From Fidelibacterota bacterium (GTDB lineage Bacteria > Fidelibacterota > Marinisomatia > Marinisomatales > TCS55), in assembly GCA_046861385.1 (NCBI GenBank), contig JBHHTW010000003.1:1-64000 (forward strand): 64,000 nucleotides of DNA. Direction: 5' to 3'. The notes beneath the pieces are model-generated. The model was not told the origin of the DNA. It did no database searches and saw only the letters and a list, made by a program, of their open reading frames with translations. Shown here one piece after another: positions 1-64,000 of this stretch. Both the position numbers and the translations under genes were made by a program. The first letter of the stretch is position 1. Every line of letters starts with the position of its first letter.

Positions 1-63
1 ATTTTTTAAGAATATTTTTTCTATTCATTCAAAAGTTAGAAAATGATGACAACGAATTATTAC

Positions 64-95
64 AACTTTGCGGAAGTAAAAACTTTCGCAAAGTT
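64..95. repeat. REP-like inverted repeat (14-bp arms)
   Basis: AACTTTGCGGAAGT-aaaa-ACTTTCGCAAAGTT, one G-U-compatible mismatch; intergenic. Confidence 0.6.
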
Positions 96-157
96 TTTCC
101 TCAGATTATCTATAAATAATCATTATTTTTTTGAAATACATTTATAATTTATTTGCT

Positions 158-180
158 ATGTAATTATATTGTAATTACAT
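158..180. promoter_or_regulatory. Probable MazE/MazEF autoregulatory operator
   Basis: ATGTAATTA-tattg-TAATTACAT (9-5-9 perfect inverted repeat) ending 7 bp before the antitoxin ATG. Confidence 0.65.
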
Positions 181-187
181 TTTACGT

Positions 188-442
188 ATGAAAGCAAATG
201 TAATACCTATTGGAAACTCGCTGGGAATTCGTATTCCAAAACCTGTCATTAAACAATGTGGGTTTGAAAATGAAGTTGAACTTGAAGTCCATGAGCATGA
301 ACTAATCATAAGGACTGCACATCAACCAAGGCGAAACTGGAATGATGATTTCGCTCGTATGGCTCATCACAAAGATGATGAGCTCGTTATTTCAATTGCG
401 GAACCGGCATCTCAGTGGGATGATCAAGAATGGGAATGGTAG
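188..442 (+). CDS. mazE: AbrB/MazE/SpoVT family antitoxin
   Basis: IGNSLGIRIPK AbrB motif, acidic W-rich C-terminus, overlaps toxin gene. Confidence 0.9.
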   Translation: MKANVIPIGNSLGIRIPKPVIKQCGFENEVELEVHEHELIIRTAHQPRRNWNDDFARMAHHKDDELVISIAEPASQWDDQEWEW

Positions 443-759
443 TTAAACGCTTTGATGTTTTTCTTATCTCGTTAAATCCTACTGTTGGCCACGAAATCCA
501 AAAAACCCGGCCATGTTTAATTATTTCGCCTGATGAAATGAATGATCATATTAAAACAGTAATTGTCGCTCCTATGTCCACTAAGGGTCGGAATTATCCC
601 ACTAGAATTCCCTGTACATTTCATGGAAAAAAAGGGCAAGTTATTCTAGACCAGATACGAACTGTCGATAAAGCCAGACTAGTAAAAAAATTGGGTAGTA
701 TATCAATACCTATACAAAAAAAAGTATTTATAACACTTCAGGAAATGTTTACAAAATAA
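430..759 (+). CDS. mazF: PemK/MazF family endoribonuclease toxin (start 430 or 436)
   Basis: LNPTVGHEIQKTRPCLIIS and DQIRTVDKARL motifs. Confidence 0.92.
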   Translation: MGMVVKRFDVFLISLNPTVGHEIQKTRPCLIISPDEMNDHIKTVIVAPMSTKGRNYPTRIPCTFHGKKGQVILDQIRTVDKARLVKKLGSISIPIQKKVFITLQEMFTK

Positions 760-766
760 TATAAAT

Positions 767-2524
767 ATGTATAAACGAACTCACACCTGCGGAGAACTCC
801 GCAAAAAACATATTAACAAAACTATCCATCTCAACGGCTGGGTGAATACAGTCAGACTCCACGGACAAGTAATCTTTATTGATCTGCGGGATCGATATGG
901 AAAAACGCAAATCGTTTTTAATTCTGAAGATTATACAGGTGATTTCGAAGCAGTGAAAAAACTATCTATGGAGGATGTACTTTCCGTAAAGGGAGTAGTG
1001 CAAAATCGAGGAGAAGGAGCTATCAATCCTGATATGCAAACAGGAGAAATTGAAGTTCTTGTTGAATCAATGGAGTTGTTGAGCGAAACAGCGCCATTGC
1101 CTTTTATCATCACAGACCGGGATAGCGCTCTGGAAGATTTGCGGTTGAAATACCGCTACTTGGAACTACGTACAGACGAATTACAGAAGAACATATTGAC
1201 TCGCCATAAAACCTATCAAGCTGTGCGCCAATATTTAACGAATCATGATTTTGTGGAAATCGAAACTCCTATTTTGATGAAATCCACTCCGGAAGGCGCT
1301 CGCGATTTTCTGGTCCCCAGCCGCATTCACCACGGAAAATTTTACGCCCTGCCGCAATCACCACAACTTTATAAGCAAATTTTAATGATATCAGGCTTCG
1401 ACCGCTATTTTCAGATTGTGAAATGTTTCAGAGACGAAGATTTTCGGGCTGACCGCCAGCCGGAATTCACACAAATAGATGTTGAAATGTCCTTCGTTGA
1501 CGAAGAGGATATTTATAGCAATATGGAAGGACTGACAAGACATATATTTAAAGAAGTGAATAATGTTGATCTTCCGGATCCATTTCCGCGAATTACATTT
1601 GCTGAGGCCATGTCAAAATACGGTTCAGATAAACCGGATACTCGTTATGAGCTGTTTCTCCAGGATATAAAAGAATTCACTGATCGTTCTGATTTCAATG
1701 CTTTCAAATCTGTTGAATCGGTAAGAGCCATAGTTGTCCCCGGTGGTGCAAAATACTCCCGGAAGATTATAGATGGGTTAACTGATTTTGTTAAAAAGTA
1801 TAAAGCCAAAGGATTGGCATGGATGAAAGGGAAAGATGACCAGCTTTCCGGTGGTATTGCCAAATTCCTTTCCGGCGATTTACAGAAAGACCTTATCGAT
1901 TCCACGGGAATAAATAACGGCGATATCATTTTCATCATTGGAGATGAAAGGTCCGTCGTTGAACCGGCCCTAGGTGCCCTAAGAGTGGAGATTGCTAAAC
2001 GTGAAGGGTTAGCAGATCCAAATATATACAAACCCTTATGGGTTACATCTTTCCCCATGTTTGAGTATGATGAAGATGAAAACCGGTACATGGCAATGCA
2101 CCATCCTTTCACAGCGCCTCAGCAAAATGATATTGAAAAACTGGAAACGGATCCCGCTTCCGTACTTTCCAGAGGTTATGATTTGACAATGAACGGTCAT
2201 GAAATTGCCGGTGGTTCCATCCGTATTCATTCCCCGGAAATTCAGAATAAAGTATTCTCTCTCCTGGGATTGAGTCTAGAAGATGCCAAAGAAAAATTCG
2301 GTTTCCTTGTGGAAGCCCTGACCTATGGCGCTCCGCCTCATGGCGGTATTGCTTTTGGTTTTGACAGACTGGTCATGATCTTGACCAGTTCAAATAATAT
2401 CCGTGATGTTATTGCATTTCCAAAAACAACATCGGCTATTTCTCTAATGGATGATGCTCCAAACATTGTGAGTCAGCAGCAGTTAAACGAATTGGGAATT
2501 CAATTAAAACCTGACAAAAACTAA
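767..2524 (+). CDS. aspS: Aspartate--tRNA ligase
   Basis: RTHTCGEL, STPEGARDFLVP, QSPQLYKQ, HHPFT, GAPPHGGIAFGFDR. Confidence 0.98.
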   Translation: MYKRTHTCGELRKKHINKTIHLNGWVNTVRLHGQVIFIDLRDRYGKTQIVFNSEDYTGDFEAVKKLSMEDVLSVKGVVQNRGEGAINPDMQTGEIEVLVESMELLSETAPLPFIITDRDSALEDLRLKYRYLELRTDELQKNILTRHKTYQAVRQYLTNHDFVEIETPILMKSTPEGARDFLVPSRIHHGKFYALPQSPQLYKQILMISGFDRYFQIVKCFRDEDFRADRQPEFTQIDVEMSFVDEEDIYSNMEGLTRHIFKEVNNVDLPDPFPRITFAEAMSKYGSDKPDTRYELFLQDIKEFTDRSDFNAFKSVESVRAIVVPGGAKYSRKIIDGLTDFVKKYKAKGLAWMKGKDDQLSGGIAKFLSGDLQKDLIDSTGINNGDIIFIIGDERSVVEPALGALRVEIAKREGLADPNIYKPLWVTSFPMFEYDEDENRYMAMHHPFTAPQQNDIEKLETDPASVLSRGYDLTMNGHEIAGGSIRIHSPEIQNKVFSLLGLSLEDAKEKFGFLVEALTYGAPPHGGIAFGFDRLVMILTSSNNIRDVIAFPKTTSAISLMDDAPNIVSQQQLNELGIQLKPDKN

Positions 2525-2526
2525 AA

Positions 2527-2587
2527 TACAACAGACAAGAATGTCTGTTGTACAAAAAATCTGTAGTACAGACATTTCTGTCTGTAC
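2527..2587. repeat. Pair of oppositely oriented GTA(G)-type REP-like palindromes
   Basis: TACAACAGACA-agaa-TGTCTGTTGTAc (2527-2553) and gtaGTACAGACA-tttc-TGTCTGTAC (2563-2587) share an ACAGACA-N4-TGTCTGT core. Confidence 0.7.
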
Positions 2588-2603
2588 AAATGATAAACAA
2601 GAA

Positions 2604-3452
2604 ATGACCAACACACATCAAGGAAAAATCTGCATCATTACCGGCGCCACTGACGGCATTGGCAAAGAAGCAGCATTGAATCTGGCAGGCATTGGATTTA
2701 CCCTGGGTCTAGTGGGCCGAAATCCGGATAAAATTTCATCTACACTTGCTGAAATCCAATCAGTAACTGGAAATGATAATATCACCTTTTTCCTAGCTGA
2801 TCTTTCTTTAATGAATGAAGTCCGTCGTTTGGGAGAAGAAATTCAGTCTACATTTGATAGAATTGACGTTCTTCTGAATAATGCCGGAGCATATATCGCC
2901 GATTTTGGAAAAACAGATGAAGGTTTTGAACGAACTTTTGCTTTGAATCATTTGTCGTATTTTTTACTGACAGATATGTTATTAGACACTTTAAAATCAA
3001 CATCAAAGTCTCGAATTGTTAATGTTGCTTCTAATGCTCATATTAATACGAATCTGGATTTTGATAATTTGCAGGGTTTCAAAGGTTATAAAGGCTGGTC
3101 GGCATACTGCAAATCGAAATTATGCAATATTATGTTTACTTATGAGCTTGCTAGACGTCTCGAAAACACCAGTACAACGGCCAATTGCCTTCATCCGGGT
3201 TTTGTGAAAACGAATTTCGGAGAAGATAATCGACGCAGTGTCCGGTTGAGTTTGATCGCCGCAAAGGCCGTTAGTGCCATTAATGTTAAAAAAGGAGCAA
3301 AGACAAGTATTTATCTGGCATCGTCTTCAGAAGTAGAAGGTGTGAGTGGAAAATATTTTGCCAAGTGCAAACCAAAAGACAGTTCTCCACAGTCATACGT
3401 AATTGAGGACCAGAAGCGTCTCTGGGATATAAGTGAACAGCTTTTGAGCTGA
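2604..3452 (+). CDS. Short-chain dehydrogenase/reductase (retinol dehydrogenase/WWOX-like)
   Basis: TGATDGIG, NNAG, YCKSK, LHPGFVKT; ATG 2604 preferred because track start 2541 lies within the REP pair. Confidence 0.9.
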   Translation: MTNTHQGKICIITGATDGIGKEAALNLAGIGFTLGLVGRNPDKISSTLAEIQSVTGNDNITFFLADLSLMNEVRRLGEEIQSTFDRIDVLLNNAGAYIADFGKTDEGFERTFALNHLSYFLLTDMLLDTLKSTSKSRIVNVASNAHINTNLDFDNLQGFKGYKGWSAYCKSKLCNIMFTYELARRLENTSTTANCLHPGFVKTNFGEDNRRSVRLSLIAAKAVSAINVKKGAKTSIYLASSSEVEGVSGKYFAKCKPKDSSPQSYVIEDQKRLWDISEQLLS

Positions 3453-3534
3453 TATTAATACCAATATTAGTAAAATCATTTATCTAACCACCTACGGGTG
3501 GAAAGACCCTATTTCTATTTCTTTAATTAAAAAA

Positions 3535-3676
3535 TGTCATCGCGAAGGAGTTTCGACCCTTGGGTCGGAACGACTGCAGCGATCACCTTGCAATAAATAA
3601 TACAGATATCATTATCCCCGAATACTTTTATTTCCAAGGAGATAGCTTCTCCGCCAGCGGGCGGATCGCCATGACA
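3535..3676. repeat. MITE/REP-like palindromic element (TGTCATCGCGA...TCGCCATGACA family)
   Basis: Terminal inverted repeats TGTCATcGCGA / TCGCcATGACA; internal GCGATC...GAGATAGCTTC; related copy at 57578-57673. Confidence 0.7.
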
Positions 3677-3744
3677 AAATGTTTATTAAGTAATAAAAAA
3701 ATAGTCCTCCTTTTCTTTTTCTATTTCTTATACTACATTCGTTC

Positions 3745-4461
3745 ATGAGACGCATTTATTATTTACTGTGGCTTTTTTTCTGGATTCAAAACCCTGTTTT
3801 TTCACAGGTAGAAAATTGGGAAGCGAAAGCCAAAATAATGGTGGATAGTCAGATAATGGCTCGTGGCGTTACAAACGAAAATCTTTTAAACATTATGCGA
3901 CTCACACCACGCCACGAATTTATTCCAATGGAACAACATCCATACGCCTATATGGATTCTCCACTACACATCGGCTTTGATCAAACGATTTCTCAACCGT
4001 ATATCGTTGGTCTTATGACCTCATTATTGGAATTGAAAGGAGACGAGAAAGTATTGGAGATTGGTACTGGATCCGGTTACCAGGCTGCGATATTATCCCC
4101 TCTATCTAATGAAGTGTTTTCAATTGAAATCGTAAAAGGATTGGCAGAAAGATCAGCAAAAACATTAAAAAGCCTAGGCTATGAAAACATTCATGTAAAA
4201 TGGGGTGACGGCTATCAAGGCTGGCCGGATGAAGCGCCATTTGATGCTATCATTGTTACTGCAGCTCCACCGGAGGTACCACCAAAATTGTTTGAGCAAC
4301 TAAATGTCGGTGGAAAATTAGTAATTCCTGTTGGAAGACTTTGGCAGGAATTATTGATAATCACCAAACTGGAAGGTGAAATCATGGATAAAAAATCGGT
4401 GATTCCAGTGCGCTTTGTACCCATGATTCATCCGGAAAAACCGATTCCGGGACAGGATTAA
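3745..4461 (+). CDS. pcm: Protein-L-isoaspartate O-methyltransferase
   Basis: [47 protein letters not shown]. Confidence 0.95.
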
Positions 4462-4967
4462 CAAATCAGTAATGATTGATAAATAGAATAATTTTCCTCA
4501 TCAAAACAGCAAAAGATGACTTGTTTTATTATTTCATTATTTTCTAAATAATTCTGAATGGTGGTAACAGCAATTTCTGCTGCCAACTCTTTTGGAAAAT
4601 GATACACACCCGTACTAATATTTGGAAAGGCGATTGTTTTGAGATCATTTTGATTTGATAAAATCAGACTGTTTTGATAGCATTGTTTTAACAATTTTTC
4701 CTCATCCTTTTTTCCATCATACCAGACTGGACCGACCGTATGAATCACAAACTTCGCAGATAGATTATACCCTTTTGTTAAACGTGCTTCACCCGTAGGA
4801 CAGCCTCCGAGCATTTTGCATTCTGCCAGAAGTTCTGGTCCCCCAGCCTTGTGAACGGCGCCATCCACACCGCCTCCACCAAGTAGAGTGGTATTGGCTG
4901 CGTTGACAATTGCATCCACTTTTAATTTCGTAATATCACCTTGAACTATTGAAATTCGATTTTTCAT
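4458..4967 (-). CDS. ymdB: Macrodomain O-acetyl-ADP-ribose deacetylase (YmdB-like)
   Basis: [42 protein letters not shown]. Confidence 0.9.
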
Positions 4968-5032
4968 ACCTTCGTCTCGATAAAATGTTCTTGTAATATT
5001 ATGTTAAGTTTAGAAGTGATTTCAACGGATTA

Positions 5033-5743
5033 ATGGATATAAAAGTAATAGATACAAAAAAGTTCAAGAGAATTGTATTTTTTACCGGTGCCGGAATGTC
5101 CGCTGAATCAGGTGTTCCCACGTACCGTGGCGAAGGAGGCATCTGGTATAAATACAAGTGGGAAGAATATGCTTGTCAAGATGCATGGAGAAGAAACCCG
5201 GAAAAGGTATTTGATTTCCATGATTTGCGCAGGGAAGAGGCATTGAAATGTTTTCCCCACACGGGACATGAAATGATTACCAATATCCAAAATTCTCATC
5301 CGGATGTGACTGTAGTTACCCAAAATATAGATGGAATGCATCAACGGGCAGGAACAGAAAATGTGATTGAACTTCATGGCAGTCTATGGAGGGTTCGTTG
5401 TGAAAAGGAAGGTGTGATAACTGAGGATTTAGCTGAAGGGCCCTTTACTAATAGAAAGTGTAAATGTGGAGCTTGGCTCCGGCCGGATATTATTTGGTTT
5501 AGCGATATGTTGAATCAAGCGGTGATCGAGATGGCGGATATAATCATTTCAAATTGTGATCTGTTTATCAGTATCGGTACGTCTGGAGTTGTGTGGCCGG
5601 CTGCAGGTTATCCTCAACTGGCTAAATCATCCGGGGCTTTGTGCATTGAAATAAATCCCGAACCCAGTGAATTGTCTAATATATTTGATCATAATTACCG
5701 AGGTAAAGCGGGTGAGATTCTTCCCAAACTATTTCTGTTGTGA
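5033..5743 (+). CDS. cobB: NAD-dependent protein deacylase (sirtuin)
   Basis: TGAGMSAESGVPTYR, TQNIDGMH, ELHGS, LRPDIIWF, GTSGVVWPAAG. Confidence 0.9.
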   Translation: MDIKVIDTKKFKRIVFFTGAGMSAESGVPTYRGEGGIWYKYKWEEYACQDAWRRNPEKVFDFHDLRREEALKCFPHTGHEMITNIQNSHPDVTVVTQNIDGMHQRAGTENVIELHGSLWRVRCEKEGVITEDLAEGPFTNRKCKCGAWLRPDIIWFSDMLNQAVIEMADIIISNCDLFISIGTSGVVWPAAGYPQLAKSSGALCIEINPEPSELSNIFDHNYRGKAGEILPKLFLL

Positions 5744-5870
5744 TATAGAACACGGTTTTCAATAGACTTTTAGTATTGGAGAACTATTTATAGGAAAATT
5801 TTCGATTATAAATTATGAAAATCAATCAAAAACTGACCGAATTAGGATTTATATAATTGCTTTTAAATAT

Positions 5871-6404
5871 TTACTTCCTTTTATATTTCCCCATTAATTC
5901 TGCTTTAGCTAAAACATGACCTACCATGGCTTTTTCTACCTTCTGTTTACTGCTTCCGTCCGGAACATCTAATTTCAAATCCAAAGCATAAAGTTTGAAG
6001 AAATAACGGTGGGTTCCTGACGGGGGACAGGGACCGCCATAATCATTTCTACCCCAGCTATTGCGTCCCTGCTTCACCCCGGATAATTTTGATACATTAA
6101 CATTTTCAGCGAAGTTTGTGAAATTGCTATCAATGTTAAATAGAATCCAATGATCCCATGTGCCCATGGGTGCGTCAGGATCGTCATTTATTAGAACAAA
6201 ACTAACGGTGTTTAATGGAGCATCACTCCAGAATAAGGGAGGAGAAATATCCTGCCCATCACAAGTATATATACTTGGGATTAGATCACCATTGGCAAAG
6301 ACACTGCTAGTCAAATTCATTTCAGCCTCCTTTGGCGTTGTATCTTGAACGCTCGTCAAGATACACGCTGATGTTATTAATAAAAATTTAATGTATATCA
6401 TCAC
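5871..6404 (-). CDS. YbhB/YbcL (PEBP) family protein
   Basis: DDPDAP..WDHW, YGGPCPPSGTHRYFF; hydrophobic N-terminus. Confidence 0.9.
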   Translation of the reverse strand: MMIYIKFLLITSACILTSVQDTTPKEAEMNLTSSVFANGDLIPSIYTCDGQDISPPLFWSDAPLNTVSFVLINDDPDAPMGTWDHWILFNIDSNFTNFAENVNVSKLSGVKQGRNSWGRNDYGGPCPPSGTHRYFFKLYALDLKLDVPDGSSKQKVEKAMVGHVLAKAELMGKYKRK

Positions 6405-6492
6405 TCATTGTACCCAATGTCGGGAAAAATTTCAAGGAATGTTTCTCAACCATTTATTTTCAAATATATATTGAAGTAAATTTTACCATAAT

Positions 6493-7086
6493 ATGAATCC
6501 AATTCTGATCACTACTGCCCTTCAATCCGAAGCGCGCCCGATAATTGCATTTTACAAAATGGTAAAAAGGCTGAAGAATAATAAGTTTTTTTATTTTCAG
6601 AAGGATGATATTATATGCCTAACTACAGGAGTAGGTGCCCAAAATGTTCGTAAACGATTATCTGCATTTTTGAAACAGACAGACTACGATTATTTGACAC
6701 TAATTAATGTGGGAATTGCTGGTGGTAAACGGGGTATTGCCGAAAAAGGATCCATGTATTTAGTTAGTAAAATTATTGACGAAAAAGATAAAAGTGTAAG
6801 AATAACAAATACCCAATTAAACAATGGATTAAAGAAATTGCATTTAACAACTGTGCCACAAGGTATAATCGATGGAGGAAAGAACTACAACGGATTGGTT
6901 GATATGGAGGCTGCGGCTATTTTTGATATTGCCACTCAATCTTCTTCCATTCAAGAAATGGTATTTTTAAAAATTGTATCCGATTATATGGAAGAAGTCT
7001 TGGATAGCCCTGAACAAGTATATCCTTTTATCAATAATCAACTGCATGAAATTGATAGAATGATTACCCTATGCCAAAATAGATAA
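6493..7086 (+). CDS. Nucleoside phosphorylase/MTAN-fold protein
   Basis: ALQSEA, TGVG, INVGIAGG, VDMEAAA, LKIVSD. Confidence 0.7.
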   Translation: MNPILITTALQSEARPIIAFYKMVKRLKNNKFFYFQKDDIICLTTGVGAQNVRKRLSAFLKQTDYDYLTLINVGIAGGKRGIAEKGSMYLVSKIIDEKDKSVRITNTQLNNGLKKLHLTTVPQGIIDGGKNYNGLVDMEAAAIFDIATQSSSIQEMVFLKIVSDYMEEVLDSPEQVYPFINNQLHEIDRMITLCQNR

Positions 7087-7098
7087 TAACAGAATATA

Positions 7099-7782
7099 TT
7101 ATTTAATTAATTTTTTTAATGGTCTAAGGACACCTGATATACTCTCATTTACGGCGTTTGAAAGACTCAATGAAGAATACCAATATGTATTTGTCCATAA
7201 GACATCACCCTTTCCAGCGCTGAGTAATTGTACAGTTATTCCGACTCGCGAAGGATCATATTCAATTCTTTCCGTTTCTGTTTTTATCCCTTTTTCCATG
7301 GTGGTCGTTTCCGTTGTGGTCGTTTCATAATGCACATTTTTCCTACCCTCCTTATCCGTTGACATTATGGGTTCGTCAACTGTCTTAACGGTGGTAATCA
7401 CCGATCCTTTATTATCGGTAAGCACTGGAATTACGATCACTCTATAATCCTTGAATTCAGTTATGGTACACAATAAAACGATATGAGATGAGGTGAGATT
7501 AATATCAACGTTATTATCGGTAATTCCGGTTTGATACAGTGTCGCTTCTTTGACCAACGCAGGCGTTGTTTCTCTTTCAACAACATTTAATCCCATTTTC
7601 ATTAAATGATAGACAATACTTTTATTGATAATTGAACCTGACCCTGGGAAAGATTTGTAATCCGGTGTCGGATAAATAATGATCGTTTTTATCCGAGTAA
7701 AATCAAACCCCGGCTGAATGACAGGTTTTTCCGTGCATGAATAAATAAAAAATGCCAATAGTGCAAAGGTGACCCTCCTCAT
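7099..7782 (-). CDS. Lipoprotein, CsgG/LpoB-like fold suspected
   Basis: Lipobox IYSC; MGLNVVER...LVKEA pattern; VGITVQLL...GDVLW. Confidence 0.55.
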   Translation of the reverse strand: MRRVTFALLAFFIYSCTEKPVIQPGFDFTRIKTIIIYPTPDYKSFPGSGSIINKSIVYHLMKMGLNVVERETTPALVKEATLYQTGITDNNVDINLTSSHIVLLCTITEFKDYRVIVIPVLTDNKGSVITTVKTVDEPIMSTDKEGRKNVHYETTTTETTTMEKGIKTETERIEYDPSRVGITVQLLSAGKGDVLWTNTYWYSSLSLSNAVNESISGVLRPLKKLIK

Positions 7783-7785
7783 GGC

Positions 7786-8109
7786 TTACTCCTTTAAATG
7801 GTTTATATGCACCTCTGCTTCTTTTCTCAATGAATCAGATTGAGCGAGGTTTAAACAATTTTCCCATGCGATCATTGCCTCAAGGTTATTCCCCAGTATT
7901 TCCTGTAATTGAGCTTCCAGCCTGTATATTTCGACCGAATTATCGTCAATATTTTTCGCCCGTTCAATATAGATGAGCGCTTGATCATAATCTTCATTTT
8001 GGATCGCAAGAATACTTTTATTGAGAAATTCATTTACATCCCCGGATTTTTGTGCACACAAACCGGAGATTGATAAGAGAAAAAAGAATAATAAGATTCG
8101 ATTAGTCAT
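7786..8109 (-). CDS. Exported TPR-repeat protein
   Basis: Signal peptide; EDYDQALIYIERA / GNNLEAMIAWENCL helices. Confidence 0.7.
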   Translation of the reverse strand: MTNRILLFFFLLSISGLCAQKSGDVNEFLNKSILAIQNEDYDQALIYIERAKNIDDNSVEIYRLEAQLQEILGNNLEAMIAWENCLNLAQSDSLRKEAEVHINHLKE

Positions 8110-8121
8110 GACAAAATCCTT

Positions 8122-8514
8122 TTAAAATTTTTGTATCGCTCTAAGCACATCTCTACGGCTTATTTGTCCCACGAGTTTCCCATTATCCACTACCGGCAAC
8201 CGGCGAAAACGGGATTCAAGAAAATACTCAGCAACATCCATCAGACCCATATTTGAAGAAATTGTACTAACTTTGTGGGACATATAATCTTTTACAAGTC
8301 CACCCATTTCATTATGATAGGTTGATTGTAAGAATGTTTTCATGCAATCGATTTCTGACAGCATCCCTACTAAATTACCGTCCTCATCAACAACAGGCGC
8401 TCCGGAAATCTTTTTAGATATTAACTGATCGATTGCGCTCAAAACCTGGGTGTCTGGAACAAAGGTAATCAATCTTTTTGTCATGATATTTGCAACAGAG
8501 ATATTTCTATTCAT
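8122..8514 (-). CDS. CBS-domain pair protein
   Basis: ISGAPVVD...LVGMLSEID and FRRLPVVD.GKLVGQISRRD. Confidence 0.9.
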   Translation of the reverse strand: MNRNISVANIMTKRLITFVPDTQVLSAIDQLISKKISGAPVVDEDGNLVGMLSEIDCMKTFLQSTYHNEMGGLVKDYMSHKVSTISSNMGLMDVAEYFLESRFRRLPVVDNGKLVGQISRRDVLRAIQKF

Positions 8515-8891
8515 GATGATTCCTCCTTATTTTTATTTTCAGGTTTCTGATCGACCATTTCTTTAACCGTTTCCATCACCTTTGGGGCAAGATCGAATAA
8601 TTTTCCAACAACAGTTTCCTTATCGCCCACCAAAAGCATCTTAGCTCCATCTTTTCCTATAACGATAAATGCTACAGGTTCGATGCTCCATCCTCCACCA
8701 ATGCCTTGACCTGATTCCATTTGTTTTGATTCTTTTCCTTCACCACCACCGGCTCCAAATCCAAACATTACTTTTGAAACTGGAATAAGAGTATGATCTC
8801 CAACCGATATAGGATCACCGACAACTGTTTTGGTCAACATTAAATTCTGAATCTCTTCAAGTGTTTTTTTAATAAGATTTGTTACACTCAT
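8511..8891 (-). CDS. YtfJ/GerW family protein
   Basis: TVVGDPI..LIPVSKVMFGFGAGGG...GGGWSIEPVAFIV. Confidence 0.85.
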   Translation of the reverse strand: MSVTNLIKKTLEEIQNLMLTKTVVGDPISVGDHTLIPVSKVMFGFGAGGGEGKESKQMESGQGIGGGWSIEPVAFIVIGKDGAKMLLVGDKETVVGKLFDLAPKVMETVKEMVDQKPENKNKEESS

Positions 8892-9481
8892 GGCATCCCC
8901 TTTATTTTGCGAAATTTTAAGTATGATAAGACTGCTTGAATCGTGGTAAAAACAGGTGAAAAACGAATATGCATATCGCCTTTTATATCAGTATTCATCA
9001 CTGGGGAAAATACCGGCTTAATTAAACATTCGAATTTTTTCAGTTTCACGATGCCGAATACTGCGTGAATATACCCCATAATTATTCCAGTGTACATTGG
9101 ATTTGATAACCCCAAATGTCCGGTAATAGATGATTCTTCCAGATGAATTGTTTTTAATATTGGCTTAATCAAATTTTTCTGTGGAATTTTCTTCAATAAA
9201 TTTTCGTTGTCTTCAGGAAATTTAAACTTAATTGGTTTTAAATCTAATGATTTAATAAAAAATGGTTTTCTGTATAAACCAAACGTTATGGACCCGGCAG
9301 GTAACATATGAACCCCAATACCACGGTTTTTATAACCAAAAAATAATCGAAGAGTTTTACTGACTTGCGAATCCTGTACGCTTAAAATACCCTGCAAACG
9401 AATTCGGACCGGGCAAACAATGATTAAAAGGAAAACCCCCATTAAGGTAAAGATACTCACTGATATAATCTTTAACATCAC
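8888..9481 (-). CDS. YtfI/DUF2953-like membrane-anchored protein
   Basis: N-terminal TM; GLSNPMYTGIIMG motif; overlaps ytfJ-like gene. Confidence 0.65.
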   Translation of the reverse strand: MMLKIISVSIFTLMGVFLLIIVCPVRIRLQGILSVQDSQVSKTLRLFFGYKNRGIGVHMLPAGSITFGLYRKPFFIKSLDLKPIKFKFPEDNENLLKKIPQKNLIKPILKTIHLEESSITGHLGLSNPMYTGIIMGYIHAVFGIVKLKKFECLIKPVFSPVMNTDIKGDMHIRFSPVFTTIQAVLSYLKFRKIKGMP

Positions 9482-9522
9482 AGCAAAATTTGACTCAACT
9501 ATGATTGGATTACCAGAAGAAT

Positions 9523-10389
9523 TTATTTAAAAAACGAGTCTTCTTGTTTTAACAAAATTTGTGCAAGTTTTTGTTCGTAAACATTTTCAGGCATCACCTC
9601 GGGAATCAGAGTGGGATCTGCATTGATAACCACTTGTAGATCTTGTCTGAATTTTTCCCTATCCCCGGCTTTGGTGTGAAGAAACCGTGATCGCAATACA
9701 TAAGTGCCTAAATAATCGGGATGAGATTTAATAGCCTTTTGGAAATAATCGTCAGACCGCTTCAATTCAACTCCTGGAAGACGAGCATAAAAGGCACCGA
9801 AATAACGATATGGGCCACCGTAAAAATAATCAGGTTTTAACGATAGAACTCGATGCATGACCGATTCTATTAATTCACTGTACTCCAGACGTTTTCGTAC
9901 AGATTTAGAGGAAAGATATCGCCCCATATTTGCTGCCCACCAGTATAATGCTTCCACATATTCCATCTCGACTACGGCAACAGCTTGAATTATCTTTGCC
10001 ATCGAATCACCTTGAACTTCATGATACATTTGCTGGTATGAAGATGATTTTTCTAAAACAGCATATGCAGTGGCTGCTCCCCGGAGAAAAAGACTATCAC
10101 TGAGATATGGATCTGTTTCAATATAATAAGCCTGGAAATGGTACGCCCTGCTTAACTGAAGAGATAGATCTATATTTTTTGGTTCTAATAAATGAACTTT
10201 TTCCATAAAAAAGGTAGCCATCACTGCATTGTCCGCATTGGAACGTTTATCCCAATTGGTGGATGCTTGCTTTTTTAAATATTCTAAATTGTTTTGAAAT
10301 GCTTCCTCATGTGTTAAAAACAGGGCCGGTTTGCAGCCAATCAGCATCAGAAGGAATAGAAGAAAAAATTGTGTAAATTTGTGTGGCAT
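9523..10389 (-). CDS. TRAP transporter TatT-family TPR lipoprotein
   Basis: Lipobox LIGC; ALYWWAAN.G, PDYFYGG..RYFGAFYA, GDREKF...L..VI, PEN..EQKLA. Confidence 0.7.
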   Translation of the reverse strand: MPHKFTQFFLLFLLMLIGCKPALFLTHEEAFQNNLEYLKKQASTNWDKRSNADNAVMATFFMEKVHLLEPKNIDLSLQLSRAYHFQAYYIETDPYLSDSLFLRGAATAYAVLEKSSSYQQMYHEVQGDSMAKIIQAVAVVEMEYVEALYWWAANMGRYLSSKSVRKRLEYSELIESVMHRVLSLKPDYFYGGPYRYFGAFYARLPGVELKRSDDYFQKAIKSHPDYLGTYVLRSRFLHTKAGDREKFRQDLQVVINADPTLIPEVMPENVYEQKLAQILLKQEDSFFK

Positions 10390-10486
10390 AATTATTGGAA
10401 CTCAGTCAATTCTTATTGGGGTTAAATTTTGATTAATAAATCTTGCTGGATTAGCTGTAAAAAATTAACACATAAATCTATTAAAG

Positions 10487-11434
10487 ATGAAGAAGACTAT
10501 TGAATTAAAAGGGGTGGACCTCCAAACTCTTCTTGGAGTCGCTGATTCTAACATTCGTTTATTAAATGAATCATTTTCAACAAAAATCCATATTCGCGGT
10601 AGTAATATTACATTGGATGGCGAACAAGCGGAAATTCCTTTGGTTCATGAAATTATCCATGAAATGATTCAAACTATAAGCCGAAAGGGATCATTAAGTA
10701 AAAAGGATGTTTTACAATTAATCAAGGTAATCCAATCTGAAAATAGACGTACCATCGATGTACCACAAGAAGTAATTCATTATGGGAAAAAAGGGGCTAT
10801 TGTCCCTCGAACAAACGGTCAGAAAAGTTATGTTCAAATCAACCAAAACAATGATATTGTCTTTTCTATCGGACCCGCAGGTACAGGAAAAACATTTATG
10901 GCAGTCGCATTTGCAGTAGCCGCATTGGAAAACCATGATGTTGATCGCATTATTTTATGTCGGCCGGCTGTTGAGGCTGGAGAAAGTTTGGGATTTTTAC
11001 CCGGTGATTTAAAGGAAAAAGTAGATCCGTATCTAACGCCTCTATATGATGCATTAAATGAATTGATGCCGGCTAATAAATTGAAACCGCTATTAAATAA
11101 AAATATTATTGAAATCATTCCTCTGGCTTATATGCGTGGTCGAACGTTAAACAATGCATTTTTGATTCTGGATGAAGCTCAAAACTCCACTCCAATGCAA
11201 ATGAAAATGTTCTTGACCAGATTGGGGGTGAACTCCAGAGGGATTATCACTGGAGATATTACCCAAATTGATTTGCCCAAACGATCTGATTCCGGTTTAA
11301 TAGATGTATTAAGTATTTTGAAAGGTGTCGATGGTATCGGTTTTGTGAAATTGGATGAAACGGATGTGGTAAGGCACAAATTGGTTCGTGATATTATAAA
11401 AGCGTATGATAAAGCCAATAATAGTAAATCATAG
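10487..11434 (+). CDS. phoH: PhoH family ATPase
   Basis: GPAGTGKT, RPAVEAGESLGFLPG, LAYMRGRTL, DEAQN, DVVRH. Confidence 0.95.
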   Translation: MKKTIELKGVDLQTLLGVADSNIRLLNESFSTKIHIRGSNITLDGEQAEIPLVHEIIHEMIQTISRKGSLSKKDVLQLIKVIQSENRRTIDVPQEVIHYGKKGAIVPRTNGQKSYVQINQNNDIVFSIGPAGTGKTFMAVAFAVAALENHDVDRIILCRPAVEAGESLGFLPGDLKEKVDPYLTPLYDALNELMPANKLKPLLNKNIIEIIPLAYMRGRTLNNAFLILDEAQNSTPMQMKMFLTRLGVNSRGIITGDITQIDLPKRSDSGLIDVLSILKGVDGIGFVKLDETDVVRHKLVRDIIKAYDKANNSKS

Positions 11435-11669
11435 ATTGAGTACAGCACTTGAAATTTGGAAAAGGACATGTTTATGGGAATAAACAATACTAATTTCAGG
11501 GGTTGAAATATTCAGTAATTTTTTCCAGATTAAAAAAGAAAAGCCAACAAGACGATGTTTTTTCACATATTTCGAGAATTAATAAAAATTGCTGGTCTCT
11601 CGCGCCTACGTGGCCAATGTACCAGTCGATTTTTCTGTGCTATAACACCCTGCTTAATAAAGAGGAAAT

Positions 11670-12854
11670 ATGAATAAAACTGACGTAGTCATCGTCTCAG
11701 CAAAAAGAACCCCCATCGGCGCATTTCAGGGGAGTTTAGCTACAATTCCAGCACCTCAATTGGGGGCGATTGTTATAAAATCATTACTTGAAGAAACAGG
11801 AATTGATGGGCGTTTAATCGATGAAGTCATTATGGGGAATGTCATATCTGCTGGTTTGGGACAGGCACCGGCGAGACAGGCAGCTCTTTTTGCCGGATTG
11901 CCCAATGACGTTGAATGTCTTACCATCAACAAAATGTGCGGATCAGGATTAAAAGCTGTGATGCTGGCGGCGCAAGCTATCCAGTGCGGAGATGCCTCGG
12001 TTGTATTAGCCGGGGGAATGGAAAATATGTCTTTAGCTCCGTATTTGCTTCCAAAAGGAAGGTCGGGGCATAGATTAGGTCATGGGATTGTGGAAGATAG
12101 TATCATCAAAGATGGTTTATGGGATGTTTATAATGATCAACACATGGGAAATTGCGCTGAACTCTGCGCCCGAGATCGTCATTATTCACGGGAACAGCAA
12201 GATGAGTTAGCTAAAGAATCGTACACAAGAGCAATTCACGCACAAAAAAACGGTATGTTTGATAAAGAAATTGTTTCTGTTGAAGTTCCTCAACGAAAAG
12301 GAAAGTCTATGATGGTATTGGAAGACGACGAACCCGGCAGGGCGAATTTTGACAAAATGCTATCACTAAAACCTGCATTTAAAAAAGAGGGAACAATCAC
12401 TGCCGCGAATGCATCCAAAATCAATGATGGGGCAGCAGCAGTAATATTAATGTCTGTCGAAAAAGCGAAAGAATTAAATTTGAAACCGTTGGTAAAAATC
12501 GTAACCCAGGCATCCGCAGCTCATGCGCCGGAATGGTTCACAACCGCACCGGGAAAAGCCATTGACAAAGCGTTGAGTAAAGCACTGTTGGCAACCAAAG
12601 ACATTGATATTTGGGAAATAAATGAAGCATTTGCCCCTGTATTACAAGCAGCCATAGATGATTTTAATCTTGATCATTCTAAAGTCAATATTCACGGCGG
12701 TGCAATTGCATTGGGTCATCCAATTGGAGCAAGCGGAGCCAGAATCTTGACAACGTTAATCCATGCAATGATAGCAGTGCAGGCGAATAGAGGATTGGCA
12801 ACGTTATGTATTGGTGGTGGTGAAGCATCTGCATTAATCATAGAAAGAGTATAA
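11670..12854 (+). CDS. atoB: Acetyl-CoA C-acetyltransferase (thiolase)
   Basis: NKMCGSG, EINEAF, GHPIGASG, LCIGGG; RBS GAGG. Confidence 0.92.
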   Translation: MNKTDVVIVSAKRTPIGAFQGSLATIPAPQLGAIVIKSLLEETGIDGRLIDEVIMGNVISAGLGQAPARQAALFAGLPNDVECLTINKMCGSGLKAVMLAAQAIQCGDASVVLAGGMENMSLAPYLLPKGRSGHRLGHGIVEDSIIKDGLWDVYNDQHMGNCAELCARDRHYSREQQDELAKESYTRAIHAQKNGMFDKEIVSVEVPQRKGKSMMVLEDDEPGRANFDKMLSLKPAFKKEGTITAANASKINDGAAAVILMSVEKAKELNLKPLVKIVTQASAAHAPEWFTTAPGKAIDKALSKALLATKDIDIWEINEAFAPVLQAAIDDFNLDHSKVNIHGGAIALGHPIGASGARILTTLIHAMIAVQANRGLATLCIGGGEASALIIERV

Positions 12855-13999
12855 TGGATTTTTCATACACCGATGAACAACTGATGGTTCAAAAAACAGC
12901 TCGCGAATTTGCGATGGAGCATTTAGCTCCCGGAGTGAAAGATCGTGATGAAAAAGCTTCCTTCCCTTGTGAACAAATACAGATGCTCGGTGAATTAGGT
13001 TTTATGGGAATGATGGTTCCTGAAAAATGGGGAGGCGCAGGGTTTGATACAGTCAGTTATTGCATCGCTTTGGAAGAAATCAGCGCTGTGGATGCATCTG
13101 TCGGTGTTATCATGTCTGTGAATAATTCATTGGTATGCCAGCTTCTATACAAATTTGCAAATGAAATTCAAAAAGAGCGATATTTAAAAAAATTGGCTTC
13201 CGGAGAGTGGTTGGGTGCATTTTCTCTCAGCGAACCCCAATCGGGTTCAGATGCAAGTAATATGCTGGCATTTGCGAAGAAAGAAGGAAATGAATATATT
13301 ATTCATGGGACAAAAAATTGGGTCAGTAACGGTATTAACAGTGATGTTGTTGTCCTTTTTGTCATGACAGAAAAAAATGTGGGTTATAGAGGGATATCAT
13401 CATTTATAGTTGAAAAGGGGACGCCTGGATTCTCCCACGGGAAAAAAGAAAATAAATTAGGAATTAGGGGTTCAGATACGTGCGAACTATATTTTGAAAA
13501 TTGCAAAGTTCCGGTTGACAATTTGGTTGGCGCAGAAGGCAAAGGTTTCAATGTTGCTTTGGGAACACTTGATGGAGGTCGAATCGGAATCGCCACTCAA
13601 GCACTTGGGATTGCAAGAGAAGCTCTTGATCGTTCTATTGAATATGCCAAGGAGCGAAAGCAGTTCGGAAAACCCTTATCATCATTTGGCGCCATCCAGG
13701 ATAAAATTGCAACAATGGCTACCAAAGTCGACGCATCACGATTATTAATTCATCGAGCGGCTAAATTAAAAGATGAAGGAAAACCTTATGGCAAAGAAGC
13801 CGCTATGGCAAAAGTTTACGCATCTCAAACAGCTATGGAAAATGCAACGCAATGCGTCCAGATATTTGGTGGATACGGTTATATGCAGGAATATGGAGTT
13901 GAACGCCTGATGAGAGATGCAAAAATTACACAAATTTATGAAGGCACATCCGAAATACAACAATTAGTGATTGCCAGATATATATTAGGAAAAAAATAA
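12854..13999 (+). CDS. Acyl-CoA dehydrogenase (short/branched-chain type)
   Basis: FSLSEPQSGSD, RKQFGK, GGYGY, QIYEGTSEIQ. Confidence 0.93.
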   Translation: MDFSYTDEQLMVQKTAREFAMEHLAPGVKDRDEKASFPCEQIQMLGELGFMGMMVPEKWGGAGFDTVSYCIALEEISAVDASVGVIMSVNNSLVCQLLYKFANEIQKERYLKKLASGEWLGAFSLSEPQSGSDASNMLAFAKKEGNEYIIHGTKNWVSNGINSDVVVLFVMTEKNVGYRGISSFIVEKGTPGFSHGKKENKLGIRGSDTCELYFENCKVPVDNLVGAEGKGFNVALGTLDGGRIGIATQALGIAREALDRSIEYAKERKQFGKPLSSFGAIQDKIATMATKVDASRLLIHRAAKLKDEGKPYGKEAAMAKVYASQTAMENATQCVQIFGGYGYMQEYGVERLMRDAKITQIYEGTSEIQQLVIARYILGKK

Positions 14000-15027
14000 T
14001 GATTAATCCGAAAACAGTTGATTGGGATTCACTTGGTTTTGATTTTGTTGAAACAAAAAGTATGTTTAAAGCAGTTTCTAATAAAAATGGATCATGGGAA
14101 AATGGAGGTTTAATACCCTCTGGAAATATTTTAATTTCACCCGCTGCCAGTGTTTTGAACTATGGGCAAGGCGTTTTTGAAGGTATGAAGGCATATCAAA
14201 CATCAAAGAATCGTGTTGTTCTGTTCAGGCCGGAAATGAATGCAAAAAGATTCTCGGTCTCATTAAAACGTTTATGTATGCCAGGAATCGATGTTGATTA
14301 TTTTATTAACGCAGTATTAGAAACGGTTCAGGATAATATTGATTATGTTCCGCCTTTTGGACGAGGGAGTTTATATATTCGTCCTATCGCTTGGGGAACT
14401 GCTCCTACTCTGGGTGTAAAACCAGCTGAAAAATATACTTTTATGATTTATGTGTGTCCCGTTGGATCTTACTTCAAAGGGCGTGTTAAACCTCTTAATC
14501 TCAAAGTTGCATATGGTTATCATCGGGCAGCTCCCAAGGGGATTGGTAATGTAAAAGCCATTGGGAATTATTCCGCCTCACTTTATCCTTTATCCCAGGC
14601 AAAAAACATGGCATTCGATGAAGTGATCTATTTAAATGCCGGTAATGAAAATATGGTTGAAGAAGTAGGTTCAGCCAACGTGTTTGCCTTATCAGGTAAT
14701 ATACTAAAAACTCCCAAACTAGCAGGGTCTATCCTGCCGGGAATTACACGAAATTCGGTATTAACAATCGCCAGGGAAAAATGTGGGCTTAACGTGCAGG
14801 AAACAGATTTATCTTTGGATGAGTTATTATCATCTGACGAAGTATTCTGTACTGGAACTGCAGTCGTTGTGACACCTGTGGGAAAAATTACTTGTAAGGA
14901 GAAAGTCCATTTAATTCATAATAACAAAATGGGACCAATTACTGAAAAAATAAGAAAAACAATCTTGGGGATTCAGGGTGAAGAACTTGAAGACAGTTTT
15001 GAATGGCTTTATGAAATTGATAGATAA
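13999..15027 (+). CDS. ilvE: Branched-chain amino acid aminotransferase
   Basis: LNYGQGVFEGMKAY, KAIGNY, ILPGITR, GTAVVVTPV. Confidence 0.93.
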   Translation: MINPKTVDWDSLGFDFVETKSMFKAVSNKNGSWENGGLIPSGNILISPAASVLNYGQGVFEGMKAYQTSKNRVVLFRPEMNAKRFSVSLKRLCMPGIDVDYFINAVLETVQDNIDYVPPFGRGSLYIRPIAWGTAPTLGVKPAEKYTFMIYVCPVGSYFKGRVKPLNLKVAYGYHRAAPKGIGNVKAIGNYSASLYPLSQAKNMAFDEVIYLNAGNENMVEEVGSANVFALSGNILKTPKLAGSILPGITRNSVLTIAREKCGLNVQETDLSLDELLSSDEVFCTGTAVVVTPVGKITCKEKVHLIHNNKMGPITEKIRKTILGIQGEELEDSFEWLYEIDR

Positions 15028-15080
15028 ACCAAATGGGTTTTTAATCAAAATCCTATGAGAAAATGGAATAATTAACAATT

Positions 15081-15515
15081 ATGCACCCACGCCGAAAAGC
15101 GCGAATTGGAGTCCTGGGGGCCTTATACGCTGAGTCACAAACCCATGAAAATCCCGAAAAAATATTACGAGATGTATATTCACGAGAATCATTTACTCAT
15201 AGCAGCAAAAAATATATCCGCCTATTATTTCTGGAAACATTAAAGCATATGGAAACGTGTGATTCCTTAATTGAAACTCATTTAGAAAATTGGAAATTTA
15301 ACCGCATTGCTTTACTGGATAAATTGATATTACGAATGGCTTTAACAGAGATGTTATACATTCCCGATGTGCCTTCAAAAGCTGCTATTAGTGAAGCGAT
15401 TGAAATAGCGAAGGAATTCAGTTCCGAAGAAAGTTCCAGCTTTGTCAATGGGATTCTTGACGCTGCCTATAAGAATCCAAAACTTGAAAAATTATTTGAA
15501 GAAAAGTCTAATTAA
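15081..15515 (+). CDS. nusB: Transcription antitermination factor NusB
   Basis: RRKAR N-terminus, DKLILRMA, ISEAIEIAKEFS..SSFVNGILD. Confidence 0.93.
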   Translation: MHPRRKARIGVLGALYAESQTHENPEKILRDVYSRESFTHSSKKYIRLLFLETLKHMETCDSLIETHLENWKFNRIALLDKLILRMALTEMLYIPDVPSKAAISEAIEIAKEFSSEESSSFVNGILDAAYKNPKLEKLFEEKSN

Positions 15516-15516
15516 T

Positions 15517-18500
15517 ATGTTACAAAATGCACTAAAGAAAATATTTGGTACTAAATCAGAACGAGATGTGAAGGAAATCCAACCTGTAGTGGATGAAATA
15601 AATTCAATCTATCCGGGATTGTCAAAATTATCGGATGAAGACCTTGTTTCCAGAACACTATCAATGAAAAAAGAGGTCCAGGATCTTCGGGAGTCAACCC
15701 GGAAAGAGTTGGAAACCAAAGGGATAGAAAAAAGCGAAATAAAAAAGACTGTCTTAAAATCCGAACAAGATAAATTAGACCAGTTACTACCTGAAGCCTA
15801 TGCCATGGTGAAGGAAACTTGCCGCCGATTAACTGGGCAAACATGGAGAGCAGTCGGCCAGGAGATTAAATGGGAAATGATCCCTTACGATGTCCAGTTA
15901 ATAGGTGCGATTTCGCTGCATAAAGGCAATGTGGCAGAAATGAAAACCGGAGAAGGAAAGACTTTAGTGGCGACGATGCCTTTATATCTGAATGCACTTA
16001 CAGGGCGCGGTGCCCATTTGATAACTGTAAATGACTATTTGGCCCAGCGTGATGCGGAGTGGATGGGGGAAATATTTAAACGGCTTGGATTGTCTGTTGG
16101 GTTCATATTGAATACGATGAATAATACCGAACGCCAAATAGCCTATAATTGTGATATAACCTATGGGACAAATAATGAATTCGGCTTTGACTATCTTCGA
16201 GATAATATGGCATTGTCGGCAGATGAACAATCTCAGCGCGATCATGCCTTTGCAATTGTGGATGAAGTGGACAGTGTGCTGATCGATGAAGCCAGAACTC
16301 CTTTAATTATTTCCGGCGCAGTGGATGCACCAACAGATAATACTTCAAGGGAATTAAAACCCCTTGTCAGTAAACTTGTGCGAAAGCAACAAATGCTTGT
16401 AACCGAATTGGTTCAAACAGCAGAAAAAGCATTGTCTGAAAATAATGATGATGTTGCCGGAATAAAATTACTCCAAGCTTCGCGTGGAATGCCAAAACAT
16501 AAACGGCTGTTAAAAGTATTCCAAGAATCGGGAACGCAATCTCTTGTTCAATCCACTGAATCCGCTTATCTCCGGGATAAAAAACTGCATGAAGTAGATG
16601 AAGATTTATACTTCAGCATTGATGAAAAATCTCATATAATTGATATAACGGATAAAGGGCGCGAAACATTGGCTCCTGGGAATCCTGAAATGTTTGTGAT
16701 CCCGGATTTAGGTGAAATGTTGATGGATATCGATGAAAAAGATTCATTAAACGATTTAGAAAAACAACAGGAAAAAGAGAAAGCACATCAGCTCCATGCT
16801 GAACGAAGTTCAAAAATACATACGATCACCCAGCTATTGAGAGCATTTACATTGTATGAAAAAGATGCGGAATATGTTGTTCAGGATGGTCAAGTACTCA
16901 TTGTGGATGAATTTACCGGACGAATATTGGCCGGACGACGTTACAGTGATGGGTTGCATCAAGCGATTGAAGCAAAGGAAAATGTTGAAATTCGAAGAGA
17001 AACACAGACATTAGCAACCATCACAATTCAAAATTATTTTCGAATGTATGATAAACTCTCCGGTATGACCGGCACAGCAGAGACTGAAGCTGAAGAATTG
17101 GGAAGTATCTATAATCTGGACGTGATGACGATACCAACCAACGTACCCGTAATTCGCGAGGATAGAGACGATTTAGTATATAAAACCAAACGTGAGAAAT
17201 ATAATGCTGTCATCGAAGAAATTGCAGAAAGTTATCAGAAAGGTCAGCCATCGTTAGTCGGAACTATTACAGTAGAAGCATCCGAATTACTTTCGAGAAT
17301 GTTAAAACGCCGCGGTATTCCCCATAACGTATTAAATGCAAAACAGCATCAACGTGAGGCTGAAATTGTAACACGAGCGGGGCAACCGGGAGCGGTAACG
17401 ATCGCAACCAATATGGCAGGACGCGGTACCGATATTAAACTGGGTGATGGAGTTAAAGAAGCCGGCGGTTTGCATATCATTGGAACAGAACGTCATGAGT
17501 CCCGCCGCATCGATGATCAGCTTCGAGGACGATCTGGTCGTCAAGGAGATCCGGGTTCATCTCGATTTTATTTATCATTGGAAGATGATCTAATGCGGCT
17601 TTTTAATTCTGATCGAGTCGCGAAAATTATGGATCGGATGGGTGTTGAAGAAGGAGAAGTCATTACCCATAAAATGGTTACTCGCGCCATTGGAAATGCA
17701 CAGAAAAAAGTAGAACAGCGTAATTTTGGAATTCGGAAACATCTATTAGAATACGATGACGTAATGAACCAGCAGCGGCAGGTAGTCTATGACATACGTA
17801 AGCTTGCATTGAAAGGTGAGAATCTCAGGGATAATGTGTTCAACCTCATTTCTGATTTTATTGATGACGAGTTCGAAAACCAAGAAAGCCCAGATCCAAG
17901 AGACTGGGATTGGGAATCGATGCGTCAAGTATTTTCATCCGTCCTCATGGTGGATGTAAACCCGGAAGAGGTTTTACAACGCGATAATTTGGATCAGGAT
18001 GCACTCCATAGTCATATTATGGAAGAGGCTGTGTCAATGTATCAAGCTCGAGAATCACTCGTTCCTTCAGAAATAATGCGGAATTTCGAACGATTCATTA
18101 TTTTGAGAACGATTGATGAAAAATGGAAGGACCATCTTTATGCCATGGATCAATTGCGGGAAGGAATAAATCTCCGGGCTTATGGGCAAAAAAATCCGCT
18201 CCTTGAATATAAATCTGAAGGATTTCAAATGTTCAAGGATATGATGGCATCGACATCTAAACAAACATTACAACTATTATTCAGAACTCAAATACAAGGG
18301 GTACAGCAAGAACCGAAACCACCTTTCAAATCTACGCCAAAGAATGTACGATTTCAGCATTCAGATGCTACAGGAATGGGATTGTCTGCTCCACCTTCAA
18401 ATGATCAGTCGCCAAATCGACCACAGCAAGCGACAAAAATTCCTGTCAGAGCAGACAAAAAAATGGGGAGGAATGAGAAAATTAAAATGGTAAGTCCCAG

Positions 18501-18573
18501 CGGTGAAATAATCACAATTAAGTATAAAAAACTTCAGATCTATATAAATAAAGGATACACTGAACAAAAATGA
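15517..18573 (+). CDS. secA: Preprotein translocase ATPase SecA
   Basis: MKTGEGKT, DEVDS, ATNMAGRGTDI, QLRGRSGRQGDPG; ATG 15517 preferred over track start 15442, which overlaps nusB. Confidence 0.98.
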   Translation: MLQNALKKIFGTKSERDVKEIQPVVDEINSIYPGLSKLSDEDLVSRTLSMKKEVQDLRESTRKELETKGIEKSEIKKTVLKSEQDKLDQLLPEAYAMVKETCRRLTGQTWRAVGQEIKWEMIPYDVQLIGAISLHKGNVAEMKTGEGKTLVATMPLYLNALTGRGAHLITVNDYLAQRDAEWMGEIFKRLGLSVGFILNTMNNTERQIAYNCDITYGTNNEFGFDYLRDNMALSADEQSQRDHAFAIVDEVDSVLIDEARTPLIISGAVDAPTDNTSRELKPLVSKLVRKQQMLVTELVQTAEKALSENNDDVAGIKLLQASRGMPKHKRLLKVFQESGTQSLVQSTESAYLRDKKLHEVDEDLYFSIDEKSHIIDITDKGRETLAPGNPEMFVIPDLGEMLMDIDEKDSLNDLEKQQEKEKAHQLHAERSSKIHTITQLLRAFTLYEKDAEYVVQDGQVLIVDEFTGRILAGRRYSDGLHQAIEAKENVEIRRETQTLATITIQNYFRMYDKLSGMTGTAETEAEELGSIYNLDVMTIPTNVPVIREDRDDLVYKTKREKYNAVIEEIAESYQKGQPSLVGTITVEASELLSRMLKRRGIPHNVLNAKQHQREAEIVTRAGQPGAVTIATNMAGRGTDIKLGDGVKEAGGLHIIGTERHESRRIDDQLRGRSGRQGDPGSSRFYLSLEDDLMRLFNSDRVAKIMDRMGVEEGEVITHKMVTRAIGNAQKKVEQRNFGIRKHLLEYDDVMNQQRQVVYDIRKLALKGENLRDNVFNLISDFIDDEFENQESPDPRDWDWESMRQVFSSVLMVDVNPEEVLQRDNLDQDALHSHIMEEAVSMYQARESLVPSEIMRNFERFIILRTIDEKWKDHLYAMDQLREGINLRAYGQKNPLLEYKSEGFQMFKDMMASTSKQTLQLLFRTQIQGVQQEPKPPFKSTPKNVRFQHSDATGMGLSAPPSNDQSPNRPQQATKIPVRADKKMGRNEKIKMVSPSGEIITIKYKKLQIYINKGYTEQK

Positions 18574-19733
18574 TGTCTGAAAAAGATTTGAAATTTAGCA
18601 CAAAGGCTGTTCATTCCGGCAATAGAGCCGATCCAAGTACCGGCGCAATAATTCCGCCTATTTATGCGACATCCACTTACAAGCAGGACGGTGTAGGAGA
18701 ACATAAAGGATTTGATTATTCCCGAGCTGTAAATCCTACCAGAGAAATGCATGAAAAAAATATAGCCGCCTTAGAGAATGGTAAACATGGAATCGCTTTT
18801 TCTACTGGGATGGCCGCGGTAACAGCATTATTCCAAATTTTTAATTCTAGAGATCATTTTATCATATCCAGAAATACTTACGGCGGTACTTATCGGTTGC
18901 TGGATGAAGTATTTAAACGTCATGGATACGATTTTGATTTTGTAGATACGCGAGAATTAAGCCATGTCAAATCTCATATTAAAAAAAATACAAAAATGGT
19001 ATTTATTGAGACTCCGACGAATCCATTATTAGAAATAACGGATATTAAATCCTTAAGCAAAATATGCAACAATCATAATCTGATATTAGGAGTGGATAAT
19101 ACGTTTATGAGTCCCTATGGTCAGCGTCCACTAGAATTAGGTGCGGATATTGTGATGCATAGTTCAACAAAGTTTTTAGGCGGGCACAGTGATTTATTAG
19201 GTGGGATACTTGTGACAAATGATTCCTCCTTGGTTGACCAACTGCGTTTTATTCAAAAATCTGCAGGTGCAACACCCAGCGCATTTGATTGCTGGTTATT
19301 GCTCCGATCTACCAAAACATTGGCTTTACGATTTCAACGGCAATGTGATTCTGCCTTTGCCTTAGCGAAATGGCTTGAAAAAAAGAATATTGACCGTGTT
19401 ATTTATCCCGGACTTGAATCATTTCCCCAGCATGGTTTAGCAAAACAACAACAACGGACACCTGATGGCCAGACCATTTTCGGAAGCATGATTTCCATTG
19501 ATTTAGGTTCAATCAAATACAGAGATTCTTTTTTATCAAAATTAAAAATATTTTCTCTAGCGGAAAGCTTAGGCGGAGTCGAAAGTCTGATATCCAATCC
19601 CTTCCACATGACTCATGGGACTATCTCCATCGATAGAAAACTGTTAATGGATATTACGGAGGGACTTATTCGTGTATCAGTTGGAATAGAGGATGAAATT
19701 GATCTCCGAAATGATTTGGAACAAGCGTTATAA
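18570..19733 (+). CDS. Cystathionine gamma-lyase/synthase family PLP enzyme
   Basis: YSRAVNPT, ETPTNP, DNTF, HSSTKFLGGHSD, AESLGGVESL. Confidence 0.9.
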   Translation: MMSEKDLKFSTKAVHSGNRADPSTGAIIPPIYATSTYKQDGVGEHKGFDYSRAVNPTREMHEKNIAALENGKHGIAFSTGMAAVTALFQIFNSRDHFIISRNTYGGTYRLLDEVFKRHGYDFDFVDTRELSHVKSHIKKNTKMVFIETPTNPLLEITDIKSLSKICNNHNLILGVDNTFMSPYGQRPLELGADIVMHSSTKFLGGHSDLLGGILVTNDSSLVDQLRFIQKSAGATPSAFDCWLLLRSTKTLALRFQRQCDSAFALAKWLEKKNIDRVIYPGLESFPQHGLAKQQQRTPDGQTIFGSMISIDLGSIKYRDSFLSKLKIFSLAESLGGVESLISNPFHMTHGTISIDRKLLMDITEGLIRVSVGIEDEIDLRNDLEQAL

Positions 19734-19986
19734 AAAGGGTTAGTGTTCCCGAATTCTTACAGATAATCATCATTTGTTAAATATTTTTCAAACACCATCA
19801 CTATTGGATGATATTCAAAGAGCTAGTATCCTTAATTTTTTATCAACTCTATTGAACAATTTCTAAATTAGAAGACAGAACAACCCAACGAAAAACGATT
19901 GTTCTAAGTTTATCGGTTTCCATCTGTTTTTATTTTTATGGTGTTTAATAAATATTAACTTCGCCTGCATTTTTTCAAGAAAATTT

Positions 19987-20069
19987 GCCGCGGTGGTGGA
20001 ATTGGTAGACACGCCAGATTTAGGATCTGGTGCCTAACAGGTGTGAAGGTTCGACTCCTTTCCGCGGCA
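19987..20069 (+). tRNA. tRNA-Leu (anticodon TAG)
   Basis: Acceptor GCCGCGG/CCGCGGC + discriminator A; D-loop GGAATTGGTAGAC; anticodon arm CCAGA-TTTAGGA-TCTGG; long variable arm; GGTTCGACTCC; CCA not encoded. Confidence 0.95.
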
Positions 20070-20082
20070 CAGGAATATGAAA

Positions 20083-20130
20083 GTGAAGGTTCCCTGCCTG
20101 CCGGCAGGCAGGAACTCCTTTCCGCGGCAC
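20083..20130 (+). repeat. Duplicated tRNA-Leu 3' end interrupted by a 20-bp perfect palindrome
   Basis: GTGAAGGTTC[CCTGCCTGCCGGCAGGCAGG]AACTCCTTTCCGCGGCAC versus tRNA GTGAAGGTTC-GACTCCTTTCCGCGGCAC (20043-20070). Confidence 0.9.
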
Positions 20131-20195
20131 TGAATCAATTAGTTTAAAGGACCCCTTCATGGAAGCAGGCGTTCCATTATTTGATACAAAATAAT

Positions 20196-21071
20196 ATGAC
20201 TGATAAAATACAAACTGATCTAGAACAAAGCCAAAAACCAGAAAAAAAATCAATTCTTCGTGTAGTTGTTCATAGTTTTTTTGTGGTTCCTTTTTTAATC
20301 GCTATTTTTGCAGTACTGATCTATCTGATGGTGAGAGTACTGACTGTTGAACCCAATACCGCCCGAGATTACCTCGAACATGTGAAGACCGGAGGAACAA
20401 CTAAGCGATGGCAGGGTGCTTTTGAACTTTCGAAGATTTTATCTAATCCAAAAATGGTCCCGACAGATGACCGATTTGTCCATGAAATGATTTCAACCTT
20501 TGAGTATTCTGTCCACGAAAAAGATTCCAGAATTCGGGTTTACCTGGCATTGGCTATGGGGCGGACAGGAGATATGCGATATACTAAAACTCTGGTAGCT
20601 TCACTGAAAGACACAGATGTGTCCGTCATTGCCGCCGCAGCTTATGCATTGGGCCTCATCCATAGCCAGGATGCGCTGGATGCACTGAAACAGATTGCCA
20701 ATCATGAAGATGCCGGAGTGAGGTTGCAAGCCATAATTGCTTTGGGAAATTATAAAGATGAAAGAACAACGAATATCTTAATCAATGCACTGGAAGATCC
20801 GGAAGTAAACGTTCAGTGGGATGCGGCCGTTGCTCTGGCAAAACAAAAAAATAACAGCGGTCGCAGAATATTATTAGACCTATTGGATCGAAATTATTTA
20901 GATTCATTTCTTAATATTGATCCAAATGAGCAGGATCAAACGATGTTAATTGTGATGAGAGTGATTCCCGGAATTATTGATCCTGAATTCCGAAAAATAC
21001 TAAAAACATTAAGTGAAAATGATAAAAATTTGAAGATACGAGAAGCAGCACATAGAGCGTTAGGTTATTAA
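20196..21071 (+). CDS. Membrane-anchored HEAT-repeat protein
   Basis: One N-terminal TM, then repeats IRVYLALAMG, VIAAAAYALG, VRLQAIIALG, VQWDAAVALA, IREAAHRALG. Confidence 0.85.
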   Translation: MTDKIQTDLEQSQKPEKKSILRVVVHSFFVVPFLIAIFAVLIYLMVRVLTVEPNTARDYLEHVKTGGTTKRWQGAFELSKILSNPKMVPTDDRFVHEMISTFEYSVHEKDSRIRVYLALAMGRTGDMRYTKTLVASLKDTDVSVIAAAAYALGLIHSQDALDALKQIANHEDAGVRLQAIIALGNYKDERTTNILINALEDPEVNVQWDAAVALAKQKNNSGRRILLDLLDRNYLDSFLNIDPNEQDQTMLIVMRVIPGIIDPEFRKILKTLSENDKNLKIREAAHRALGY

Positions 21072-21078
21072 ATTAGAT

Positions 21079-21651
21079 ATGACAGAAATAAGTAAAAAAG
21101 AATCAGCAACCAAGAATCCCGGCCCCCGACCACCGGCAGCTTTAGGAAAAACAGATTCCTCCAATGAACTGACTCGCCGGTCATTTTTTTCCTGGCTAAC
21201 CATAGGTTGGTTGACCTTTGTAGGCGCAACCGGTGCTTTTTTCACTATGATGCTGCGATATTTTTTCCCCAATGTATTGTTTGAACCGGTCCAAACTTTT
21301 TTCGCTGGGGCACCCGATGACTACACCATTGGGGAGGTGGATCTAAGGTGGAAAGATAAATATGGTGTTTGGATAGTGAGAAATGAAGACGGAATTTACG
21401 CCCTATCAACTGTGTGTACCCATTTGGGCTGTACACCTAATTGGCTGGGTTCTGAACAAAAATTTAAGTGCCCATGCCACGGGAGCGGATATTACAAATC
21501 AGGAATTAATTTTGAAGGGCCTGCCCCCAGACCATTAGAGAGATTTAAAATTTCTTTATCTGATGATGGGCTAATCATTGTGGACAAAACAAAGAAATTT
21601 CAACAGGAAAAAGGGCAATGGAATGATCCAGAAGCTTTTTTGAAAGTTTAA
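21079..21651 (+). CDS. Rieske [2Fe-2S] subunit of a Rieske/cytochrome b complex
   Basis: Tat motif TRRSFF + TM; CTHLGC and CPCHGSGY; GPAPRPL. Confidence 0.95.
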   Translation: MTEISKKESATKNPGPRPPAALGKTDSSNELTRRSFFSWLTIGWLTFVGATGAFFTMMLRYFFPNVLFEPVQTFFAGAPDDYTIGEVDLRWKDKYGVWIVRNEDGIYALSTVCTHLGCTPNWLGSEQKFKCPCHGSGYYKSGINFEGPAPRPLERFKISLSDDGLIIVDKTKKFQQEKGQWNDPEAFLKV

Positions 21652-21656
21652 AGGTA

Positions 21657-22424
21657 ATGGGAAAATTCAGAAACACTCAATTTTACAAATCTATTTTTAG
21701 GGGGGGAGGTGTCCCCAAAAGTCGTCGTCAAAGGATGATGGTTGTTTTAAATAGTGTATTTTTACATTTGCATCCCGTCAGGTTACCAAAGCATGCAGTC
21801 AAATTAAAATTTACTTGGTGTATGGGAGGTCTCTCATTTTTCATTTTCTTGATACTAACCATTTCAGGTATTCTTTTAATGTTTTATTATCGCCCAACCA
21901 TTGAATATGCCTACACCGATATTATTGATCTGGCAGAACAGGTACCGTTCGGTATTATGAGAGAAATTCATCGTTGGGGAGCCCACGCCATGGTCATTAC
22001 TGTCTGGCTCCATATGTTCCGTGTTTTTATGACAGGTTCTTATAAGCCACCGAGAGAATTTAATTGGGTCATTGGTGTAGTGTTGCTATTGTTAACATTA
22101 CTCTTAAGCTTTACAGGATATTTACTTCCCTGGGATCAACTTGCAATCTGGGCCATTACAGTCGGGTCTAACATGGCTAGGGCTACACCATTTTTGGGTC
22201 ATGAAGGTCCCGGAGCCGCTTTACTGGCCATCGGTGACATTAATTTTATTACAATGGGGAGCGATGTACGATTTGCATTAATCGGGGCCCGGTTTATGGG
22301 AGAGGCTGCTTTGCTGAGGTTTTATGTTCTCCACTGTATTGGCCTTCCTTTCATCATCATGATATTTATGGCCATTCATTTCTGGCGGATACGTAAAGAC
22401 GGCGGAATATCTACTCCGGTATAA
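21657..22424 (+). CDS. Cytochrome b N-terminal half (cytochrome b6-like)
   Basis: WCMGG, REIHRWGAH..LHMFRVF, FTGYLLPWDQ, FYVLHC..IHFWRIRKDG. Confidence 0.93.
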   Translation: MGKFRNTQFYKSIFRGGGVPKSRRQRMMVVLNSVFLHLHPVRLPKHAVKLKFTWCMGGLSFFIFLILTISGILLMFYYRPTIEYAYTDIIDLAEQVPFGIMREIHRWGAHAMVITVWLHMFRVFMTGSYKPPREFNWVIGVVLLLLTLLLSFTGYLLPWDQLAIWAITVGSNMARATPFLGHEGPGAALLAIGDINFITMGSDVRFALIGARFMGEAALLRFYVLHCIGLPFIIMIFMAIHFWRIRKDGGISTPV

Positions 22425-23545
22425 TGATGGAAAATTTAAAACACTTTATCGATATCATTTCCAATCCGACGATTCTTTTTACATCGACGGCACTCATATT
22501 CTTTTTCATTTTTCCCATCAATGACTGGTTTGATAAATGGAATCGCCGCCTGAAACTTTATCTCCTCTGGTCAAAAAGGTCCATGCTGATTGTTACCATC
22601 ATTATGGTCACCTTTTATCTTTTTGGATTGACAGACCCGGATTTCAGATCCATCGTCCTGAAGCCAGATAATGTTCCCATTTCAGGCTTGATATTTTTAG
22701 TTTATTTCTTTACTTGGCTTTCGATGCACCAGGCGTACGAAAATGATGCAAGACTGGAAAGAGGGGAACCCCTCGATGAACAATATGATGCCCCCAATGA
22801 TAAAGTATTGGTCTGGCCCGATCTGGTTTATATTGAGTTTATTTCACTCATTCTGTTTTCTGCTTTCCTACTGATTTGGTCCGTGGGATTACCCGCACCG
22901 ATTGAAGAAGCGGCCAATCCAACCGAATCTCCCAATCCTGCCAAAGCACCCTGGTATTTTTTGGGACTTCAGGAAATGTTGGTATACTTTGATCCCTGGA
23001 TGGCCGGTGTGGTTCTCCCCAGTTTAATTATTGTTGGACTAATGGCGATCCCCTATATCGACAGTGAACGATCCGGCGCCGGATATTACAGTTATAAAAA
23101 CAGGAAATTGTCCATCGCGTTATTTATGTTTGGCTGGCTCGTTCTATGGGATATGCTGATTATCGTTGGGACATTTTTACGGGGACCTAATTGGAATTTT
23201 TTCGGCCCATTTGAATATTGGGATATCCATAAGCTGGAAGCACTAACCAATATTAATTTTTCGGAGTTTGTTTATATTAAATGGTTAAGCACCGGGTTAC
23301 CTGATAATATTTTGTTGAGGGAAATGTGGGGAATTTTAATGGTTTTAGGATATTTTCTTATTTTACCCCCTTTACTGGCAAAAACCTGGTGCAGCAAAAT
23401 CTACGACCGATTGGGTTCCTTTCGATATTCAATTTTTATTGTTTTGATACTGATTGCCTTGACTCTGCCAATCAAAATGTATTTAAGGTGGATTTTTAAC
23501 CTGAAATACATTATTTCGATTCCGGAATACTTCTTCAACTTTTAA
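22424..23545 (+). CDS. Cytochrome b C-terminal half / subunit IV-like, with extra TM helices
   Basis: VWPDL, PNPAKAPWYFLGLQE (PEWY variant), IPYID, GTFLRGPNW. Confidence 0.85.
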   Translation: MMENLKHFIDIISNPTILFTSTALIFFFIFPINDWFDKWNRRLKLYLLWSKRSMLIVTIIMVTFYLFGLTDPDFRSIVLKPDNVPISGLIFLVYFFTWLSMHQAYENDARLERGEPLDEQYDAPNDKVLVWPDLVYIEFISLILFSAFLLIWSVGLPAPIEEAANPTESPNPAKAPWYFLGLQEMLVYFDPWMAGVVLPSLIIVGLMAIPYIDSERSGAGYYSYKNRKLSIALFMFGWLVLWDMLIIVGTFLRGPNWNFFGPFEYWDIHKLEALTNINFSEFVYIKWLSTGLPDNILLREMWGILMVLGYFLILPPLLAKTWCSKIYDRLGSFRYSIFIVLILIALTLPIKMYLRWIFNLKYIISIPEYFFNF

Positions 23546-23560
23546 TTCAAACATTAAAGC

Positions 23561-26500
23561 ATGATTGATCAACAAGAACGATATTATAATATTCTTAAAC
23601 TGAATCGATGGTTTGCCATATCCAGCATCGTTTTTCTGGGTATCTGGCTACTGGTATTTGCGGATGATTATAATCGCCCATGGAAGAAATATCAGAAAGA
23701 ATTTCGTCAACTGGAAATTGAAAATATTCAAAATGACATTACAAATATTAAAAAACAACTGGAGCATAACCCTGAGTATTTGGAGTTGAATACCTCTCTG
23801 AAAAGCGCGAAAAAAAATCTTCATAATAAAACGGATGAAATTGATCGATTAAATGAAGAGCTCGAAAAACTCAAAGCAGAATATTATGGCGTTAATCAAA
23901 ATTACCAGTTTACAAAAGCGGAATATGATGTGGCGAAGTTTTATATGGATCAAGCAAGGCATGAGCAAGGTGATATCAATGAAGCAATGAGCAAATTAGA
24001 AGAATTGGACAGGCAAATTTCCACCTATAAACTTAACCTTGAGGTGATTGATACAAAAATGGATGATTATAAGCATTTGTTAAAAAAGCTGTATAATGAG
24101 AAAAAAACGATCACGGATGAGTTAACTATTTTTACATTTAAGCGGGATTTGACTAAACGAAAATTGTCCAAGATTGATCCTGATTCCATGAGTATTGCCA
24201 ATAAAATTGCCAATATCGTGAGAGATTTACCTGTTCTGGATTTTATTAATCCTTACTATGAAGTGAAACAAGTGGTAGTGAATGACTTAGAAGAGGATTT
24301 AATTTTTACCGGAATGCCAAAAGTAGATCGATGCATGACCTGTCATGTCAGTATCGATAAAAGAGGTTTTGAAAATGCTCCACAACCATTTACGACCCAC
24401 CCCAAATTTGACTTAATGGTCGGATCAAACTCCGATCATCCTCTCAGTGAATATGGTTGTACTGCATGTCATGGAGGCAGAGGAAGAGGTACCGACTTTG
24501 TGTCTTCTGCCCATTCTCCGACCAATCCGGAACAAGCCGCTGAATGGAAAGAAAAGTATGATTGGCATCGTCTTCATCATTGGGATAATCCTATGCTGCC
24601 CTTGCAATATGTTGAAGCATCATGTTACAAGTGTCATAACGGAACCATGCCGGTCAGAGAAGCTCCTACCTTGAGCCTGGGCCTGGCCATCGTTGAAAAA
24701 GGAGGCTGCTTTGGCTGCCATCAAATTGACCGTTGGGAGCACACGCCAAAACCGGGACCCGGACTCACGAAAATTGCAAATAAAACCACTGAAGAATTCG
24801 CATTCAAATGGGTCTATGCACCAAGAGATTTTAAACACGATACCTGGATGCCTCACTTTTTCAACCAAATAAATTCCAGTGATGAAGCTTCCATTAAACG
24901 AACTAATCAGGAAATTCGTGCGATTGTTCATTATTTGTTCAAAAACAGCGAATCATATGAAATGGAAAATATCCCCCATAATGGCAACCCTGAAAATGGT
25001 AGAATGTTGGTAAAAAGTTTAGGGTGTATGGGATGCCATCGAATGGAAGAAGACCCCCTAGAGGATGACAAACCATCTTTTGATGCAATGCGCCGCCAGC
25101 AGGGACCTAATCTGATTTACTTGGGCTCTAAAACAAATCAACAATGGATTTATAATTGGATAAGAAATCCACAGAGTTATCATCCGGATACGAAAATGCC
25201 TAATCTTCGCTTGTCAAAACAGGAAGCTTCGGATATATCCTCTTATCTAATATCTGAAAAAAATGAAGAATTTGATGCCAGAGTTGTTCCGGATTTGGAC
25301 ATAGATGAACTAGATAAAATAGTAAGATCATTTTTAAGACAAACAAAAAGAAAAGAAGAAGTTGATTTTGAGATAAGTTCCATGATGATAAATCAAAAAC
25401 TAAATTATGCCGGTGAAAAACTCATCCGTCATTATGGTTGTTTTAGCTGTCATGCGATTGACGGATTTGAAAATGCAAAATCCATCGGAACGCCATTGAC
25501 CACTGAGGGGAGCAAACTGATTTCAAAATTAGCTTTTGGGTTTATGGGAGATGAAATTGAACATACAAAATGGGATTGGTTCAAATTAAAGTTAACAAAC
25601 CCCAGAATATATGATATGATTCCGATGGGTAGTGGAAACTATGCGATGAGTGTAAAACGACCTCTGGAAAAATTAAGAATGCCTCATTTTGGATTAAATA
25701 AAGATGAACTGGACGCGATCGTGACTGTGATTTTGGGATTTGTGAAGGATGAAATTCCATCCACCAAACTCCCTGCCAGAACCACACGTAATCTGATTGT
25801 GGAAGAAGGGGAAAGGCTCATTCAGACCTATAATTGTAAAGGATGTCATTCCATAGATGGAGATGGAGGCGTTATTCGTTCTACTGTGGCTGAATGGATT
25901 GGGGAAATTGCGGATGAGTCTGCTTCAAAGGATGCTAGTTTGGTCCAATCTTTTTCTCCTCCTATTCTCAATAGTGAAGGAAGAAAAATTCAACCGGAGT
26001 GGTTGTTTAACTTTTTCAAAGCGCCTACCATGATTCGTCCGAATTTAATGGTCAGGATGCCGACATTTTCCATGATATCCAACCAAGACTGGAATAAAAT
26101 AATAAAGTATTTTCAGTATAAAGATGGTCAATTACTCGCATACGAACATTCAATCGAGGTTGATAAAAAATCAGATTCTTACAAATCAGGAGAGAAAATA
26201 CAGGAGTTGGGAGCTTGTAATAATTGTCATTTTTATGGGTCACAAAAACCAAAACAAACTGCATTGTCATGGGCTCCGAATCTAGTGTTGGCCAAAAAAA
26301 GATTAAGACCGGATTGGCTGAAGGACTGGTTTATTGATCCTCAACAAATCATGCCTGGGACAAAAATGCCTGCTCCGTACATTCCCACGGATGAACCTAT
26401 AGACGATGTCTTGACCAATTGGGGAAGTGCTGTTGCAAGTATGAATGGCGATTCAACAAAATTATATCAGGGTTTGATTGATTATGTTATGGGAATTGAT

Positions 26501-26596
26501 GGCGATACCGATATATCAAAAATTGTAAAGACTCATTTGAAAACAGAAGGCTATGGTTTTGTCATTGAAGAAGATGAGTGGGGAGATGACTGGTAA
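23561..26596 (+). CDS. Membrane-anchored multiheme cytochrome c (8 CxxCH) with long coiled coil
   Basis: CMTCH, CTACH, CYKCH, CFGCH, CMGCH, CFSCH, CKGCH, CNNCH; repeated W..P...MP class-I patterns. Confidence 0.92.
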   Translation: MIDQQERYYNILKLNRWFAISSIVFLGIWLLVFADDYNRPWKKYQKEFRQLEIENIQNDITNIKKQLEHNPEYLELNTSLKSAKKNLHNKTDEIDRLNEELEKLKAEYYGVNQNYQFTKAEYDVAKFYMDQARHEQGDINEAMSKLEELDRQISTYKLNLEVIDTKMDDYKHLLKKLYNEKKTITDELTIFTFKRDLTKRKLSKIDPDSMSIANKIANIVRDLPVLDFINPYYEVKQVVVNDLEEDLIFTGMPKVDRCMTCHVSIDKRGFENAPQPFTTHPKFDLMVGSNSDHPLSEYGCTACHGGRGRGTDFVSSAHSPTNPEQAAEWKEKYDWHRLHHWDNPMLPLQYVEASCYKCHNGTMPVREAPTLSLGLAIVEKGGCFGCHQIDRWEHTPKPGPGLTKIANKTTEEFAFKWVYAPRDFKHDTWMPHFFNQINSSDEASIKRTNQEIRAIVHYLFKNSESYEMENIPHNGNPENGRMLVKSLGCMGCHRMEEDPLEDDKPSFDAMRRQQGPNLIYLGSKTNQQWIYNWIRNPQSYHPDTKMPNLRLSKQEASDISSYLISEKNEEFDARVVPDLDIDELDKIVRSFLRQTKRKEEVDFEISSMMINQKLNYAGEKLIRHYGCFSCHAIDGFENAKSIGTPLTTEGSKLISKLAFGFMGDEIEHTKWDWFKLKLTNPRIYDMIPMGSGNYAMSVKRPLEKLRMPHFGLNKDELDAIVTVILGFVKDEIPSTKLPARTTRNLIVEEGERLIQTYNCKGCHSIDGDGGVIRSTVAEWIGEIADESASKDASLVQSFSPPILNSEGRKIQPEWLFNFFKAPTMIRPNLMVRMPTFSMISNQDWNKIIKYFQYKDGQLLAYEHSIEVDKKSDSYKSGEKIQELGACNNCHFYGSQKPKQTALSWAPNLVLAKKRLRPDWLKDWFIDPQQIMPGTKMPAPYIPTDEPIDDVLTNWGSAVASMNGDSTKLYQGLIDYVMGIDGDTDISKIVKTHLKTEGYGFVIEEDEWGDDW

Positions 26597-26605
26597 TTCA
26601 AAAAA

Positions 26606-27313
26606 TCAATGTGAATTGTTGGGTCTGATAAAAGTAAAATCCAGAGTTGCAGTTTGATTAAGAATAGTAATATTTTTTCTTAGCACTTTCTTTGAACCGA
26701 ATTTTTCCTGCCAGGCAACCACTTCATATTCTCCAGGGCGTATATTGGTAATAACATATTTACCATCAGTTGATGTGATTGCAAAATAGGAATGATCAAA
26801 AACTTGTATATATGATTTCATCCAGGGATGAACATTGCATTTGACCACAAAAACACCTTCTGCTTTTTGGAAAATAATTGATTTTTCTTTAACTGTTTTT
26901 GGCATTCCAAAATTAAAGGGAGGATTTAATTTTGGTACACCATGGACATTATGCATGGTCGGGTCGCTATTTAATATTAGCAATTCTTGGCCTGCTCGAA
27001 CACCAACAACGTGTGGTGAGTACATACAGCCTTTCTGGTCTAATACTACTGGTTCAGACGGCACCTCACGGTCATCGATAGGCTTTTTTATGTAAACGAT
27101 AACGTTTGCCAGATTACCATTCTCATCCACCATTAAACTCTGGTTATATGCATTGCCTTGGTTTGAAGAACAACACACCGGATCTGAATCCATTCTAATG
27201 TATTTTTGCTTGGGAGGTTTTCCAATAAATTTGACTGTCCCAATCAAATCAATTGGATAGAGAGTTGATAGTATTAACTCAATAAAAAAAATGAGCTTAA
27301 AGTATTTCTGCAT
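26606..27313 (-). CDS. Exported cupredoxin-motif / carboxypeptidase-regulatory-like domain protein (paralog A)
   Basis: Signal peptide; DQKGC.Y.PHV, HNVH, CNVHPWM, PGEYEVVAWQE. Confidence 0.75.
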   Translation of the reverse strand: MQKYFKLIFFIELILSTLYPIDLIGTVKFIGKPPKQKYIRMDSDPVCCSSNQGNAYNQSLMVDENGNLANVIVYIKKPIDDREVPSEPVVLDQKGCMYSPHVVGVRAGQELLILNSDPTMHNVHGVPKLNPPFNFGMPKTVKEKSIIFQKAEGVFVVKCNVHPWMKSYIQVFDHSYFAITSTDGKYVITNIRPGEYEVVAWQEKFGSKKVLRKNITILNQTATLDFTFIRPNNSH

Positions 27314-27436
27314 ATTCTTATAGTTATATTAATAGTCGAAATTATTAGTAAGAATCAAAATAATTTAGAAACTCATAGAATGGTAAAACAAGATTGAAAT
27401 CATTCGTATATTTAATCAAGTTTTTACAGTGAATAA

Positions 27437-27454
27437 TAAGATAAAAATATCTTA
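27437..27454. promoter_or_regulatory. Candidate Rrf2-type operator
   Basis: TAAGATA-aaaa-TATCTTA palindrome upstream of paralog A; AT-rich context so chance is possible. Confidence 0.35.
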
Positions 27455-28025
27455 AATACTTGTATTGGTTTATTTTGCATATATATATTCAATCAACAAT
27501 TTCCTAAAGAAAATATGTTTAATAATCATCGTTATGAAAAGTAATTTTCACATTCTAAATAGTAAAAATGGTTTGACGCTTGGCACACATCGTATTATGA
27601 GTCCGTTGTTCCTATCTTTTCTTGGCTTCCCTCCCTTTGGTTGCCTACAAAGAACCAAAAACCACAAAATAGAAAAGATAGCTTCCCTAATGAAATGACA
27701 GACCATGATATTTAAGCAGTACTTTTGTACACTTAAGACATTATTATAAGATAGGTCTGGCTTACCCATCTCGATTAATAATGTTGATAGTGTCAAGCGT
27801 TAATATTGTAAATATTAATAGAATATTAATTACGATGTCTTACTTTTTTAATAGTGGAATACAATCAGTAATGATATCCTTCATAAGGATTGATGGATTC
27901 ATTAAACACAATTATATCAAATACCAAATCTTGAAAAGTATACAAAGAACTGGGTTTGAAAGAGCTACAAAAATAAATAATATAGATATAGAGATTTAAA
28001 ACTAATAATGTTTACATTCAAAAAT

Positions 28026-28463
28026 ATGTTATATTCAAAATCAGCAGAATACGCAATTCAAGCCATGATTTATCTGGCAGAAAAGAACACTGATAAACCG
28101 ATAATGATCAGCAAAATTGCTGAAGAGTATGGTATACCGTATCAATTCTTAGCCAAGATTATGCAGATATTGGTAAAACAGCGATTAATTGTGGCGACAC
28201 GGGGACGAAAAGGTGGAATTAATTTAGCAAAAGATTCAAAGGATATCTTTTTGCATCAAATTGTTTACGCTGTAGATGGTCCACCACCCGATAAAGATCA
28301 ATGCGTCATTGGGTTAGATAGGTGCAGTGATGAAGTCCCTTGCCCCCTTCATGACCAATGGAAACCAATTCGAAAACAAATTCGCGAAATGCTTACATCT
28401 GAGCCATTGGATGACTTGGCAGAACGGGTCTTAGAAAAACGGGAGAAAATGGAAAATAAATAG
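28026..28463 (+). CDS. Rrf2 family transcriptional regulator (3 Cys); start 28008 or 28026
   Basis: SKSAEYAIQA, FLAKIMQ.L, RGRKGG; CVIGLDRC..CPLH. Confidence 0.92.
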   Translation: MLYSKSAEYAIQAMIYLAEKNTDKPIMISKIAEEYGIPYQFLAKIMQILVKQRLIVATRGRKGGINLAKDSKDIFLHQIVYAVDGPPPDKDQCVIGLDRCSDEVPCPLHDQWKPIRKQIREMLTSEPLDDLAERVLEKREKMENK

Positions 28464-28563
28464 ATTATTTGTTTTTCCTTTTCAAAAACCAGCGCGGTCA
28501 AATTTCACGCATCCGACCTTTTTAAAAAAATTAAATTAAACCGTCATTTTATTTTATTATTTT

Positions 28564-28590
28564 AATAGTGGACAAATATTGTCCACTATT
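28564..28590. promoter_or_regulatory. Perfect 12-3-12 inverted repeat, probable regulator operator
   Basis: AATAGTGGACAA-ata-TTGTCCACTATT directly before a TTGCCT-N17-TATTTT promoter-like sequence. Confidence 0.7.
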
Positions 28591-28693
28591 TTACTTGCCT
28601 ATTTTTTTAACCCTTATTATTTTCCTGTACAGCATCTAAACAGTTTCATCTAAAGATAGTACACTAATTCAATAATTTAGGAGTAATTATACA

Positions 28694-29107
28694 TTGGGAA
28701 TCAGCAAGGCGAGTGATTATGCTATATTAATTATGGCTTACTTTTCATCCCAACCCGAGGGAAAAATCAAAAGTAAATCTGCTATTGCTGTCGAGTTATC
28801 ATTACCGGAAGAATATTTGTCAAAAATTTTACAAAAATTAGCCAAAGCAGGTTTTATTATTTCGATTAAAGGAGTGAAGGGTGGGTACCGATTGAAGGAA
28901 TTCCCATGTCGATTAACCTTCCTTGATATTATTGAGTCCATTGACGGGAAAATAAGTATTGTTGGTTGTTTATCGAATGATTCTGACATTTGCAAACGAG
29001 AAAGTCTTTGCTCTTCTCTGATACAAAAAATGGCTATGGTCAATACAGGCATCATGAATGTATTACGCAATGCTACTTTTACCGATATTTCAGTTCCAGT
29101 CTATTAA
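28694..29107 (+). CDS. Rrf2 family transcriptional regulator (3 Cys, TTG start)
   Basis: SKASDYA, YLSKILQKL, KGVKGGYRL; C..C..C; RBS AGGAG. Confidence 0.9.
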   Translation: MGISKASDYAILIMAYFSSQPEGKIKSKSAIAVELSLPEEYLSKILQKLAKAGFIISIKGVKGGYRLKEFPCRLTFLDIIESIDGKISIVGCLSNDSDICKRESLCSSLIQKMAMVNTGIMNVLRNATFTDISVPVY

Positions 29108-29184
29108 ATGAAAAAACAACTAACTATTTCAATCAACCATTGATTGGTGTTTAATGAGTATTAATCCTAACTTGGAGGAAAAAG

Positions 29185-29886
29185 ATGAATAAATCAACAT
29201 TGGTAATGGTGATAACCTTTGGAATGCTTTCACAACTGTTTTCAAGTGAAATAACCGGAAAGATTGTTTTCGAAGGTAAAACACCCAAAATGAAAAAATT
29301 AAGAATTGATGCAGATCCGATCTGTGTTGCTAATAATGAAGTTCCGCCGAGATCTGAATGGCTGATTGTGGATGAAAATGGTGGTATAAAAAATATGATT
29401 GTATCTGTGATTGAAGGGGTTAAGGGATCTTATGACCCTCCGGAGACACCTGCAATTTTAGACCAAAAGGGCTGTGTTTATCAACCACATGTGCTGGCAG
29501 TCATGGTTGGACAGGAAGTGGAAATTCTAAATAATGACGGTCTGATGCATAATATACATGCGTTGCCAAAAAAAAATAAAGAATTCAATAAAGCCATGCC
29601 AAAATTTAAGAAAAAGGTCTTGACTAAATTTGACAAGGTCGAAAAACCTTTCAAAATTAAGTGCGATGTTCATCCATGGATGGGCGCATACATTGGCGTT
29701 TATAATCACCCGTATTTTGCGGTGACAGGGGAGGATGGCACTTATGCCATTTCCGGATTAGATCCGGGTGAATATGTGATTGAAGCCTGGCATGAAAAAC
29801 TGGGAACGCAGACAGCAACGATTACGGTTGGAGACGGTATGACGACGGCAGACTTTACATTTAAAAAACCGTCCAGAAAGAAATAA
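29185..29886 (+). CDS. Exported cupredoxin-motif / carboxypeptidase-regulatory-like domain protein (paralog B)
   Basis: Signal peptide; DQKGCVYQPHV, HNIH, CDVHPWM; RBS GGAGG. Confidence 0.78.
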   Translation: MNKSTLVMVITFGMLSQLFSSEITGKIVFEGKTPKMKKLRIDADPICVANNEVPPRSEWLIVDENGGIKNMIVSVIEGVKGSYDPPETPAILDQKGCVYQPHVLAVMVGQEVEILNNDGLMHNIHALPKKNKEFNKAMPKFKKKVLTKFDKVEKPFKIKCDVHPWMGAYIGVYNHPYFAVTGEDGTYAISGLDPGEYVIEAWHEKLGTQTATITVGDGMTTADFTFKKPSRKK

Positions 29887-29936
29887 ATTTTTATACAATT
29901 ATTGTTTACGAATTAACCATAAAGGAAACCCACTGA

Positions 29937-31661
29937 TTGGCACATATTTCTGACACCCATCAAAACGAATCATTTATTCGAAAATACATATTTTCATTAG
30001 ACCATAAAATAATCGGACTTCAGTACGGAATCACTAGTCTAATTTTTCTCTTTTTTGGGTTCTGTTTAATGATGATAATGCGCTGGCAATTGGCTTATCC
30101 GGAGCAGGTAGTCCCTATTGTCGGTGGTCTATTGGGAGAGGACGGTATTTTATTACCCGAAATATATAATTCTCTTGGCGCAATGCACGGAACCATCATG
30201 ATATTTCTTGGGGTCGTTCCATTAGCTGTTGGTGCGTTTGGAAACTACTTCGTTCCATTGCAAATTGGGGCGCCAGATATGGCTTTCCCGAAGCTCAATA
30301 TGGCAAGCTATTGGAGTTACTTCATTGGCGGAACAATCATGGTTGGCAGTTTTTTTACTCCGGAAGGTGCTGCCCGTTCCGGGTGGACATCTTACCCACC
30401 TTTATCGGTGATTGAAGTGGGCCAAACGATTTGGCTAATTGGAATGGTGTTTCTCATTACGTCTTCACTGTTGGGATCAGTAAACATTATTACAACTATT
30501 ATTCAGTTAAGAGCTCCGGGATTATCGTGGATGCGTCTTCCCTTCTTTATCTGGTCTCAGTTTGTAACGTCTTTTTTACTATTGCTAGCCTTTCCTCCTC
30601 TGGAAGCAGCTGCCGTATTACAATTGATGGATCGACTGGCGGGGACCAGTTTCTTCTTACCCAGTGGACTAGTGGTTTCGGGAGAACAATTAGCCGTCAG
30701 TGGTGGAGGTAGTCCTTTACTCTGGCAGCATCTATTCTGGTTTTTGGCACATCCGGAAGTCTATGTTTTAATTTTACCCGCCATGGGTATTGTGGCTGAA
30801 GTGATTGCCAATAATACACGGAGACCACTCTGGGGCTATAAATCAATGGTCTACGGATCGGTATTTTTGGGATTCATGTCGTTTATCGTGTGGGCGCATC
30901 ATATGTTTATTACCGGTATGGGGAGTACCATGAGCTCCTTCTTTCAGACAACGACAATGATTATTTCGATTCCTTCCGTCATCATTTTGTCCGCCATGTT
31001 TATTTCTCTATGGGGTGGTTCCATTCGGTTCAATACTCCCATGTTGTTCGCCCTGGCGTTCCTTCCCATGTTTGGTATTGGCGGCTTAACTGGATTACCT
31101 CTGGGGTTATCAGCATCGGATATCCATCTTCATGATACCTATTATGTTATCGGTCATTTTCACTATGTTGTGGCGCCAGGAACTATTTTTGCATTATTCG
31201 CCGGTCTTTATTACTGGTTTCCAAAAATTACCGGAAGAAAAATGAATGAAGTTTTAGGCAAAATTCATTTTTGGCCTTCGCTTATTTTTATGAACGGAGT
31301 ATTTATGCCAATGTTCATTCAGGGGTTGGCCGGTGTCTCAAGAAGACTCTGGGATGGGGGATTGCAGTATGCCCATGCTTCGGGGGTGGTCCAATGGAAT
31401 GAATTTATGTCCATCTCTGCCTGGATGCTGGGACTAGCGCAGATACCGTTCATTATCAATATTTTATACAGTATAAAAAATGGGAAGAAAGTTGATAGAA
31501 ATCCCTGGAAATCTACTACCCTGGAATGGACGGCACCTTCCCCACCATTGCCTCATAAAAATTTTGAAAAAATTCCCAAAGTCTACCGGACGGCGTATGA
31601 ATATAGTCTCCCGGGACGCAGTCAGGATTACACCCCGCAAACTGAACCGAATAAAGGGTAA
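29937..31661 (+). CDS. ctaD: Cytochrome c oxidase subunit I (A1 type)
   Basis: DHK.IG, HGTIMIF, GWTSYPPL, AHPEVY, WAHHM, HDTYYVIGHFHY; TTG start with AAAGGA RBS. Confidence 0.96.
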   Translation: MAHISDTHQNESFIRKYIFSLDHKIIGLQYGITSLIFLFFGFCLMMIMRWQLAYPEQVVPIVGGLLGEDGILLPEIYNSLGAMHGTIMIFLGVVPLAVGAFGNYFVPLQIGAPDMAFPKLNMASYWSYFIGGTIMVGSFFTPEGAARSGWTSYPPLSVIEVGQTIWLIGMVFLITSSLLGSVNIITTIIQLRAPGLSWMRLPFFIWSQFVTSFLLLLAFPPLEAAAVLQLMDRLAGTSFFLPSGLVVSGEQLAVSGGGSPLLWQHLFWFLAHPEVYVLILPAMGIVAEVIANNTRRPLWGYKSMVYGSVFLGFMSFIVWAHHMFITGMGSTMSSFFQTTTMIISIPSVIILSAMFISLWGGSIRFNTPMLFALAFLPMFGIGGLTGLPLGLSASDIHLHDTYYVIGHFHYVVAPGTIFALFAGLYYWFPKITGRKMNEVLGKIHFWPSLIFMNGVFMPMFIQGLAGVSRRLWDGGLQYAHASGVVQWNEFMSISAWMLGLAQIPFIINILYSIKNGKKVDRNPWKSTTLEWTAPSPPLPHKNFEKIPKVYRTAYEYSLPGRSQDYTPQTEPNKG

Positions 31662-31667
31662 TCATTT

Positions 31668-32264
31668 ATGGAAATTCCTTATACAATTAAAGAAAGACCC
31701 GATACAGGATTAATCAATTCCAAAATTGGAATCTGGTTATTTTTAGCTTCAGAAGTTATGCTTTTTGGTGGTTTATTTTCTGCCTATGTTTTTTTGAGAC
31801 TGGGGGCGGCTGAAGGGGCCTTCCATGAATGGGGACAGGTCTTAAATGTACCCTTGGCCACCTTGAATACATTAATCTTGATTTCCTCCAGCGTCACAAT
31901 GGTCATGGCCTGGGCCTCCTTGAAATTAAATGATTTTAAACAGTATAAATTATATATGGGCTTGACGCTTTTGTGTGCTGCCGCTTTTCTGGTGATCAAA
32001 TATTTTGAATATTCCGCTAAATTTCACCACGGTCTCTACCCGTCTACCAACACTTTTATGGCTATTTATTTTACATTAACTGGGTTACATATGCTCCACA
32101 TTATCGGTGGAATGATTGTTAACGGATATTTTTTCGGGCCCGGATCCAAAATGTGGAAAACAGAGCCGGAACATTTTACAAACAGGATTGAAACAGCAGG
32201 ATTATACTGGCATTTTGTTGATCTGGTATGGATTTTTCTATTCCCTGTTCTTTATTTACTCTAG
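31668..32264 (+). CDS. ctaE: Cytochrome c oxidase subunit III
   Basis: WLFLASEVMLF, TGLHMLHI, YWHFVDLVWIFLF. Confidence 0.93.
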   Translation: MEIPYTIKERPDTGLINSKIGIWLFLASEVMLFGGLFSAYVFLRLGAAEGAFHEWGQVLNVPLATLNTLILISSSVTMVMAWASLKLNDFKQYKLYMGLTLLCAAAFLVIKYFEYSAKFHHGLYPSTNTFMAIYFTLTGLHMLHIIGGMIVNGYFFGPGSKMWKTEPEHFTNRIETAGLYWHFVDLVWIFLFPVLYLL

Positions 32265-32275
32265 GAGTTAGACAT

Positions 32276-32584
32276 ATGAATACAGAAGTAACGGCCTTAG
32301 AAATTAAAAACCACGTAAAGGTCTATATCATGATCTTCGGCCTATTAGCCGTATTAACGCTGGTAACTGTTGGTGCATCCTATCTGAACCTGGAAGCGGG
32401 AGAGACCATTTTTTTGGCCCTGTCTATTGCCACCATTAAGGGATCGCTGGTCGCGGGTTATTTTATGCATTTGATTTCCGAAAAAACCATGATAAAATGG
32501 GTGCTTATGCTAACCATATTTTTCTTTTTACTGCTGATGTTTCTTCCAACCATTTCTGTGATAGATCAGGTGAATTTCCGATGA
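32276..32584 (+). CDS. Cytochrome c oxidase subunit IV family protein
   Basis: LAVLTLVTV, IATIKGSLVAGYFMHL; ATG 32276 with AGGAG RBS. Confidence 0.85.
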   Translation: MNTEVTALEIKNHVKVYIMIFGLLAVLTLVTVGASYLNLEAGETIFLALSIATIKGSLVAGYFMHLISEKTMIKWVLMLTIFFFLLLMFLPTISVIDQVNFR

Positions 32585-32775
32585 TTTCTCTAAAAACATT
32601 TCACCTGTTTTTCATTTCCATGTCATTCATTATTACCATCTGGTTTGCCATTTATATTTTTCAGCAGCCATCCAATGGACTGTCGCCTGCTGTGGGCATT
32701 TTATCATTGGTTTGTGGAATGGGACTGTTGATTTATGGAAAAAATGTCTACAAAAAATTCAAAGGATTATCATGA
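32581..32775 (+). CDS. Small two-TM membrane protein in oxidase operon
   Basis: MISLKTFHLFFI...; ATGA overlaps with both neighbours. Confidence 0.65.
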   Translation: MISLKTFHLFFISMSFIITIWFAIYIFQQPSNGLSPAVGILSLVCGMGLLIYGKNVYKKFKGLS

Positions 32776-32999
32776 AGAAATTATTCACAACCATTATGGT
32801 AATGGCATTATCATCTGAAATGATCTGGGCTTGTGCGACTTGTTTTGGAGATCCGGATGCACCGGCAACCCACGGAATGAATGGAGCCATTATCGCGTTA
32901 TTACTTGTAATCGGAAGCGTGCTGTCTGCTGTGGCAGTAAATATTGTATCTTTTAGAAATAGAGCAAAAATGTATATGAATCAAGAACATAGTCAATGA
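32772..32999 (+). CDS. Small exported CxxC protein with C-terminal TM
   Basis: Signal peptide, WACATCFGDPD, hydrophobic helix; ATGA coupling. Confidence 0.65.
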   Translation: MKKLFTTIMVMALSSEMIWACATCFGDPDAPATHGMNGAIIALLLVIGSVLSAVAVNIVSFRNRAKMYMNQEHSQ

Positions 33000-33013
33000 G
33001 GGATTAAGATTTA

Positions 33014-33844
33014 ATGATTGAAATACTTCGACATGTTGGGTTACCGATCAGCGCATCTACAGATGGAGTAGCCATCGATGAAATTATTGGCTTGGTACAC
33101 TGGCTTATGTTAGTGTTGTTTATTGGATGGGGTCTGTTTTTTATTATTTCCCTTGTAAAATTTCGTGCATCAAAATACACCAAAGCGGATCCGGAAGGCG
33201 TTAGGTCACATATTTCATCTGTGTTAGAAGTCGTTGTAGCCATTATTGAAATGATTATTTTAGTCGGTTTTGCCCTTCCTGTTTGGGCGAATCGTGTGAA
33301 TAATGTGCCAGATTCTGGTGACGATATCGTCCATTTGCGAATTGTGGCCCAGCAGTATGTCTGGAATATCCACTATCCGGGACCGGATGGAAAATTCGGT
33401 GAAACAAGGCCGGAACTAGTCGATGAAATGGAAAATCCTATCGGATTGGATCGTTCATCTGAGTTTGGAAAAGATGATTTTCTCACCATTAATCAACTCC
33501 ATATTCCTGTCCATAAAACGGTAAGAATAGATTTATCAACCAAAGACGTGATTCACAGTTTTTTTCTTCCTGAATTGCGGGTAAAACAGGATGCCATTCC
33601 TGGAATGAATATCCCTGTTCATTTTGAAGCAACGATGACCACAGATAAATTCCTGGATTCCGTGAAGGGAACACCGAGGGAAGGAAAAGGATTCGAAATT
33701 GCCTGTGCTCAATTATGTGGTATGGGACATTATAGAATGAAAGGCTTCTTGACCGTCCACGATCCGGCAGGATATGAAGCGTGGTTGGCTGATCAAGAAG
33801 CATTGTTAAATGAAGAAGATGATTGGGAAGATGATGGTTGGTAG
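33014..33844 (+). CDS. ctaC: Cytochrome c oxidase subunit II (CuA, no fused heme c)
   Basis: Two TMs; QYVW; DVIHSF..KQDAIPG; CAQLCGMGHYRM. Confidence 0.94.
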   Translation: MIEILRHVGLPISASTDGVAIDEIIGLVHWLMLVLFIGWGLFFIISLVKFRASKYTKADPEGVRSHISSVLEVVVAIIEMIILVGFALPVWANRVNNVPDSGDDIVHLRIVAQQYVWNIHYPGPDGKFGETRPELVDEMENPIGLDRSSEFGKDDFLTINQLHIPVHKTVRIDLSTKDVIHSFFLPELRVKQDAIPGMNIPVHFEATMTTDKFLDSVKGTPREGKGFEIACAQLCGMGHYRMKGFLTVHDPAGYEAWLADQEALLNEEDDWEDDGW

Positions 33845-33985
33845 GTGTCATAGTATTCTGTTCAATTATGGTTGATCAATCCTGGTGATAACACTTCATT
33901 TCAAAACGAATGATCAAAATATTGCATTCTAATCCATAACCATTTTTATGTTAACAGAAATATCCTACCTTTATTATCCATCAAA

Positions 33986-34969
33986 ATGATGACTTCCCAT
34001 TGCCATATTTTTCGCTGTTATACCAAATTTGTTGTGGGAATGACTCTTTTTTTGATTTTTGTTGGGGCATTGGTGAAGAGTCACGAAGCCGGACTTTCTG
34101 TGCCGGACTGGCCGACAACCTACGGGTACCAAATGTTTGCCTTTCCCTGGTCCGATATGGTTGGGGGCATTTTTTACGAACACGGTCACCGGATGCTTGC
34201 AACTTTCTTAGGCGCCTTGACTTTAATAATGGCTTTCTGGCTGGGATTAAAAGAAAAGAGAAAGCCGGTGAAACTCTTGGGTTATACCGCTTTGGTCCTG
34301 GTTATTGTCCAGGGACTTCTTGGTGGATTAACCGTTTTGTTTTTTTTACCTGTTTCTATTTCTCTCCTTCACGGTGTGGTGGCTCAAACATTTTTTCTTG
34401 TTGTTATTTTGATTGCTTTTTCCCAATCCAAGGAGTTCCATCAAGGAAAGCGATCTTATCGGGATGGAAGTTATTTTTATATCCTGGCATTGTTAATTGC
34501 TGTTTTTATTCAATTAATTATCGGTGCTTGGATGCGCCATACTGAATCTGGATTGGCCATATATGATTTTCCCAAAATGGCGGGAGCCTGGTTGCCGTTG
34601 TTTAATCATGCGATGTTGAAACATATTAATGACTGGCGTTTTAATATGGACCTGCCCGATGTGACGTTATTTCAGGTAATGATTCACTTTATTCACCGGT
34701 TAGGGGCATTGGTTATTTTCGTACTTACAGTTGTCACTCATTATAAAATGATCCGCTATCTAAACCGATATTCAAGGAGAATTAAAAGGAACCTGTATTT
34801 TTTAGATAGCCTAATTTTGATCCAAATTCTATTAGGCGCTTTTACCATCTGGTCAGCCAAAGGGCCTTTCATTACGAGTTTTCATGTAATGAATGGCGCC
34901 ATGGTCATGGGTGCTTGTTTTTTATTGTTATTAAGATTGTCCGATTTATCATTTTTAAGGGCGACATAA
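33986..34969 (+). CDS. ctaA: Heme A synthase (COX15/CtaA)
   Basis: GLSVPDWP, EHGHR, HFIHR, FHVMNG. Confidence 0.88.
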   Translation: MMTSHCHIFRCYTKFVVGMTLFLIFVGALVKSHEAGLSVPDWPTTYGYQMFAFPWSDMVGGIFYEHGHRMLATFLGALTLIMAFWLGLKEKRKPVKLLGYTALVLVIVQGLLGGLTVLFFLPVSISLLHGVVAQTFFLVVILIAFSQSKEFHQGKRSYRDGSYFYILALLIAVFIQLIIGAWMRHTESGLAIYDFPKMAGAWLPLFNHAMLKHINDWRFNMDLPDVTLFQVMIHFIHRLGALVIFVLTVVTHYKMIRYLNRYSRRIKRNLYFLDSLILIQILLGAFTIWSAKGPFITSFHVMNGAMVMGACFLLLLRLSDLSFLRAT

Positions 34970-34972
34970 ACG

Positions 34973-35851
34973 ATGAAAACCAAACGAATGACAGGAAAAA
35001 ACTTTGCTGCCTATTTTGAATTAATGAAACCCAATATCATGTCTTTGGTATTGGTCACTACCGTATTGGGGTATTACTTAGGTGGAAATGGTATTGATTC
35101 CTGGTCCAGGTTGGCAATGGTCCTTTTCGGGACGGCCTTAACGGCCGGGGGGTCTGGAGCATTAAATCATTATTTGGAAAGAGATTCAGATAAATTAATG
35201 GACCGGACCAAAAATCGACCAATTCCAACGGGGATGATTTTACCGGCTGATGCGTTAATATTCGGTGTAATCCTGGTGGTCTCCGGGACCGTATTCCTCG
35301 CATATAATATTAATTTATTAACGGGGTTTTTGTCAATAATGACATCATTCCTGTATATTTTGGTTTATACGCCATTAAAAAAAATAACCTGGTTGAATAC
35401 TTCAATAGGATCGATTCCAGGGGCCTTGCCGCCTGTAGGAGGCTGGGCAGCGGCTACAGGAGACCTAAGTACTGGTGCATGGATATTATTTGCCATTATG
35501 TTTCTATGGCAACATCCCCATTTCTATGCAATCGCGTGGATATTTAAAGAAGATTATGCCAAAGCTGACTTTAAAATGCTTCCGGTCATAGAGCCGGATG
35601 GAAAAAGAACCGTCAGGCAAATATTCTGGCATTTGATTTTATTAATTCCCATATCTGCTATGCCATATTTTAGCGGCATTTCCGGGGATTTCTATTTGTT
35701 TAGTGTTATTATTTTAACTGGACTCTTTTTTATTTCAGCGATACCCATGTATCGTGAAAAAAACAGAAATAATGCCAGGGCGCTTTTAAAGTCGTCCATT
35801 ATTTATTTACCAATTTTATTAATCTTGATTGTTGTTGATAAAGCTATATGA
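34973..35851 (+). CDS. ctaB: Heme O synthase (protoheme IX farnesyltransferase)
   Basis: MDRTKNRP, YTPLK, PGALPPVGGW, WQHPHF. Confidence 0.95.
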   Translation: MKTKRMTGKNFAAYFELMKPNIMSLVLVTTVLGYYLGGNGIDSWSRLAMVLFGTALTAGGSGALNHYLERDSDKLMDRTKNRPIPTGMILPADALIFGVILVVSGTVFLAYNINLLTGFLSIMTSFLYILVYTPLKKITWLNTSIGSIPGALPPVGGWAAATGDLSTGAWILFAIMFLWQHPHFYAIAWIFKEDYAKADFKMLPVIEPDGKRTVRQIFWHLILLIPISAMPYFSGISGDFYLFSVIILTGLFFISAIPMYREKNRNNARALLKSSIIYLPILLILIVVDKAI

Positions 35852-36423
35852 TTTCTCAACGTAACCGATTCATTATTTATGTGATTGGTGCTATAATAAT
35901 TGCCGGCACGTGGTGGATAAAGACCCCGAAACCATTGCCGATTCTTGGGAGTATACCTTCATTTGACATGATTGATACTAATGGCGGTCCATTTGGATCG
36001 ACGGACTTAAAGGGAAAAATCTGGGTAGCTGATTTTATTTTTACCACCTGTGCCGGTCCATGTCCCGTAATGAGTTCAGAAATGGCTGGAATTCATAAAA
36101 CATTTATCAATGATCCAAATATTCAGACAGTTTCTTATTCAGTTAATCCTGATTATGACACACCGGAAGTTTTGAATGAATATGCCAAACGATTTGATGC
36201 AGACACGGATCAATGGCATTTTCTTCATGCTCCAGAAGAAGATATTCGATCGATCATTATAAATGGATTCAAAATGGGGGACATGGAAGATATTGTATTT
36301 CACAGCACGCGATTTGCATTAGTAGATAAAAATAATAAAATACGCGGTTACTACATCGGCACGGATCACGATGAAGTTAATAAGCTGAAACACGACATAG
36401 TTCAATTAAGCCAATCAAATTAA
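35848..36423 (+). CDS. SCO1/SenC copper chaperone
   Basis: FTTCAGPCP, VNPDYDTPE, FHSTRFALVD. Confidence 0.92.
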   Translation: MISQRNRFIIYVIGAIIIAGTWWIKTPKPLPILGSIPSFDMIDTNGGPFGSTDLKGKIWVADFIFTTCAGPCPVMSSEMAGIHKTFINDPNIQTVSYSVNPDYDTPEVLNEYAKRFDADTDQWHFLHAPEEDIRSIIINGFKMGDMEDIVFHSTRFALVDKNNKIRGYYIGTDHDEVNKLKHDIVQLSQSN

Positions 36424-36426
36424 TAA

Positions 36427-36954
36427 ATGTCTGATTCCATAAAATCAGATAGATTCTGGCTAAATATTATTTATATTGCTTCTACGATTATTACTTTCGC
36501 TGTTGCATTTTTAATCCTGGGGCCAAGACCTGAAGGAATGGAAGGGAGTATAGACGTTTCTTCCTTACCCACCGTTAATGCTGTACTTAATAGTATCACT
36601 TCCATTCTTTTAATTATTGGATTCTTTTTCATCAAACACAAGAAAAAAGAGATTCATAAAAAATTTATGTTAACAGCATTTGGCACCTCATTTGCATTTT
36701 TAGTTTCCTATGTCATCTACCATTGGTTTAAAAGTGGTCCAAAGGTCTACGTGGGAGATTTTTCCTCTGTATATTATATCATTTTATTAACACATATACT
36801 GCTTGCTGTTATCATAATTCCTCTAGCACTGTTAACGTTATATAGAGGTTGGACGACTCAGTTATCCAAACACCGTAAAATAGCGAAAATTACATTTCCC
36901 ATTTGGATGGTTGTGTCCGTTTCCGGCGTGTTAGTATATTATATGTTATATTAA
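36427..36954 (+). CDS. DUF420 (CtaM-like) oxidase assembly membrane protein
   Basis: LPTVNAVLN, HKKFM, FLVSYV.YH, THILLA, HRKIAK.TFPIW..VS. Confidence 0.88.
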   Translation: MSDSIKSDRFWLNIIYIASTIITFAVAFLILGPRPEGMEGSIDVSSLPTVNAVLNSITSILLIIGFFFIKHKKKEIHKKFMLTAFGTSFAFLVSYVIYHWFKSGPKVYVGDFSSVYYIILLTHILLAVIIIPLALLTLYRGWTTQLSKHRKIAKITFPIWMVVSVSGVLVYYMLY

Positions 36955-39900
36955 AGAATTTTTACTAATCCTGCAAAATTGGGATTGGTTTTGAATCCAT
37001 GATGCTGGAAAAATTCCGACGTCATAAATGGAACGGTCACGTAGTGTACTGAATTTTTCTTTAATCGCTGCAAACATTCATTTAGCAGTCTTGCGCCCAA
37101 ACCACTATTATGATATTTTTCGATAAGCGCTATTTTTTCCAAATGAGCTGTTTGGTCATCAATGATTTTCCAATAAATGCCTCCACATTGTTTATTAGCA
37201 GGTGAAAACATCAATAAAAATATATGTTCTTCAGTAAAATTTGCATGAAGATTAAAGGATAATAATAAATCATGAAATAACGCTAATTCTTTTGGTTTAT
37301 GTGGTGGTCGTATAGTAAATAAATTATTTCCTTTATCCTTAATCTTAACGATTAATTCATGTTTATGCATTCCAGAATCATGGAGTATTAATTCGGCATA
37401 GTCTGAAGGTTCTACATGATGATAAATTAATCGAGTCAGGAAATAGGCATCATTCTCAGAACAATTCGAATCAATTATTAATCTCCGTATCATGGATTCG
37501 GCTTCCTCTTGGCTCATGGTGGAGTTAAATAATCCTGATGATAATCTAAGAAGTTCCTTCACAAGGTGAGTTTCATGATTTAGAAAACAGGTTAAAAGAA
37601 AAAATCGAATCCTAATGACCGGGTTTTCTTCGTGCAATTCATGCAATTTATAATCTTTATATAATTCTTGAAGAATTTCACTCTGGGCCTGGATAGTTGC
37701 ATCTTTATTCAAATCCATCCAGCGTTGAAATCGACGAGAAGCAAAAACGACCGGTTTTGGTAAATATCCATACATTGAAACTTTGTCGATGTACTCTTGA
37801 ATGACTTTGGCATTTAACCCATGTATTTCATTATTTCTTAATTCATGACCAATTTTCGTTAATATGGATAACCCATCTGCTGTACCTGATGTTTGCAATA
37901 TGCAGGAAAAAATAACATCCCATTTCACTACATGATTCAATCCTTGAAAACGGTTTTCAGTCGATATAATGAGATTTTCATATAAAGATATTAATGCCTC
38001 TAAAAGAGATTCTACTTTTATTGTCTTGAATGTTCGTATTAATCGCACATGTGTTGCATTGTCAAATTCAGAAACAATCACATTCTTGATAGTGGGATTT
38101 TTAATTGTAAGCTTGTAGTCTGTTTTTGCCATAAAATCTATATATCCCTGCAAGCTGCTCCATCCAAAATGCAGCCAGCGCATATCCCATCTATCACGCA
38201 ACTTTTTGTTATTTATTTCATTCTCCCTACTTTTTAAATACCAATAAACGTCCGAACCACGGTCATACTCAGTAATAATGGTCTTTTGTTCTGGCCAGTA
38301 TGTAATAAAATTATTTAGGAGATTTGTATTTTCAATTCCCGAACTCATTAGTATTTGCCGGTTAGATATATCATCTATTTCTTTCTTGGTAACGTTTGGT
38401 AAATGAGAAATGATAAAATTGTATGCGGATCCGTCCATCAAAGTCAAAAGGGTTCTGTATTGGATACATCCATCTTCACGGCTTAGTTCACTGACCCAAA
38501 TCCCTTCATTATCAATTTCAGAAAGATCAACAATTCTTCCACCTGTAAGAACAAAAATTGTTGAAAAAATGACCGATTGTTTTTGAAATAGATTGAGGAT
38601 GTAAATCTGCTGATCTCTTTTAATTGACGGTTCAAATTGTATTCTTTTTTCCCAGTCTTTCCCGTTGGTTTTTTGTTTTGGCAACATAGTGAAAAATCGC
38701 TCGGACAAAACTTCCATACTCAACTTAATGTGTGGAGATAATTCAGTATTTATCGATGAATGCGTCCAGTTGTTTAATTCATGCCTAATAAAAGAAAAAT
38801 ATTTCGGATGGATTAATGCAATATCAACACATAATTGAAACAGCATCTCTATAAAATGATGAGATGTGGAGTCGGTCGAATTTTGTTTTCTGGCGGAAGT
38901 AAGCTCTAATAAAATTGCTTCTATATGGATATATTTCAGCCTGGTTTTATCTAAATCCCATGTTTTAAGTTTTTTAGCATTACGCAACTTTTCAAATAGG
39001 ATCTTTAAGTTTATTAGAAAAACGGATTCGTCAAGATAGGGGATAATGAAATTAAAGATCTTTTGGGAGAATCTTAAATTCTTGTCGTGAATCATACGCT
39101 CCAGTATAGCAACACCAATTCTTCTAAACTGGTTATCACTGTTATCAAACACTCTATTTATCAATTTCAACCCAGATAGTTTGTGTTCCATCAGTGCTAA
39201 TACTGCATTATTCAACAAGTTCAAGGGTGAGTTAGTATCAGCCATCGGTTGTGCAGGCGATTTAATGGCCATATCAAACACTGATAATTCTTTTGATTTT
39301 TTAAAATGTATTAAATCGAAAACAAGACGCCCGGTAAATTCAATTAATTGTTGATTTCCAATCCACAATCTTGGATCGAGAAGAAGCTCCTCAAGATCTA
39401 TATGATCTTGGTTAACCTTATATATGAAATCTCCTAAATGCAGATGATTTCCTCTCCAAGTACATCTGCATCTTTTATTGATGGATTTTATAATCAAATA
39501 CTGTTTTTTTAAGTGAATACCTTGCGGTATAATTTCTAATTTCTTAAAAAACCAATTTGGAATCGATAGGCGATTCCCATTTATATTCAATTCAGTCTGA
39601 TCACTAGAATATAACTGTTGAATAATATCAGACCATCGATTGAGGATATTTTTCCGCTTATAAGTTCCTTTCTGTGTAAGTTCATCATTTTCAATCGTAA
39701 AATTTCTGGGAATGACAGCAAAATTAATCATGCGTTCATAACTCGATAAAAAACCATTCACAGAGTGGATGAGTGCTCCGATAGAAGATCTGATTTCATC
39801 AGGATTTCTGTCGGGGAAATGAGCGTCTAAATATTTGGGATTTGGGTAGATTAATACAGTATTATAATCCATTCGATCACCGACCAGAAAAGCCGATTCG

Positions 39901-41447
39901 ATTGCATCAAATTCTTTCAGCATATTTTCGATTTTTTGTGGGGTAATTGTTTGTCCGGATGCACTTTTATAGATTTCTTTTTTTCGATCATGTATATAAT
40001 AATGACCATTTTTCTCAGCAAAAATATCACCAGTGTGAAACCAGCCTTTTTTCAATGTTGAAACTAGAGGATCTCCATAGTAATGTTTAGAAATATAAGG
40101 ACCTTTGAGCAAAAGTTCTCCATCGGTGGAAAGACGAAGCTCTATACCAGGTAAAGCAAGCCCAACCGAATCAATATTATAGTCACCTGGAGGAGTCATT
40201 GTAATTCCGCCAGTAGCTTCAGTCATTCCGTACCCGCTCAAAAGATTAATGTCATTTGATTGAAAAAATTGAAAGATATCCGGATCAAGATAGCCAGCAG
40301 CTGATAAACCCCATTTTAAAGAACCGCCTGTTACTTTTTTAACGACATTTTTTATCAAAATATTATCATTTGTATCCGCCGATGTTGTTGACTGTATGGT
40401 ATTATATAATTGAGTCCATCTTCGGGGGACACTAATAAAAACAGAAGGCTTTATGGTTATAAAATTATTCTGCAATGCCTTAAAAGAAGAATCTTGGGCA
40501 AACGTATAAGACGCTCCCCAAAAAATACTGCCTTGCAGTTCAAAAAATCTACCGAATGTGTGATAGAGTGGGAGGTAGCATAAAAAGGAATCTTTTGAAC
40601 CAATTTCAGGTAAAGCCAATGCTCGGGCGAAGCGTTTAATTATAAAATTATTCTGTGTAAATGCAATGCCTTTGGGTTCCCCTGTTGTCCCGGATGTATA
40701 CATAATAGTAGCAATGCTATTTAAATTAACTTGGTTAATCCGTTTTAAAACGAGCATGGGGTCAATTTTTGTATGATTTGATATAAAGGAATCCCAATGA
40801 GACGAATTAAAATTGATTAGGGTTAAGTTTGAAATGGTCGCCTGTAAATATTCATTCCAGTGAATTTGTTTTTCTCCACCAATAAAAATATGGGTTATCC
40901 CGCTCTGATTAATGATGAATTCGATGTCACTATCCGGTGCATTTGCAGGTATAGGAACATTGACAAAATTATATGAAAGACATGCCATATCTAACAAAGC
41001 GCCGTGAAAAGAATTTGGAGTTAATATTCCGACTCGAATAGGTTTATCGGCAGCAGTTTCTTCAAATGTTAATGCTTTGGCAATTGTTAATACTTTATTC
41101 CAGACTTCATCATAAGTGAAAATATTTAATTGTGTTCCATGAAATTCTCTAAAAAGGACGTTGTTTTTATATCGCCGGGTTCGGTTATAAAATAAATGTC
41201 CGAACGAATAATGGGATATTTGAATTAATTCAATCAGTAGGTTGAGCCAGTCTTCAATCCGATTATGCATTACAACCGAAGAGTTCACTTGTGGAAAATG
41301 ACCTAGATCAAGAAAAGTGTGAATGACTCTACGATCAATTTTTCCGGATACTAATTTCCGGCCAATATCAAATAGGTGTTCAATATTTGGAGAGTCGACC
41401 AATGATTCTTGAATCAGATCTTGCATGGATTCCCTTGTTAAGTCCAT
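36951..41447 (-). CDS. Long-chain acyl-CoA synthetase-like adenylation domain fused to a large central region and a C-terminal GNAT acetyltransferase
   Basis: YTSGTTGEPKG, LPLYHTF, GYGMTE, FHTGD, DRKKEI; C-terminal KYHNSGLGARLL..FFQHHGF GNAT motifs. Confidence 0.85.
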   Translation of the reverse strand: MDLTRESMQDLIQESLVDSPNIEHLFDIGRKLVSGKIDRRVIHTFLDLGHFPQVNSSVVMHNRIEDWLNLLIELIQISHYSFGHLFYNRTRRYKNNVLFREFHGTQLNIFTYDEVWNKVLTIAKALTFEETAADKPIRVGILTPNSFHGALLDMACLSYNFVNVPIPANAPDSDIEFIINQSGITHIFIGGEKQIHWNEYLQATISNLTLINFNSSHWDSFISNHTKIDPMLVLKRINQVNLNSIATIMYTSGTTGEPKGIAFTQNNFIIKRFARALALPEIGSKDSFLCYLPLYHTFGRFFELQGSIFWGASYTFAQDSSFKALQNNFITIKPSVFISVPRRWTQLYNTIQSTTSADTNDNILIKNVVKKVTGGSLKWGLSAAGYLDPDIFQFFQSNDINLLSGYGMTEATGGITMTPPGDYNIDSVGLALPGIELRLSTDGELLLKGPYISKHYYGDPLVSTLKKGWFHTGDIFAEKNGHYYIHDRKKEIYKSASGQTITPQKIENMLKEFDAIESAFLVGDRMDYNTVLIYPNPKYLDAHFPDRNPDEIRSSIGALIHSVNGFLSSYERMINFAVIPRNFTIENDELTQKGTYKRKNILNRWSDIIQQLYSSDQTELNINGNRLSIPNWFFKKLEIIPQGIHLKKQYLIIKSINKRCRCTWRGNHLHLGDFIYKVNQDHIDLEELLLDPRLWIGNQQLIEFTGRLVFDLIHFKKSKELSVFDMAIKSPAQPMADTNSPLNLLNNAVLALMEHKLSGLKLINRVFDNSDNQFRRIGVAILERMIHDKNLRFSQKIFNFIIPYLDESVFLINLKILFEKLRNAKKLKTWDLDKTRLKYIHIEAILLELTSARKQNSTDSTSHHFIEMLFQLCVDIALIHPKYFSFIRHELNNWTHSSINTELSPHIKLSMEVLSERFFTMLPKQKTNGKDWEKRIQFEPSIKRDQQIYILNLFQKQSVIFSTIFVLTGGRIVDLSEIDNEGIWVSELSREDGCIQYRTLLTLMDGSAYNFIISHLPNVTKKEIDDISNRQILMSSGIENTNLLNNFITYWPEQKTIITEYDRGSDVYWYLKSRENEINNKKLRDRWDMRWLHFGWSSLQGYIDFMAKTDYKLTIKNPTIKNVIVSEFDNATHVRLIRTFKTIKVESLLEALISLYENLIISTENRFQGLNHVVKWDVIFSCILQTSGTADGLSILTKIGHELRNNEIHGLNAKVIQEYIDKVSMYGYLPKPVVFASRRFQRWMDLNKDATIQAQSEILQELYKDYKLHELHEENPVIRIRFFLLTCFLNHETHLVKELLRLSSGLFNSTMSQEEAESMIRRLIIDSNCSENDAYFLTRLIYHHVEPSDYAELILHDSGMHKHELIVKIKDKGNNLFTIRPPHKPKELALFHDLLLSFNLHANFTEEHIFLLMFSPANKQCGGIYWKIIDDQTAHLEKIALIEKYHNSGLGARLLNECLQRLKKNSVHYVTVPFMTSEFFQHHGFKTNPNFAGLVKIL

Positions 41448-41536
41448 GAAGAAAATTACGGAGATTCTGTTGAATCTTTAGGCAGGATTTGATACAATAA
41501 AGACTCTCATCATTAGCCTTTACTATACCAGCAATA

Positions 41537-42628
41537 TCAGAAGTTTAAACTAAAGGTAATGCGGTTTACTAAACCCAGTAATCCTAAGCTAGAGATAGAA
41601 TAATCCACCCGAAAATTGATCGGGACGAAGGATAATTTTTCAGTATCAATTCCAAAGCCGTACGCCATGTTTGAAACATACCCAAAACCATTGTCACTAT
41701 CGATAGCGTCTTGATATGCAGCGGCATCTGTATCATCGCTTAAGTCATCACTGAATTGCATGAACTTGAATTGCATCCCCGTACGAATATAAAATGCATC
41801 CAGAATTTTTACTTCACCGCCCAGGACATAATAGGGATTGTAATCTCGGGGGTCAAAATATTCCCAGTTCACGGTCACCTCAGCCAATTCCTGTTTTATA
41901 AATCCATTTTTTCCAACTGGTGTCATTGACAACCCAAATCGAAATGCCATGGGTAAAGACCAATCATCTGTATTTAAATGAGCTACAACACTTGGACGCC
42001 CAGGAAACTCTTCATCTTTCACATCCACTTTATTATCTGTTCCATACAAGCGCATCTTTGTTCCAAAATTTGTAACAGCCATACCGATACGAAGTCCATA
42101 AAAATCAGTGACATATTGTGAGCCAGCATCAACGGCAAATGCGGTAGCGGATGAGAATGAAATCGTTTCTTTAATTATTTTTGCTTGCACACCGACTGCA
42201 AAACGGTCACTAATTTTTTTACCATATCCTAATCCAATGGAAAAATCACTAGCGGTAAACGTCCCTTCTCCATCAGTAGCAAATTCTGTCGTTTTTGTCA
42301 TCTCACCCATATCAAAATAAACAAGACTGACACCAAATGACCCAAGTTTTCCAGCCGGAAAAGCCGCAGCTATATAGCTGTGTTTCATATCTGCAATCCA
42401 GTTAAAGTAACTGAATTGAACCTGTGGTGAAGTTAAATGAGCGATTCCGGATGGATTCCAGTATAAGGCGGATGCATCAGCGACTTGGGCTGTATACGCA
42501 CCTCCCATTCCTTCCGCTCGGCTGCCCACTCCAATTTTTAAAAAATTAACAGCAGACGTTCCAACATTATCAAACTGAGCGCTGGCTATTCCAACCAGCA
42601 GGATGGATAGTATAAGTATTTTCTTCAT
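41537..42628 (-). CDS. PorV/PorQ family outer-membrane beta-barrel protein
   Basis: Signal peptide; FLKIGVGSRAEGMGGAY...ALYWNPSG; terminal Phe. Confidence 0.85.
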   Translation of the reverse strand: MKKILILSILLVGIASAQFDNVGTSAVNFLKIGVGSRAEGMGGAYTAQVADASALYWNPSGIAHLTSPQVQFSYFNWIADMKHSYIAAAFPAGKLGSFGVSLVYFDMGEMTKTTEFATDGEGTFTASDFSIGLGYGKKISDRFAVGVQAKIIKETISFSSATAFAVDAGSQYVTDFYGLRIGMAVTNFGTKMRLYGTDNKVDVKDEEFPGRPSVVAHLNTDDWSLPMAFRFGLSMTPVGKNGFIKQELAEVTVNWEYFDPRDYNPYYVLGGEVKILDAFYIRTGMQFKFMQFSDDLSDDTDAAAYQDAIDSDNGFGYVSNMAYGFGIDTEKLSFVPINFRVDYSISSLGLLGLVNRITFSLNF

Positions 42629-45600
42629 TTGATCACCGCGAATTTGCTTATGAATTCTTTTTTAGCTGAAATCACATGAAAGAGATAAACTCCAAACGCG
42701 ATTTCCTGACGATTGTATGTTTGTAAGTCCCACGCTTCAATGCTGGGGCCACGCCAGCCATTACTGTTCTCTTCATGTTTGAGTATTTGTACCAATTCAC
42801 CTGCAGTATTGTATATGCGAATTACACATTTCTCAGGTAAGTTTTGAAATTGTAATTCTCTTTCATATGCAACTGATTCATATGCAGACGTTGATTTATA
42901 TGGATTGGGAACAACCAATATCTCATCAATATCCCCCTGTTCAAGAACGTAATCATCAGCGACTGTCGTAATGGTATATACATCCTCTCCGGGAAGCAAA
43001 GGATTTTGAAAGGAAACTCTGAAAATATTACCCGACTCAAATCGCGTACTGCTTTTATTGAATTTCATCATCCATCCGAATAATCCAGCGTCGGCAGCAT
43101 AATCAAATGAAAACAGGTGTGTAATGTTCGCGTTATAACTTTCGTATATGGGAATGAAAAACACATTTTTTGTGAATTCATAAACACCAGGTCGATCATT
43201 CGTTTCTTCAATAATTGGTTTACTACCGGCAGCTTGGTAGACTAAACAACCGATCTGTTTATTTTCTTCTGTTGACCAAATCGAAAATGGTAACGCTATG
43301 GTATCCACTGTAGTAAGTGTAGAGTTAAAATAGCATGCAATTGAATTTTCACCAAATCTAAAATCCAAATCAAGCTGAAGCTGTGAGAGTTCAGGCCTTC
43401 CTTCGGGTTGATTCACGGGAATATTTTCCAGAAATCCAGCAAACGTTCCGTCCGTTGAACCTGTATAAATACCTCCAAAAACTATGGACGTACTTGTATC
43501 ATTATCCGCAATTGTTTCTAAAGAAGAAAAACTTTGAATATCCCATGCCGCATCTGAAAAAAGCGGAATAAACCCATCAATGACATGAGTCATTATTCCG
43601 GCACTAATATCCGAAGTATCCATTGACACAACCATTTCCATAACATCAGTGTCATAAACAGAGTAGTAGTTTGACTCAATAGTATCAATTGCAGCAAAAC
43701 TGCTATCGCTGGTGACTTCAGTTGTGTCGTACAAAACAGTGTCTCCAAATGTTATCGTATATGTATGACCTTTACTTACGAAATCGTCTGGTGTAATGGG
43801 TAGACCTAGAAATTCCAAGGTGGACGGAACGGCTAAAACAGCCGTTAGTACTGCATCAGATTCTCCGGATGAATGATCTACTGTAAATGACCCCCTATCA
43901 AAACCGGCCGAATTTTTTTGGGGTATAGCAGCAACTGTATTGTCTGAATCGTTGGCATAAGCATTTTTCGACCTCGAATTCTCAAGCGGATCAACAGCAG
44001 AACCTGCCCAGTCATCAGGACCGTCATAGGCTGAAACAGCATACCAATACTCATATCCATTCACAACATTATTATCAACAAATGAATATTGCAGACCCGC
44101 ATCAGATCCTAAGTTATAATAAATCAATGGGTCTGTAATAACGTAGGAACCTGCTATACCGTCAGGCTTGTCATAAATAGCTAAAGGTTTGTATACATCT
44201 GTGGGATCACCGTTAAGATCTGTGACGACAGTTCCCCACATATTCCCACGGTCCATGCTGCGGTATACGCGATACCCCTGGAATGCATTATTCAGTGTAA
44301 CAGGGTCTACGGAATCTTCACTACGATCGTCCCAAAATAGGACAATTTGACCGTCATCTTCGATAACCTGTACAACCGGCGATTCAGGTGGCTTGGGTGT
44401 AGCGCAATCATTATCATACAATGATTGAAATAACTTTGCATTTCTGATTAAATCAGCCTCATTAATTCCCACAAAATCAGCGAACGTAAAAATGACTTGT
44501 TCTCCCGGAGCAACATCAAAAGGGCCTGCATTGATGACCCAAGTAATATCAGGACCGTAAGAATAGGGTTTCTGATAAATATCATTAACATTCGGTGTGA
44601 TATTCTGAGGGGTTTGTATTCCGTGCTGCATCTGCTCAGTATAAGCTTGTGCATCGCTCTGAGAATCTTGACTGTATTCGTACGTGTAAAAATTGGAGAC
44701 ATCATAAGACGAATCAGTTCCATCACTGTTAAATTTAGTACACTCGAGAAATTTCAATCCAATCCAGCCAATACCCGAAGATTTAAATCCTTCAGAAGCA
44801 TCATCCCCATCGTACACTAAAGCAAAATTTGAGAGAAGCTTCGCATCGGTTGTATCTACTAATTTTTCAGCAATAAGTGAATCATTTTTCGGAATAAAAA
44901 GTGCAAAATCATCTGTCCATTCAGCTCCACCTTGTTCAGGTGCATCAGGATCACCGGCAATTCCAACATAGCAGTCTTTAATAGTATCTTTTCCGACGTT
45001 CGTCATCTGTTGTATGAATATGAGACCGTCATTTCCAAATGACAAGGAATAATTCAGTACCCACACATCGAAGCGGACATTTAATGGACCCACACCATTA
45101 TTACTGGCAAATGTGTTTCCTTCTGCAGGATCATTGTCCGTAACCACAAAATACGCCTCCCTTTCTGCTTGGACACCAATACCGCATGGTGCATCGGGAA
45201 AACCATCCGGACCCAATTCCGGTTCGATGCCGGGGAAATAAAGCGTATCCCCGTTTCCCTCAATGTCATAGATAATGGATTCATACGTACCTGTATTATC
45301 AGTTTGCCGAGGCCAAGTTGCAGGCCATGACTCCGGCATATCGCTAAACGCGATTCCAATATTTGCTATCGCATCTACTACGCCTGAATCATATCCCGAT
45401 AACGGCTCAAATTCTTCTTCATTATCCCGGACAGAACCACGAACGCCCACTGCAACAGATGGCTCCCCATTAATGAGACCTCCGACCATGGGTGAGGCTG
45501 TCCAATAATAAGTACAGCAGCCATCTTTGAGCATACTTCCGGCGGGGAATTCATGATTCAATCCCCAACGATCATAACCATATATAGCGGCATTGGATAA

Positions 45601-45804
45601 ACGGAGTGTCAAATTTCCTTTGTCTAACACACTCCGTTTTCTATCGTCATACGAAGAAATTTTTTCTATTCTATCCGGAAGAAGCTTTTTGTCGTATTGT
45701 GGAGCAATCACTCTATTGTAATATTCGATTTTCGAAAGTGTGCTTGCATCGCCACTGTATAATAAGGCGCAACCGAACAAACCAAAAAAAATAATTTTAT
45801 TCAT
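42625..45804 (-). CDS. Large acidic secreted protein with FN3-like region and T9SS-CTD-like C-terminus
   Basis: Signal peptide; FQGYRVYRS...YWYAVSAYD; C-terminal VVPNPY..IRIYNTAGELV..WD...GVYLFHV...KFAVIK. Confidence 0.75.
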   Translation of the reverse strand: MNKIIFFGLFGCALLYSGDASTLSKIEYYNRVIAPQYDKKLLPDRIEKISSYDDRKRSVLDKGNLTLRLSNAAIYGYDRWGLNHEFPAGSMLKDGCCTYYWTASPMVGGLINGEPSVAVGVRGSVRDNEEEFEPLSGYDSGVVDAIANIGIAFSDMPESWPATWPRQTDNTGTYESIIYDIEGNGDTLYFPGIEPELGPDGFPDAPCGIGVQAEREAYFVVTDNDPAEGNTFASNNGVGPLNVRFDVWVLNYSLSFGNDGLIFIQQMTNVGKDTIKDCYVGIAGDPDAPEQGGAEWTDDFALFIPKNDSLIAEKLVDTTDAKLLSNFALVYDGDDASEGFKSSGIGWIGLKFLECTKFNSDGTDSSYDVSNFYTYEYSQDSQSDAQAYTEQMQHGIQTPQNITPNVNDIYQKPYSYGPDITWVINAGPFDVAPGEQVIFTFADFVGINEADLIRNAKLFQSLYDNDCATPKPPESPVVQVIEDDGQIVLFWDDRSEDSVDPVTLNNAFQGYRVYRSMDRGNMWGTVVTDLNGDPTDVYKPLAIYDKPDGIAGSYVITDPLIYYNLGSDAGLQYSFVDNNVVNGYEYWYAVSAYDGPDDWAGSAVDPLENSRSKNAYANDSDNTVAAIPQKNSAGFDRGSFTVDHSSGESDAVLTAVLAVPSTLEFLGLPITPDDFVSKGHTYTITFGDTVLYDTTEVTSDSSFAAIDTIESNYYSVYDTDVMEMVVSMDTSDISAGIMTHVIDGFIPLFSDAAWDIQSFSSLETIADNDTSTSIVFGGIYTGSTDGTFAGFLENIPVNQPEGRPELSQLQLDLDFRFGENSIACYFNSTLTTVDTIALPFSIWSTEENKQIGCLVYQAAGSKPIIEETNDRPGVYEFTKNVFFIPIYESYNANITHLFSFDYAADAGLFGWMMKFNKSSTRFESGNIFRVSFQNPLLPGEDVYTITTVADDYVLEQGDIDEILVVPNPYKSTSAYESVAYERELQFQNLPEKCVIRIYNTAGELVQILKHEENSNGWRGPSIEAWDLQTYNRQEIAFGVYLFHVISAKKEFISKFAVIK

Positions 45805-45806
45805 TA

Positions 45807-48800
45807 TTACCTCAATCCTACATTGATTCCAAATTCAATATGCCGCGGTGCACTGTAATAATAAGGTCGATTTACCCACATAGGTGAATTATTGGGGTTC
45901 AAACTTTCATCAGGTTTACCGGTGTCATTAAATACATTTAATATATTTTGACGATCAAATAAATTTGTCACGTCTGCATAAAATCGTACATTTGCAACAT
46001 TACCAATTTTCATATCGTAATATGCCTTGGCATCAAACGTTGATGTGAAAGGCATGCGGCCGGAGTTTTCATCATCAATATTCCTTCCACGAGAATCAGT
46101 TGGGGTATATGGCAACCCACTTCCCATATTTCCCAATACATTTACGCCAAAACCCTTTGGATGCTGAAAGTCTAAGCGCATGTTGAGGGTATGGGGTTGA
46201 TCCCAAGCCATCGTAATTGTCCTGTGAACTGGGTGATCTCCATAAACAGATGCGTAGTATGCAGCCCAATAGTCTGATTCTTCATTTCCTGTATTTCCTT
46301 CAGATCGGGAGAACGAGTAAAATATTTCCCAGCTGAAGTTTTGGGTCATTAACTTCCGCAAACCCAGTTCAAATCCTTTCGAGTTAGCGTAATCCATATT
46401 TTCAAAAATGGCATATTCTGTGGGATCTGCATCATATATATTGGCTGATATATAATCATGACGATCGTTGTAAAATAGAGTTAATGTTAACAAGAATTCC
46501 GGATTTACAAGTGTTCTCAAGCCAAATTCATACTGAACCGCACGCTCCGGTTTAATGTTGGGAGAACCAACAGGAGGGATGTACCAATCGCCCAAATTAA
46601 ACGGGAATGGATACATGGAATTTCCAAACATCCCAAATAGTGTTTGAGAACTGACGTTTGATAATCCACCGGGAACACCTTCATTTCCAATGCCATTCGA
46701 GTTGGAGTAGTCATACATATATTCATAGTCAGGGTACTTGAAAAAGTGACCATAGGAAAAATGAAATGCAGTATTTTCTGTTACAGGATATCCAATCCCT
46801 ATTCTCGGACTCCATTGTGTTTTTACGGTTGCTTTATCCGGTCGGCCAAATGAACCGTCTTCTTCGATATATCCCCATTCCACATCGCCGGCAGCAAAGG
46901 CATCAAAGTCAATGGATGTTAAATCACTCGTTTCATAGACTTCACCGTTGTAACGATATCCTAGATTTTTTGTGGGATCTGCATATTCACTTTTGGGATC
47001 AAGGACATCATAACGTATTCCAAGGTTGATGATAAGGTCATCGAACTCCATTTTATCTCGAATATAAAAAGATGCCTCGATAGGTTCTTTTTCCCATAGG
47101 ATAAATGATGCATCTGAACTTCTTCCGTAATACCCACCGCCAACTGAGTACGCCGAAAAATTAAATAATGAGTGCTTCTTTTGTGTATAACCCGTTTTGA
47201 TTTGATGCACTTTATTGAACTGCCAAGTCAATGCACTTTCGTATTGAATCGTTTCTGAATAATCATTAAAATAATTATGGTATGTTGAGAAACCCATCCT
47301 CACCGTATCTCCAAAATTATTTACGATCGGATAACTTCCGTAAAATTCATAGTTGGATGTATTGTCATAAGCATCTCCTTCACGAAGATTTGTAAATACT
47401 CCCCAACTGTAGGTATTATCATTATTTAAATCACTATATTCATCAACTCCAACCGTATAAGCGCCATCCTCATCTACGTCATTATATGGTTCAGCGTAAT
47501 AACTGAGCCAGGTAAACTCAGATCCAGGTTCAAATATTGAGTTCTCCCAGTCATCCGGGATGATGTAAATATCAGAAAAAAGTTCATGGTTATTATCTAA
47601 GAATTTTTCACCTGGAATTTTAGGTCCCCTCCAATTCTCGACTCTGTTCTTTGAATAAGAAAAGGTTGCAAACATATTTTCAGAAAACGCTATATTTAGT
47701 TTTCCGTACATGAGTTTGCTTTCCTGCCAGTCGACGGCGTTACGTTCCGGAAGTTGTCGATAACTCATACTGAAACCCCGTTTTTCATTATTCTGAATAT
47801 TGGTTCCCAGGATGATTTTAAGGTTATCCAACGGACGCAATACGACTTTTCCCATGATCCTATCCGTCCAATCATAAGTGGCTGTAATTTCGTGGGCTCC
47901 TTTTTTTAATAAATCAGCTTTTCCATCACCATTAATATCAGATAAAGCATACACATCTCCATTACGGATTCCATCTCCATTTTCATCAGTGAATTCTTCA
48001 CCCTCATCATAAACATTATTGGCAACATCAACCCATGATTCTGCAGCTGAAATTAAAGTTCCTGATGTGTCATAGACGGCATGATCCCACATGCCATTAT
48101 TATTGTTATCTGTGTATGTTTCACCGAAATCATATTGGTTATTTGCAACATCAATCCAAGCTTCACCAGTATCATATACGCCATCATCATCTTCATCCAC
48201 TTTTAAAACATCCCATGGGAGATAATTATTTTTCAATCGTCCATCCGTTCGGTTTCGGTCCGCAGAAATAAAAAATGTTACCAGATTTGGCATAGCAGGA
48301 ATGATGGGTCCGCTGGCGGTTCCTTCAATTCTGCCTGTATTCCAATTATTGCGATCTCCAAATTGATCAGTGGAAGCTCGAAAACTCAAATCATATTCTG
48401 CGCTCCCTTCCCGTGTAATGATATTAACAATACCACTCATGGCCTGTCCGTATTCAGCATCGAATGATCCGGTAATAATCGACAATTCGGAAATGCCTCC
48501 TCGGGCAACATCTGTAGCCATACCACCGTTAATGATATCTTTAACGTAAAAACCATCTACCAAGTAGGCAGTTTCACCGGAACGCCCGCCACGGATATGA
48601 ATACCATCGTCCCCGCCACCGTTATCATTTTCAATTACACCGGCAACATTATCAATAATGTCCGTATAGGAATTGATGGGCATATTTTCAAAATCTTCTT
48701 CTTCAATGGTTGTTGTAGTAGCTGTTTGATCTCGGACAATAACCGGGCGTTCAGCTTCTACGATCACCTCTTCACCTTCCACAGCAGATATTTCCAGGGA

Positions 48801-49097
48801 AAAATCGATTCTGGTTGTGCGATCTGCATTGAGGCGCACATCCGTAATGGATGTCATCTTAAAACCAATGTAAGAAGCCATTACTGTATAATTATCTGCA
48901 GGTATGTTTAAAATCATGTAATCGCCGTTTTCATCACTGGCTGCACCGAATGCAGTCCCTTTCAAAACGACGTTCACACCAATGAGCGGTTCACCAGTCG
49001 CGGCATTAGTGATTCTACCGACCAATTTACCCGTGACTCCTGCAAATAAAATGTTGGCGCTTATGAGTATGAAGAGAGAAAGGCGTTTTTGTCTCAT
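45807..49097 (-). CDS. TonB-dependent receptor with N-terminal carboxypeptidase-regulatory-like domain
   Basis: GKLVGRI...GEPLIGVNV, HIRGGRSGE..YLVDG, FDAEYGQAMSGIVNI, SPRIG, KPER, NLFD; RBS AAGGAGG. Confidence 0.92.
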   Translation of the reverse strand: MRQKRLSLFILISANILFAGVTGKLVGRITNAATGEPLIGVNVVLKGTAFGAASDENGDYMILNIPADNYTVMASYIGFKMTSITDVRLNADRTTRIDFSLEISAVEGEEVIVEAERPVIVRDQTATTTTIEEEDFENMPINSYTDIIDNVAGVIENDNGGGDDGIHIRGGRSGETAYLVDGFYVKDIINGGMATDVARGGISELSIITGSFDAEYGQAMSGIVNIITREGSAEYDLSFRASTDQFGDRNNWNTGRIEGTASGPIIPAMPNLVTFFISADRNRTDGRLKNNYLPWDVLKVDEDDDGVYDTGEAWIDVANNQYDFGETYTDNNNNGMWDHAVYDTSGTLISAAESWVDVANNVYDEGEEFTDENGDGIRNGDVYALSDINGDGKADLLKKGAHEITATYDWTDRIMGKVVLRPLDNLKIILGTNIQNNEKRGFSMSYRQLPERNAVDWQESKLMYGKLNIAFSENMFATFSYSKNRVENWRGPKIPGEKFLDNNHELFSDIYIIPDDWENSIFEPGSEFTWLSYYAEPYNDVDEDGAYTVGVDEYSDLNNDNTYSWGVFTNLREGDAYDNTSNYEFYGSYPIVNNFGDTVRMGFSTYHNYFNDYSETIQYESALTWQFNKVHQIKTGYTQKKHSLFNFSAYSVGGGYYGRSSDASFILWEKEPIEASFYIRDKMEFDDLIINLGIRYDVLDPKSEYADPTKNLGYRYNGEVYETSDLTSIDFDAFAAGDVEWGYIEEDGSFGRPDKATVKTQWSPRIGIGYPVTENTAFHFSYGHFFKYPDYEYMYDYSNSNGIGNEGVPGGLSNVSSQTLFGMFGNSMYPFPFNLGDWYIPPVGSPNIKPERAVQYEFGLRTLVNPEFLLTLTLFYNDRHDYISANIYDADPTEYAIFENMDYANSKGFELGLRKLMTQNFSWEIFYSFSRSEGNTGNEESDYWAAYYASVYGDHPVHRTITMAWDQPHTLNMRLDFQHPKGFGVNVLGNMGSGLPYTPTDSRGRNIDDENSGRMPFTSTFDAKAYYDMKIGNVANVRFYADVTNLFDRQNILNVFNDTGKPDESLNPNNSPMWVNRPYYYSAPRHIEFGINVGLR

Positions 49098-49218
49098 ATT
49101 GAGCCTCCTTGTACGATGGAAAAATAATCTGATATTTTTGATGAAACAAGTAGAAGGTTATTGAGCATCAACTAACATGTTCGTAACTTCAAAAAAAATT
49201 TACTAGGGAGTTATCTAA

Positions 49219-50922
49219 ATGAGTTTAGAAAACGGTAACAACAACGAACAAGAGTTTGGACTTTCTCATGAAGAATTATTACATATTCTTGAAACAGCAC
49301 CCAGTGGAATTAAGTCCTATATATCTCACTTAGAACAGCAAATAAAGAATTTTTCTGATATTGGACTTTCATTATCCAAAGAGAAGGATATGAACGTTCT
49401 CTTGGAAAAAATCTTATTGGAAGCTCGACGCATTACCATTGCAGACGGCGGTACACTTTATATGATGACGAATAATAAACAATTACGATTTGAAATAATG
49501 ATGACTGATTCACTGAATTTTCACATGGGTGGCACATCCGGGAAAGACATCCCATTTTATCCCATTAAATTGTATAATGATGATGGAGAACCAAATGAAA
49601 CAATGATCGCTGCTTATGTGGCATTAACCGGTAAAACTGTAAATCTTCCGGATGCTTACGAAGCAAAAGGATTCGATTTTTCCGGAATGAAAGCATTTGA
49701 TCAAAAAACGGGTTATAGATCCAAATCTTTTCTCACCGTGCCTTTAAAAAACCATGAAGATGAAATTATCGGTGTTCTTCAATTATTGAATGCCCAGGAA
49801 AAGAAGACCGGAGAAGTGATTCCATTCTTACCGGATGTTCAAGAACTGGTTGAATCTCTTGCCAGTCAAGCGGCAGTGGCTATTACCAATAAAAATCTTA
49901 TCAAAGATTTAGAGATATTATTTGAATCCTTTATCAAATTGATCGCATCTGCGATTGATGCGAAATCACCCTACACCGGAGGTCATTGTTCCCGAGTCCC
50001 TGAAATTACGATGATGATAGCCGAAGCAGTGAATGATTCGCAAAATGAACATTTCAAAAATATCCATTTTAATGAGAAAGAACTATACGAATTGAAAATA
50101 GCTGCGTGGCTTCATGATTGCGGCAAGGTAGCGACGCCCGAGTACGTTGTAGATAAAGCAACAAAACTAGAAACAATTTATGATCGTATCCATACGGTAG
50201 AAACCAGGTTTGAAGTGTTGAAAAGAGATTACGAAATACAATTTTTAAAACAGCAGCTTAAACTTGAAAAGGATGAATCACTTTCTAAACAAGAAATAAA
50301 AAATGCCCTAAATAAAATTAAAGACAAGTACAAAAAACAATTAGTACAGCTGAATGAAGAAAGAACTTTCGTTAAAGAAATTAATATCGGAGGTGAATTC
50401 ATGTCGAAAGATAAAAAGGAACGTGTGAATAAAATAGCCGGATACCAGTGGATTGATAATGGTAAAAAGAAAAATTTCCTTTCAGAGGATGAAGTAAAAA
50501 ACCTTTGTATTGCAAAAGGGACGTTAACAGCAGAAGAGCGAAAAATTATTAATGACCACATTGTGCATACAATTGATATGCTAAAACAGCTTCCCTATCC
50601 AAAGCATCTGAAAAATGTTCCGGAATTTGCAGGTGGTCACCATGAAAAACTGGACGGTACAGGGTATCCACTGGGCTTGACGAATGATGAAATGTCCATC
50701 CAGGCAAAAGCAATGGCAATTGCTGATGTATTTGAAGCCCTAACTGCAAAAGACCGACCGTATAAAGACGGAAAAACTCTTTCAATGGCCATGCGCATTA
50801 TGGGTTTTATGAAAAATGATGCTCATGTGGATCCTCATCTGTTTGATTTATTTGTCCAAGAGAAGATCTATTTGAAATACGCCGAAAAGTATTTGTCAAA
50901 AGATCAATTGGATATGGATTAA
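49219..50922 (+). CDS. GAF + HD-GYP cyclic dinucleotide phosphodiesterase
   Basis: GAF (SFLTVPL..IIGVLQLLN); LHDCGK, HHEKLDGTGYP, ADVFEALTA.DRPYK. Confidence 0.92.
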   Translation: MSLENGNNNEQEFGLSHEELLHILETAPSGIKSYISHLEQQIKNFSDIGLSLSKEKDMNVLLEKILLEARRITIADGGTLYMMTNNKQLRFEIMMTDSLNFHMGGTSGKDIPFYPIKLYNDDGEPNETMIAAYVALTGKTVNLPDAYEAKGFDFSGMKAFDQKTGYRSKSFLTVPLKNHEDEIIGVLQLLNAQEKKTGEVIPFLPDVQELVESLASQAAVAITNKNLIKDLEILFESFIKLIASAIDAKSPYTGGHCSRVPEITMMIAEAVNDSQNEHFKNIHFNEKELYELKIAAWLHDCGKVATPEYVVDKATKLETIYDRIHTVETRFEVLKRDYEIQFLKQQLKLEKDESLSKQEIKNALNKIKDKYKKQLVQLNEERTFVKEINIGGEFMSKDKKERVNKIAGYQWIDNGKKKNFLSEDEVKNLCIAKGTLTAEERKIINDHIVHTIDMLKQLPYPKHLKNVPEFAGGHHEKLDGTGYPLGLTNDEMSIQAKAMAIADVFEALTAKDRPYKDGKTLSMAMRIMGFMKNDAHVDPHLFDLFVQEKIYLKYAEKYLSKDQLDMD

Positions 50923-50942
50923 TACCTTCATTCATTAATATT

Positions 50943-52745
50943 ATGACCGCCGATATCGCCATTGTTTTGGGTTTGATCGCCCTAATGCTTATCTTATTTA
51001 TTAAGGAAACATTCCCCTTGGATGTGACTGCGTTAGCCATTTTATCTATATTTATGGTGACGGGTTTTTTGACGGTTGACGAAGCCATTAGCGGTTTTTC
51101 AAATCAAGCAGTCCTGACCATTGCGACCTTATTTGTTTTGAGTCACGCACTACAAAAATCCGGTATTTTAGAATACGGAATTGTTCGATTAAATAAATTA
51201 ACTGAAACATCAAAATTATTGGGTTTAGCGGTATTTTTAATTTCGGTTGCGTTTGCATCGGCATTTGTGAATAATACTGCGATTGTTGCAATGTTCATTC
51301 CCTTAACGATTCGTATTGCAAAAAAATACAATTTAAGTCCATCGAAATTATTGCTGCCGTTAAGCTATGTTGCCATTATTGGCGGAACACTCACTTTAGT
51401 TGGCACCTCCACGAATCTTCTTGTTAATTCTATTTTTACTGAGTCAACAGGATTTGAAGCATTGGGTATGTTTGAATTTTCAAAATATGGAATATTCATA
51501 TTATTGGTTGGACTTGTATATATGATTTTTGCGGTACCCCTTATCATGCCATCAAGAACAGTTACGACCAGTTTGACCCAAAGCTATCACATGGGTGGCT
51601 ATCTTACAGAATTAAAAGTGTCTGAAGATTCACCACTTGTTGAAAGAACCTGCATGGAAAGAGCCATCAATAAGAATTTTGATATAACCGTTTTGGATAT
51701 AATTCGGGAAGGAAAAGTCATTAGCAGTAATATTCGAAATACCATAATTCATCCTGGTGATGTGCTTTTTGTCAGAGGATCCATTGAAAATTTTCTCCGG
51801 ATGAAAGAGGTGGAAAAAGTCACCATGCTAACTGATGAAAAATTAACTCAGGAAGAATTAGAGAGTGACGAAAATTTATTGGTAGAATGTTTATTAACCC
51901 AGCAGTCTGATTTGGTGGGTAAAAGTTTAATGGAAATAAATTTTCGCAGGAGGTTTGGAAGTTTTGTACTGGCAGTCCGACGGGAAGGTTCCATTTTGCG
52001 GAGAAAGATTGCCCATGTTATTTTAAACTCCTTTGATACATTGTTGATGTATGGTTCCAGGGAAAAAATTCAGGAATTGACAGATTCCGGTCATTTCATT
52101 GTCTTGGGAGAAATTGAAGCTTCCCTAAAAAAACATCGTTTCTGGTGGGTGAGCCTGACGGTAATTTTAGCAGCAGTTATCTTGGCAGCACTTGGCATAA
52201 TACCCATTCTGACAGGAGCATTAATCGGTATGATTTTGCTTTTGACTTTAAGAGTCATCACCACCAATGAGGCATATAACTCCATAAATTGGCAAGTGAT
52301 CATATTAATTGCAGCGTTGATTCCTATTGGCATTGTAATTCAAGAAAGCGGAGCCGCAAAACTCATTGCATCTATGTTGAGCAATCTGACCAATATGGTG
52401 TCTGTTGAAAATCGCCCTTTCGTGATGCTGTCATTAATTTATTTAGTCACAATCATCTTAACTGAATTGGCTTCCAATGCTGCGACAGCGATAATCATGA
52501 CACCAATCGCAATTTCTGCAGCGATTCAATTAGGATTGGACCCTCGTCCATTTATTTTCTCAGTTTGTTTTGCCGCTTCTGCCTCCTTTATTACACCCAT
52601 TGGATATCAGACTAATTTGATGGTTTATGGTCCAGGCGGATATAAATTTTCTGATTACGTAAAAGTTGGTTTACCATTGGCGATCACATTCTGGCTGATG
52701 GGAACATTCCTTATTCCGGTTTTTTGGCCCTTTACAAATATTTAG
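50943..52745 (+). CDS. SLC13/CitMHS permease with TrkA-C domains
   Basis: SAFVNNTA, GTLTLVGTSTNL, SNAATA, TPIGYQTNLMVYGPGGY. Confidence 0.9.
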   Translation: MTADIAIVLGLIALMLILFIKETFPLDVTALAILSIFMVTGFLTVDEAISGFSNQAVLTIATLFVLSHALQKSGILEYGIVRLNKLTETSKLLGLAVFLISVAFASAFVNNTAIVAMFIPLTIRIAKKYNLSPSKLLLPLSYVAIIGGTLTLVGTSTNLLVNSIFTESTGFEALGMFEFSKYGIFILLVGLVYMIFAVPLIMPSRTVTTSLTQSYHMGGYLTELKVSEDSPLVERTCMERAINKNFDITVLDIIREGKVISSNIRNTIIHPGDVLFVRGSIENFLRMKEVEKVTMLTDEKLTQEELESDENLLVECLLTQQSDLVGKSLMEINFRRRFGSFVLAVRREGSILRRKIAHVILNSFDTLLMYGSREKIQELTDSGHFIVLGEIEASLKKHRFWWVSLTVILAAVILAALGIIPILTGALIGMILLLTLRVITTNEAYNSINWQVIILIAALIPIGIVIQESGAAKLIASMLSNLTNMVSVENRPFVMLSLIYLVTIILTELASNAATAIIMTPIAISAAIQLGLDPRPFIFSVCFAASASFITPIGYQTNLMVYGPGGYKFSDYVKVGLPLAITFWLMGTFLIPVFWPFTNI

Positions 52746-52752
52746 GATAGAA

Positions 52753-54177
52753 ATGACGATTGAAGAAAAACAAGAATCAAGGTTAAACGATTATTTAGAT
52801 AATCCCGATAGCGCCCTTTGGAAACTGGCTCTTCCTGTCATGGCAGGGATGGGAATCCAAACATTGTATACGATTGTGGATATGATATTCATCGGACGGA
52901 TCAGTGGGCTGGCGATCGCGGCTGTAGCTTTCAATATGCCCTTATTCTTTTTTGTCCTCGGATTAACGATGGGACTGGGATCAGGAGTGACAGCTTCGAT
53001 TGCGAGATTTATTGGCGCCAGGGACAAGAAAAACGCTGATAATGCTGCTGAACACGCTGTCATTATGGGATTGGTCATTTCTTTTGTATTAACCACCATC
53101 GGCCTGATTTGGGGGAAACAAATACTATTGACCATTGGCGCAACAGATGATGTTATTAACATGAGTTGGTCATATTTACGTATCATCTGCTACGGATTGC
53201 CTTTTATGGTGTTTTCTGCGTTTTTCAGATCCATATTAGTGGGAGAGGGGGATACAAAATTCCCCATGACAGTTGCTGCGTTTGGCACGGTGCTGAATAT
53301 AATATTAGATCCCATTTTTATTTTTACACTTAAAATGGGTGTCTCCGGAGCTGCATGGGCCACAGCCATCAGCCAATTCGTTGTTTTTATCATTTTTATT
53401 TATATGCTCTTTGTAAAAGAACATTCCTATATCCGATTTCGAATGAAAGATTTTTCACCATCTGCCTTTATCATAAATGATATTATCAAAGTGGGACTGC
53501 CTGCTTCACTCTCTATGGTAATCATGTCCATTGGGCAATTGGTATTCAATAGAATACTCGTCTTTTTTTCAACGGATGTTGTGGCTGCATATCAGGTTGC
53601 GGGTCGGATAGACATGCTAATCTTTTTACCTATTATGTCCATTTCGTATGCTTTAACAACATTGGTAGGAATGTTTTTTGGGGCCAAACGTATGGGTAGA
53701 TTGAAACATATTATTTATTATGGATTGAGCCGGTCATTTATGATTGCAGTAGTAACATCAACGCTTGTTTACTTTTTGGCGCCAACACTTATCAAGTCTT
53801 TTACTCACGTTGAGCCTATTCAGGAAGTGGCAATAACCTATCTCAGGCTCATGGCCATGGTCTATCCTGCCATTGCCATTGCCATGCCATGTGGAAGAAT
53901 TTTGCAGGGTTTTGGATTGGGTTTGCCTACGTTGATTATCACAATGATTAGAGTACTCATCGTGGCAACTCCACTTTCATTATTCTTTGTTTTCATTCAA
54001 AATAAACCGGTTGAATGGGTTTGGTACTCTATGATGATATCAGCAGCGGTATCCTTTGTTGTTGCTCTTGGTTGGGTCATGTGGGCGATTAAAAAATATT
54101 CGGTTTTCCCATCAGAGTTGGAACAGGAAAAGATTCAACTTGAAGCGAATCAGCAAAGCAATGAGATTCCTTACTAG
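52753..54177 (+). CDS. MATE family efflux transporter
   Basis: LALPVM..YTIVD, GDTKFPM, NIILDPIFIF..GVSGAAWAT. Confidence 0.92.
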   Translation: MTIEEKQESRLNDYLDNPDSALWKLALPVMAGMGIQTLYTIVDMIFIGRISGLAIAAVAFNMPLFFFVLGLTMGLGSGVTASIARFIGARDKKNADNAAEHAVIMGLVISFVLTTIGLIWGKQILLTIGATDDVINMSWSYLRIICYGLPFMVFSAFFRSILVGEGDTKFPMTVAAFGTVLNIILDPIFIFTLKMGVSGAAWATAISQFVVFIIFIYMLFVKEHSYIRFRMKDFSPSAFIINDIIKVGLPASLSMVIMSIGQLVFNRILVFFSTDVVAAYQVAGRIDMLIFLPIMSISYALTTLVGMFFGAKRMGRLKHIIYYGLSRSFMIAVVTSTLVYFLAPTLIKSFTHVEPIQEVAITYLRLMAMVYPAIAIAMPCGRILQGFGLGLPTLIITMIRVLIVATPLSLFFVFIQNKPVEWVWYSMMISAAVSFVVALGWVMWAIKKYSVFPSELEQEKIQLEANQQSNEIPY

Positions 54178-54359
54178 ATGGACAGATTCTCATGACTCTG
54201 GAGGTGTTAACAAAAAAATTGCTACGGCAATAACAATGGATTCATTGTTTTAGTAAATTTCTTATTTTAAAAGTCTTTTAAGTATAATCAAGCCCTTTTC
54301 TTTTTCTTCAAGAATTTTGTTTAAGTTATATTCCCAGTAATCCTTTTAATATTTTACAC

Positions 54360-55289
54360 ATGACAGATTTGATCACCGGACTCTTGCAAGAATCGATTAG
54401 CGGTATTGCTCTCGGGTGTATTTATGCATTAATCGCCCTTGGTTTTACTCTCATTTATAAAGCAACGGAAGTTGTGAATTTTGCTCAGGGAGAATTGATG
54501 ATGGTGGGGGCTTATGTCAATTTTTTCTTTGTAACCAAACTCATTTCATCTGCCGGAGAACCGTCGCTCTGGATTTTTTTAGTCGCATTGGCGGGCAGTC
54601 TTTTATTCTCCATCATATTCGGATGGTTACTGGATTTGATCATAAACCGGCCTCTGAAAGATGAACCGATATTTTCCATTATAATTGCCACCATCAGTTT
54701 ATCCATCATTCTCCGGGCCGTCGTTGCCATGATTGCAGGGCCCATGAGTTTATTACCAGTCTCTCCCTTTGGAGAGAGCGTAGTAAAAGTGGGAGGGATT
54801 GTTATATCCATCCTGGATATTTTTATTGTAGGAAGCGCTGTGATCCTCGTGGCCCTATTCTATTATTTTTTCAATAAAACACGTTGGGGAATTGCCATGC
54901 AGGCCACTTCGGAAGACCCCATTGCAGCCCAACTGATGGGGATTCCCGTTAATCGGGTACATTCTCTCGTTTGGATATTTTCTGCACTGGTGGCTACTAT
55001 CAGCGGAATTTTACTCGCTCCCCGGTTGTCTCTGTTGGATACATCCATGGGATTTTTAGGACTAAAAGCATTCCCGGCGGCTGTATTGGGCGGGTTTGGA
55101 TCCATCGGCGGCGCCATTGTGGGTGGTATCATCATGGGGGTGATTGAAACAGTCAGCATAGGAACGCTATCGTTTCATTATTCCTGGATAAAAGAAATAA
55201 ATGATATTATTGTTTGGATCGTCCTGATTGCCGTTTTAATGATTAAACCGGATGGTCTTTTCGGTGTGGAAAAAGTAAAGAAGGTATAA
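54360..55289 (+). CDS. LIV-type ABC transporter permease (LivH-like)
   Basis: YALIALGFTLIY..VVNFAQG, AFPAAVLGGFGS, IKPDGLFG. Confidence 0.92.
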   Translation: MTDLITGLLQESISGIALGCIYALIALGFTLIYKATEVVNFAQGELMMVGAYVNFFFVTKLISSAGEPSLWIFLVALAGSLLFSIIFGWLLDLIINRPLKDEPIFSIIIATISLSIILRAVVAMIAGPMSLLPVSPFGESVVKVGGIVISILDIFIVGSAVILVALFYYFFNKTRWGIAMQATSEDPIAAQLMGIPVNRVHSLVWIFSALVATISGILLAPRLSLLDTSMGFLGLKAFPAAVLGGFGSIGGAIVGGIIMGVIETVSIGTLSFHYSWIKEINDIIVWIVLIAVLMIKPDGLFGVEKVKKV

Positions 55290-56326
55290 TGAAAGGTCGT
55301 TACGAAGAAGAAAACCTTAATTGGATTCCCATATTAATCGGGTTTGTGATTCTTCTTCCATTTTTGCTGAAGTCAATGACTTTCAGCTATAAATATTATT
55401 TATTTATTTTAAATATAGCCGGTATTTATATTATTCTTGCCGTGGGATTGGATTTGCTCAGCGGGTTCACGGGGCTCATTTCTTTGGGGCATGCTGCTTT
55501 TTTAGCTATTGGCGCCTATACATCGGCCATTCTGGTTAATCAGGCAGGGGTACCTTTTATCTTGTCCTTAATCGTTTCTCCGCTGATTGCAGGACTATTC
55601 GGGTTTATTATCGGATTTCCTGCGCTTCGAATTTCAGGAATGTACCTGGGATTAACCACAATGGGTTTTGGCTTTATCGTCAAGCGGCTTATCATTGCAT
55701 TCAGAGAATGGACTCAAGGAGCCGGTGGACTGGAAGTATCTTCACCTGTGATATTTGGTTACACTATTAAATCAGATTGGGATAATTATTATTTAATATT
55801 CACATTTGCCATATTAGCCGTTGTATTAGGAAGAAGAATCAGCAAGTCAAAAATAGGCAGAGCATTTATGGCTATTCGGGATTCAGAGCAGGCGGCAGAA
55901 GCATCCGGAGTTAATTTGGCAAAATACAAAATGTTATCATTTTTTATATCAGGATTATTTGCCGGGTTTGCCGGTGTTTTATTTGCTCATACCAATCACT
56001 TTATTTCTACAGACCATTTTGATATGCTTCTTTCTATATATTTTATTATCATGGTTCTCGTGGGAGGTGCCGGCTCCATTTATGGCGCTGTATTAGGGAC
56101 GTTATTCATTGTGCTGCTGGATTACCTCATTGTCCCCCAGTTAAAAGATTGGGTGCATCTTTATTTAAATACGGATGCGGGAGATATCCAGTCACTCATT
56201 TTCGGTCTTATAATGCTATTGTTTATTATATTCCAACCCTTGGGATTATACGGTATGTGGTTGAAAATGAGAATATACTGGAAAATATTTCCATTTAATC
56301 CACGGAAGAAATTTAAAATATCATAA
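55289..56326 (+). CDS. LIV-type ABC transporter permease (LivM-like)
   Basis: GFTGLISLGHAAF, GRAFMAIRDSE.AAEASG, VGGAGSIYG. Confidence 0.92.
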   Translation: MKGRYEEENLNWIPILIGFVILLPFLLKSMTFSYKYYLFILNIAGIYIILAVGLDLLSGFTGLISLGHAAFLAIGAYTSAILVNQAGVPFILSLIVSPLIAGLFGFIIGFPALRISGMYLGLTTMGFGFIVKRLIIAFREWTQGAGGLEVSSPVIFGYTIKSDWDNYYLIFTFAILAVVLGRRISKSKIGRAFMAIRDSEQAAEASGVNLAKYKMLSFFISGLFAGFAGVLFAHTNHFISTDHFDMLLSIYFIIMVLVGGAGSIYGAVLGTLFIVLLDYLIVPQLKDWVHLYLNTDAGDIQSLIFGLIMLLFIIFQPLGLYGMWLKMRIYWKIFPFNPRKKFKIS

Positions 56327-56342
56327 CAAGAGGAGAATAAAC

Positions 56343-57509
56343 ATGAAAAGAGTAACAGGGTTATTGGTATTCATCGTGCTCATCCTGACCGGATGTAGCA
56401 AACAGGCCAAGGCGCCTGGAGTAACGGATACCGAAATATTGATCGGAAATATACAGGACCTGAGCGGCCCCATGAAAGAATTAGGTGCCGTATTGCCTGC
56501 AGGATCAAACGTTTATTTCCGCTACATTAATGAACAGGGCGGTGTCCATGGCCGGCAGGTGAAAATGATGGTGGAAGATCATCAATATAATCCGCAAAAG
56601 GCCGTAACAGCTGCTAAAAAATTAATTGAAAAAGACCAGGTGTTTTGTCTCTATCAAGTGATCGGAACTTCCCCCTGTGAAGCCATTCGTCCGATTCTGG
56701 TGGAAACGGGCACCCCTCTGATTGCTCCGGCCACCCAGTCTGGTACCATGTCTGACTTATCCCGTCCCGCAGGTGATTTGATCTTTCATACCGATACGGG
56801 CTACGATAAGCAAACCAATATCCTAGTGGATTATATTCTGAAACAGGATGCCAATGCAAAAATCGGTTTAATCTATCAGGACGATGACTATGGACAAAAT
56901 GTATTGAAAGGTGCAGGCGAAGCGGAAACCCGTACGGGTGTGTCTATCCAGAAAGAAGCTTATCAACGGGGAGCAACTGATTTTACGGGCCAGGTCGGCA
57001 ACTTGATAAAAGGCGGAGCCACACATGTGATAATTGCCGGTGTCGTCAAAGAACCGATTATTGTAATGAAAACAGCAGCAGCAATGGGTTATTCACCCCA
57101 ATTCTTTGGCACAAGCCCAACGATGGATCATCGTGTTGCTTTAGCCGCGGGACCAGCAGGTGAAGGTTTTATTGCTTCCAATTTTGCTAGCTTATGGAAT
57201 TCGGATGCAACTGCCGCTGTCAAGTATAGAGAACTTTGTAAAAAATATGAAGTCCCTGAAGCCTATATGGGTATGTATCATTTTTATGGATTTATGACGG
57301 CCATGGTTCTCGTAGAAGGCTTGGAACGGGCAGGAAAAAATCCGACCCGGAAACGTTTGGTAAAAGGAATGGAAACATTCAACAAATGGAAGTCTGGTGC
57401 GTTTCCTCCCATCACCTACACCTCTAAAGATCACGCCGGAACCGAATCCGTGATTCTGGTTCAGGTGAAAAATGGTGTACAAACTGTTATTACGGACTGG
57501 GTTGATTAA
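56343..57509 (+). CDS. LIV-type ABC transporter substrate-binding lipoprotein
   Basis: Lipobox LTGC; PGVTDTEILIG..DLSGP, INEQGGVHGR, YQDDDYG. Confidence 0.9.
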   Translation: MKRVTGLLVFIVLILTGCSKQAKAPGVTDTEILIGNIQDLSGPMKELGAVLPAGSNVYFRYINEQGGVHGRQVKMMVEDHQYNPQKAVTAAKKLIEKDQVFCLYQVIGTSPCEAIRPILVETGTPLIAPATQSGTMSDLSRPAGDLIFHTDTGYDKQTNILVDYILKQDANAKIGLIYQDDDYGQNVLKGAGEAETRTGVSIQKEAYQRGATDFTGQVGNLIKGGATHVIIAGVVKEPIIVMKTAAAMGYSPQFFGTSPTMDHRVALAAGPAGEGFIASNFASLWNSDATAAVKYRELCKKYEVPEAYMGMYHFYGFMTAMVLVEGLERAGKNPTRKRLVKGMETFNKWKSGAFPPITYTSKDHAGTESVILVQVKNGVQTVITDWVD

Positions 57510-57577
57510 TATTACTACGGCATAGGTTAGCGATAGCTTTCGTATGAATCACAGTTACAAATAGACAATTACATTTC

Positions 57578-57673
57578 TGTCATTACGAAAAGTGGAGCGA
57601 CGAAGTGATCTCCTTGGGAATGATGAAAGAAGGAGATTGCTTCGTCGCTCGTTCCTCTCTTCTCGCAATAACA
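57578..57673. repeat. MITE/REP-like palindromic element (second family copy)
   Basis: TGTCATTACGA...TCGCAATAACA ends; 21-bp inner stem GAGCGACGAAGTGATCTCCTT / AAGGAGATTGCTTCGTCGCTC. Confidence 0.75.
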
Positions 57674-57758
57674 TTAATTTATTACGAAAACCATTACCAG
57701 ATTAATAATAAAATGAATAATAAAGCCCTCGATGTTATTATCGAAAGCTTTATTTACT

Positions 57759-58520
57759 ATGACTGAATTAAATATTCAAAATTTACATATGCAATTCTCC
57801 GGAGTAGTGGCTCTGGATGATGTTTCATTTGATGTAAGAGAAGGTGAAATATTTTCATTAATTGGTCCCAATGGATCAGGAAAATCCACACTGTTTAATT
57901 GCATTAACGGTTTCAATCGACCCCAGAAAGGTTCAATCAGTTTTGGTGATATAGATTTGCTGGACAAGCAGCCCCATCAAGTGATTAAAGTGGGAATTTC
58001 CAGAACATTTCAAAACGTCCAAAATATTCCATTTATGACTGTACTAGATAATATCTTATTAGGTGCACATCAGCGTATTGATAATAAATCAACTTTAAAA
58101 CGCTGGGTGAGTAGAACACAACGTTTGAAAGAAGAAGCCATGGGGTTGGAAATATTAGATTTTTTAGGTATTGCCAACTATGAAAAAAAATACATGACAG
58201 GTCAGCCCTATGGAATTCAAAAATTAACGGAAATCGCCCGAGCGTTGGTTGCAAAACCCAATTTAATACTCATGGATGAACCAGCCGCAGGAATGAACGA
58301 CCAGGAAACCTTTGAAATAGCCAAAATCATATCAGAAATCCGCGAGGATTTGGGTATTACGGTGTTGGTAGTGGAACATGATATGAATCTGGTTATGAGT
58401 ATTTCTGATCGTATTTGTGTTTTGGATTCGGGCAAAATTCTGGTCATCGGCAAACCAGAAGAAGTCAAAAACCATCCCGAAGTCATTAAGGCATTCTTAG
58501 GAGATCTCACCGATGCTTAG
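57759..58520 (+). CDS. LIV-type ABC transporter ATPase (LivG-like)
   Basis: GPNGSGKST, RTFQN, MDEPAAG, VEHDM; ATG 57759 preferred. Confidence 0.92.
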   Translation: MTELNIQNLHMQFSGVVALDDVSFDVREGEIFSLIGPNGSGKSTLFNCINGFNRPQKGSISFGDIDLLDKQPHQVIKVGISRTFQNVQNIPFMTVLDNILLGAHQRIDNKSTLKRWVSRTQRLKEEAMGLEILDFLGIANYEKKYMTGQPYGIQKLTEIARALVAKPNLILMDEPAAGMNDQETFEIAKIISEIREDLGITVLVVEHDMNLVMSISDRICVLDSGKILVIGKPEEVKNHPEVIKAFLGDLTDA

Positions 58521-59256
58521 ACTGATCGGGGTAGAAACATATTATGGTAAAGTTAAAGCACTTCATGGTGTATCACTCGAAGTAAAAGAAGGACAACTCG
58601 TCACAATACTCGGTGCGAACGGCGCCGGGAAAACAACGATCCTTAAAGCAATTAGCGGTTTGGTTGAACCTGAATACGGAACCATTCATTTTCAAGAAAT
58701 GCGAATCGATAGAAAAAATCCCGAAGAAATTGTAAAACTGGGAATCAGTCACGTACCGGAATGGAGAAGGATTTTTCCTGAGCTGACCGTAGAAGAAAAT
58801 TTATTGATGGGTGGATTCTTAATTATAGATAAGGATTTACTGTATCATCGAATGGAAGAAGCGTTTCAGCATTTTCCATTATTAGAAAAGCGAAAACACC
58901 AACGTGCAGGAAATATGAGCGGTGGAGAGCAACAAATGCTTGCTATTTCCAGAGCATTGATGATCAAACCAAAACTACTCCTATTAGATGAGCCGTCCCT
59001 GGGACTCTCTCCTTTACTTGTCCGGCAAATTTTTAGTACGATTCAAAAGCTCCATCAATCAGGTGTAACTATTTTGCTTGTAGAGCAAAATGTAAACCAG
59101 GCGCTGAAAATAGCAGACTATGGATACGTTCTCACATCCGGGAAAATATTCTTAAGTGGCACCTACGATGAATTGTACGAGGAGGAAAAAGTAAGAGAAA
59201 TGTACTTGGGTGAAGGGAAATATGTCCGAAGAGCAAAATTGTGGAGCGGACGTTGA
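58513..59256 (+). CDS. LIV-type ABC transporter ATPase (LivF-like)
   Basis: GANGAGKTT, MSGGEQQM, LDEPSLGL, VEQN. Confidence 0.93.
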   Translation: MLRLIGVETYYGKVKALHGVSLEVKEGQLVTILGANGAGKTTILKAISGLVEPEYGTIHFQEMRIDRKNPEEIVKLGISHVPEWRRIFPELTVEENLLMGGFLIIDKDLLYHRMEEAFQHFPLLEKRKHQRAGNMSGGEQQMLAISRALMIKPKLLLLDEPSLGLSPLLVRQIFSTIQKLHQSGVTILLVEQNVNQALKIADYGYVLTSGKIFLSGTYDELYEEEKVREMYLGEGKYVRRAKLWSGR

Positions 59257-61079
59257 ACAGTCCTGATTTATTAGTATATAATACCGTGCCGAAATTGTTT
59301 TGGTATAATGTTGAAAACTATGGCAATGATATCACAACATGGTGGAAACAAAAAGGTCTTTGGGAATCCATAACCTGGAAGCAATATGGAGATTGGTCTC
59401 AGGATATTGCCAATGCATTATTAAATGCCGGAGTGAAACCAGGGGATAAAGTATCCATTCTCAGCCAAACCCGGTTTGAATGGGTGGTCGTTGATTTAGC
59501 CATCATGTCCATTGGTGCGGTGACTGCTCCGATTTATCACTCAAACACAGATGAACAGGTCCACTATATTGCAGATCATAGTGGATCGATATTAATATTT
59601 GCCGAGGATCAGGAACAGTTGGATAAACTGTTGAATATCTGGGGTCAATTACCGAATGTGATCCAGATTATTGTGTTTGACAAATATCAGCCAAAAGATA
59701 TTCCCAATGTGTCATCTTTATCATCATTTAGGGATAAGGGGATTCAATATGGGAAAGATAATCCCGATGAGTTGACAGATAAAATAAAACAAGGAAAGCC
59801 GGAAGATTTAATCAGTTTCATTTATACTTCAGGAACCACCGGACACCCTAAAGCGGGGATGATCAACAATCGAAATGTGTTGGCAGTCATTAAACATTTA
59901 AAGCCAATGTATCAAATGACTCGAGAAGACATGTCTATTGCATATCTCCCGCTGGCTCATATTGCGGAAAGAGACTTGGGTCATTTTATGAAACTCTATA
60001 TCGGAAATATAACCGTATTTGCCGAAAGCATGGAGGATATGCCTGCTAATTTGCGTCAAACAGGTCCAACGGTGATGTTTGGAACACCTAGAGTGTTTGA
60101 AAAATTCTATGCACGAATAACTACCGGAATAAAAGATGCCACATTGATCCAGAAAACCATTTATGAATGGGCGTTAAAAGTGGGTCAATTATTTTCAGAA
60201 ACGAAAGATGAGAATAAATCGATTTCGTTTATTTTATGGATTAAACATAAAATGGCACATTTTTTCATTTTTAAAAAAATTCATGACATTTTCGGAGGCA
60301 AAATTCGATTTATGATATCCGGCGCTGCTCCCATTTCGCCGAACATTATTCGTTATTTTCATTGGATAGGATTAGATATTTATGAAGTATATGGGATGAC
60401 AGAAACTACAGGCGTTATCTCCGCCAATCAAATGGGTCAAATCAAAATTGGATCTGTCGGGAAAATATTCCCGGATACTGAAGTCAAAATTATGGAGGAT
60501 GGAGAAATATGCTGTCGTAGTCCCCAAAATATTCAAGGTTATTATCAAAATGAAGAGGCTACTTCTAAATTATTGATTATTGATGACCAGGGAGACGAAT
60601 GGCTCCACACAGGCGATGTGGGTCACATAGATGAAGATGGTTATTTATTTATTACAGACCGGAAAAAGGATTTAATCATTACCGCAGGTGGTAAAAATGT
60701 AGCGCCACAAAATATTGAAAATTTGCTTAAGACAAGTCCTTATGTCAGCCAGGCCATGGTTTACGGGGATAAAAAGGCGTATTTAACGTCTTTGATAACT
60801 ATGGACGAAGATGAAATTGCAAAATTCGCCAGGGACAGGAAAATTTTATATCAGGACCTGGGAGATTTAACCAGGAAAAAGGAAGTCATTGAACTCATCC
60901 ACCATGAAATTTCAGTATTAAACAGAGAATTGGCTAATTATGAAACCATCAAGAAATTTCACATTCTGGAAGAAGACTTTGATCAGGATAAGGATGAACT
61001 GACTCCGACTATGAAGGTTCGCCGAAAAGTGGTTACAGAGAGATATAAGAACATTTTGGAAAATCTGTATAGATTGTAA
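59241..61079 (+). CDS. fadD: Long-chain fatty acid--CoA ligase
   Basis: YTSGTTGHPK, LPLAHIAER, YGMTE, WLHTGD, DRKKD, ELTPTMKVRR. Confidence 0.88.
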   Translation: MERTLNSPDLLVYNTVPKLFWYNVENYGNDITTWWKQKGLWESITWKQYGDWSQDIANALLNAGVKPGDKVSILSQTRFEWVVVDLAIMSIGAVTAPIYHSNTDEQVHYIADHSGSILIFAEDQEQLDKLLNIWGQLPNVIQIIVFDKYQPKDIPNVSSLSSFRDKGIQYGKDNPDELTDKIKQGKPEDLISFIYTSGTTGHPKAGMINNRNVLAVIKHLKPMYQMTREDMSIAYLPLAHIAERDLGHFMKLYIGNITVFAESMEDMPANLRQTGPTVMFGTPRVFEKFYARITTGIKDATLIQKTIYEWALKVGQLFSETKDENKSISFILWIKHKMAHFFIFKKIHDIFGGKIRFMISGAAPISPNIIRYFHWIGLDIYEVYGMTETTGVISANQMGQIKIGSVGKIFPDTEVKIMEDGEICCRSPQNIQGYYQNEEATSKLLIIDDQGDEWLHTGDVGHIDEDGYLFITDRKKDLIITAGGKNVAPQNIENLLKTSPYVSQAMVYGDKKAYLTSLITMDEDEIAKFARDRKILYQDLGDLTRKKEVIELIHHEISVLNRELANYETIKKFHILEEDFDQDKDELTPTMKVRRKVVTERYKNILENLYRL

Positions 61080-61088
61080 ATTGATGCC

Positions 61089-61988
61089 ATGAAGAAATAT
61101 GTATTATTGTTTATTATTCTTTTCCTGGCTGGCTGTGAAAAGGAAGAAGGAGAATCTTATCCTAAAGATTTGATAGGCAATTGGAAAGGATTCGAGAGAA
61201 ACTATTCCTATAATATGATTTCCAATTTATCTCAAACTGTAACTAATCCTTATGCTGAAGGTACCGGTTCAATTGAACTGAATGGAGCTGAAACTGCTTC
61301 ATTAAAATATATCTATTTTCTCAATACTAATGGTATTGTACAAATCGCTATGGCAAAAAATGTATTTGGAGTTATTTCAGAAGATATAAATTTTTCGTTA
61401 AATATTTATGACTACGGCGATTTGGGATCTTACAGTCAGTTAAAGGTATCATCAGATGATGCTGCTGAAAATTATGAAGGAGAACTTGAATTCTCATTGA
61501 TCTCCGATAATTTAGATGGCTTTGTTGAAATAGCCATAGTATCAGGTGCATTATATAATGAATTTGTTAACGATAGTGTAACAGTTACAGGTACACTAAC
61601 ATCTGTTCAGGAAAACGTGGATGCGAACAACGAAATAGAAATAGGCAATATCGATTGGGAGTTCGTTTCCTACGAAATCAGTTTTCTGATTAATGAAGAT
61701 AAGTCATTTGAGCAAACAATTCGCACAATTGATTCAGAAACACTTGAATATTCCGGCACATGGGATGCTACTCATGACGCAATAACATTTCATCATAAAA
61801 ATTATTCAGAAACATTTGAGTATAGCGTATCAAATTCAGGTCTTGAATTGATGGTTGCAAATGACCTTTGTCTTTTAAATCCCGATGTATGTTTATCACA
61901 ATATGAATTAATGTATGGAATGGAAGTGGGATCTTTGGAAAGCGTTATTTTAAATGAAACGACGTTTTTTAATAGATCATCAAATTAA
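61089..61988 (+). CDS. Hypothetical acidic lipoprotein
   Basis: Lipobox LAGC; LIGNW and SGTW lipocalin-like motifs. Confidence 0.6.
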   Translation: MKKYVLLFIILFLAGCEKEEGESYPKDLIGNWKGFERNYSYNMISNLSQTVTNPYAEGTGSIELNGAETASLKYIYFLNTNGIVQIAMAKNVFGVISEDINFSLNIYDYGDLGSYSQLKVSSDDAAENYEGELEFSLISDNLDGFVEIAIVSGALYNEFVNDSVTVTGTLTSVQENVDANNEIEIGNIDWEFVSYEISFLINEDKSFEQTIRTIDSETLEYSGTWDATHDAITFHHKNYSETFEYSVSNSGLELMVANDLCLLNPDVCLSQYELMYGMEVGSLESVILNETTFFNRSSN

Positions 61989-62725
61989 TTACTACCAAAC
62001 ATTCTCATGAGTCCGTCCGGCATGATTCTTAACAAAGGAATCATCATCTTCATTTGCCATGGGAAGACAAACGTTTTCTTACCTTTATCAATTGCCCTTA
62101 CTATTTTTTCAGCAGCTGTTTCCACTGAGAGGAGAAATGGCATGTGTTTTTGACCTGCTGTCATGGGAGTTTCAATAAACCCGGGGCAAATGGTTGTTAT
62201 TTGAATATTGTATTTGGATAGGGTTACTCTCCAACTGTCAGCCATCAAACGAATATTTGCTTTCGAACCGGCATATCCACCGTGGTAAGGAACACGCAGG
62301 TAGGATGCTACAGAACTGACATTTGCTAAAATGCCGCTTCGCTGCTCCTTCATGATCGGAATAAATGGAATTAGTGTATTGGTCACTCCCGAAACATTTG
62401 TCATTATTATTTTATTGATGGCAGATGAATCACCGTTCATCAGATCATCATGTCCGCCTACGCCGGCATTGGCTATGACCAAATCGATTCCTCCTGCCAA
62501 GTTAATAAAATCTTTTGCTGCATGTTTGGATGCTTTTTGATCTGTGACGTCTAAGGGATAGATTGTTGCATTTCCTCCCAGTTCCTTGCATTTTTCTGCA
62601 ACTTCTTCCAACTTATCTTCTCGACGGGCAGAGAGTCCGATTATGGCACTTCTTTTTGCATAATTATATGCTAAATATTCACCAATACCGCTGCTGGCGC
62701 CGGAAAGAAAAATTCGCTTTTTCAT
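61985..62725 (-). CDS. Short-chain dehydrogenase/reductase
   Basis: GASSGIG, ANAG, YAGSK, PGFIETPMT. Confidence 0.9.
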   Translation of the reverse strand: MKKRIFLSGASSGIGEYLAYNYAKRSAIIGLSARREDKLEEVAEKCKELGGNATIYPLDVTDQKASKHAAKDFINLAGGIDLVIANAGVGGHDDLMNGDSSAINKIIMTNVSGVTNTLIPFIPIMKEQRSGILANVSSVASYLRVPYHGGYAGSKANIRLMADSWRVTLSKYNIQITTICPGFIETPMTAGQKHMPFLLSVETAAEKIVRAIDKGKKTFVFPWQMKMMIPLLRIMPDGLMRMFGSN

Positions 62726-62832
62726 AGAGATCTTATCAAAATGTTTGGATGATAAAATGAGTCAGACGAAAACTGACTTATGCACGATGCTGTGTCCTGC
62801 ATAGCAATGAATTAAATACCCGTTATAAAAAT

Positions 62833-63948
62833 TCAAATTCGGATAAATATTTTTTTTCTGTACAACCAATAAAGAATCAACCACCACATCAAAACATGGG
62901 TCAGGGCAAATAATAGGGAACCATTCATGTTCCCTGCCATTGGCTGAAAAATTGTTTTATATAAATATGAATAGCCGGAGACCATTTCGCCGTTCAGCGA
63001 AAATTTTATTTTTAATATGGTTTTAGCCCATAATCCTGATCCCACAAATACAAAAATGGAATTGGTTCCATAGATGATAAAGGGCTGAAAAATCTTCTTG
63101 TAACCTTTGATATCAATAACCCAAATCAGTCCTGTTAAAACCAGCGTGGCAATCCCTGCAGTAAATACCACATAAGAACTGGTCCATAACGCTTTATTGA
63201 TGGGCATAAAAATAGACCATATTAGTCCAACGATAATTTGAATTGATCCGGTAATGGCTAAATTTTTCAGAATTTTCCCCCGATTTTCTCCGGCTGTTTG
63301 AATCATCACACCAGCCATATATCCAAAAAGTACCGTTATAACAGATGATATAGTGCTGAATAGTCCTTCCGGATCAAATGGAATACCCGTTCCCCTCCAT
63401 AGATGGTTTGATCCGAGTAGAAACATATCTATTTTCCGGATAAGATTTCCTTCCAGTGAATATGGATCTGGGCCTCCAAATCCCCACATGATAAGCCAAT
63501 AAGCAATTAATGTTGCCGGAATTATTTTCCAAAGGTCTTTAATTGAAAAACGAATTACAAGAACAGCGCTGATTCCGTAAGCTAATGCAATCCTTTGGAG
63601 AACTCCCATAATGCGGATATTTCCCCAATTCCAATCCTGGCGAATAAATGGAAAAATGCCTAAAAGGAATCCGAAAACGAAAATGGTTACAGTTCGCCAA
63701 AATATTTTCGAGTATATTTCCCGACTAGGTTTAAAATCGAATTTTGAGAATGAAAACCTCATGGCAACGCCGACAATAAATAAGAAAAATGGAAACACTA
63801 AGTCAGTGGGTGTACATCCATGCCAGTGTGCATGCCGGAATGGAGCATATACATAAGACCAACTACCGGGGTTATTGACCAGTATCATTAAGGCGATGGT
63901 CATGCCTCTAAATACATCCAGGGCGAAAAATCTATTTGTTTGTTTCAT
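62833..63948 (-). CDS. NagX / HGSNAT-like (DUF1624/DUF5009) membrane acyltransferase
   Basis: LDVFRG..ILVN, HAHWHG.TPTDLVFPFF, GVLQRIAL, FDPEG, INKALWTSSY. Confidence 0.88.
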   Translation of the reverse strand: MKQTNRFFALDVFRGMTIALMILVNNPGSWSYVYAPFRHAHWHGCTPTDLVFPFFLFIVGVAMRFSFSKFDFKPSREIYSKIFWRTVTIFVFGFLLGIFPFIRQDWNWGNIRIMGVLQRIALAYGISAVLVIRFSIKDLWKIIPATLIAYWLIMWGFGGPDPYSLEGNLIRKIDMFLLGSNHLWRGTGIPFDPEGLFSTISSVITVLFGYMAGVMIQTAGENRGKILKNLAITGSIQIIVGLIWSIFMPINKALWTSSYVVFTAGIATLVLTGLIWVIDIKGYKKIFQPFIIYGTNSIFVFVGSGLWAKTILKIKFSLNGEMVSGYSYLYKTIFQPMAGNMNGSLLFALTHVLMWWLILYWLYRKKIFIRI

Positions 63949-64000
63949 GAGTCTAATTGTGAAATGAGTTTACTCCAAATCCACCAAAACCCAAAGCCTG

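Follow-up and report, generated by a model that had tools for sequence, protein, structure and literature searches.

A possible citrate-reading acyltransferase: an AMP-forming adenylation domain, a pseudokinase and a Gcn5-like GNAT domain joined in one bacterial polypeptide

What would a bacterium do with a polypeptide that carries an acyl-adenylating enzyme at one end and an acyltransferase at the other? The question is raised by a gene on the minus strand of the 64,000-nucleotide stretch of Fidelibacterota DNA analysed here (the window), positions 36951..41447. An earlier note, made from the sequence alone, had described its product as a 1498-aa fusion of a FadD-like domain to a GNAT, either a one-chain machine that activates an acid and transfers it or a regulated acyltransferase that senses fatty acids. 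The gene is indeed one uninterrupted open reading frame of 1498 aa, single-copy in its own genome, in which Pfam recognizes AMP-binding at residues 106-457 (E 4e-50), AMP-binding_C_3 at 496-615 and GNAT at 1383-1487, the last by three models, every one above its curated cut-off. Its stop codon overlaps that of a convergent DUF420 gene by 4 bases. The fear that the fusion might be unique to this assembly proved groundless: hundreds of other assemblies carry it, which, together with the intact reading frame, rules out an assembly artefact and confirms the protein as an intact gene product. AMP-binding and GNAT occur together in 31 of 31 full-length relatives scanned, from several phyla. Natural split or stand-alone forms, which may yet exist, were sought among the best 120 of 2792 shorter matches; these are mostly labelled partial or lie on short contigs, and a few on long contigs resemble frameshifts. 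The family extends over at least seven phyla, with carriers among the Marinimicrobia (abundant, marine), KSB1, Calditrichota, Ignavibacteria, Acidobacteriota, Planctomycetota and Anaeromyxobacteraceae. Cultured members exist in the carrier groups named Ignavibacterium, Caldithrix and Anaeromyxobacteraceae.

In a high-confidence model, the adenylation domain is followed, in this order, by a beta linker, HEAT-like helices, a protein-kinase fold, a helical bundle and the GNAT, all encoded on the minus strand. A family-specific extension (residues 1-85, 41193..41447), in which L46 and W67 are conserved, precedes the adenylation core of the ANL superfamily (residues 86-490, 39978..41192) and its C-subdomain (residues 491-615, 39603..39977), the part recognized as AMP-binding_C_3. 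The motifs that we take to be the P-loop A3 (TSGTTGEPKG), A4 (LPLYHTFGR), A5 (SGYGMTE), A7 (TGD) and the A8 hinge (DRKK) are all intact, and A3, A5, A7, the A8 hinge and A10 are present in the window protein and in 86-87 of 87 full-length rows of the alignment. K593 (ELTQKG), in the C-subdomain, is likely the A10 catalytic lysine and is kept in 231 of 232 full-length rows. Over long distances, conservation is highest in the adenylation domain (mean top-residue frequency 0.53-0.57 vs 0.35-0.43). Judged by its motifs, this domain is apparently an active adenylating enzyme.

Which acid would it activate? A basic patch, K271-R272-x-x-R275 (40623..40637), lies in the helix after the P-loop, which aligns with the region of luciferase Arg218. 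That arginine is described as near the active site, in contact with a luciferin oxygen (PMC7555964). By this alignment, K271, R272 and R275 would map to the far end, or floor, of the acyl pocket. They are carried, with H296, G299, E303, G413 and G414, by all 232 full-length rows; KR-x-x-R is also found in 104 of 104 shorter matches that have a P-loop, and is missing at that position from four other alignable adenylating enzymes of the same genome. The invariance of these putative pocket-floor residues points to an anionic acid as substrate.

This bears directly on the view of the protein as a long-chain fatty acyl-CoA ligase whose GNAT would fatty-acylate lipids or proteins, or sense fatty acids. 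Among named families, the domain comes closest to the fatty-acyl-CoA ligases and the carboxylic acid reductases (CARs), which belong to the same ANL subgroup (AMP-binding_C_3); the nearest solved adenylation domains are those of CARs (E 2e-28), the pocket is Gly-rich, and a few loci of KSB1 type (L057, L066, L134-L136) have beta-oxidation genes next to the fusion gene. The invariant KR-x-x-R helix, however, distinguishes the domain from these enzymes, and the NCBIfam fatty-acyl-CoA ligase cut-offs are far from reached among the 25 matches listed (at best 163 vs 950 and 157 vs 476 bits). Moreover, the fusion protein lacks a reductase domain and any phosphopantetheine carrier domain that Pfam could find (no PP-binding match at E<=1), the domain that comes next being beta-rich in the model; the genome already holds three ordinary ligases of the fatty-acyl-CoA type, and the neighbours of the fusion gene are more often TCA genes than lipid genes. 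We therefore consider a fatty-acid substrate very improbable. Thus, of the earlier proposal, the general logic of acyl activation coupled to a GNAT stands, while the FadD-like identity, the fatty-acid sensing and the lipid N-acylation do not.

The ~750 aa between the adenylation and GNAT parts, previously left unassigned, resolve into four parts. The beta-rich linker (residues 616-735, 39243..39602) conserves P630, W632, G672, Y676, W695 and N698. The helices modelled next as a HEAT/armadillo-like solenoid (residues 736-925, 38673..39242) give weak profile matches to armadillo repeats (E 1e-4) and to AP-2 alpha, with weak Pfam HEAT matches in two relatives; a comparison of residues 612-925 with the Atlas gave no usable match. 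Residues 926-1230 (37758..38672) are predicted to adopt a bilobed protein-kinase-like fold (pLDDT of the kinase-region model, 93.5). When the model of residues 920-1345 was used for a wide search of structures, all 50 matches listed were kinase-like chains, the best being Bud32 (4ww5; Z 12.1, rmsd 3.9, 215 aligned), and Foldseek matched PRPK (E 7e-5). The helical bundle (residues 1231-1345, 37413..37757) strongly conserves A1236, R1239, W1243, Y1266, R1279 and T1286. A complex prediction for the adenylation domain with the helical bundle and GNAT scored 0.01, which is evidence neither way.

A kinase-like order of motifs without canonical catalytic residues had been suspected in this middle region, and both halves of that suspicion are borne out. 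The motifs lie where they had been placed, at residues 982-1137 (window about 38500-38035), and all three kinase catalytic residues occur together in 0 of 225 distinct full-length rows. With positions taken from the alignment and the secondary structure, the beta3 Lys is present in 5 of these rows and the catalytic-loop Asp in 72, and the DFG position is Ser in 186; the window protein has S1014, N1117 and R1138 at the positions of the beta3 Lys, catalytic Asp and DFG Asp. The Asn of the catalytic loop (N1122) is kept, as is an Asp particular to the family (D1129). On its residues, then, the kinase-like domain is classed as a pseudokinase. Some lineages retain its glycine loop. For residues 920-1230, comparison with the Atlas led to unnamed clusters and to DUF6206 (21-46% of members), a lead only.

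The GNAT domain (residues 1346-1498, 36954..37412) is about 150 aa long with its beta-hairpin extension; the ~120 aa first attributed to it was an underestimate. It carries a Gcn5-like F-x3-H-x2-L and GG signature, the CoA loop HNSGLG and a conserved acid, E1437. It is under purifying selection (dN/dS 0.02-0.14 in 7 of 13 pairs, those with estimable dS) and is not degenerate, a possibility that had been raised. Its top solved sequence match is Tetrahymena Gcn5 with either of two profiles (E 9e-11, and E 2e-9 for the one built from GC-rich members only), and the agreement between the two rules out base composition as the source of the match. Human and yeast Gcn5 match weakly (E ~0.005). In structural comparison, many small-molecule GNATs equal Gcn5 (YhbS, Z 15.8; NAGS, 14.5; Gcn5, 14.0). 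The position of the Gcn5 beta4 catalytic Glu (aligned 1435) is His in 124, Tyr in 48 and Gln in 18 of 225 rows, and an acid stands at position 1437 in 215 of them. Among the relatives aligned, the beta4-beta5 region has no invariant basic residue that could hold a tricarboxylate acyl group, and the few GNAT invariants look structural.

These features have to be weighed against the idea that a single polypeptide writes citrate, or homocitrate in some lineages, onto protein lysines. Citryl-CoA (or another polycarboxylyl-CoA) would be made at one end and the GNAT would put the same acyl group on lysines, an enzymatic lysine citrylation. The constancy of the fusion among full-length relatives, the intact adenylation motifs, A8 hinge included, and the sequence proximity of the GNAT to Gcn5 are all in its favour, and a precedent exists in ACSS2-KAT2A, where an AMP-forming ligase feeds a Gcn5-type enzyme, with lactate (PMC12553170). 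The lack of a basic residue to receive a tricarboxylate acyl group argues against it, and no paper joining "citrylation" and "lysine" was found in openly licensed PMC and bioRxiv. We regard it as unlikely, both as an account of the protein and as a claim about the mark.

The gene neighbourhood was surveyed for further clues. A gene for citrate synthase (CS), homocitrate synthase, aconitase or isocitrate dehydrogenase (IDH) lies beside the fusion gene in 61 of 220 loci and in 16 of 65 sequence clusters (60% identity, at least 8 kb of flank; assumed chance rate, ~2.5%), while 49 of the 65 are without one; these counts, like the co-occurrence counts below, overstate independence since kin share gene order and gene content. 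As a neighbour family, CS (14/86 clusters) is surpassed only by response regulators/kinases. The TCA-gene neighbours are scattered over about eight separate clades and the synthases among them are non-orthologous, comprising eukaryote-type CS, CS II, PRK14032 CS and homocitrate synthase. In one clade, aconitase and CS lie on one side of the gene and an NADP-IDH of the E. coli type lies downstream on the same strand. Among 80 metagenome loci, aconitase is found in 14, IDH in 12 and CS in 7. In the window's phylum, 64 of 65 carriers have the eukaryote-type CS, although it is also common where the fusion gene is lacking (41 of 136 non-carriers); the corresponding figures are 10 of 10 vs 42 of 141 in the phylum of genome G203, and 19 of 24 vs 28 of 77 in that of G205. 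The neighbourhood thus favours citrate and the oxidative branch of the TCA cycle over lipid synthesis. In the window's own clade no TCA gene adjoins the fusion gene, and the sole CS of the window's genome sits on another contig.

Among 151 genomes in the phylum of genome G201, those with a homocitrate synthase above its cut-off are precisely the 10 carriers, and in all 10 the synthase gene lies directly downstream of the fusion gene. Five of these genomes tested have dapB and no LysX over the cut-off; therefore, homocitrate there is not for lysine. As nifD is present in 4 of 5 genomes tested from this phylum, the synthase could serve nitrogenase instead. This two-gene cassette also lends some weight to the biosynthesis of a small N-acyl amide, such as a citryl- or homocitryl-amine serving as chelator or cofactor, the acid coming from the neighbouring synthase, and the GNAT fold is as close to small-molecule acetyltransferases as to Gcn5. 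Yet amine-supplying, export or uptake genes do not recur among the annotated neighbours, the gene has a single-copy, housekeeping-like context in most lineages, and a pseudokinase with a HEAT scaffold would better suit a protein partner; such a product seems to us a distant prospect. The pocket residues are identical beside citrate synthases and beside homocitrate synthases, so the substrate may be a smaller shared acid (2-oxoglutarate, succinate or malate).

The repeated adjacency of synthases also raises the possibility that the enzyme is metabolic, an AMP-forming citrate (or dicarboxylate):CoA ligase fitted with an off switch of its own. (Homo)citryl-CoA is a bound intermediate of both synthase folds, and Pat acetylates Acs in trans; a CS-type partner would cleave or hydrolyse the citryl-CoA formed, and the GNAT would acetylate the protein's own K593 at high acetyl-CoA. 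The near-invariance of K593 and the conservation of the adenylation domain above all other parts would fit such an enzyme. It would be costly, however, at two phosphoanhydride bonds per turn, and a tail of 880 residues is large for self-regulation. Neither citryl-CoA lyase nor ATP-citrate lyase was found among the annotated neighbours (Pfam on 100 of 175 candidates; recurring clusters), and no AMP-forming citryl-CoA synthetase is described in the titles and abstract beginnings of the literature found. This reading, too, is a doubtful one.

Other genes near the fusion gene were considered. A DASS/SLC13-type anion transporter gene (50943..52745, plus strand) lies 9.5 kb from it in the window and is its close divergent neighbour in 32 related loci, which makes the transporter a possible carboxylate link. 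Cytochrome oxidase assembly genes are frequent neighbours, convergent, solely in this phylum's clade, with L067, L210 and L233 elsewhere; a functional link was rejected and the adjacency is treated as inherited gene order. An operon with the upstream PorV-like/TonB cluster was likewise discarded, those genes being adjacent in only 9 loci and absent in close relatives. A scan for promoters did not rise above chance (5 vs 3.3).

The reading that we tentatively prefer, though we would not put it at even chances, is that of a citrate-reading lysine acyltransferase tuning TCA-cycle entry, whose substrate, donor and target we infer. The adenylation domain would bind ATP and a polycarboxylic acid, most likely citrate, held by K271, R272 and R275 (homocitrate where homocitrate synthase is the neighbour), and form the acyl-adenylate, probably also the CoA thioester. 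The large domain swing of adenylation would be relayed through the beta linker, the HEAT-like helices and the pseudokinase, which would serve as a scaffold and possibly, in lineages keeping the glycine loop, as a nucleotide-binding relay. Next, the Gcn5-like GNAT would acylate lysines of enzymes at TCA entry, most likely with acetyl drawn from acetyl-CoA; the candidate targets are isocitrate dehydrogenase, citrate synthase and aconitase, perhaps along with the protein's own K593. A sirtuin would reverse the acylation, and one CobB-family sirtuin gene lies within the window. A counter-argument to a pure sensor is that fully intact catalytic motifs are unneeded for sensing alone.

Acetylation is known to alter CS and IDH activity (PMC11254643, PMC8556138), and the logic of a citrate-reading acyltransferase has relatives among known systems. 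In Type I/II Pat (Salmonella Pat, E. coli PatZ/YfiQ, S. lividans PatA), a large multidomain chain likewise joins an acyl-CoA-synthetase-derived domain to a GNAT, and the synthetase-like part, NDP-forming and catalytically inactive, reads a metabolic signal (PMC8556138), as is proposed here. In the fusion protein, by contrast, the domain is AMP-forming (ANL), unrelated and intact in its motifs, Pfam finding no NDP-forming domain; a pseudokinase and a helical scaffold are added, and the GNAT is nearer Gcn5 in sequence. In Type III GNATs (cAMP-, ACT- or NADP-gated Pat/Kat), a fused metabolite-binding domain gates the enzyme, and the proposed N-terminal ligand module gating a C-terminal GNAT resembles them; their regulatory part is non-catalytic and of 300-400 aa (PMC11254643, PMC8556138), whereas here it would be 1345 aa with an apparently active adenylating enzyme. 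No cAMP, ACT or NADP Pfam domain is found in the fusion protein, for which a TCA acid would be the effector. Gcn5/PCAF (KAT2), the family of the best solved sequence match, shares the F-x3-H-x2-L and GG signature with the GNAT; the fusion protein, unlike it, is bacterial, a single chain without bromodomain or histones, with His at the catalytic Glu position and an acid two residues on.

AceK, the isocitrate dehydrogenase kinase/phosphatase, is a kinase-fold protein that controls the isocitrate node, and the fusion protein may likewise tie a kinase fold to that node, one clade of the family lying directly upstream of NADP-IDH. In the fusion protein, however, the kinase residues are lost and the modification would be acylation, not phosphorylation. 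Kinship with AceK, suggested by a motif, is unsupported by Pfam or profile search: Pfam AceK_kinase has 0 matches at E<=0.001 in the window's own genome (the E. coli control was positive), and AceK is absent from the 50 structural matches listed, too short a list to rule out structural closeness. No paper on the fusion architecture was found among the titles and abstract beginnings of openly licensed PMC and bioRxiv. Nor did a control route of this kind turn up in the literature searched.

What is known of how bacteria control the citrate/isocitrate node comes from a few model groups and concerns AceK phosphorylation and Pat-type acetylation; the family described here is a different candidate device. 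An adenylating enzyme acting on a TCA polycarboxylate would be one addition, a Gcn5-like acyltransferase in bacteria and a new family of pseudokinases two more. The device is compact to test, with one protein, a dozen acids and three candidate target enzymes. Were citrate itself transferred, lysine citrylation would be a new post-translational mark, by which the first product of the TCA cycle is fed back onto its enzymes.

The fusion gene, at 36951-41447 on the minus strand, is a single uninterrupted open reading frame of 1498 codons with about the same GC content as the remainder of the window; the TTAA at 36951-36954 is shared by its stop codon and that of the convergent DUF420 gene. Pfam domains over the curated cut-offs are AMP-binding (residues 106-457), AMP-binding_C_3 (496-615) and GNAT (1383-1487), and the scan gave nothing convincing between the last two. 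Since the frame is intact and AMP-binding and GNAT occur together in 31/31 full-length relatives scanned (31 of 150 listed), across groups, the fusion described in the earlier note holds, and it is a protein family. A genome scan gave at least 590 relatives; close relatives, in protein and genome scans alike, carry the label Candidatus Marinimicrobia, and the titles of 80 of those listed name Marinimicrobia, KSB1, Calditrichota, Ignavibacteria, Holophagae/Thermoanaerobaculia, Phycisphaerae, Gemmatimonadales and Anaeromyxobacteraceae. With residues 620-1498 alone as query, 7993 candidates were scored and 23 proteins retrieved, the query included; nearly all are about 1500 aa long, and 268 clusters at 50% identity were also matched. 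Of 201 genomes of the source phylum, 65 contain a strong match (E<1e-100), at a single locus each except for one gene split over two contigs, and the 1-Mb genomes searched in that sample gave none. Carriers in samples from four other groups number 10/151, 12/121, 10/151 and 24/101. At five related loci the gene is in two pieces, probably through sequencing frameshifts or gaps.

A model of residues 615-1498 (70 sequences, pLDDT 92, pTM 0.85) predicts a beta-rich domain (616-735), helical repeats with weak armadillo/HEAT matches (736-925), a bilobed alpha/beta domain (926-1230), a helical bundle (1231-1345) and the C-terminal GNAT. With this model, Foldseek returned PI3-kinases and GRK2 (E from 1e-5), and in a wide structural search GNATs matched the C-terminus (YhbS, Z 15.8, rmsd 1.9, 131 residues aligned; Gcn5, Z 14.0). 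For a second model, of residues 920-1345 (pLDDT 93.5), all 50 rows listed in the wide search were kinase-like chains (Bud32, Z 12.1; Rio1, 11.2; small-molecule kinases, 10-11), and PRPK was the top Foldseek match. These searches, run on the longer models, assigned no fold to the beta-rich domain or the helical bundle. The kinase-like core without canonical catalytic residues, suspected in the earlier note, is thus borne out by the predicted fold and by the alignment, where 0/225 distinct full-length sequences keep all three catalytic residues: 5 retain the beta3 lysine, 72 the catalytic-loop aspartate and 182 the catalytic-loop asparagine, and 186 have serine at the DFG position. By these residues the domain is not an active kinase. 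Pfam gave no support for an AceK identity. One subfamily keeps the glycine loop, the alphaC glutamate and an EEYIPG hinge, all missing from the window protein, so that nucleotide binding is possible in that subfamily. Purifying selection (dN/dS 0.07-0.18; 7 of 13 pairs estimable) and conservation of D1129 in 213/225 suggest a structural or allosteric role for the pseudokinase.

The catalytic motifs of the adenylation domain are all intact in the alignment of relatives, and its nearest solved relatives in a profile search are carboxylic acid reductases and luciferases; an NRPS/CAR identity for the fusion was rejected. The helix following the P-loop reads KRFAR, with K271, R272 and R275 each in 232/232 full-length rows, and KR-x-x-R recurs in all 104 shorter matches that include the P-loop. 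The basic patch is missing from the four other alignable adenylating enzymes of the source genome. The helix aligns with the luciferase segment carrying Arg218, which, according to passages of PMC7555964, is close to the active site and may contact a luciferin oxygen. Together with the invariant glycines 299, 413 and 414, this predicts a wide pocket whose floor is cationic and which would be better suited to a di- or tricarboxylate than to a fatty chain. A fatty-acid ligase, as in the FadD-like reading of the earlier note, is accordingly a poor candidate: the pocket would suit it less well, and the scores fall far under the fatty-acid ligase cut-offs among the matches listed. A small-molecule amide synthetase appears just as improbable.

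No fixed operon surrounds the gene at the loci compared. In the source clade, the gene is convergent with adjoining cytochrome-oxidase assembly genes on one side and divergent from a GAF-HD gene and a DASS transporter gene (50943-52745, plus strand) on the other. In most relatives this pair is directly adjacent to the fusion gene; in the window, minus-strand genes at 41537-49097 come between, encoding a PorV-family barrel, a TonB-dependent receptor and a 1059-aa protein whose type IX sorting tail is weak. This cluster resembles an insertion made in a single sub-lineage. At 23561-26596 the window encodes a 1011-aa multiheme cytochrome c whose N-terminus is a long coiled coil; after it, at 26606-36954, come two Rrf2-type regulators, a pair of paralogous proteins of 233-235 aa and a complete cytochrome oxidase operon that includes assembly genes. 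The contig also encodes a CobB-family sirtuin (5033-5743), a thiolase/acyl-CoA dehydrogenase pair (11670-13999) and an ordinary acyl-CoA ligase (59310-61070).

Among 140 genome and 80 metagenome loci, some redundant, citrate synthase, homocitrate synthase, aconitase or isocitrate dehydrogenase (IDH) lies near the gene at 61 of 220 (locus counts, like the genome counts below, include kin and hence are not independent), and in 16 of 65 clusters (60% identity, at least 8 kb of flank). Citrate synthase, in 14/86 clusters, is outnumbered as a neighbour only by response regulators and kinases. The arrangement varies: the neighbour is upstream on the same strand in Ignavibacteria, divergent at two loci, and convergent in Acidobacteriota and in a same-phylum sister clade of the window gene; at two further loci it is a citrate synthase of type II, with an IDH-family gene. 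Aconitase B adjoins one locus; in another group the gene sits between aconitase plus citrate synthase and a downstream NADP-IDH. Homocitrate synthase directly precedes or follows it in 10/10 carriers in the phylum of genome G201, and at one other locus. A midpoint-rooted FastTree of 139 representatives, built after removing short rows and collapsing at 75% identity, places these neighbour labels in about eight distinct clades, spread over both main subfamilies. Eukaryote-type citrate synthase is present in 64/65 carriers and 41/136 non-carriers of the source phylum, 10/10 and 42/141 in that of G203, and 19/24 and 28/77 in that of G205; three genomes without a strong match to the family have it in open reading frames about 570 aa long instead of 430, suggesting a fused extra domain. 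In the window's clade no TCA gene adjoins the fusion gene, and the one citrate synthase of the source genome is on contig C92.

In the phylum of G201, the genomes with a homocitrate synthase above cut-off are precisely the 10 carriers, out of 151. Five tested carriers have dapB, a marker of the DAP lysine route, and another citrate synthase elsewhere, and none has LysX over cut-off; nifD in 4/5 makes nitrogenase a competing use for homocitrate there. The enzyme is LysS-type and could replace NifV in genomes that carry nifD; genome G224 has no second match at homocitrate-synthase level. Other carboxylate-related neighbours, each seen in single lineages, are fumarase, GDH, PEP carboxykinase, a methylaspartase cluster, dicarboxylate transporters and acetyl-CoA hydrolase/transferase. 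Four loci have a GntR regulator and a glutamate mutase/methylaspartate ammonia-lyase cluster in divergent orientation to the gene, and two of the four also carry PEP carboxykinase downstream.

The pocket chemistry and the linkage to unrelated citrate-type synthases, two independent lines, both point to a TCA polycarboxylate. A metabolic ligase that regulates itself seems unlikely. The GNAT is not decaying: its dN/dS is 0.02-0.14 (7 of 13 pairs estimable), often the lowest among the parts of the protein; the degeneracy that the earlier note had allowed for was not seen. The top match of a 68-sequence GNAT profile was Tetrahymena Gcn5 (E 9e-11, against 2.5e-7 for the next family), as it was for a 44-member GC-rich profile (E 2e-9), and the two proteins share F-x3-H-x2-L and a GG ahead of beta4. 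However, H1435 occupies the position of the Gcn5 catalytic Glu, with an acid at 1437 instead (215/225), and the matches to Gcn5 of human and yeast are weak (E about 0.005), which argues against Gcn5 membership.

We tentatively propose a citrate-reading lysine acyltransferase, a reading we hold with less than even confidence: the adenylation domain would adenylate citrate, the signal would be relayed through the pseudokinase scaffold, the Gcn5-like GNAT would acylate, probably acetylate, TCA-entry enzymes, and CobB would reverse it. Acetylation alters citrate synthase and IDH activity, according to portions of PMC11254643. That the GNAT transfers the citryl group itself is a doubtful alternative. 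Pat-type and type III regulated GNATs, as described in parts of PMC8556138, are alike in outline logic, but the fusion fails their defining features. No description of the family was found in CC-licensed PMC and bioRxiv texts (titles and abstract starts). A new kind of protein modification is rather improbable; the family is real and uncharacterised, a variant of the regulated-acyltransferase kind.
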